DNA from: an uncultured Pirellulaceae bacterium
GTDB taxonomy: Bacteria; Planctomycetota; Planctomycetia; Pirellulales; Pirellulaceae
Reading direction: 5' to 3'
DNA: 32,298 bases
NCBI GenBank assembly: GCA_964607555.1
Contig: CAZSOG010000001.1
Coordinates: forward strand, 1 to 32,298
Part shown: positions 1 through 32,298 of the stretch, in pieces
Layout: each line of letters starts with the position of its first letter
How positions within the stretch are numbered: the first letter of the stretch is position 1
Notes under the pieces: model-generated
Seen by the model: the letters and a program-made list of their open reading frames with translations, nothing else
Told to the model about the DNA's origin: nothing
Database searches by the model: none
Made by a program: the position numbers and the translations under genes

Positions 1-20
1 AATCAGCGTTCCACCGGGAT
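1..20 (-). repeat. Truncated inverted copy of a 27-nt dispersed repeat module (tail module ATCCCGGTGSAGCGCTGATTCTGCACT)
   Basis: The reverse complement of nt 1-20 is ATCCCGGTGGAACGCTGATT. This matches 32250-32269 at 19/20 and 32177-32196 at 18/20. The copy is cut by the window edge and is followed by a small hairpin, TCCGCC-ata-GGCGGA, at 24-38. Confidence 0.7.
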
Positions 21-220
21 AAATCCGCCATAGGCGGACGGGATGGGACAAGAGCCAGGCCGTGCGCCAGTTGGTTGGAGGCAACGCCTCGTTAGCTTCT
101 CAGCCAAGAAAAGTCCTGTGACAAATGGCGTGTGCCCTGGCTCTCCGATACAATCGTGACGTCGTCCGAGTTAGCCCCCCTGACATGCATTGGGACCGAA
201 TGTAAGCGAGGTAGTCACGA

Positions 221-1693
221 ATGGACGCTCCACAACTCACTCGCCGTAAACCACTCACCGCGCGGGTCGGCGTTTTTGGCGTTGGCTTTCACGTCTATTG
301 GCATCAGTTCCCTGGCCTCCGCGACGAACTGCTTGGCAAACTCGCGATCTTTGTCGACCAGCTAGGGACCTATGGTGTCGAGGTTATCGACTTTGGCATG
401 GTCGATGACGCGGAATCCGCCTATGCGACGTTGCCACGGCTCAAGGCGGCGGATCTCGATTTGGTATTTTGCGACATGCTGACGTACGCGACATCCGCGT
501 CATTTGCCGCGATCGCGCGCGGCTTGGACGTCCCGATCGTCCTGGTCGCTCGTCAACCATTGTCCGGACTGGACTACTCGCACGCTTCGACTTACATGCA
601 GCTATGCAACGACGACTTATGCTCCGTACCAGAGTTCACCGGCGTGGCCATTCGGATGGGGCGTCCGGCGCCGCCCGTGATTCTTGGCATGTTACATGAT
701 GACCCAGTTGCCGACGCCGAAACACGTGAGTGGTGCCAGATTGCCAAGGTACGCCATGATCTACAGCGCGCGCGCATCGGGCACTTCGGACACCCGATCG
801 AACATATGTTGGATATGCAGACCGACCAGACCGCGTTGACCGCAACTTTCGGTTGTCACGTCGTGCAGACGGAAGCGGATGATTTGTTGCGTCTTGAACG
901 GTCCGTGGTCGATGCCGAAATCAATGCGAAGAAGACACAAATCCTGGATCTGTTCGACACGCCACACCCGAAATCCGACCCGATCACGACCACGCTGACC
1001 GACGAGGATCTTCAGACCGCCGCGCGCGTCGCCGTCGCGTTGGATAAGTTCGTCGACGACAAGCGACTCGACGGTCTGGCTTACTACTACGCCGGTGAAG
1101 AATCCAGCCCTCTCCGGCGGCTCGTAACCAACCTGATCGTCGGCAACTCATTGCTTACCGCCGCTGGCTTTCCGATGTGTGGTGAATCCGACTTGAAAAC
1201 GTGCGTCGCCATGTTGATCATGGACCGCCTGGAGATTGGCGGGAGTTTTGCCGAGTTTCACCCGATTGACTTCCGCGAGGGCTTTGTGCTGGTGGGCCAC
1301 GATGGGCCGCACCATATCAACATTGCCGAAGGAAAGCCCGTGCTACGCAGTCTGCTGAAGTATCATGGTAAACCGGGTGCGGGCGCGAGCGTTGAATTCA
1401 AAATCAAGGAAGGACCCATCACCATGTTGAGCATCGGTGTCACGCGGGAGGGACGTTTCAAATTCGTGTTGGCCGAAGGGGAAAGCGTCCACGGCCCGAT
1501 TCCACCGACTGGAAACACCAACACGCGTGGGTTCTTTCAGCCCGACATACGCACTTTCTTGAAACGCTGGGTGGCCGAGGGACCAACCCATCATTTCGCG
1601 CTCGGTATTGGTCATCACGCTGAAACGGTGAAAAAAATCGCCGATTCGTTCGGTATCGAAGCGGTGATCGTGACGCCCTCCACCGGCAGCTGA
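221..1693 (+). CDS. L-arabinose isomerase-family sugar isomerase (AraA/FucI-like)
   Basis: 490-aa ORF with GAGG about 9 nt upstream of the ATG. The N-terminal 'RVGVFGVGFHVYW', the mid-protein 'RIGHFGHP' and the C-terminal 'GESDLKT...FAEFHPID...LVGHDGPHH' follow the Glu/Glu/His metal-site layout and overall order of AraA-type isomerases. Confidence 0.75.
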   Translation: MDAPQLTRRKPLTARVGVFGVGFHVYWHQFPGLRDELLGKLAIFVDQLGTYGVEVIDFGMVDDAESAYATLPRLKAADLDLVFCDMLTYATSASFAAIARGLDVPIVLVARQPLSGLDYSHASTYMQLCNDDLCSVPEFTGVAIRMGRPAPPVILGMLHDDPVADAETREWCQIAKVRHDLQRARIGHFGHPIEHMLDMQTDQTALTATFGCHVVQTEADDLLRLERSVVDAEINAKKTQILDLFDTPHPKSDPITTTLTDEDLQTAARVAVALDKFVDDKRLDGLAYYYAGEESSPLRRLVTNLIVGNSLLTAAGFPMCGESDLKTCVAMLIMDRLEIGGSFAEFHPIDFREGFVLVGHDGPHHINIAEGKPVLRSLLKYHGKPGAGASVEFKIKEGPITMLSIGVTREGRFKFVLAEGESVHGPIPPTGNTNTRGFFQPDIRTFLKRWVAEGPTHHFALGIGHHAETVKKIADSFGIEAVIVTPSTGS

Positions 1694-1724
1694 GGGCCGG
1701 AGCGCGAGAGGGAGAGGCGAGGAG

Positions 1725-1749
1725 TAAGAGTAAGATATAAGAGTAAGAT
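1725..1749. repeat. Perfect 12-nt direct repeat TAAGAGTAAGAT x2 (13-nt period) in a purine-rich tract
   Basis: TAAGAGTAAGAT occurs at 1725-1736 and again at 1738-1749, separated by a single A. It sits inside a purine-only run (gagagggagaggcgaggagtaagag...) in the convergent intergenic region between the isomerase stop and the small minus-strand ORF stop. Confidence 0.8.
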
Positions 1750-1841
1750 CGTTGGGCGAAAGGCGCGCGTCGCTAAATGGTCGGACCATTTCGAATTCTC
1801 GTCAATCGATCACGCTGCCGTCCGCGTCCCCGGAATCCAGA

Positions 1842-2054
1842 CTAGCGGCCCAGCGACTTGCGCCGCGACTTTGGCGTGACATTGGCCTGGTACCGCCACT
1901 CGAGCCATTCCAACTGGCGGTCCATCCAAAGCGAGAAACTTGCCGCTCGATCCGCGCTCAACAACGGGTGTCCGCTACGCAGCGTCTGGTCGTCCAAGTC
2001 ACGGACCCAGGCGTGTTGCACGGCGATGTCAGAGGCGAGAAATGGTGTTTTCAT
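1842..2054 (-). CDS. Small hypothetical protein (70 aa)
   Basis: ATG start preceded on the minus strand by GGAGGAG about 7-9 nt upstream (plus-strand ctcctcc at 2064-2070). It is the only ORF in the 1694-2706 spacer with a credible ribosome-binding site. I recognise no family. Confidence 0.4.
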   Translation of the reverse strand: MKTPFLASDIAVQHAWVRDLDDQTLRSGHPLLSADRAASFSLWMDRQLEWLEWRYQANVTPKSRRKSLGR

Positions 2055-2514
2055 GATGGCACTCCTCCGCGAGGTCGGCCGGTCGAAGACGCGGCCAGTT
2101 GGTTAGGCGGGAGGCAACAGGTGCATTTGCCGTGCCGGTCAGTCGGGAAATGCGGTCAACAGCGTCGTAAGTTATTGCTAGTAAATCAGTTGTGGAAGTT
2201 AACAAGTTCCCTCCTGTTTTCCGCCACGGGCCATTATGTCGTCGTATTGTTGCGTTCTCGACACAATCGTGTTGCGACTTCGAACAGTTATCTGTTGGGT
2301 GTATCGGCGCATGCGAGTGGCAATTGACGGTCGGCATGTCGGCGCCCGCACAGCTTACCCGGCTTACAGGCAGATGAAGTGAACTGGCGGCCCTCGGTTT
2401 CGCCGAAATCCGCAGCCCGTGGGGGTCCGGGCCGGTGGCTCTCATGGATCGCCTAGATAATTGCCATAAGTCGTGTCATGACAGTATTTTACGAAGTTTC
2501 CGTCGACTCACTTC

Positions 2515-2557
2515 GGGGCCGGTGCCCACACCGGCTTGGCGGCCGCCCCATTTTTTT
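2515..2557 (+). terminator. Intrinsic (rho-independent) terminator-like element with no upstream CDS
   Basis: GC-rich structure followed by A + T7 (2551-2557). GGGGC (2515-2519) can pair with GCCCC (2545-2549). Inside it, GCCGGTG (2518-2524) and CACCGGC (2529-2535) form a hairpin with loop ccca. A palindrome GGCGGCCGCC lies at 2538-2547. The T-run follows the stem only on the plus strand. Confidence 0.45.
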
Positions 2558-2706
2558 AGAAAAATCACCGAAAGTCCAAGAATCCCAGGGACTTGCCGAA
2601 TACGGAGTGTATAGCGGGCGCATCGGCCGCGCCGCACAGGGCGAAAAGGAATGACACGAATTCAAGCAAGTTCTAGTCTGTCGACAATTCTAGGAGGGCG
2701 AAGGAA

Positions 2707-3519
2707 ATGATCAAACGAACGCTTTTTGTGGGTGCTGGTGTGTTGCTGCTGGGCGGTCTGCTCGTCGGACGTGACACGGTGAGTTACGTCAAGACAGCGT
2801 GGACTCGCGTGCACATGAGCGCGAAGGACACGATTCCGGTCAGTTTCGAGCTGGATCGTGCACGGAACATGATCAAGAATCTGGCACCGGAAATCAAGCA
2901 CAACATGGAACGGATTGCTCAGGAAGAGGTGGAGGTTGCCAAGCTACAGCGCAAGTTGGATAAGCAAGAGAAGTTGTTGGCCAAATCACGCAGTGATATC
3001 ATGCGGCTCAAGACCGACTTGGAATCGGGTGACAGCCATTTCGTTTACGCCGGTCGCACGTATACCGAAGTGCAAGTCAAGAGCGATCTGGCCAATCGAT
3101 TCCAGTACTTCAAGACTTCCGAAGCGACTGCCACACAGTTGCGAAAAATTCTCGCCGCGCGGGAGAACTGCCTGAACGCGGCACGGGAGAAACTCGAGGG
3201 CATGCTCGCTTCGAAGCGTCAATTAGAAGTCGAGGTGGAGAACTTGGAAGCCCGACTCAAGATGGTCGAGGTGGCGCAAACGACGAGCGAGTTCAATTTT
3301 GATGATAGCCAATTGGCGCGGACGCGTGACTTGATCAACGACATCGCGACCCGCTTGGAAGTATCGGAAAAGCTCTTGAATCAAAACGTACAGCTCTACG
3401 ACCGTATTCCACTTGAGGAATCGGCGAGTGACAACGACCATATCTTGGATGCGATCACCGCGTATTTCAACGACAGCCCGGATGTTCAGTCCGTGGCGAA
3501 CAATGGTGGTGCTCAGTAG
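2707..3519 (+). CDS. Membrane-anchored coiled-coil protein, PspA/IM30 (ESCRT-III-fold)-like
   Basis: 270-aa ORF with GGAGG about 10 nt upstream. It has an N-terminal TM helix ('LFVGAGVLLLGGLLVG') followed by long heptad-rich helices. The segments 'ELDRARNMIKNLAPEIKHNMERIAQEEVEVAKLQRKLDKQEKLLAKSR' and 'LEGMLASKRQLEVEVENLEARLKMVEVAQ' line up by eye with the PspA/IM30 helix pattern. The fold assignment is unverified. Confidence 0.6.
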   Translation: MIKRTLFVGAGVLLLGGLLVGRDTVSYVKTAWTRVHMSAKDTIPVSFELDRARNMIKNLAPEIKHNMERIAQEEVEVAKLQRKLDKQEKLLAKSRSDIMRLKTDLESGDSHFVYAGRTYTEVQVKSDLANRFQYFKTSEATATQLRKILAARENCLNAAREKLEGMLASKRQLEVEVENLEARLKMVEVAQTTSEFNFDDSQLARTRDLINDIATRLEVSEKLLNQNVQLYDRIPLEESASDNDHILDAITAYFNDSPDVQSVANNGGAQ

Positions 3520-3539
3520 CAACAAGTGTGCGCGTGGAA

Positions 3540-3573
3540 GGCTCGGGCGTAATGTCGTCCGGGCCTCTTTCTT
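3540..3573 (+). terminator. Candidate intrinsic terminator after the PspA-like gene
   Basis: GGCTCGGGCG (3540-3549) pairs with CGTCCGGGCC (3556-3565) over 10 bp, including two G-U pairs, with loop taatgt. A T-rich tail TCTTTCTT follows at 3566-3573, starting 21 nt after the stop codon. Confidence 0.4.
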
Positions 3574-3700
3574 AGAGGCAGCAACGAGGCGGTTTCCTGA
3601 GGGCGATGGTCCGGTTCCTCGACGATGAGGAAGTCCATCGCACGTGTTGGCACCGTGATTTTGTTACAGCTTCTTGTACCATAACAGTCGGGCGGTAGTC

Positions 3701-5098
3701 ATGTTTCAAAGCTGGCGATTCCAATTACGCGAAGCGGAAGAAGCGCTGCAGCACGGCCAGTTGGACGAAGCTCGCCAATTGTTGTTAAGCGGCGAGTTAC
3801 AGCGCTATTTGCCGGGCAAGCGACTGAGCTCGCGCGTCGCGGGCGGGCTTGCCGATCGTGCGTGTCAGCGCGCTTTGCAGGGCGACATGAGCGCCGCGTG
3901 GCGCGATCTTGATGCCGCTCGGTCACTGATCGGGGTCACCGCGCCATTAATCGCGGCACGCCAGGAGATCATTGCTGTCGCGATGGCCGATGCGGAATCG
4001 CATTTGGGGGCGAGCGACCCAAGTCAGGCCATCGCGATCCTCGAGAAACTCGAGCGTCATGACGTGCGCGATGAACCGGTTCGAGTACTGAAACAAGTGG
4101 CGCGGCACCTCGTCTCCGCACGGCATCTCGCACGCCGCGGAAAGTTCGCTGAGGCCGAATCGCAAGTCCAGGCGGCGATGTCACTGAAACCGGATCTTGC
4201 CATCGCGGCCGACCTGCAGCGTGCTTATCAGCAGCAACTGGAGTCACATCGGCACGCGACCGAGGCGTTGCATGCGGCGATGGCTAGTAACAACTGGACC
4301 GTCGCTGTTGGCTTGGCGGATCGAATACTCGAGGGCGCGCCAGACTGCAACCTGGCACGCGGGGCGCGCCGCAAGGCGTGGTCCAAGGTGGGCGCGAAGT
4401 TTCGCGATTCACGCAGCATCGGCGACGCGCAATCACCCGCGACCGCGACAGGTTTGGCATATGCCGCCGGGCAGCGCGACGGCGCGGCGATTGCCGTGGC
4501 CAGCCCAGCGACTGGCCGGCGATTTCTGCTCTGGATCGATGGCGTGGGAGGGTACCTGGTCTGTCTGGGTGATTCGGTTGAGCTGGGGCAGGCGACACCG
4601 GACAACAACGTGGAAGTGCCTTTTCTTGCCGATTTGTCGCGCCGGCACGCACGGGTCAGTCGGCGTGGCGATGGATATGTAATCGAACCACGGCAGACGA
4701 CGCGGCTGAACGGCCGCGATATTGATACCGTGACCTTGTTGAGCGATCGTGATGAAATTGAACTGGCCCCGTCGGTTCGGCTACGGTTTCGGCAGCCGCA
4801 CGCGCTGAGCGCCTCGGCACGCCTCGATTTTGTCAGCCGTCACCGCACTCAGCCCAGCTCGGATGGTGTCTTGCTCATGGCGGAATCGTGCGTTTTGGGG
4901 CCCCATGGGCAAAATCACGTTCTCTGCCGCGACTGGAAAACCGACGTCGTGCTCTACCAGCGCGATGACGCCTTGTTTTGTCGGGCCATGGAGGCAATTG
5001 AGATTGACGGTCATTTGTATGATGGCCGCGGGCAGGTGAGTTTGAATTCCCGCGTGATTGGTGATGATTTCTCGATCAGCCTTGAGGAACTATCATGA
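3701..5098 (+). CDS. FHA domain-containing protein with N-terminal TPR-like helical region
   Basis: The ORF opens at TTG 3674, and the first ATG is at 3701. The FHA signature runs 'FLLWIDGVGGYLVCLGDSVELGQ...ADLSRRHARVSRRGDGYVIEPRQTTRLNGRDIDTVTLLSDRDEIELAPSVRLRF'. The N-terminal ~280 aa are Ala/Leu/Arg-rich helical repeats. The C-terminal ~90 aa look like a second, degenerate FHA-like beta module. Confidence 0.85.
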   Translation: MFQSWRFQLREAEEALQHGQLDEARQLLLSGELQRYLPGKRLSSRVAGGLADRACQRALQGDMSAAWRDLDAARSLIGVTAPLIAARQEIIAVAMADAESHLGASDPSQAIAILEKLERHDVRDEPVRVLKQVARHLVSARHLARRGKFAEAESQVQAAMSLKPDLAIAADLQRAYQQQLESHRHATEALHAAMASNNWTVAVGLADRILEGAPDCNLARGARRKAWSKVGAKFRDSRSIGDAQSPATATGLAYAAGQRDGAAIAVASPATGRRFLLWIDGVGGYLVCLGDSVELGQATPDNNVEVPFLADLSRRHARVSRRGDGYVIEPRQTTRLNGRDIDTVTLLSDRDEIELAPSVRLRFRQPHALSASARLDFVSRHRTQPSSDGVLLMAESCVLGPHGQNHVLCRDWKTDVVLYQRDDALFCRAMEAIEIDGHLYDGRGQVSLNSRVIGDDFSISLEELS

Positions 5099-7228
5099 GT
5101 GGCCCCCCCCTCTCATGGCATGGGAGAACCTGGACAAATGTATGAGCCAGCAGCTACCCTGGAACGTGGCGGGCGAGGCATGTCACACACCACCGCCGGG
5201 CAGTTTCGTAATTCGTCAGGAACCGGTCCGATGAAGTTTATCTACTCAACAGGCGCACGCCCTCTGGATGGTTACACCATTAAGAGGGGGGTCGGTGTCG
5301 GCGGGTTCGGCGAGGTCTACTTCGCGACCAGTGACGCCGGCAAAGAGGTGGCGCTCAAACGGATCCAGCGCAATCTGGACGTGGAGATCCGTGGCGTCAC
5401 GCATTGCCTGAATTTGAAACACCTCAACTTGATTTCGATCTTCGACATCAAGTACGACGACCAGGGTGAAGCTTGGATCATCATGGAGTTCGTCGCGGGC
5501 GAGAGCCTCAAGGACGTGATCGACCGGAACCCGAACGGAATGCCGCGCGATGAAGCAGATTTTTGGTTCTCCAGCATCTGCGCGGGGGTCGCCTATCTCC
5601 ACGACCACGGCATCGTGCACCGGGATCTCAAACCCGGCAATATCTTCATTGACGAAGGAATCGTGAAGATCGGTGACTACGGGCTCTCCAAATTCATCTC
5701 ATGCAGTCGGCGCAGCGGCCAGACCGAAAGTGTTGGCACCTTCCACTATATGGCCCCGGAGATTGGCAAAGGTGTCTATGGCAAGGAAATCGACATCTAT
5801 GCCCTCGGCATTATTCTGTTCGAGATGTTGACGGGTCGGGTTCCGTTTGATGGCGAAAGCAGTCAGGAGATCATTATGAAGCACCTGACCGCGGAACCTG
5901 ACTTGAGTGGCATTCCACCGCGTTATCAGCAGGTAATCCAGCGCGCTTTGTTCAAAGATCCGGCACAGCGTCATGCGAGTGTCGAGCAGATGGTAAGGCT
6001 CCTGAATCTGCCGGAAGCCAAATCGAGTTTTCGACCACCGGTCGTTGCGCAGCCACGATCAGCGGACCAAGCCGCAGCGCAACCGATGTTCATTGACGAC
6101 CAGGGAATCGCGAGCGATGAAATGGTCTTTGGACCGGTTGTCGAGGCCGCCGGCACAAGTACGGAAAAGCCGCCCGTCGTGGCGGAAGCGGTTGATTCCG
6201 GTTCCGCGCGGCGCGAACCCATTGCCGCCGCGGTCGGTGCGGGTTACGGACGCGTTGTGAACTGGTGGAACACGGCGGAGCTGAGCACGCCATTGAAGGT
6301 CGTGATCATGATTGGCGTGATCGCTGTGTTGTTGCTCAATTCCGGCTGGCTGTTGCCGGTGGGATCCGTGCTGTTTGTCACCTATCTGGTTTATTTGGGG
6401 ATCCGTGCGATCGTCGTCGGCTCGGATGGCTCGACGGCCCGGCCCGTCTCCACCGGGGCGCCGCGTGGGCGTGTCACGCCGGTTGCCACGCCGCGCCACG
6501 ACGCCCCCCATCGGCACCGTCACCGGCCACGTCGACCGCGCGTTCCCTGGCAACAAAAGGCTCGTGAAGTACTCCAGCAGAAACCGGTCAGCCAGCGTTT
6601 GACGGAACTTATCGGTTCGTGGTTGATGGCGACCGTTGTCGCGTCCGTGCTGTGTCTTCTGATTCTGATGCTTGGTGGTCATTCGCTCGACGCATCGGTC
6701 GAGACGTGGACCTTCTACGCATGGCTAACGATTTCCAGCGTGCTTGGATCGTGGCTTGTATTGGGTTTGAGCAAGCTCTGGGAGGGTCGCGAAGGCGATG
6801 CCGTATTGCGCCGCTTTGTGATGTTGGTCGCCGGGCTGATGATCGGTCTTGGTGCTTGCCTCATGGCGGATGTACTCATGGTTCGACTCGCCGGCCGCGA
6901 GATAGCCAACGTCATCGGCATGCCGAACGATTTCGTGCCGTCTGGTATGTACGCCGCCGATGGGACCCCGTTCCTGACGGCCTTTCTAGCATATTTCGCG
7001 GCATTATTCCTGGTCCTCAGATGGTGGCGGCAAGCCGACCCGTTACGTAAGACTCGATTCAGTTTGTGGGCGACGATTGTCTGTATGTTCTGGGCCGTCG
7101 TCATTCCCTGGCAGATTCCGTGGGGGTTGTTATTGGCGGCAACGATTTCCGTTGCCGTTCAGCTTTCGGCACCATGGATGCCCTCGGTCGAGCGTACCCG
7201 AATTCGCCGTGAAGCACTGGAGGTGTGA
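5099..7228 (+). CDS. Hanks-type Ser/Thr protein kinase fused to a polytopic membrane domain
   Basis: Kinase motifs are present: 'GVGGFGEVY', 'VALKRI', 'HRDLKPGNIF', 'DYGLS' and 'YMAPE'. The C-terminal half has a TM block ('VVIMIGVIAVLLLNSGWLLPVGSVLFVTYLVYLGIRAIVV'), a His/Arg/Pro tract ('PRHDAPHRHRHRPRRPR') and then about 6 more hydrophobic helices. The start is uncertain: GTG 5099 abuts the FHA stop, and ATGs at 5120, 5138, 5180 and 5231 are alternatives (5231 has AGGAA upstream). Confidence 0.9.
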   Translation: MAPPSHGMGEPGQMYEPAATLERGGRGMSHTTAGQFRNSSGTGPMKFIYSTGARPLDGYTIKRGVGVGGFGEVYFATSDAGKEVALKRIQRNLDVEIRGVTHCLNLKHLNLISIFDIKYDDQGEAWIIMEFVAGESLKDVIDRNPNGMPRDEADFWFSSICAGVAYLHDHGIVHRDLKPGNIFIDEGIVKIGDYGLSKFISCSRRSGQTESVGTFHYMAPEIGKGVYGKEIDIYALGIILFEMLTGRVPFDGESSQEIIMKHLTAEPDLSGIPPRYQQVIQRALFKDPAQRHASVEQMVRLLNLPEAKSSFRPPVVAQPRSADQAAAQPMFIDDQGIASDEMVFGPVVEAAGTSTEKPPVVAEAVDSGSARREPIAAAVGAGYGRVVNWWNTAELSTPLKVVIMIGVIAVLLLNSGWLLPVGSVLFVTYLVYLGIRAIVVGSDGSTARPVSTGAPRGRVTPVATPRHDAPHRHRHRPRRPRVPWQQKAREVLQQKPVSQRLTELIGSWLMATVVASVLCLLILMLGGHSLDASVETWTFYAWLTISSVLGSWLVLGLSKLWEGREGDAVLRRFVMLVAGLMIGLGACLMADVLMVRLAGREIANVIGMPNDFVPSGMYAADGTPFLTAFLAYFAALFLVLRWWRQADPLRKTRFSLWATIVCMFWAVVIPWQIPWGLLLAATISVAVQLSAPWMPSVERTRIRREALEV

Positions 7229-7230
7229 AG

Positions 7231-8334
7231 ATGATGACCGCATCTCTGATCCTGGTCATTCCGATACTCTGTCTCGTTGTTGCCGTTTGTGCGTTCCTGG
7301 GCGACCGGATAGCGCGTCATGGCTACCGCGTGATCGGCATGGGAATCAACCTGTGCGGATACGCGGCTTTGGTGGCCGGCGTTCTTCTGGTCATTTCATG
7401 GATGGGATTCGCGCGACACCACATCCGCGTGCACATCCCACATGTTACGGTCCTTCGTCATGCTTCTCAGCAAGACTCGGACACTGTCAGGGGCCGAGCC
7501 AACGACGACCCCGTCAATGCCAATTCGGACAAACCCGCTAAATCGGCGGACCGCCCCGTAGGCAGCGGCAGCTCGATTCAACCAACCGGGACGGGCGAAG
7601 AGAAAGAATCGAGCAAGCAGAGCGTGCCGGAAGAAGCGGCGACCGGGAAACCCGTTGCTGCCGACAGTGATCGGGCGGAAACCAAGAAGAAGGACACGCC
7701 TGCCGCCACCGGCAAGAGTGGGCCGGAACCGACGAGCGCACGAGATCTTGAGCTGATGCCGCACGCCTTCATTGATTTTGATGCGCGCCCGGCGTGGGTC
7801 GAGAGCAAAGAAGAGGATCTCGGCCCCGTCCATCGGATCGCGGTTTGCTCGGGACCGTTCATGCGCGTCCGGGAGGCTCGTGATGAGCTATCCAAACAAC
7901 TGAAGATCGAGACCGATCGATACATCAACAAGTTGGTCGACAATCCACGGGCGGCGGCCTGGCTTGACTATGACGAGACGGAGATTCGGACGCGTTTCGT
8001 CGCGCCCGAGTGTTTTTACGACGAAAAAGTGGTTTCGCCGTCATTTGGAGTAATGCAGCAATCCCATGCGTTGCTGCAATTCGGACCTGATTTTCGCCAG
8101 GAGGTGCAGGCCCGCTGGGACGGGCTGGTTGCGCGCGGCCGCTTGACCGAAGTTGGTGGCGTGGCGGCGGTTATTTTGGGAATCCTGGCCATTCTCTTTG
8201 GGTATTTCCAGTTGGACACGGCCACGCGCGGTTTTTACACGGGCCGCTTGCGATTTGCCGCGGCAGTAGCAATACTGGGACTTATCGGCGCGAGTGTTTT
8301 CCTAGCCCGTTCGATCCCATGGTTTTGGCTCTGA
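7231..8334 (+). CDS. Membrane protein of unknown function (2 N-terminal + 2 C-terminal TM helices)
   Basis: ATG 7231 lies 7 nt after GGAGG (7219-7223) and 3 nt after the kinase stop. The in-frame GTG 7225 overlaps the kinase stop. The protein has N-terminal TM helices, an acidic/lysine-rich disordered linker, a ~170-aa globular region and two C-terminal TM helices. I recognise no family. Confidence 0.75.
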   Translation: MMTASLILVIPILCLVVAVCAFLGDRIARHGYRVIGMGINLCGYAALVAGVLLVISWMGFARHHIRVHIPHVTVLRHASQQDSDTVRGRANDDPVNANSDKPAKSADRPVGSGSSIQPTGTGEEKESSKQSVPEEAATGKPVAADSDRAETKKKDTPAATGKSGPEPTSARDLELMPHAFIDFDARPAWVESKEEDLGPVHRIAVCSGPFMRVREARDELSKQLKIETDRYINKLVDNPRAAAWLDYDETEIRTRFVAPECFYDEKVVSPSFGVMQQSHALLQFGPDFRQEVQARWDGLVARGRLTEVGGVAAVILGILAILFGYFQLDTATRGFYTGRLRFAAAVAILGLIGASVFLARSIPWFWL

Positions 8335-8389
8335 CCCACCGAGGCACGATCGATGTCACACCGGCGCGGTCCTTGGATCAACCCAATCT

Positions 8390-9040
8390 ATGCCCGACCC
8401 ACTTGATCCCGACAGTCTGCTTGTCCAGCGCATCCGGCAAGGTGATACGGACGCATGGGGCGACTTGATCTCCCGATATGAAGGCCGCTTGCTGGCGTTC
8501 GTCGAGAGTCGGATCGGCCACCGGGGCGCGTCCGAGGACGTCGTCCAGGAAGCATTCATCGGTTTTCTGACGAGTTTGCCCAACTACGACGGCCGCCGGC
8601 CGCTGGAAAGCTACCTCTTTTCGATCTGTGCTTATAAACTGACCGATCACTTGCGGCGTGAGGGCCGGCGCCCGCGCATTCCGCTTTCGTCGGGCAGTGA
8701 CTCGGGTGGCCAGTGGCAGCTGCCGAGCAGTGATCGGGCTGCCAGCAGCATCGCCCGGAGCGGCGAGCGTCATGGTCTGGAAGAACGGGCCTTGATCTCC
8801 GCAATGCGCGAGCAGATCGTCCGCTGGAAAAAAAGGGGCGATTGGACAAAACTGAAATGCATCGAGTTGATTTTCGTTCGCGGCTGGGCGAATAAGGCAG
8901 TCGCGGGAAAACTGCGGATCACCGAACAGCAAGTCGCCAATTTCAAGTTCGATTTCATCGCCCGTACCAAAGCCATCGTCCGCCGGCAGGGTCTTTCGGA
9001 AGATGTCTTTCCCGAGCTGTATCGGTCGGAAGAAAAATGA
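8390..9040 (+). CDS. ECF-type RNA polymerase sigma-70 family factor
   Basis: The sigma-2 region reads 'DAWGDLISRYEGRLLAFVESRIG...EDVVQEAFIGFL...YLFSICAYKLTDHLRR'. The sigma-4 HTH reads 'IELIFVRGWANKAVAGKLRITEQQVANFKF'. An unusually long Ser/Gly/Arg-rich linker separates them. Confidence 0.9.
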   Translation: MPDPLDPDSLLVQRIRQGDTDAWGDLISRYEGRLLAFVESRIGHRGASEDVVQEAFIGFLTSLPNYDGRRPLESYLFSICAYKLTDHLRREGRRPRIPLSSGSDSGGQWQLPSSDRAASSIARSGERHGLEERALISAMREQIVRWKKRGDWTKLKCIELIFVRGWANKAVAGKLRITEQQVANFKFDFIARTKAIVRRQGLSEDVFPELYRSEEK

Positions 9041-9081
9041 AGGAACACACACCGTGCGGGTACCCCCGAAAAACGTAACAC

Positions 9082-9522
9082 ATGCATTGTGTGCCGCATC
9101 GAGTTGTCATGAAAGCAAAGTTCACCGAACTTGAATTGGAAGCCTACCTGGACGAGGCACTCGCGCCACCGGACATGGCGGCGATCGAGGCCGAATTGCG
9201 GCACTCGCACGAGTTGGTCGAACAACTCGCGGCAATTAATTCACGACGTGATGCCGGCGTGCATTCGCTCGGCGAGATCTGGCGCCGGCATCGCATGAGC
9301 TGTCCAAAGCGCGAACAACTTGGCAGCTTTCTTCTCGGCGTCCTCGAACAAGACGAGGCCGATTACATCCAGTTCCATGTGGACGTCGTGGCATGCCGCG
9401 CTTGCCATGCGAATTTGGAGGATCTGAAACGGCGCCAGGCTGAATCACAGGACTCAGTCGTCGTTCGTCGCCGCCGTTATTTTGATTCGAGTGCCGGCTA
9501 TCTCCGCCAGGATGAGACCTGA
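9082..9522 (+). CDS. Putative zinc-finger (zf-HC2/ZAS-like) anti-sigma factor, soluble
   Basis: It lies immediately downstream of the ECF sigma. The candidate metal ligands form a Cys...His...CxxC-His pattern: 'SCPKREQLGSFLLGVLEQDEADYIQFHVDVVACRACH'. There is no TM segment. ATG 9109 (MKAKF...) is an alternative start. Confidence 0.6.
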   Translation: MHCVPHRVVMKAKFTELELEAYLDEALAPPDMAAIEAELRHSHELVEQLAAINSRRDAGVHSLGEIWRRHRMSCPKREQLGSFLLGVLEQDEADYIQFHVDVVACRACHANLEDLKRRQAESQDSVVVRRRRYFDSSAGYLRQDET

Positions 9523-9611
9523 ATGCCATGCTTCGGCTCCCTCCAAAACTGACCATTGTGAAACCCGGCTCGCCCGGACCTCTTGAATCACACCAATAAG
9601 GATGCATCATC

Positions 9612-10502
9612 ATGACGCGAAGACTCGGCTTGGCAGTTGTCACTTCATTGTTTCTCTTGGTGCCGATCGGTGCCCATGCGGCAGCACCGCTGAAGGCGTT
9701 GATTGTGGATGGCCAAAATAACCACAATTGGCGTGAGACCACACCCATTTTGAAGCAGCTTCTGGAGCAGACCAAGTTGTTCACGGTCGATGTCGCGACG
9801 TCGCCGCCCAAGAACGCGGATATGAGTGGCTTCAAACCCTCGTTCGCGAAGTACGATGTCGTTGTCAGTAACTATAACGGCGACCCGTGGCCCGCGGCAA
9901 CAAATCAAGCACTGGTCCGCTTCGTCGCGGGTGGCGGTGGATTAGTGAGCTATCATGCGGCCGACAACGCTTTCCCGAAATGGGAAGAGTATAACAAGAT
10001 GATCGCGATCGGCGGCTGGGGTGGCCGGAACGAGGCCAGCGGCCCCTATCTGCGCTGGCGCGACGGGAAGGCTGTCCGCGTTCAGGAGCCGGGCAGGGGC
10101 GGCGGGCACGGCCCGCAACACCCATTTCAAATCGTCGTTCGAGATCCTGATCACCCCATCATGCGCGGCCTGCCGCCCGTCTTCATGCATGCCAGCGATG
10201 AACTTTACAGCTGGTTGCGTGGACCGGCGGAGAATGTCGATGTGCTTGCCACCGCCTTCTCCGATAAGAAATTCCGTGGTAGCGGTGAACACGAGCCGAT
10301 GCTCATGGCGATCAAGTATGGCAAGGGACGCGTGTTTCACACGACACTTGGCCATGCCAAGTCGCAATGCCATTGTGTCGCGTTCATTGTCACATTTCAG
10401 CGTGGCACTGAATGGGCCGCAACCGGCAAGGTGACGCTGCCGATTCCCGATGATTTTCCCGGTCCGGATGCTCCGGTCGTGCGACCCGATAGTCGTAACT
10501 GA
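9612..10502 (+). CDS. Secreted ThuA domain-containing protein
   Basis: AAGGA lies about 10 nt upstream. The signal peptide is 'LAVVTSLFLLVPIGAHAAAP'. ThuA-like blocks include 'ALIVDGQNNHNW', 'YDVVVSNYNGDPWP', 'FVAGGGGLVSYHAADNAF', 'DHPIMRGLP', 'DELY' and 'YGKGRVFHTTLGH'. Confidence 0.8.
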   Translation: MTRRLGLAVVTSLFLLVPIGAHAAAPLKALIVDGQNNHNWRETTPILKQLLEQTKLFTVDVATSPPKNADMSGFKPSFAKYDVVVSNYNGDPWPAATNQALVRFVAGGGGLVSYHAADNAFPKWEEYNKMIAIGGWGGRNEASGPYLRWRDGKAVRVQEPGRGGGHGPQHPFQIVVRDPDHPIMRGLPPVFMHASDELYSWLRGPAENVDVLATAFSDKKFRGSGEHEPMLMAIKYGKGRVFHTTLGHAKSQCHCVAFIVTFQRGTEWAATGKVTLPIPDDFPGPDAPVVRPDSRN

Positions 10503-10693
10503 AACATGGCGGAATTGCCACGCAATCGCGGTCGAATCGTCCCGCGTCGTTGGCGGTTTCAAAGGAAAGGTCGTGTTAAGAACGGTAATTGTGGTTGTGT
10601 TTCAACCGCTCCGATTCTACCGGTTTGTCCCGCCGCGAGACTGCGGTCGAACGTGGTTCCAGACCGGAAAAGGCGTTAGGGATTTCAACAGCG

Positions 10694-11614
10694 ATGATCA
10701 TGTTTGATGATGGCCAACCGGTGCCGGAAGATGAGGATCACCAGGATGCGGTTGATGAACTCAATCAGCAACTGCAAGTGGTATCGAACGCGTACAATGC
10801 GGCACCGGACCCCGAAATGGGCAATTTGTCGCCCGAGCAAGTCACGCACTTGATCTATGCGCCGTGGGGTGAGCCCGGTAGTCCAATCCAGTTCCACACC
10901 AATATGCCGCTAGCGGATCTTGATAAGAGCGAGTTATTCGTTTCCGTACGAACAATGTTGCTTGCCGTGGTGGAGCGTGGTGGTGTCAAAGCCACCGCGA
11001 GCAAGAATTTGACGCGTCGCTTCGTCTCGGAAATGATGGAGATCCTGTTGACCGAGGAGCAGCGGGAAGAAATCTACAAGTATCGGAAGACGATCAATGA
11101 AAAGGATGTCTGGCCGGTGCACGATGCACGTGTGGTTGCACAGGTTGCCGGCATGCTTCGACTCAACAAAGGGAAATTCGTTGTGCCTGCAAAGTGGACT
11201 TCGTTATTGACTCCCGAGCGGGCTGGTGAGCTGTTTATGCGACTCTTTAAGAAGCACTTCACGAAATCTAACTTGGCTTATTTCGATAACTTCCCCGAAG
11301 TACGTTCGATCCAGTCTTGTGTGGGCTATACGTTCTACCGATTGGGAATCGTCGCGACAGATTGGCACGACGTGGAGGATTTGCCCGTTGCAACGCTATT
11401 GCCTGCCGTGCGAATTGATATTGAGGACCAATTCGGTGGCCACCCATTCGTGACGGTGAACCGTCTTTATGTGTGGCGAATTCTCATGCCGTTGATCCGA
11501 TGGGGACTTCTGGAAGGTCGCTATGAACACCGGGAGAGCAAGCACGTCAAGTCGCTGGTGAGCATCCGCCCAACCCCATTGTATGGAAAGTTTTTTTGTT
11601 TTCACGTCGCGTGA
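10694..11614 (+). CDS. Hypothetical protein (306 aa), no recognised family
   Basis: The long ORF opens at 10589, and the first ATG is at 10694 (MIMFDDGQ...). It has an acidic N-terminus, no TM helix and no signal peptide. It appears less GC-rich by eye than neighbouring genes and is convergent with the PKS genes. Confidence 0.65.
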   Translation: MIMFDDGQPVPEDEDHQDAVDELNQQLQVVSNAYNAAPDPEMGNLSPEQVTHLIYAPWGEPGSPIQFHTNMPLADLDKSELFVSVRTMLLAVVERGGVKATASKNLTRRFVSEMMEILLTEEQREEIYKYRKTINEKDVWPVHDARVVAQVAGMLRLNKGKFVVPAKWTSLLTPERAGELFMRLFKKHFTKSNLAYFDNFPEVRSIQSCVGYTFYRLGIVATDWHDVEDLPVATLLPAVRIDIEDQFGGHPFVTVNRLYVWRILMPLIRWGLLEGRYEHRESKHVKSLVSIRPTPLYGKFFCFHVA

Positions 11615-11656
11615 AAGAACAAGACTCCGTTGCATGATGCCATCATGTTGGGAGGG

Positions 11657-14600
11657 CTATGCTTCGGCCCGAAATGCTAGTGCAGTGATGACTTGCGCGC
11701 CGGACGCCGTATGGGCGAGTATGTCCTGGCAATCCGGCTGGTATCGAATATGCATCGCGCCGTCTGGTTGCACATCAGTCAATTCGAATTGCCGTGGGCG
11801 CCCCTGCAATCCGGTGCCAAGCATTTTCGCGGCGGCTTCCTTGGCGCACCAGAGCCGCGTAGCCCACGCTTCCGACGGTTGGCTTTCGAGAAGCGGCGCC
11901 AGAATGGTCCGTTCACTTGGCGATGTGAAATCGTCCAGCACCCGCTGTGCCGTATTGTCCGTTGCGTCCTCGAAATCGATCCCGCACGGTTGTGCCGCAG
12001 CGATCGCCATCGCCATCCCGTCTGCATGCGCGATGCTGACCGACGGCAACTCCGAGATTCCGGAAATTGGTTCGACGTGGGGACAGCCGAATTCATCAGC
12101 GGAAATGCCGACTTCCACGGGGTGAAGCGGATGTGGGGCTGTCCGATCACGGAGCCACATCCGCACGACGTCCTTCGCTGCAATGCGCCCCGCGAGATAC
12201 TCGTGCCGGCGCTTTGTTGTCATCGACGCGAACGACTTGAGTTCAGCTGCTGTCAGGTAGAGTCGCGCGATCCATTGCGTGTTGCCTCGGTTTAACTCGC
12301 CACAGCTGAGTCGTGCCATCATGCCGTGGGCAGGCAGCCCGGGCACGGTATATGGCTGTGCGACCATCTTTTCGGCGGGCAGACGCTGAACTTCCATCAT
12401 GCGCCGTGAGTGCGGCAGGACAATGTCGGACCACCCGCGAATACGCATCCATGCGAATCCGTCGCCGTCCTGAACCTCAATATCCGCTGTGATGATGTGG
12501 GCCTTGCGATCATATCGCGTGACTTGAATACGCACCGGGATCTTCAGTCCGCGGGCCGGCGATGGGCGGTATAGCTCGAGCTTTTCAATACCGATCGGTA
12601 GGACGTGACAATCATGTGCTTGTGCCCAGCAACCAACCAACTGGCCGACGCCGTCAATGACCGCCGGGTCGGTCAGCAGTTCGGGGTTGCGGACCGATGC
12701 AAAGAGGTCATGGCGTGGCAACGTCGACAGCGTGCTGTCAAGTCCAGAATCGCCCAGCTTACCGAACGCGGTCACGGACTGAAAACGCGGCCCGTGAAAC
12801 GTATATCTTTCGCCATACAGCTGATCCCAACGGCACGGCCACGGACGCGTGCCGGCAATCGGCGCGAAAGTCAAGTCGACCTCCTGTTGGTATTGCGCAC
12901 CGAACAGCAGTGTCGCGCTGGCACAGAGTCGGTCCGCACAATGCACTCTGGCCTGGACACGGCGCGCCTCGCGATCTCCATCTCCGTTGACCCAACGCGC
13001 TTCGACACGGACATCGACCTCCGGTACATCCTCGAACCAGATCCAATGCAGGGCTTTCATGTCTTCAATACCGATAAGGCCCAATCCAGGCGCTAGATAA
13101 GCCGACGTTTCCGCCGCCAACTCCATGGTCATGACCATCGGTAGTACCGGCAGGCACTGGTCAAGTGGCTTATGGCCGACGGCGTTCACGAAATAATGGT
13201 CATGAAGATAGAGGTCCTCATCCAGCGTGAAGCGGCGCGTGACGACGATTTCCTGGCCAGGGATGAATCGATTGACGTTCCCGGTGAATGGAATCCGGGC
13301 CGGCGCGTCGGCGTGCTGATCCGGTTTCCGTCGATGGGGCGCCGGCTCCGCGAAATCGCATACGCGGTTTGGTGCGATCAACCACTCCAAACTCAAATGG
13401 ATCTGCTCGGGGGGCGGCGGACAATCGACCTGGGGCTCATGCAGGTCCAGGCGACGCACTTTGCGATAGTGATACAAGAGCGATGGATTGAAGTGAGCAC
13501 CGGATATGAACAGCGTGCCGACCAGAACATTGAGATGCGTGATCGGGTCTTGGGATTCGGCATCGATGTCAACCGACACCACGTCCTGGTCCGGCAAGTC
13601 GGCCTTCAGATTGCCGGCAATGCTGGCACAGCCCGCCTGGACAAAGATCCGCGCACCGTCATCATACATTTTCTGATTTGTTTGCCAAAAGCGGATTGGA
13701 TGATCCAGGTTCGCTGTGACCAGTTCACGGATGTTCCGATCATCTTTTGGAAACACGTCCGCGGCAATCGATGAATAGACCGGGAGCTTTGGAGGATGAA
13801 GTGCTGTCAGCCGCTGGCCAACGTACTGCTGGCGCAGGTGGCTCATGTGCGGCGTGTGTCCCGGAACGTATGGCAAAGTCACGGCCATGGTTCGTTGCCG
13901 ACGCAATTGATCGACGGCCGCTTGAATGGACTCGGTACTTCCGCCAAGCAGAACCTGTTTGTGGGAAACGTATGCCGCGACGTAAATATGTTCATTGACC
14001 GCTAGAAGCTGCTCCAATTGCGCCTCATCGAGTGTCGCGAATGCCATGCGACCCGGTATCTGCAAGGTCATGGGATCGAGCAGGGTTTGCCAAATACTCG
14101 GACGCACCACCGATTCGAAATCGACGGATTCCGCCACGGCGAGGGCCACCAGATCACCAAAGCTTTGACCCGCCACCATGTCCGGTCTCACGCCCAATGC
14201 TTGCAACAAAGTCCATCCAAGCCAGTTGCTCAATACGACGCCGATCCCGGACAGATTACGTTCCGACGCGGCAACCGAGAACGGAATCTGTTGTTGATCA
14301 ACCGCCGGCGGTGGCGCAAGTCGCAGCTTCAGTGATTCTTGCAGCGATGTGCGCAGCGTCGCTGGCGGATCGAGAACGCACGACAAGGGGACCGGGTCCT
14401 CGGGGTGCCCGTCCTTGGCCTCGAACTTGTCCAATTGTGCACGGAGTTCAGGGAAGCACATCGCCATTTGCAGCACGTGCTTCGGGTAGTTGCCGATCAG
14501 GCCGGGAATGGCCATGCCGGGGAACAAGATAGCGAGCTTGCCGCGCGGTTTCAAAGCGGTCCGGCTGAAATATACTTCGGCGCCCGAACTGTCGGGTGTT

Positions 14601-16300
14601 TCCTCCACGTCGACGCGTGCCGCCCAATCCGTGATCTGGCGAAGCAGATCGTCGGTATCGCGACTGATCAGTGCGAGTTTAACGGGCTGTGCGAAATCCA
14701 CTTCGGTCTGCAATGTGAAACAGACATCGGCCAGCCGTGCATCCGACTTGTCCCGTTCAAGAAAACCGCGAACCACGTCCAATTGGTCCCGCAGCAATTC
14801 GGTCGAAGCTGCGCTAAACAAAGCGACCTCGGTTGCCTGCTGGTGGGCGGAGTGTATCGGGCGTGCCAGGCAACTGCCGGCCGGCGTACCGACAGGTTCG
14901 GTGAACTCCTCCAGCACGACATGTGAATTGATTCCGCCGAACCCAAACGCACTGACCCCCGCGCGCCGCGGCGGGCCGGGGCTCGGGTGAATCCAGGGCC
15001 GCGCTTCCAGCGGCAGATAGAACGAAGTCTCGGCAAGCGCCGCGCGTGGCTCGTCACTGTTGAGTGTTGGTGGAATGACTTTGTGCGTCAGTGCCATGAC
15101 GGTGCGAATCAAAGACGCCATGCCGGCCGCCGGCATGGTGTGCCCAATCATGGACTTGACCGATCCAAGCGCACGCGCCGGCAGGTCGGCCGGTTTGAAA
15201 AACGATCGAATCGTCTCCAACTCAACGGGGTCGCCGGCGATCGTACCGGTCCCATGCGCTTCCAGGTAAGATACCGTGTCTGGGTCAACCCGCGCGTCGC
15301 GGTAGGCCGCTTGCAAAGCACGAATCTGACCCGACGATGACGGCATGAGCACGCTGGTCTCGCCGGCGTCGCTGGCGCTACCAACGCCCTTGATCACCGC
15401 GTAGATGCGATCGCCATTGGCTAATGCATCATGGAGTCGTTTCAACACGACCGTACCGGCGCCTTCGCCGAGCAGCAGCCCGTCAGCCCGTCGATCGAAT
15501 GGCCGAACGACTCCGTTTTTCGAGAGGGCCCGAAGGTGGGTGAAGACGAACCAGAAAGGTGGGATCTGGCACAAGTGGACGCCGGAGATGACCGCCATGT
15601 CACACTGTCGCCCGCGCAGCCGCGCCACGCCCTGCTCCAACGCGATCAGCGAGGAAGCACAGGCGGCATCGACAACATAGGCGACACCGCCCAGTTTCAT
15701 CCGGTTACTCATGCGGCTTGCCACGAGGTTCGGAATGCAGGTCGACAAGCTGTCCGGCGAGTTGGGTGGCAAGCATGATCTGAGCTGCGTTTCAATGTCA
15801 TCCAGTTCCGACGAATCGAGTTCCGGAAATCGCTGTCTCAAGAACGGCTTGACGCGGAACAACGAATCCACACGCAGAAACACCTCGGCCATCTTGGCGC
15901 TCAGGTACCCGCCGCGACCGACAATCGCGTCAGTTCGTTCCCGTATTGGGTCGTCATCATCAACGCCCGCATCCTTGAGTGCCGCGTCGGCAATATGCAG
16001 CAGCACGAACTGATCGGGATCCGCGTGTTGCAGGACATTTGGCATGATTCCGAAGCGGCGTGGATTGAACCCGATGTCGCGCGGTATGAAGCCACCACGA
16101 GTGCAGACAATCCGTACCTCGTGACCTTCGGGCAAGTTGTAAAACAGATCACTATTCCAGCGATCCGCGGGGACGTCGGAAATCGCGTCGACCTGATTGA
16201 CGTTGTTGGCCCAATAGCTGTCCAAATCGCGCGCGCCGGGAAAGACGCACGCCATCCCGATTACGGCAATGTCCCGATTTTCGGCAACCGGTCCGTTCAT
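11657..16300 (-). CDS. Iterative type I PKS subunit 2: KS - divergent AT - double-hotdog DH - Sfp-type PPTase (1547 aa)
   Basis: The start is set at ATG 16300, which forms an ATGA overlap with the upstream stop, because the KS begins right after it ('MNGPVAENRDIAVIGMACVFPG'). All positions here are aa numbers counted from that ATG.
- KS, aa 8-465: 'VVDAACASSL' (Cys214), 'EAHGTGT', 'GSVKSMIGH'.
- AT-like, aa 588-900: 'ILFPGMAIPG', 'VAGQSFGDL', 'GHTPHM'.
- DH, aa 1000-1300: 'LYLHDHYFVNAVGHKPL...P' and 'DPAVIDGVGQL'.
- PPTase, aa 1335-1547: 'YLAGRIAAKDV', 'SIAHADG', 'CGIDFE', 'WCAKEAAAKMLG'.
No ACP motif is present. Confidence 0.9.
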   Translation of the reverse strand: MNGPVAENRDIAVIGMACVFPGARDLDSYWANNVNQVDAISDVPADRWNSDLFYNLPEGHEVRIVCTRGGFIPRDIGFNPRRFGIMPNVLQHADPDQFVLLHIADAALKDAGVDDDDPIRERTDAIVGRGGYLSAKMAEVFLRVDSLFRVKPFLRQRFPELDSSELDDIETQLRSCLPPNSPDSLSTCIPNLVASRMSNRMKLGGVAYVVDAACASSLIALEQGVARLRGRQCDMAVISGVHLCQIPPFWFVFTHLRALSKNGVVRPFDRRADGLLLGEGAGTVVLKRLHDALANGDRIYAVIKGVGSASDAGETSVLMPSSSGQIRALQAAYRDARVDPDTVSYLEAHGTGTIAGDPVELETIRSFFKPADLPARALGSVKSMIGHTMPAAGMASLIRTVMALTHKVIPPTLNSDEPRAALAETSFYLPLEARPWIHPSPGPPRRAGVSAFGFGGINSHVVLEEFTEPVGTPAGSCLARPIHSAHQQATEVALFSAASTELLRDQLDVVRGFLERDKSDARLADVCFTLQTEVDFAQPVKLALISRDTDDLLRQITDWAARVDVEETPDSSGAEVYFSRTALKPRGKLAILFPGMAIPGLIGNYPKHVLQMAMCFPELRAQLDKFEAKDGHPEDPVPLSCVLDPPATLRTSLQESLKLRLAPPPAVDQQQIPFSVAASERNLSGIGVVLSNWLGWTLLQALGVRPDMVAGQSFGDLVALAVAESVDFESVVRPSIWQTLLDPMTLQIPGRMAFATLDEAQLEQLLAVNEHIYVAAYVSHKQVLLGGSTESIQAAVDQLRRQRTMAVTLPYVPGHTPHMSHLRQQYVGQRLTALHPPKLPVYSSIAADVFPKDDRNIRELVTANLDHPIRFWQTNQKMYDDGARIFVQAGCASIAGNLKADLPDQDVVSVDIDAESQDPITHLNVLVGTLFISGAHFNPSLLYHYRKVRRLDLHEPQVDCPPPPEQIHLSLEWLIAPNRVCDFAEPAPHRRKPDQHADAPARIPFTGNVNRFIPGQEIVVTRRFTLDEDLYLHDHYFVNAVGHKPLDQCLPVLPMVMTMELAAETSAYLAPGLGLIGIEDMKALHWIWFEDVPEVDVRVEARWVNGDGDREARRVQARVHCADRLCASATLLFGAQYQQEVDLTFAPIAGTRPWPCRWDQLYGERYTFHGPRFQSVTAFGKLGDSGLDSTLSTLPRHDLFASVRNPELLTDPAVIDGVGQLVGCWAQAHDCHVLPIGIEKLELYRPSPARGLKIPVRIQVTRYDRKAHIITADIEVQDGDGFAWMRIRGWSDIVLPHSRRMMEVQRLPAEKMVAQPYTVPGLPAHGMMARLSCGELNRGNTQWIARLYLTAAELKSFASMTTKRRHEYLAGRIAAKDVVRMWLRDRTAPHPLHPVEVGISADEFGCPHVEPISGISELPSVSIAHADGMAMAIAAAQPCGIDFEDATDNTAQRVLDDFTSPSERTILAPLLESQPSEAWATRLWCAKEAAAKMLGTGLQGRPRQFELTDVQPDGAMHIRYQPDCQDILAHTASGAQVITALAFRAEA

Positions 16301-19300
16301 GGTGACATACCCAGTCTGCGCTGCGCGATTTCGCGAATGCTGCAACCAACCACGACTTCGGCGTACTCGTCCTTCGGGAAATTCAGTTCCGCCAGGAATG
16401 CGTCGGCGCCCATGGCGGCGGGGATTACTTGAATCCGCATGGCCGCCCAGACGGAGGCAAGTGCGGGAGTCACCAAACCACGGTCCCAAGGGCCCCAGTT
16501 AATCGCGACGACCCGAGCGGGCCAGCGTGTATTGAGGTCATCCGCTAATTTGTTGAGGTACTCGTTGGCCGCGCAGTAGTCACATTGCCCCGGATTACCG
16601 AAACGCGCGGAGACCGACGAGAAGAAAACAAGAAACCGCAACGTTTCGACCCGCAAGTTCCGCGCGAGCACCTGCGCACCATCGATTTTTGTTCGGACGA
16701 CGTCGGTGATGGAGGACATCGTTTTGGATGAAATCAAACGATCATCGGTCACGCCCGCACCGTGAATAACGCCGTCAATGCGCCCATACTTGGCATAGAC
16801 CGCGTCGATCATGGCAGCGAACCGATCGGTATCGCGTACATCCACGGCATGGTACTCGACATCTGTTGCGTGCTGCTCAAGGTAACGCAGAGTCGCCTTC
16901 ACTTCCTGATCGGGAGTGGGACGCGGGGTACCCTTCCGGGTCCGTATCGCGTGGGTATGGTCGTCTGGAGGCAAGTCGTTGGGACGCGGGGATTCACTCG
17001 CGAGCGCGGACTCCTCCAACGATGTTCGACCAATCAAGATGAACCGGCAGTGGTATGTTTCCGCGATTCGTTTCACGACCTCGGCCGTTATCCCACGCGC
17101 GCCGCCGGTGGCCAGGATAACGGCGTTGCTATCGAGCAAGGTGGTCCGCCGCGCGTCGGAGTTCGGCGATGTCGGGCGCAGTTCCGGCGTCCAACGCCCG
17201 TGTTGTGTCAGTCCGACTTCCGTCGATGTATCCCCCGCCATCAGCTCCCTCAAAATGGAATCCATGAGCCACTGGGGGTCTGGATCAGGTTCCACATCGA
17301 TGTTCTTGACCAGCGTTCCCGGCCATTCGCAACCGACGCTTTTCATCAGACCGACCGAGACTGCCTGGGCAAGCGGCAGGTCGCGGCCGCCACCAATTCC
17401 AAGTTTTCCGCCCAGCGATGTGACATTGATCAGTTTGCCGCCACCTTGCGCCAGACTCCCGCGCAACTCGGACTCAAATTCGCGCAGTAGATGATACTGA
17501 CTTGCCATGAGATCGAGGGCCACGCCGGTATCATTCATGCCGGCGGTCGAGAACGGCTTGGACAAGGGCAGCAGGTTCAGCAGGCCGGCGATCTGAACTC
17601 TCTCGTCCCGCAACAAGCGATGTAGATGGGAAATCGATTCCGCCGAGGAAACGTCCGCCACGAATTGACTCGGCGCGATACGGCCCGTGTCATCGCCCGC
17701 GACGACATGGCACAATTTCGGTCCCGTGCCTCCAACGCTCGCCGACCACGCCATCGCCGCGTCCGATATCCGTCCGATCACAAGCAACGCATGGTCGCGG
17801 GGCCACCGCCACGCGGCGTTGTCCCCATGCTCCAACGGAGCCTCCACGGCCTGGACCACCAGTCGCTCGATTGGATCAACCGCCGTTGCCGCGCGATCCT
17901 CAAGAAGTCGTTGCGGTTCCCGGGCTTGTGATGGAACCTCCATGGCCTCGATGCGTTCGGTCTCGGACCCCGTACCGTGCCGATTCGTTCCAGCGTTCGC
18001 GATATAACGCGCACGCTCTTCCGCGTAGGCCTCCACGATATCGTGGATGGTCTTAAGATTCGTAAAAGTCATCAGCAATTCTTCATCACTGCGATCTTGA
18101 CGCATCATGAAGGAGCAATAATCAGTGAGCCCCGAGAAGATTTCGATCCGCTTGATTGAGTCTATGCCAAGGTCTGCTTCCATCAAAAGAGTTTCATCGA
18201 GCGTGTCTTCCGTATAGCCGGTCCGGTCGCTGATGAGGTCCAGGAGGACCCGGCGGAAACCTTCGACAGAGAGGATCGAGGACGGCGCGCCGCCCGTTGC
18301 TTCCCGGGAGACTTTAGTAGCTTCCAGCATTGATCCTGGGGCGTTTCCGGGGGCTGGGGATGCCTGGTTTCCATTGGGTGTTTTGCCATCTGGCACGGTC
18401 GACTGGATCGGTGGTAGCGTTGGCGCGGGTGGGACACGCAGCGGCATGAGTTGCTCTGGCGTCTTCGCCACGGTCGCTGCCGGATTGTGCCGCGCCGAAC
18501 CATTTCCATCCTGCAGGTAATCGAGATATCGTTCCTGCAATCGTAGAAACTGCTGGTGCGTTTCCTGTTGGCTTTGCTGCAGTTCAAGCCAGCACGCAAG
18601 ATTCTCTTGAATGGGATCCCCCGGTGTCCCCGCATGTGCCCAGCCGCCGCCGCGGACCGGAGACATCGGTTCGCTTATCGACGCATCGTTGGAAGCGGCG
18701 TTCGCGGACGGAACATTGCCGAAGTCGGCTTTCGATGGCGCTTCCATGTCTTCGGTCAATCCCGAGATCTCTCCGGCGCGACGTTCGATTCGTGATGGCT
18801 TGGATGCGTTGGGTTCTTGTTCAGCATTCATTTTGTGTCTCGATCGTTGCGGTGTTCCGTCGTCTGTATCGACCGTCACGGGCAGCGCCGAACGGTCGCT
18901 CGCCGCGCGCTCGCGCGGTACCTGCCGGCGCGCTCGCGCTCCGGAGAGTATCCAATGGGACTTGTTCGGCGCGTTGTTCAAGCGATCCAGGGCGATCGCT
19001 TCCTCAACCGACTGAATCGTGGGCGTGCGGTCGGCAAACCACGGTTCACAACGAACCGGAAGGCCAATCGCGAACGACTGCGCCAGAAGATGTGCCAATT
19101 GCGTGACGCCGTGTCGGCCGTCGATATCCAGAGCGAGTGTTTCGCAAGACGTGTCGTTCACGATATGACGAACGAAACTCGTCAACGTGGTGCCCGGTCC
19201 GACTTCGATGAAGACGCGTCCGCCGGCAGCCCAGATCGTGCGAACCTCTTCCGTGAAACGCACTCGTTCGGTCAATTGGCGGACCATCAGGGAACGGATA

Positions 19301-22300
19301 TCGCGGGCCCGATCCGGAAAGCGCGCCGCGGTAACGTTGCTAAAAATGGGAATCGATGGTGGCCGAATGTCAACGCGATTCATGTGGCCGGCGAACTCAT
19401 CTGCCGCCGGTTTGAGTTCAGTGGTGTGAAACGCCGCGGTCACGGCGAGTCGCCGCGCTCGGAGTCCAAGATCGGAGAACTTTCGCACGGCCTCGTCCAT
19501 GAGTTTCAAAGGCCCGCCGATCACGGTCTGGTTCGGCGTGTTCGCGTTGGCGATGGACAGCGGCGATCGCCACTGGCGCAGGTGTTCGCTGACCGTTTCT
19601 TCGCCGGCCATGACGACGGCCAAACCTCCCTTGCTCGATCGCGTCGTGTTGGCGACGATCGTGCCGCGTAACGCGGATAGCTCGACCGTTTGCCGGCGAG
19701 TGATGCACCCGGCCGCGTGCAATGCGACGAGTTCACCATAGCTGTGTCCCGCGACGACACCAGGACTCAAACCAAACCGGCGCAGCAGGTCGAGCGCGAA
19801 GAGGCAGGCCACACCCAACGCCGGTTGCGCCACCGTGGTCTCGTTCAGCGCATCCTGCTGTCGACGGCGGCTCGGTTCATCAAATGCGGGGATCGGAAAA
19901 ATGTAATCTGACAGTGGCCGGTGCAACGACCGGCGGAGCCACTGATCCGCGTCCGTGAAGAGCGTCAGGCCGGCTGGATACTGGAGCAGCAGGTCGCGCA
20001 GCATATTGCAACGCTGGGACCCCTGCCCAGGAAACAGGAAGCAGACGTCACGCTCGTTTACGGGTGGTGCTTCGCGATAATTCACGCCGTTGGATCGTGG
20101 TGGTACCGCCTCGCGCGATAAGCTGTCCAGCACAACCGTGATCTTTGTCCGCAAATCATCGACGTTTTCGGCGACGATTGCCAAACGGCATGTGCGTCGT
20201 TCGAGTTCCTTCGATGCGCGGTTCATCTCGCGATACAAACCGAGGGCCAGCGGTCCGATGTCCGGGTCTCGCCATTCGGCCACCCGCGTTTGAAACCGTC
20301 GTAGCGCCTCGACCAGCGGCGCGCGTTCGGCGGCAATCCAGAAGAACAGCTCGGTAGTCACCAGGCGTGGAGTGACGATCTGCGCGCCACAACCGTTGTC
20401 CTGGTACTCTTCCAGGACGGCATGGAAATTTGTTCCCCCGAAACCGAAGGCACTTACCGCGGCACGGCGCGGATGGTCGGCAGATCCGTGGATCCAGGGC
20501 CGCGGTTCCGTGTTGATACAGAGCGGCCCGTTCGAAAAATCAACGTGGCGATTCGGCACGGTGACATTGCCGGTTGGCGGTAGTGTTTTATGTTTGAGGG
20601 CAAGACAAGTCTTGATCAAACTGGCTAGTCCGGCCGCCGTTTTCGCGTGCCCAATCATCGATTTGACCGACCCGACGGCACAACGATTCTGGTCGGGACG
20701 CCGGTCAGTCATGATGGCAGCCAGTGCCTCGGCTTCGACGCGATCGCCGAGTGCCGTGCCGGTTCCGTGTGCCTCGACCAATCCGATGGTGGCCGGATCA
20801 ACGGCAGCATTCGCATACGCGCGCCGGAGGGTCTCGATCTGACCCGCGAGATCGGGGGCGGTCAGACTGCGGTTGCGCCCATCGCTGGCGGTGCCGATCC
20901 CACGGATCACGGCATGGATTTGATCTCCGTCGCGTTCGGCATCGGCGAGGCGCTTGAGCACGACCGCGCCAACGCCTTCCCCCAAGACGATTCCGTCCGC
21001 GGTATCGTCAAATGGGCACGGCTTTCCCCGAGGCGACAACGCAAACACCTTCGCAAAACTCATGAACTCGACTGGACTGTTCGTCGCGTCCGCGGCGCCG
21101 ACCAGCGCCGCGTCACAGGTTCCTGAGCGAAGCTGTTCGACGGCAATATGCAAGGCGGCAAGCGAGGCGGCGCAGGCCGCGTCCACGACAAAATTCGGTC
21201 CGCGTAAATCAAAGTGGTTCGAGACGCGACCGGCGACCATATTGTTCAGGAACCCGGGTAGCGAATCCTCCGTCCATGTCGGTAGCAGCCGATCGAGCGC
21301 GCGGATCACGCGGTCTTGCGTGTCGCATGGCAACGAATCGGATGCCCGCAGGTACTGCCGCAGCATGGTACGGAACCCGTACGCCATGCCCAGGTTGTGT
21401 GGCCCGCTGACCGCGAAGATCACGGACGTACGATCGCGGGGAAAGGGTCGATCGAAATACCCCGCATCCCGCAGTGCCATGCCGGCCACGTCGAGGGCAA
21501 TCAGTTGCACCGGCTCGATACTCAACATGCTCGCCGGCGGGATCCCATATGCCAACGGATTGAAAACGACTTCGTCCAGGAATGCACCCCACTTCGAGTA
21601 ACATTTGTCACGGTCGAAACGATCGGTGGTGAAGAACAGATCCCCATCCCAGCGCTCGGCCGGTATCTCGCGCACGGCGTTGAATTTGGCCAATATGTTG
21701 CGCCAATACTCGGCGGTACCACGGCATTCGGGGAACCGGCACGCCATCCCAATCACTGCCAGCGGTTCTGATTCGAGCATGCGACGCGTCGGTCGATGCG
21801 TGGCCGGCCGCAAGGAGGCGGTGCGTTTGGCGAACTGCTCGATCAGTTCACCGCTGGCTTCGCTGATCGTCTGATGCAGCTGTGCGATTGTTTGCGGTTC
21901 GCGCATGAGGGTTGCCGCGTCCCCGATCATGAACATGCCTTGTTCATGTTGCTGCTGACGTGCGACCGGAACCAGTGTGGGGTCGGGGTCGTCAGGCGTG
22001 TTGTCCTGGCGCGCAAGTCCTTTCGATGCCAGGCGTAACCGTCCCAAACAGAGCAATTCCAATTCCATCCGGATCTCATCCGCTGATTTTCCAGCTTGCA
22101 GCAGAGTGCGTCTTTGGGACTCGAATTCCTCCGCGAACGGCGTCTTGACGCAGCGCGAGGCGTGGCCGATCCCGGACTGCAACAGAACCGTTTCACTGCA
22201 ACGTAGCACTTGTTGCTGATAATCCGCCGTGATTGCACCGGTCGCCACGGCCTCCTCGGTTCCGATGTAGGCGCTGCCGAGCACGACCCCGACGTGCATG

Positions 22301-23889
22301 CCATGTTGAATCAATGGCGTGGCAACCAACGACACCATGGCAGCCGACAGGGCGTCATGAATCCCGCCGGCAAACAAGATTTCATATTCCGCCGGTTCCT
22401 TGATCTTCGCCTTCAAGAGGACATCAACAGCCGACGCCCACAACGCAAAACTACTGCGCGGCCCAACGTGGCCACCGCATTCGCGACCTTCCAAGACGAT
22501 ATGACGAACTCCCTGTTTGATCATCGCGTTCAGAATGCCGGGTGACGGCGCGTGGACATAGGTCTTGATCCCATGCTGCTGGAGTTTCGTGACCTGATCC
22601 GGCCTGCCGCCGGCCAGCAAGGCAAATGGTGGCCGCAACTCACGCACAACTTGCATCTGTGCGGACAAATATTCCGGCGGCAAGAATGCCAAGAGCCCCA
22701 CGCCCCATGGTTGTCCCTCCAGCCGCCTACGCGTTGCCCGCAGCAGGGTTTCGATCTCCGGCCGCTTCATCATGCCAAGGGCAAGAAACGGCAAGGCGCC
22801 GCCGCCGGCCACCGCGGCGCAAAACTCGGCACCGTCGCTCACACGGGTCATCGGTCCTTGAACGATTGGATAACGCGTTCCATTTCGTCGGGCCAGTGGC
22901 GCGGAGGGCGCCAACGGCAGGTGCCGTCGCGCCGCCACGGGCGTCTCGGCCAGCGCCGTCCGGTAGCGTTGAATAACGTGCCCGACCGTAATGCATTCGC
23001 GCGCCAATGAAGCGCTGAACGCGATATCTTGACCGGCAGGGAGCAGCGTCGGCCCTCTGGATCCCGCGTCTTGGGTCGCTGCCGACAATTGCATGCGCGC
23101 GAGCTCCGTGGACCAGTCGCCACCCAGGTCGCACGTGCGTCGGAGCTCGTTCAGTGCAGCTCGATTATGCCGCGCGAAGAACCGGTACGTACGATCCGCG
23201 TTCCCGATGTGCGTTGTCTCACTGCCATCGCACCGCGACAATGCCTGGATGTCGCGCGCCGCCAAAGGCGACTCGCGCGTAAGCCATAATTGTTCGCATA
23301 AGAGAACTCCCGTCGCGCCGGCCAATGTGGCAGCCGGTGCCGTGCACGGGTGTATTCCACCACGAATCCAATAGGGAATAGTCAGCATGCCGTGAACATG
23401 TTGCAGCAACATGAACGACGAGTGGTTGCCAACGCGTCCACCGGATTCGTTTCCTTTCAGCACGAGGCCGTCGAACCCGGCCGACTGCGCCAACAGTGCG
23501 TCGGTCGGACTGTAGGCCTCGACAAACACACGCTTGGCCACGTAACGTGCTCCGGTCAGAATCTCGGCGAGTGGTTGCCGGCGAAAGTCGATGCCCCCAA
23601 GTAATAGCACCGGCCAACGCGTCGTGGTCAAACCGCGCAAGCAACGTGGTGACCGGTCCCGTTGCTCGAGCATGTCCCAGTACGTACCCCACTCACCTCG
23701 ATCGCGCGCGGCGTGCGATAGTCGATCGATGGTTGCCTGCCTGACCGCACGAGAGGCGGCGAAGCCGAGATCGACCAACGCGACCGCACCCGCGCGCACA
23801 GCGGCAATCGCCAATCGCGCATCGCATACATGCGGCTGCGTAACAACCAACACAGGTTCGTTCAGACACGCTTGTTCGCCTTGGGCCAT
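16297..23889 (-). CDS. Iterative type I PKS subunit 1: NMO/ER-like (degenerate) - NMO/ER - KS - AT - ACP - KR (2530 aa)
   Basis: All positions here are aa numbers.
- Divergent NMO/TIM-barrel-like domain, aa 10-300: 'GFDGLVLKGNESGGRVG'.
- Canonical FabK/PfaD-type NMO/ER, aa 335-600: 'YPIVQGPMTRVSDG', 'LEGRECGGHVG'.
- KS, aa 707-1160: 'VVDAACAASL' (Cys906), 'EAHGTGT', 'GSVKSMIGH'.
- AT, aa 1283-1600: 'FPGQGSQ', 'GHSYGE', 'AAFHT'.
- Low-complexity linker, aa 1640-1870.
- ACP, about aa 1875-1950: 'DLGIDSIKRIE' (Ser1911).
- KR, aa 2020-2490: 'ILATGGARGIT', 'GQCDYCAAN'. Confidence 0.95.
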   Translation of the reverse strand: MAQGEQACLNEPVLVVTQPHVCDARLAIAAVRAGAVALVDLGFAASRAVRQATIDRLSHAARDRGEWGTYWDMLEQRDRSPRCLRGLTTTRWPVLLLGGIDFRRQPLAEILTGARYVAKRVFVEAYSPTDALLAQSAGFDGLVLKGNESGGRVGNHSSFMLLQHVHGMLTIPYWIRGGIHPCTAPAATLAGATGVLLCEQLWLTRESPLAARDIQALSRCDGSETTHIGNADRTYRFFARHNRAALNELRRTCDLGGDWSTELARMQLSAATQDAGSRGPTLLPAGQDIAFSASLARECITVGHVIQRYRTALAETPVAARRHLPLAPSAPLARRNGTRYPIVQGPMTRVSDGAEFCAAVAGGGALPFLALGMMKRPEIETLLRATRRRLEGQPWGVGLLAFLPPEYLSAQMQVVRELRPPFALLAGGRPDQVTKLQQHGIKTYVHAPSPGILNAMIKQGVRHIVLEGRECGGHVGPRSSFALWASAVDVLLKAKIKEPAEYEILFAGGIHDALSAAMVSLVATPLIQHGMHVGVVLGSAYIGTEEAVATGAITADYQQQVLRCSETVLLQSGIGHASRCVKTPFAEEFESQRRTLLQAGKSADEIRMELELLCLGRLRLASKGLARQDNTPDDPDPTLVPVARQQQHEQGMFMIGDAATLMREPQTIAQLHQTISEASGELIEQFAKRTASLRPATHRPTRRMLESEPLAVIGMACRFPECRGTAEYWRNILAKFNAVREIPAERWDGDLFFTTDRFDRDKCYSKWGAFLDEVVFNPLAYGIPPASMLSIEPVQLIALDVAGMALRDAGYFDRPFPRDRTSVIFAVSGPHNLGMAYGFRTMLRQYLRASDSLPCDTQDRVIRALDRLLPTWTEDSLPGFLNNMVAGRVSNHFDLRGPNFVVDAACAASLAALHIAVEQLRSGTCDAALVGAADATNSPVEFMSFAKVFALSPRGKPCPFDDTADGIVLGEGVGAVVLKRLADAERDGDQIHAVIRGIGTASDGRNRSLTAPDLAGQIETLRRAYANAAVDPATIGLVEAHGTGTALGDRVEAEALAAIMTDRRPDQNRCAVGSVKSMIGHAKTAAGLASLIKTCLALKHKTLPPTGNVTVPNRHVDFSNGPLCINTEPRPWIHGSADHPRRAAVSAFGFGGTNFHAVLEEYQDNGCGAQIVTPRLVTTELFFWIAAERAPLVEALRRFQTRVAEWRDPDIGPLALGLYREMNRASKELERRTCRLAIVAENVDDLRTKITVVLDSLSREAVPPRSNGVNYREAPPVNERDVCFLFPGQGSQRCNMLRDLLLQYPAGLTLFTDADQWLRRSLHRPLSDYIFPIPAFDEPSRRRQQDALNETTVAQPALGVACLFALDLLRRFGLSPGVVAGHSYGELVALHAAGCITRRQTVELSALRGTIVANTTRSSKGGLAVVMAGEETVSEHLRQWRSPLSIANANTPNQTVIGGPLKLMDEAVRKFSDLGLRARRLAVTAAFHTTELKPAADEFAGHMNRVDIRPPSIPIFSNVTAARFPDRARDIRSLMVRQLTERVRFTEEVRTIWAAGGRVFIEVGPGTTLTSFVRHIVNDTSCETLALDIDGRHGVTQLAHLLAQSFAIGLPVRCEPWFADRTPTIQSVEEAIALDRLNNAPNKSHWILSGARARRQVPRERAASDRSALPVTVDTDDGTPQRSRHKMNAEQEPNASKPSRIERRAGEISGLTEDMEAPSKADFGNVPSANAASNDASISEPMSPVRGGGWAHAGTPGDPIQENLACWLELQQSQQETHQQFLRLQERYLDYLQDGNGSARHNPAATVAKTPEQLMPLRVPPAPTLPPIQSTVPDGKTPNGNQASPAPGNAPGSMLEATKVSREATGGAPSSILSVEGFRRVLLDLISDRTGYTEDTLDETLLMEADLGIDSIKRIEIFSGLTDYCSFMMRQDRSDEELLMTFTNLKTIHDIVEAYAEERARYIANAGTNRHGTGSETERIEAMEVPSQAREPQRLLEDRAATAVDPIERLVVQAVEAPLEHGDNAAWRWPRDHALLVIGRISDAAMAWSASVGGTGPKLCHVVAGDDTGRIAPSQFVADVSSAESISHLHRLLRDERVQIAGLLNLLPLSKPFSTAGMNDTGVALDLMASQYHLLREFESELRGSLAQGGGKLINVTSLGGKLGIGGGRDLPLAQAVSVGLMKSVGCEWPGTLVKNIDVEPDPDPQWLMDSILRELMAGDTSTEVGLTQHGRWTPELRPTSPNSDARRTTLLDSNAVILATGGARGITAEVVKRIAETYHCRFILIGRTSLEESALASESPRPNDLPPDDHTHAIRTRKGTPRPTPDQEVKATLRYLEQHATDVEYHAVDVRDTDRFAAMIDAVYAKYGRIDGVIHGAGVTDDRLISSKTMSSITDVVRTKIDGAQVLARNLRVETLRFLVFFSSVSARFGNPGQCDYCAANEYLNKLADDLNTRWPARVVAINWGPWDRGLVTPALASVWAAMRIQVIPAAMGADAFLAELNFPKDEYAEVVVGCSIREIAQRRLGMSP

Positions 23890-23981
23890 GACACTGTTTG
23901 GTCCGATGAATAGTCCGGCACGCGACGACGACGCGGATAGCGCAAGAAGTGTGCGTGCCCGTTTGCAGGCCGGCTAGTGCC

Positions 23982-24011
23982 ATTCTAACTACTCTGCGGC
24001 CTGCTGGCGAA
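23982..24011 (-). promoter_or_regulatory. Weak sigma-70-like promoter candidate upstream of the PKS genes
   Basis: The minus strand reads TTCGCC (24011-24006), an 18-nt spacer, then TAGAAT (23987-23982), about 95 nt upstream of the PKS1 ATG. This is pattern matching only, and promoter consensus in this lineage is uncertain. Confidence 0.2.
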
Positions 24012-24119
24012 GTATTTTCGTGAGTGTTTACCGAACTTGTCCCAATATCTTGCCGCGCGGCCACACGATGGGCGTTGAGCGCGTCGAGGAAATGGGCAAC
24101 AGCTTGGTCATGCGCGCAT

Positions 24120-25523
24120 CTACAACAGATGGCGCGCCTTGATATTCAGATACTGGTTAACAAGCGGCGCCGTCATGTCCTCGGGAAAAACATCCAACAC
24201 GAGAACGCCCTGGTGTTCCAGATCGGTGAGCACCTGATGACGCCAGTTGAGGATCTGCGCGGCGGCCGCCGCGCGATACAAGTCGTTGCCCTGGAGATTT
24301 GAAGTTGCCGCGGCGTCGAACAACTGCCGGTCGCGCAGCAGGATACCGAGTGGCAGATGACGGCGCGTCTGCAGGGTGAGATACTGTTGGATTTGAAGAC
24401 TGTTCACTTCATCGATCACGTTGCTGATCAAAACAACGAGCGATCGTTTGCGACAATGGGTCGCAAGGTGCAGAAAGGCTAAGTCATAGCGCGATTCAAC
24501 CAATTGCGGGAAACGGTCGAATGACGCGTGCAGGAGGCGGTTCATTTGATCCATGCCACCGCGCGGCGGAACAAACGTGTGAATCCGGTCCGAAAAAGAG
24601 ATCAAGCCGACCGAATCGCCTTGCTGCAGCGCGACGTAGGCCAACATTAACATGGCGTTCAACGCGTGGTCCAGCAGACTTAGTCCGGACGCTTCGTTGT
24701 TCATCATCCGTCCGCAATCGAGCAGGAAGACGATCCGTTGACTCTGGCTGGTCTGGAACTGTTTGACCGTCAGCTTGTTGCGCCGTGCCGTTGCGCGCCA
24801 GTCGATATGCTTGTAATTGTCGTCCGGGCTATAGTCGCGCAGCCGCTCAAAATCATGATCTTGCCCGACTTTGCGACTGCGGCGCACACCCAGCAAGCTT
24901 AGCCGATTGGTACGTGCCAAGACGGCGTATTCAGCCAACTGCTTCATATCGGGATAGACGTGTACTATCGAGCGGCACGGGCGTTCGATAAGGCGCTTCC
25001 AGAACCCCCAACGGCTACGCACCTGCAGGTAGACGCATTCCAGCACGAAAGCCCCGCGCCGACCGGCGCGTAGTTGGTAATAGGTTTCGCGCCGACTGCG
25101 GGCCGGCAGGAGAAAGGAGAACTGTGGTGGCCGAGCGGTAAAAGGGTCGGGACAATCATCACGCATGTGGACAAGAAACGCGCGTCGCCCGCGGTTGCTG
25201 ACACGTAGCTCGACGCGTTGTGGCTTCCCCAATGAAGCGATGCGGCCAACATGCCGCTCAACGTCGAAAACATGTCCGAAAGGAAGTGTCACCAGGTCGA
25301 TCAAGGCGAGCCCGACGACGATCATGTCCACGATCAACACGAGGTGGAGCGTTTCGGGCGCGAAGACCAGGAGTAATGAGAAGAGGCACGGCACAAGCAA
25401 GCAGAGCAGCAACATGGTGTGTGGGTATATCCGCCGGCGCGCGATGAGCCACAGCGGAACGGCAGCCAGTGCCGTCAGCAAGAACAGGTGTAACATGATC
25501 TCGCTCAGTACGTTGTGGATCAC
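24120..25523 (-). CDS. DUF58 domain-containing protein (vWA-like MoxR partner) with N-terminal TM helices
   Basis: The hallmark DUF58 block is 'GQDHDFERLRDYSPDDNYKHIDWRATARRNKLTVKQFQ...IVFLLDCGRMM'. About 3 TM helices sit at the N-terminus. The GTG start forms a GTGA overlap with the MoxR stop at 25520-25523, and ATG 25496 is an alternative. Confidence 0.9.
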   Translation of the reverse strand: MIHNVLSEIMLHLFLLTALAAVPLWLIARRRIYPHTMLLLCLLVPCLFSLLLVFAPETLHLVLIVDMIVVGLALIDLVTLPFGHVFDVERHVGRIASLGKPQRVELRVSNRGRRAFLVHMRDDCPDPFTARPPQFSFLLPARSRRETYYQLRAGRRGAFVLECVYLQVRSRWGFWKRLIERPCRSIVHVYPDMKQLAEYAVLARTNRLSLLGVRRSRKVGQDHDFERLRDYSPDDNYKHIDWRATARRNKLTVKQFQTSQSQRIVFLLDCGRMMNNEASGLSLLDHALNAMLMLAYVALQQGDSVGLISFSDRIHTFVPPRGGMDQMNRLLHASFDRFPQLVESRYDLAFLHLATHCRKRSLVVLISNVIDEVNSLQIQQYLTLQTRRHLPLGILLRDRQLFDAAATSNLQGNDLYRAAAAAQILNWRHQVLTDLEHQGVLVLDVFPEDMTAPLVNQYLNIKARHLL

Positions 25524-26827
25524 AGGCGTGGGACCTCCACGGAACGTACCAACTCTCGCAATACACTATCCACCTGGAATCCTTCCACTTCCGCTTCCGC
25601 AGTCAGCATCACGCGATGACGCAGCACGGGCAACGCGATTTGCACGACGTCGTCTGGAACCGCGTAATCGCGTCCCTCGAAGGCGGCCAGCGTTCGAATG
25701 GCTTGCATGAAAGCAATGCCGGCGCGCGGCGACGCGCCCATATAGAACTGAGGCCATTGACGCGTAAGACGCACCAATTGATTGATGTAATCCAGCAGTC
25801 GATCATCCACGTGGATGTTCCCGTTCTGACCGGTGATCGCCATGATCTCTTCCGGAGATGTCACGGTCGCGACTTCTTTTTCGAGCCGCTGATTGATGTC
25901 GATCTGCCGGCTGTGCATCCGTAAGATCGCCGCCTCCTCTTCCCGGGCAGGATAGTCGGCCAACAGCTTGAACATGAATCGGTCCAACTGCGCTTCCGGC
26001 AGATTGTAAGTCCCTTCCGACTCGATGGGGTTCTGCGTGGCCATGACCAGAAATGGGCGCGTCAATCCGTGGCTCGTGCCGTCCACGGTGACTCGATACT
26101 CCTGCATGATCTCGAGCAAAGCGGCGTGCGTCTTGGCCGGCGACCGATTGATTTCGTCCGCCAGCAGGATCTGCGTGAAGACAGGACCCGGTCGGAAGCG
26201 AAATTCCCCCATCTTCATGTCAAAAATGGGGGCGCCCGTGATGTCGGAAGGCATCAAATCGGCGGTAAACTGAATGCGTGCGAACTGGCACCCAAGCACT
26301 CTGCCGAGCGTCCGCACGAACAGCGTTTTGCCAAGTCCCGGAACGGACTCGATCAATATGTGACCACTGGAAAACAGGGCCACTAACGAGCCCAGAACGA
26401 GTTCATCTTGACCAACGAAGATCTTCGAAATCTCGTCGATGACGCGCCGAAATAGTCGTCTGGTCGGCGTCTCCGCCGTCTCCATCGCTATGCTGCGTTT
26501 GATCGACAATGTGCCGATCGCGTCCCGGTTGGCGGCATCGTTGTCATCACTCGACGCGGGTCGTGCCGCCGGTGGTGGAGTGCCCTGCGGATCGTCCAGG
26601 AACGTCACTTCAGGGCTCGCGTCAGTGACAACCGGTGGCAGATCCACCTTGGGTGCGGTCTGCACCGTGCCACATTCCGGACAGGTCACTTCCTTGCCCG
26701 CGGCATCCGCCGGAACTTTCAGGGTCTTCTTGCAGTGTGTACAGGTCCAACGAATGAACCCATCCGGTTGTTCGGACATGAATGGCGATTGACTCATCGT
26801 TTTGAACAGCTCTTTCTGGTAAGACAC
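25520..26827 (-). CDS. MoxR-family AAA+ ATPase with ~115-aa N-terminal zinc-ribbon extension
   Basis: AAA_3/MoxR blocks are present: 'VGQDELVLGSLVALFSSGHILIESVPGLGKTLFVRTLG', 'ILLADEINRSPAKTHAALLE' and 'ATQNPIESEGTYNLPEAQLDRF'. The N-terminus carries CxxC-x17-CxxC ('WTCTHCKKTLKVPADAAGKEVTCPECG') followed by a Pro/Asp/Ala-rich linker. The start is uncertain: GTG 26827, or ATG 26797 or 26779. Confidence 0.9.
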   Translation of the reverse strand: MSYQKELFKTMSQSPFMSEQPDGFIRWTCTHCKKTLKVPADAAGKEVTCPECGTVQTAPKVDLPPVVTDASPEVTFLDDPQGTPPPAARPASSDDNDAANRDAIGTLSIKRSIAMETAETPTRRLFRRVIDEISKIFVGQDELVLGSLVALFSSGHILIESVPGLGKTLFVRTLGRVLGCQFARIQFTADLMPSDITGAPIFDMKMGEFRFRPGPVFTQILLADEINRSPAKTHAALLEIMQEYRVTVDGTSHGLTRPFLVMATQNPIESEGTYNLPEAQLDRFMFKLLADYPAREEEAAILRMHSRQIDINQRLEKEVATVTSPEEIMAITGQNGNIHVDDRLLDYINQLVRLTRQWPQFYMGASPRAGIAFMQAIRTLAAFEGRDYAVPDDVVQIALPVLRHRVMLTAEAEVEGFQVDSVLRELVRSVEVPRL

Positions 26828-26839
26828 GAATGTGGTCGG

Positions 26840-28186
26840 TTAACGTTTTGTTGTGTTCGATCGGCCAGCGTGACGCGTTGGAAGGGATCGGGACGCCCGC
26901 GGACCTTGCGCGCGCGACTGACCACTCTCCTCGGTTGCTTGTCTGTGTTGCACGCCGGACTCCCGATACGCGATGGCCCGATACTGACCGACCTGTCGGC
27001 GCGCGAAACTCTCATCTTTCGTCTGTTGCAAGAGAGCTCCCAGCGCCTCGATATGTTGTCCGAAATCCGCAATGCTCTCGGAGCTGGGTGCTCGAGCGCG
27101 CCCGAAGATCGGAAATACGGAAAAGCAAAATACAAGTCCCAGCACGAACCAGTGCAATGCCATCAGCACTCGTTCGCGTGTGCCCTCTTCAACGACTTGC
27201 TCTGGTTCACGATCGTACACACGAGGCCCTCCCGGGCCGCTTTCCAGAAACGCTACCTTGCCGCGCGTGCCGCAAGCTTGGATCACGCGTCCGGCTAGTT
27301 TTCGATTTTCATGGTTGATCAACGGGAAGTTGAGCAGAAAGGACCCATTGCTGACCACGAGGATTTGGCCGCCGTTCCAAATGGGTTTGGTTACGCGCGT
27401 GACCAAAGGGGTTGAGCCCGTGTACAGCAGCACTTCAAAATCAGGCTCATGGCCCAGGGACGGACCACTCACACCCCACAGTGTTTCCAGTTGTTTCGTT
27501 GTGGGGACACAGAGTGCCGTTTGCACCCACAGGTCCGTTTGATCCCGGACAAGATCGCGTGCCCATGGCCCATCGAGTTTCGCAGCCTGATGATAATCGG
27601 CGTCACGCTGCATGGCAAACCACTCGCATACCCCGTCGGGTGGCATCCCGATACGCCGTGTCGCATGTATCGCGCGCGCAATGGCCTGTTGCCGCATCAC
27701 ATCAATCCGTTGTTCCGCCGGAACCATCGAACGAATCGTTCGCCAATAATGTTCCGCCGCATCGTAATCGCGCCCGACGAGAATCAACGTCCGGTCCGCA
27801 CCGGCCGCCAACCACCTTTCAAGGAATCGCTGCTGCGCTTCTCCCGGCAACTCAAAATCATTCGGTGCCCAGAGAATGACGTCATATCGAGCCAATTTGG
27901 GTGACAGTCGATTCCACGAATAGACCTTGAATTCCTCCACCTCGAACATCGAGGCAAGCACGCTGGTGCCGTTAACACTCTGGGCCCCGGCGCCGCGCCG
28001 CGTGCCATAAGTGACCTCGATTGCCTTGCGACTGGAGCAGCCACCGAGCCACGCCAGGGCCAGTAGCAGGCACCATGCGTAGCATGCCGACCAGGGACGG
28101 CCGCTCCGGCCGAAACTCCAGCCACAGCATGGGGCATCGAACCACGCAAGGCGCGGGCGAACCCTCGGAGCTCGCACGCGCGCCAT
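26840..28186 (-). CDS. DUF4350-like lipoprotein with C-terminal TM anchor
   Basis: The 679-aa ORF is trimmed to ATG 28186 because the upstream part overlaps the DUF4129 gene in another frame. The trimmed protein starts 'MARVRAPRVRPRL...' and has a signal peptide with lipobox 'LAWLGGC'. It also has 'YDVILWAPNDFELPGEAQQRFLERWLAAG', a late TM helix 'LHWFVLGLVFCFSVFPIFG' and a helical tail, as in DUF4350 proteins found next to MoxR/DUF58. Confidence 0.75.
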   Translation of the reverse strand: MARVRAPRVRPRLAWFDAPCCGWSFGRSGRPWSACYAWCLLLALAWLGGCSSRKAIEVTYGTRRGAGAQSVNGTSVLASMFEVEEFKVYSWNRLSPKLARYDVILWAPNDFELPGEAQQRFLERWLAAGADRTLILVGRDYDAAEHYWRTIRSMVPAEQRIDVMRQQAIARAIHATRRIGMPPDGVCEWFAMQRDADYHQAAKLDGPWARDLVRDQTDLWVQTALCVPTTKQLETLWGVSGPSLGHEPDFEVLLYTGSTPLVTRVTKPIWNGGQILVVSNGSFLLNFPLINHENRKLAGRVIQACGTRGKVAFLESGPGGPRVYDREPEQVVEEGTRERVLMALHWFVLGLVFCFSVFPIFGRARAPSSESIADFGQHIEALGALLQQTKDESFARRQVGQYRAIAYRESGVQHRQATEESGQSRAQGPRASRSLPTRHAGRSNTTKR

Positions 28187-28203
28187 TGGTGAGCTGAAGG
28201 GAA

Positions 28204-29088
28204 TCACGTCATTTGTTCCAGTTGTTCTTGGAATGTGTTGAGGCCGTCCCAGCATTGTGCGAACTGCCGGGCCGTGATTGGATGGTGTCCAAAAAATACA
28301 TCCTCGAATGCGATCATCGTGCGTCGCATGATCACGGCCAGCGGCGACGCAGCCTTCGCATCGCGGAAACCGCTTGTGGAAAAGACGCGCTCGACAGGCC
28401 GGACGGCATCCGAGCTTTGTACTGCCGCGCGCGCTGGGCGTGGCGCGCCACGCGGCATGCCCGCGCGAAGGTGCGATTCCAATTCCATCAAATATTGTCG
28501 ATTCGTTTTGCCACGCGCCAGTCGAATCAGCTGATGCCGATCCAACTCGACCAGCATATGGGCGAACAAGAAAATCGTGGCCTGCGCGAAATCGCCCGCC
28601 TTCTGATACATGCGGGCTGTTTCCAGGAGGTTGCGTTCGGAATGCTCCATCGGCATCGGCAGATGATCCAGCCGGTCGCGTTGCGCGAGAAGATCTGTCG
28701 ACGCATGCGGACCTGAATCGGCCGCGGCGGAGTCGACCCGCAAGAACCACCAGATCAATGCCCCGAGAATACCGAGCAGCAGTATACCAAGCAGGACCCA
28801 CGCAGCGGCATCGAGCGCTCGTGCCAACCAGGGACTGCCCGCGGATGATCGCGCCGCCGGGCGGTTGGCCGGGGCCCACCGCCAGGCCGAATGCCGTATC
28901 GGATCATCGGCCGGCGGCGTGACCTGCACGCGTCGAACCGTGTCCGTATCCGAGTCGTACCACGGTAAATCCTGTTGCTGGCGCAGCGCCCGCTGCCCGG
29001 CGTCGATGAACGTCGATTCCATCGCCCTGCCCGATAAGCACGGCAGGACCGCCAGAACGAACGCGGACAGGTTAGCCAACGTGTGCAC
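28204..29088 (-). CDS. DUF4129 domain-containing membrane protein
   Basis: It has a TM helix 'AAWVLLGILLLGILGALIWWFL' followed by the DUF4129-like block 'LLETARMYQKAGDFAQATIFLFAHMLVELDRHQLIRLARGKTNRQYLMELE'. The start is ambiguous. GTG 29088 overlaps the upstream gene by 17 nt and gives a signal-like N-terminus. ATG 29022 and ATG 29166 (95-nt overlap) are alternatives. Confidence 0.7.
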   Translation of the reverse strand: MHTLANLSAFVLAVLPCLSGRAMESTFIDAGQRALRQQQDLPWYDSDTDTVRRVQVTPPADDPIRHSAWRWAPANRPAARSSAGSPWLARALDAAAWVLLGILLLGILGALIWWFLRVDSAAADSGPHASTDLLAQRDRLDHLPMPMEHSERNLLETARMYQKAGDFAQATIFLFAHMLVELDRHQLIRLARGKTNRQYLMELESHLRAGMPRGAPRPARAAVQSSDAVRPVERVFSTSGFRDAKAASPLAVIMRRTMIAFEDVFFGHHPITARQFAQCWDGLNTFQEQLEQMT

Positions 29089-29998
29089 GGATGCCCCTCT
29101 CGCTAAGACTTGATGCGATACGGTTTCCCTCGGCGCGCATCCGCAACTCCACTTCCCACCCTTCATGGCGAATGCGCAGATCGAGGTAATTCAGGAATCG
29201 CACTACCGTCATGAAGCCAACGATCAACCACAGCACGATCGGCCATCCGAATTCAATGAGTCGCGGACTCAACGCCCAACGATCCCATAGAACACCCTGT
29301 AGTGTCGGCAGTGCGCCGAACAGCACCACCGCCAAGAGTGTGGCATACGCCGCGTCGACCAGCCACTGGTTCATTAGCTGACTGCCACTCGGCGCGTGCA
29401 ACAGCGTGCTGCGCCGCCCCACTGTCATGACATTTGGGTCCGACGCGCGAAGCGGATTACGTTCCAAGAAAACAATCTCAACCATGAACGGCCGAATCGC
29501 GCGCAGAAAACAGACGAACCCCGTCAGCACCAGCATCATGAACTCGCCTAACGAATATTCGCCCGGTTTCATCGCGGCGGCAACAAGCAGGATCGGGACG
29601 ACACCGCGCATGAGCAACACGGTCCATACGAACCGCGGCAGTACATTCTTGATGTTGTTCAACACGGTCCGCAGAGGTGGCCGTTCGGTGAACACGGCAC
29701 GGCCAAGCCAGGTGGCCGTGATGATCGAAGCCGCCGGTGCCTCGACGGTAATCAGGAGCGCCATTGCCACCATGAACCGAATGGATCGGCTCACGACCTC
29801 ATCGGTCGGCGTGTCCGCGAGAGGGATATGGATCAGCCAGCCGATAAGGGCTTCGTTGATCAAGAAGAACGGCAGTGCCCCAAGCAGTGTCGCGATCACA
29901 AGTGGCCGGAAATAGGCGCGCATGACGTGCAGGGCGAGATCGAGGATATCGGTCACGCCGCGTTCTCGGATCCGAATGCGCGTCTTATCGAGCTGCAT
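29072..29998 (-). CDS. Polytopic membrane protein of unknown function (308 aa)
   Basis: ATG 29998 directly abuts the TAA stop (30001-29999) of the upstream gene. The protein has about 6-7 hydrophobic helices (for example 'LVIATLLGALPFFLINEALIGWLI' and 'GWPIVLWLIVGFMTVV'). I recognise no family. Confidence 0.7.
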   Translation of the reverse strand: MQLDKTRIRIRERGVTDILDLALHVMRAYFRPLVIATLLGALPFFLINEALIGWLIHIPLADTPTDEVVSRSIRFMVAMALLITVEAPAASIITATWLGRAVFTERPPLRTVLNNIKNVLPRFVWTVLLMRGVVPILLVAAAMKPGEYSLGEFMMLVLTGFVCFLRAIRPFMVEIVFLERNPLRASDPNVMTVGRRSTLLHAPSGSQLMNQWLVDAAYATLLAVVLFGALPTLQGVLWDRWALSPRLIEFGWPIVLWLIVGFMTVVRFLNYLDLRIRHEGWEVELRMRAEGNRIASSLSERGIRAHVG

Positions 29999-30964
29999 TT
30001 AGTCGGCCTTTCCGGGATAGCCGAGGACCACGAAATAAAACATCAGTAGACTACTCGAAAAGACCGCGACCGCGGCTTTCAATGGAAATGGTAACGCGGT
30101 CGGCGAAACAAAGCCCTCGATCAGGGCCGCCAAAAAGAATAACAACATGGCCGACCCCATGACAGGCATGGCTCGGTTGGCGGCTTGCTGGAGCGACTTC
30201 ATGCGTGTCAAGCCACCGGTGTGGATCCACCCCAGGCCGAGCCGCAGGCCGGCCCCCGCCGAGAGGGCGATCGCCGTCAACTCGAACGGGCCGTGGCCCA
30301 CCACGAACTCGAAAAAATGCGTTCCTTCGATCACTTCGGGGCGGCCCATGTACCCGAACGCCGCGCCGAGAACCAGGGCATTCGTCAAGGTTTCGTACAA
30401 CCCCGGCACGACGAGGATCCCCCAGGCGAAGCAACGCAGCCCGATGCTCGTATTGTGCTGGATGTAAAAACCGGCCATCTGCAGATTCGCTTCCGCCGGC
30501 CGCGCGCCAAGTGGGTCCTTGAAGTTCTCCTCGAGCTGCTGACGCATCGCGTCCGGCATGGCGTGCGCTGACCAGTTGGGATCATAATAGGCTAACAGCG
30601 CGGAACCGATAAAGGTCGACCAGAATAGCAGCAGGGCCACATGCACGCACCGATCGTGAAACAATCGCTGTGGCACATCAACCATCAGGAGCCGTCCCCA
30701 CGACCGAATATCGAATCGGCGGCTACGGTACAGCTGGTTATGCGCGCGCGCCACGAGTCGATGCAGGTATTGCACCGTGTTGGGCGGCAATTGGTACGCA
30801 TCCGCGAGCGCGAGATCGGCGCAAGCCGCGCGGTAGAGCGCGGCGAAACGCGCGGCCGTTTCGGCCGGCACCCCCACGCGGCGCAGCCGTGCCATCGATA
30901 TGCACAACTGTTCCAGTTCGGACCAGTTCTTGCGCCGCTGCTCAAGTAACGTGGCAACTTTCAT
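29999..30964 (-). CDS. Stage II sporulation protein M-like (SpoIIM/DUF95 family) membrane protein
   Basis: The ATG forms an ATGA overlap with the RDD gene stop at 30961-30964. The N-terminal cytoplasmic helix bundle 'LLEQRRKNWSELEQL...FAALYRAACADLALADAYQLPPNTVQYLHRLVARAHNQLY' is followed by about 5 TM helices, as in SpoIIM-family proteins encoded next to RDD/MoxR genes. Confidence 0.75.
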   Translation of the reverse strand: MKVATLLEQRRKNWSELEQLCISMARLRRVGVPAETAARFAALYRAACADLALADAYQLPPNTVQYLHRLVARAHNQLYRSRRFDIRSWGRLLMVDVPQRLFHDRCVHVALLLFWSTFIGSALLAYYDPNWSAHAMPDAMRQQLEENFKDPLGARPAEANLQMAGFYIQHNTSIGLRCFAWGILVVPGLYETLTNALVLGAAFGYMGRPEVIEGTHFFEFVVGHGPFELTAIALSAGAGLRLGLGWIHTGGLTRMKSLQQAANRAMPVMGSAMLLFFLAALIEGFVSPTALPFPLKAAVAVFSSSLLMFYFVVLGYPGKAD

Positions 30965-31899
30965 GACGGTATCTGTCCCTTGTCGCGAACATCGGGCCGC
31001 GAAACGAATGGATTCACGCCATCTGATTCCAGAAACGTGATCCCCGGATGCGCGCGTTCGCGTAACCGGGCCGCGGCCTGGGCCGCATGCTCCTCATCCT
31101 GGTTCCGATCCGCGATAAACAGGCGATAGTACATGGCACATAACAGGAGATCGTAACTCGTATCGCGCGGAAGTCCCAACAGCGCCAAGAGCGGACGTGC
31201 CAGGTGCGCCGCGACCTCGCGGCGACGCGCTACCGTGAAGAATTTGCGCCGCTCGGCATACTGGGCCAGCGCCGCGGACATGCTCCGGCTGACCTGTAAG
31301 TCCACCGGAAGATAGGAGGCCAGCTGAAAGACGCGCGGATCCTCGAAACTCGCCACCCCATGACCCCACGGTCGATCTTCCACGACGACCATCGTTCGGC
31401 AGACAAGGTCTCCCAACCGTTGAAAACGCCGATTCCACGCCATTGCCAGGAGACCGACAAGACCCGTCGGGATGATCCCCAAGCCGGGTCCGCCCACGAT
31501 GGCAAGCGATATCATGGGCCCAGCGTCCACCTCGCGCAAAATGTTGCGCATCACCGCCTGAAGTCCATTGATGGGGCGGCCGTTCACGGTCAACACGCGA
31601 ATGCCGAATATCCGCTTCCCCGGAGTTTGACCGTTCATGAACGTCTCGAATATCCCGCCGTAAAACCAGCCAATCAAGAAGAAACTGACAAGCCAAAAGC
31701 CAACCCACGCCGTACCGACCGCGATCGAAAAAAGCGACAGCATCCAGAACAACCCAAACTCGATACCGATGCGAAAAATGACATCGAGGAAATACGCCGG
31801 AAAACGGCGAAACGGGCCGGCGACCTGGTATTCAAACGCGATATTCTCCGGCGTGATCACTTGGATCGTCGAGTCAAGCTGCTGATTTACCGTGGACAT
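30961..31899 (-). CDS. RDD family membrane protein
   Basis: The RDD-domain layout is present: 'RRFPAYFLDVIFRIGI', two TM helices, 'NGQTPGKRIFGIRVLTVNGRPINGLQAVMRNILREVD' and a third TM helix. A ~140-aa soluble C-terminal extension follows. This is the first gene of the minus-strand array. Confidence 0.85.
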   Translation of the reverse strand: MSTVNQQLDSTIQVITPENIAFEYQVAGPFRRFPAYFLDVIFRIGIEFGLFWMLSLFSIAVGTAWVGFWLVSFFLIGWFYGGIFETFMNGQTPGKRIFGIRVLTVNGRPINGLQAVMRNILREVDAGPMISLAIVGGPGLGIIPTGLVGLLAMAWNRRFQRLGDLVCRTMVVVEDRPWGHGVASFEDPRVFQLASYLPVDLQVSRSMSAALAQYAERRKFFTVARRREVAAHLARPLLALLGLPRDTSYDLLLCAMYYRLFIADRNQDEEHAAQAAARLRERAHPGITFLESDGVNPFVSRPDVRDKGQIPS

Positions 31900-31929
31900 A
31901 GGTTCTTTTTCTCGACGATCTCACGTCAC

Positions 31930-31978
31930 CCTGACCTCATTCGTTTTCCCGCCACCACCGGGTTCACCCCGGTGCAGC
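31930..31978 (+). repeat. Dispersed palindromic repeat, copy A (head module + degenerate tail)
   Basis: CCTGACCTCATTCGTTTTCCCGCCACCACCGGGTTCACCCCGGTGCAGC is near-identical to 32214-32262. It contains the hairpin CACCGGG-ttcac-CCCGGTG. It lies in the leader region of the RDD-MoxR operon. Confidence 0.8.
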
Positions 31979-32001
31979 CGTTCACGACATCTGCTATCAA
32001 G

Positions 32002-32149
32002 GAACACTAATCTTCACGGATCAACACTAATGATACCGCCCTACATAGTCTGCGACACGCAACATAAATCCGGCAGGTCGTAGAAAAGTCGAAGGCTTTG
32101 CAAGATGAGGTTGTCCGATATTAGCGATAATTAGCGTGGATTAGTGTTC
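32002..32149. repeat. 148-bp AT-richer segment bounded by perfect 11-bp inverted repeats, with phased subterminal repeats (MITE-like or operator array)
   Basis: GAACACTAATC at 32002-32012 is the exact reverse complement of GATTAGTGTTC at 32139-32149. AACACTAAT occurs twice, at 32003 and 32023 (20-nt period). ATTAG(C/T)G occurs three times, at 32120, 32130 and 32140 (exact 10-nt period). Confidence 0.65.
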
Positions 32150-32176
32150 TTTTTCTTCTGGTCCGTGAACAGTTAC

Positions 32177-32203
32177 ATCCCGGTGCAGCGCTGATTCTGC
32201 ACT
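32177..32203 (+). repeat. Dispersed repeat, isolated tail module
   Basis: ATCCCGGTGCAGCGCTGATTCTGCACT matches 32250-32276 at 26/27, with 73 nt between the two start positions. Confidence 0.8.
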
Positions 32204-32213
32204 GGGGCAGCGT

Positions 32214-32276
32214 CCTGACCCTATCCGTTTTCCCGCCACCACCGGGTTGATCCCGGTGGAGCGCTGATTCTGCACT
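32214..32276 (+). repeat. Dispersed palindromic repeat, copy B (head + tail modules)
   Basis: The sequence is CCTGACCCTATCCGTTTTCCCGCCACCACCGGGTTG followed by ATCCCGGTGGAGCGCTGATTCTGCACT. The head/tail junction forms an 8-bp hairpin, CCACCGGG-ttgat-CCCGGTGG. Confidence 0.8.
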
Positions 32277-32298
32277 AATTATCAACGCTCGCTCCGCC

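Follow-up and report, generated by a model that had tools for sequence, protein, structure and literature searches.

Introduction

Two-gene synthases with the layout ER-KS-MAT-ACP(1–3)-KR plus KS-AT-PPTase were classified as secondary lipid synthase Types M, N and O, with representatives in Frankia, Streptomyces avermitilis, Renibacterium, Chryseobacterium, Chitinophaga, Dinoroseobacter, Gloeobacter and Parvularcula (Shulse & Allen, 2011; File S1). The Parvularcula system (Type O) has a single ACP and no free-standing ACP gene is listed for it; ArsA of Azotobacter vinelandii (Type P) has the order ER-KS-MAT-ACP-KR, also with one ACP, and its partner ArsD is recorded in the same file only as 'PPTase' (Shulse & Allen, 2011). 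According to secondary citations, ArsA with ArsD makes acyl chains of C22–C26 or C23–C25, depending on the source, for the alkylresorcinols and alkylpyrones of the cysts. A 2026 paper names 'fused pfaDA and pfaBC ... with PPTase' as an uncharacterised secondary lipid synthase and gives heterocyst glycolipids and the Azotobacter phenolic lipids as the only known products of the superfamily.

The window analysed here is the whole of a 32,298-nucleotide stretch of DNA from an uncultured Pirellulaceae bacterium (contig CAZSOG010000001.1). It contains two adjacent genes which, judged by their domains and motifs, encode an iterative type I FAS/PKS of the ER-fused secondary lipid synthase family, here in a planctomycete, and not a new hybrid. 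To our knowledge, no product has been assigned to Types M, N and O in the time since 2011, nor to any planctomycete member.

Organization of the locus

The two reading frames, their junction and the upstream gap contain the following features.

16297..23889, minus strand: subunit 1 (P1), 2530 aa, pseudoER-ER-KS-AT(malonyl)-ACP-KR
11657..16300, minus strand: subunit 2 (P2), 1547 aa from ATG, KS-AT*-DH-PPTase
16297..16300, minus strand: ATGA stop/start overlap of 4 nt, made up of the ATG that opens P2 and the TGA that closes P1
23982..24010, minus strand: weak match to a sigma-70-like promoter, within the gap of 230 nt that precedes subunit 1

The sequence across the P1/P2 junction that holds the 4-nt overlap is CCATGAACGG. 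The same overlap was found in the relatives L002, L082 and L168 (gene 1 end 10004, gene 2 start 10001) and is consistent with translational coupling of the two subunits; an alternative longer reading of P2, started by TTG at 16489, is also present. The promoter candidate, a consensus match only, fits at 9 of 12 positions, with 0.3 such sites expected by chance. The best domain E-values for the pair reach 1e-62, which excludes a chance origin of the domains, and a dN/dS of 0.22 was obtained over 1445 codons for P2 and its homologue on contig L083 (∼94% DNA identity). Both open reading frames, the overlap, the domain order and every motif quoted in the first-pass annotation were located in the sequence, and its domain inventory was confirmed in both proteins by Pfam profiles and motifs.

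The flanking ORFs of at least 80 aa within the window yielded no thioesterase, reductase, condensation or tailoring domain, in agreement with the earlier remark that no obvious release or tailoring gene is encoded there. An extra segment of ∼1 kb downstream of P2 yielded no terminal repeats and showed no association with the synthase in other loci.

Catalytic domains of the two subunits

The best NCBIfam model for subunit 1 was TIGR02813 (PfaA), at 926.8 bits and thus under its cut-off of 1010.1, and by its sequence the protein is a PfaD-like part fused to a PfaA-like part. Pfam placed NMO at residues 412–673 together with a second NMO stretch, KS at 708–1109, AT at 1284–1578 and KR at 2257–2469. 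The domains were delimited as follows.

22885..23889, minus strand: degenerate NMO/FabK-like TIM-barrel domain, residues 1–335 (hhalign, BLASTP, Pfam)
21820..22884, minus strand: FMN-type enoyl reductase (FabK/PfaD type), residues 336–690 (motifs and PDB)
20359..21768, minus strand: KS1, residues 708–1177 (DAACAAS Cys, EAHGTGT, SMIGH)
19156..20040, minus strand: AT1, malonyl-type, residues 1284–1578 (FPGQGSQ, GHS1383YG, Arg1408, AFH1487)
18010..18249, minus strand: single ACP, about residues 1881–1960 (DLGIDSIKR, phosphopantetheine Ser1911)
16483..17121, minus strand: catalytic subdomain of the KR, residues 2257–2469, YCAAN (Pfam and motif)

The N-terminal 335-residue domain aligned with the ER domain with an hhalign probability of 99.8% (E 3e-28), with 26% identity by BLASTP (E 2e-5) and with Pfam NMO at E 3.8e-7. 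Arg152 stands at the position of the catalytic His of the GGHVG motif, as expected from the earlier description of a degenerate NMO-like N-terminus, and the sequence comparisons identify the domain as a degenerate paralogue of the ER; it is present in nearly all relatives (tblastn). The ER itself retains QGPMT, ECGGH473VG and AGGIHD and matches FabK in the PDB at E 5e-14. AT1 also matches the fabD model TIGR00128 (177 bits). The ACP gave a weak PP-binding score (13.4 bits, below the Pfam threshold) and is conserved among relatives at 32–61% identity (tblastn); with one Ser motif and one such match, the earlier count of a single ACP stands. A structural subdomain of the KR probably lies upstream of the catalytic part, from about residue 2010.

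In subunit 2, Pfam assigned KS to residues 9–415, Acyl_transf_1 to 698–889, PS-DH to 1158–1289 and ACPS to 1438–1518, with 4PPT_N in addition.

15056..16276, minus strand: KS2, residues 9–415 (DAACASS C214, EAHGTGT H349, SMIGH H387)
13496..14569, minus strand: second acyltransferase, AT*, residues 578–935 (Pfam, conserved columns, structure model)
12401..13288, minus strand: PKS-type double-hotdog DH, about residues 1005–1300 (Pfam PS-DH and invariant columns)
11657..12283, minus strand: Sfp-type phosphopantetheinyl transferase, about residues 1340–1547 (Pfam ACPS, 4PPT_N)

None of the 56 relatives deviates at Cys214, His349 or His387 of KS2. The domain is thus an active KS, and the first-pass annotation was right that it is no CLF. 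The DH carries LxDH1035, FHGPxF (1168–1173) and D1216xxxQ1220, following the pattern HxxxGxxxxP, GPxF, DxxxQ, with His1035 and DxxxQ conserved across relatives; the domain search of P2 returned PS-DH only and no match to a FabA-type DH. The PPTase motifs G1440xD1442xE1444 and W1484CAKE1488 are likewise conserved among relatives, and all catalytic residues are present in the pair.

The second acyltransferase

AT* carries FPGMAIPG, GQSFG and GHTPHM, and all of the motif substitutions for which it had been called degenerate are real. The label itself does not fit: Ser713 (in GQSFG) and His815 are kept without exception by the 56 relatives, and the predicted model has a complete AT fold (pLDDT 84.6), which together rule out a dead domain. 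At the malonyl-binding position Arg1408 of AT1 aligns to Gln738, and AT* has no conserved Arg. PKS ATs, FabD and the acyl hydrolase PksD were matched by the model in Foldseek at TM 0.7–0.77; in the fold search PKS ATs, FabD, the avermectin loading AT and the PksD hydrolase scored alike. By sequence and fold the nearest domains are ordinary PKS ATs and FabD, with AT* no closer to any one AT subclass.

The terminal AT PfaB has a Ser–His dyad; the His of its GHSxG motif is replaced and the carboxylate-binding Arg is missing (PMC12895367). AT* shares the dyad, has Gln for the GHSxG His and also lacks the malonyl-binding Arg. Since its top matches are PKS ATs and FabD, 'PfaB-like' here denotes a resemblance in key residues and not a demonstrated kinship. 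These features make the earlier idea of AT* as an off-loading acyltransferase plausible.

The second AT has GQSxG in the planctomycete clade and GHSxG in other members. A downstream hydrolase gene accompanies 23 of the 47 loci with GHSxG in the second AT and one of the 20 with a non-His residue (Fisher p 6e-4), a correlation that is not independent evidence because the split follows clade boundaries.

Comparison with described synthases

The first gene has the order ER-KS-MAT-ACP(n)-KR of Types M, N and O (Pfam and motifs), and the second, directly downstream, has KS, AT and PPTase with a PKS-type DH between AT and PPTase, as is also found in relatives. All domains were matched in order by tblastn in loci of the listed genera Chryseobacterium and Streptomyces, a comparison made at the level of the genus. 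The pair thus shares with these types the two adjacent genes, the domain order, the N-terminal FMN-type ER and the C-terminal PPTase. It differs in its ACP number, one against the two or three of most members, and the planctomycete clade lacks both a downstream free-standing ACP gene and an alpha/beta-hydrolase gene; the former, which File S1 gives for most members, was found neither in the window nor in planctomycete-like loci. No planctomycete of this type is included in the 2011 list. The first-pass annotation had presented the pair as a novel mixture of PUFA-synthase and enediyne-PKSE logic; the layout was already described as Types M, N and O (Shulse & Allen, 2011) and ArsA has the same subunit 1. 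Membership in a family on record is an outcome that the annotation itself had named as refuting its reading.

With PfaABCDE the pair has in common a PfaA-like KS-MAT-ACP-KR, a PfaD-like ER, a DH on the second KS subunit and a non-malonyl AT (PfaB); unlike PfaABCDE it has only one ACP and lacks both a CLF and a FabA-type DH/isomerase, and its ER and PPTase are fused in. The four or more tandem ACPs of canonical Pfa proteins were not found, only the one Ser motif and the weak PP-binding match, and KS2 is followed by a linker and then AT* with no second KS-like domain, so that the KS-CLF didomain is absent. The enediyne PKSEs SgcE, CalE8 and DynE8 are single chains of the order KS-AT-ACP-KR-DH-PPTase without an ER or a second KS-AT. 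They resemble the present pair in being iterative and in carrying an integrated PPTase at the C-terminus, after a DH, whereas the window encodes two chains, an ER and a second KS-AT. PDB sequence searches gave no specific signal of kinship: the DynE8 AT was matched at E 1.2e-3 only and the DynE8 KS was not in the top 60 matches for either protein, and the suggested affinity to PKSEs was abandoned.

A new PUFA-synthase/enediyne-PKSE hybrid with a polyene or polyunsaturated product, to which the PfaA-like KS-AT (TIGR02813 being the best model), the PfaD/FabK-type ER and the PKSE-like DH-PPTase order would point, is therefore highly improbable given the missing CLF, isomerase and tandem ACPs, the sub-threshold PfaA score and the poor DynE8 matches; there is also no PKSE-type thioesterase nearby, and the architecture is old and widespread and not a recent chimera.

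Compared with ArsA, subunit 1 has the same layout with a single ACP, and in both systems the partner protein bears a PPTase; subunit 2 differs from ArsD, listed as 'PPTase' only, in also having an active KS and an AT. The proposed homology to ArsA/ArsD is founded on architecture and the 2011 classification and not on direct alignment. The two FAS genes of the ars operon flank two type III PKS genes, and no chalcone-synthase-type (type III PKS) domain was detected in the flanking ORFs of the window. The pair might nevertheless act like ArsA/ArsD and hand a long acyl-ACP to a type III PKS encoded elsewhere, giving alkylresorcinol or alkylpyrone lipids; as the acyl-ACP would be passed on directly, no release enzyme would be needed. 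Besides the shared layout, this reading draws on the reported supply of long acyl chains by ArsA to the type III PKSs ArsB and ArsC and on the occurrence of an alkylresorcinol-making type III PKS in ∼70% of described planctomycete species (PMC10896814). It is unlikely, since in the described planctomycete operons with a type III PKS the further genes encode a methyltransferase and an oxidoreductase and are not FAS-like (PMC10896814), and no type III PKS occurs in the window or among the recurrent neighbour families of ∼100 related loci, those labelled being hydrolase, glycosyltransferase (GT), ACP, SDR, exporter, phosphodiesterase, condensation-like and methyltransferase families.

Distribution, phylogeny and genomic neighbourhood

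A first genome scan by generic KS motifs gave many unrelated PKSs and was filtered by domain order. The same domain order, with similarity detectable in every domain, was found in 44 of 81 genome loci from at least eight phyla, including Pedobacter, Chryseobacterium, Streptomyces, Bryobacteraceae, Brocadia, Obscuribacterales and Kofleriaceae, and exporter and glycosyltransferase neighbours were found in many planctomycete relatives. On the Frankia contig L070 the second gene is accompanied by no more than the KR end of the first. Among the matches listed there are more than 120 full-length relatives at 38–48% identity, the named ones mostly planctomycete MAGs, and a DH-PPTase profile retrieved 943 representative protein clusters at E ≤ 1e-30.

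KS1 and KS2 fall into two separate clades with mirrored topology, each a single clade across phyla, from which it follows that the pair is old and co-inherited. The KS1 clade comprises the KS that follows an ER; its sister group consists of cyanobacterial genes of the order KS-AT-ACP-KR that lack an ER and that we take to be HglE-like.

The neighbourhood was surveyed in 28 contigs, those whose DH/PPTase most resembles that of the window (at least 36% identity in nearly every case). Exporter genes (MFP/ABC/FtsX or LolA-like + ABC + FtsX) and/or GT1/GT4 lie directly downstream in 22 of them, and many planctomycete relatives have a GT and a MacB-class tripartite exporter beside the synthase, as the heterocyst system has HglT and DevBCA. 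With these genes adjoining the synthase, the product is probably glycosylated and exported in most planctomycete relatives. In contrast to the heterocyst system, the window pair has no HglC-type KS-CLF-AT and no ACP-TE/TR, and neither an adjacent glycosyltransferase nor a DevBCA exporter is present in the window. In the nearest relatives (L083/L087, L167, L168, L089, L094 and L105) no exporter or GT genes were found within 8–10 kb; any such partners in the sub-lineage of the window are not adjacent to the pair.

It is possible, if doubtful, that the pair supplies the aglycone for an envelope glycolipid by a logic like that of the heterocyst glycolipids, with the GT and a MacB/Dev-class exporter encoded elsewhere in the genome. 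The downstream genes of the 22 contigs, the sister position of KS1 to the presumed HglE-like genes and a GT1 gene that recurs beside the synthase in other phyla (28 loci) are in its favour, and are set against the empty neighbourhood of the window and its nearest relatives, exporter proteins in relatives that score below the Dev cut-offs (DevB model 62 versus 129, DevA model 197 versus 296) and the fact that such a lipid is not known to have been linked to these genes.

Proposed biosynthesis and product

As a member of the ER-fused secondary lipid synthase family, the pair may operate as follows. The C-terminal PPTase of subunit 2 would prime the single ACP of subunit 1 and the malonyl-type AT1 would load malonyl units. 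KS1 and KS2 would share the elongation rounds, presumably divided by chain length, and most β-carbons would be reduced by the KR, the PKS-type DH of subunit 2 and the FMN-type ER to give a long acyl-ACP, mostly saturated and possibly partly hydroxylated. TIM-barrel ERs function as dimers (PMC13311796), and the N-terminal degenerate paralogue may form an intramolecular pseudo-dimer with the active ER. The finished long chain would be removed from the ACP by AT*, through transfer or hydrolysis.

Because the DH is of the PKS type and not the FabA type and there is no CLF, the product is more likely to be a long chain that is saturated or partly hydroxylated than to be a PUFA or polyene; the polyene suggested by the first-pass annotation is further disfavoured by the FMN-type ER and the KR. 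The predicted chain length and oxidation pattern are derived from the domains alone. Long-chain (ω-1)-hydroxy fatty acids occur in wetland planctomycetes, and the pair as their source is offered as an idea only. Taken jointly, an ER-fused secondary lipid synthase that makes a long, mostly saturated chain, releases it through AT* and has its product glycosylated and exported in most planctomycete relatives is considered moderately probable.

A more specific proposal, put forward tentatively and with low confidence, is that the planctomycete synthase is self-contained: it would prime itself, make a very long, possibly part-hydroxylated chain and release it by its own PfaB-like AT, the product being an undescribed envelope lipid that is glycosylated and exported by a MacB-class system in most planctomycetes. 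This proposal is based on the GQSxG of the second AT in the planctomycete clade and on the lack of a partner hydrolase or free ACP. If it is true, the lipid would be a non-cyanobacterial counterpart of the heterocyst glycolipids.

The window holds a compact, fully fused two-gene version of the synthase, which makes it handy for heterologous expression although it is no new kind of enzyme. The planctomycete branch to which it belongs is large and conserved, often with an exporter and glycosyltransferases alongside. Knowing its product would provide a test of a PfaB-like AT as a release enzyme and would extend the envelope lipids of the planctomycetes, a phylum in which the nature of the cell envelope continues to be debated, by one more.

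Gene and domain organization

ORF calling and Pfam searches bore out the two overlapping ORFs and the domain order that the first-pass annotation had read from the sequence, an accurate and careful observation. Every motif it had named was located where expected, and the domains of both proteins were recovered by the profiles as listed.

The synthase genes and their Pfam domains (domain positions in residues)
16297–23889, minus strand, P1 (subunit 1), 2530 aa
P1, NMO, two stretches
P1 708–1109, KS
P1 1284–1578, AT
P1 2257–2469, KR
11657–16300, minus strand, P2 (subunit 2), 1547 aa counted from the ATG
P2 9–415, KS
P2 698–889, acyltransferase
P2, PS-DH
P2, ACPS

P1 ends and P2 begins within a 4-nt ATGA overlap (CCATGAACGG), which also occurs in the related loci L002, L082 and L168. 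The single ACP (Ser1911) scored just 13.4 bits against the Pfam model, yet it is conserved across relatives. All parts are fused in the window, L002, L082 and L167. Gene boundaries vary elsewhere: L001, L084, L085 and L086 encode KR separately, the pseudoER-ER didomain is a separate gene in L168 (2304–4220), and stand-alone DH-PPTase proteins of ∼570–600 aa are genuine (proteins P0134, P0142 and P0188). One domain set thus occurs under differing gene boundaries, and the synthase modules therefore recombine by fission and fusion.

The N-terminal 335 residues of P1 are a paralogue of the adjoining ER (profile–profile probability 99.8%, E = 3e-28; BLASTP 26% identity, E = 2e-5). The ER itself is FabK-like, and 42 of 45 relatives keep the histidine of its ECGGH473VG motif. 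At the corresponding position the pseudo-ER has Arg152 (R, W, L, K or P across the family), and its QGPMT motif is also gone. Because TIM-barrel ERs function as homo- or heterodimers (PMC13311796), we infer by analogy that the pseudoER-ER tandem forms an intramolecular pseudo-dimer.

Catalytic domains of P2

The catalytic residues of the P2 ketosynthase, KS2 (Cys214, His349 and His387), are kept in 56/56 relatives, in agreement with the earlier reading that KS2 is not a CLF. The second AT had been called degenerate, and this description does not hold: Ser713 and His815 are invariant in the same number of relatives (56/56), and the AlphaFold model of residues 578–935 is confident (pLDDT 84.6, pTM 0.88) and superposes on PKS ATs, FabD, the avermectin loading AT and the acyl hydrolase PksD with TM scores of 0.7–0.77. 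The residue preceding the serine is His in 45 and Gln in eight of the 56 relatives, the Gln-bearing domains being essentially the planctomycete clade. Arg1408 of AT1 (the malonyl-type AT of P1), which binds the malonyl carboxylate, is matched in the second AT by Gln738, a position at which the alignment of relatives holds no conserved Arg. A Ser-His dyad, a substituted GHSxG histidine and an absent Arg distinguish PfaB, and the second AT has all three; terminal long-chain acyl transfer was assigned to PfaB by a 2026 study (PMC12895367).

A downstream alpha/beta-hydrolase gene accompanies the second AT in 23/47 loci with GHSxG and in just 1/20 with Gln or another residue in place of its His. 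As this split runs along clade boundaries, it is only suggestive of the Gln variant having taken over the release step.

The DH motifs are PKS-type (LxDH1035, FHGPxF and D1216xxxQ) and invariant or nearly so among relatives; Pfam detected no FabA-type domain in P1 or P2. The PPTase motifs are conserved among relatives.

Genomic context

Scanning of the window's flanking ORFs of at least 80 aa revealed no thioesterase, reductase, condensation or tailoring domain, as the first-pass annotation had stated for release and tailoring genes. The plus-strand side carries ThuA, a planctomycete-type ECF sigma factor, a Ser/Thr kinase and an FHA protein.

Features flanking the synthase
3674–9522, plus strand, signalling cluster: FHA-domain protein, Ser/Thr kinase, 369-aa unknown, PF07638-type ECF sigma factor and 146-aa unknown (possibly an anti-sigma factor)
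10492–11727, segment of ∼1 kb separating the ThuA gene from the P2 stop
10589–11614, plus strand, ORF in this segment, 341 aa, weak DUF6933 match
24120–31899, minus strand, MoxR-type operon directly upstream of the synthase: DUF58/VWA, AAA_3 MoxR ATPase, DUF4350, DUF4129, unknown gene, SpoIIM-like gene and RDD gene

ORFs 26840–28879 and 28204–29166 overlap by ∼675 nt, so one start is probably mis-set. The signalling block also adjoins the synthase in L083. The extra 1-kb segment has no counterpart in that contig, where ThuA and P2 are 132 bp apart and the remainder is 94–96% identical; no clear terminal repeats bound it, and it was not found beside the synthase at any other locus.

Gene neighbourhoods were compared across 28 distinct contigs chosen as nearest to the window; in almost all of them, identity to the window over a DH or PPTase segment reaches 36% or more. 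In 22 of these, exporter and/or glycosyltransferase genes lie within 8 kb downstream, comprising one or more of three sets: a membrane-fusion protein together with an ABC ATPase and a pair of FtsX-type permeases; ABC and FtsX genes accompanied by a LolA-like protein; and GT1 or GT4 glycosyltransferases. In the planctomycete relatives L001 (14889–20802), L084, L085 and L086 the synthase is followed directly by the membrane-fusion protein, the ABC ATPase, a pair of FtsX/MacB-type permeases and either one or two GT1-type glycosyltransferases. In another subgroup (L099, L102, L106, L111, L113 and L158) the LolA-like protein is joined by ABC/FtsX genes, a GT4 glycosyltransferase or both, and by conserved unknowns of ∼415, 457 and 642 aa. 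The exporter belongs to the MacB/LolCDE/DevBCA class and scores under the DevB and DevA family cut-offs. In other phyla the recurrent neighbours are an alpha/beta hydrolase (34 loci), GT1 (28), a small ACP (13), a phosphodiesterase-family protein (13) and condensation-like proteins (12).

The closest relatives of the window are L083/L087 (94–96% DNA identity), L167 and L168 (48 and 45% protein identity), with L089, L094 and L105. None of these loci has the exporter, glycosyltransferase or other recurrent neighbours; the pair is therefore truly stand-alone, as first proposed, within this sub-lineage. The downstream flank of the window is shared with L083, and the flanks differ in L082 and L167. 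The pair is under purifying selection (dN/dS 0.22).

Distribution and phylogeny

Among the matches listed, full-length relatives of P2 number more than 120, at 38–48% identity, and those with names come largely from MAGs of Gemmataceae, Pirellulales and Planctomycetaceae. A search of 1.84 billion proteins with a profile built from the C-terminal hotdog and PPTase found 943 representative clusters (E ≤ 1e-30), the stand-alone DH-PPTase proteins included. Loci from a genome scan were scored for domain order by tblastn with each domain in turn; pseudoER-ER-KS-AT-ACP-KR followed by KS-AT-DH-PPTase was found in 44 of 81 loci, spanning Bacteroidota, Actinomycetota, Acidobacteriota, Brocadia, Obscuribacterales, cyanobacteria, Proteobacteria, Myxococcota and others. 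The same pair lies at 2876–15819 of L009, a Candidatus Brocadia MAG from an anammox bacterium with unusual lipids.

In the neighbour-joining tree every KS located after an ER falls in one clade, sister to the KS of ER-less cyanobacterial KS-AT-ACP-KR genes, which we take to be HglE-like; every KS located before a DH falls in a second. These two trans-phylum clades mirror each other in phylum-level topology; the pair is therefore an old co-inherited unit rather than a recent chimera.

Relation to described synthases and proposed function

Shulse & Allen (2011) catalogued this architecture in their File S1. Type M is ER-KS-MAT-ACP2-KR plus KS-AT-PPTase plus ACP (Frankia, Renibacterium, Actinosynnema, S. 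avermitilis). The Type N synthase of Chryseobacterium and the Type O synthase of Dinoroseobacter share this layout; the second gene of Chitinophaga (Type N) is given as KS-PPTase, and Gloeobacter (Type O) has ACP3. Parvularcula has ER-KS-MAT-ACP-KR plus KS-AT-PPTase. In Type P, A. vinelandii ArsA is ER-KS-MAT-ACP-KR and ArsD is entered as 'PPTase'; the ars cluster contains just one ACP and provides the C22–C26 chain of phenolic lipids (Shulse & Allen, 2011). Because the architecture belongs to a described and widespread family, the pair is not, by the first-pass annotation's own criterion, the novel PUFA-synthase/enediyne-PKSE hybrid first proposed. The planctomycete representatives of this catalogued architecture are uncharacterised, as is what they make. 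The only known products of secondary lipid synthases are heterocyst glycolipid chains and Azotobacter phenolic-lipid chains (PMC13291983), and the same paper likens a synthase of fused pfaDA and pfaBC with PPTase to the uncharacterised one of Renibacterium. According to a 2025 review, targeted study of planctomycete BGCs has been limited to the type III PKS operon; another review records that 'two monomodular PKSs' were noted in Rhodopirellula baltica in 2007.

Priming, malonyl loading, both KSs, KR, DH and ER each have their catalytic residues complete, and a second Ser-His acyltransferase is there as well. Working iteratively, the pair would build on its single ACP an acyl chain that is long, for the most part saturated and possibly hydroxylated in part, with elongation rounds split between the two KSs and the pseudo-ER serving as structural partner of the ER; the PfaB-like second AT would take the finished chain off the ACP. 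The chain may then be glycosylated and exported by genes located elsewhere or, by analogy with Azotobacter, may be handed directly to a type III PKS. Judged from sequence, a PUFA, polyene (as first suggested) or enediyne-type product is unlikely because the pair lacks a CLF, a FabA-type DH and tandem ACPs and has no specific sequence affinity to PKSE.

The remaining interest is modest and lies in a sizeable orphan branch in planctomycetes whose second AT is distinctive and most of whose members are associated with an exporter and glycosyltransferases; the version in the window is compact and would suit expression well.
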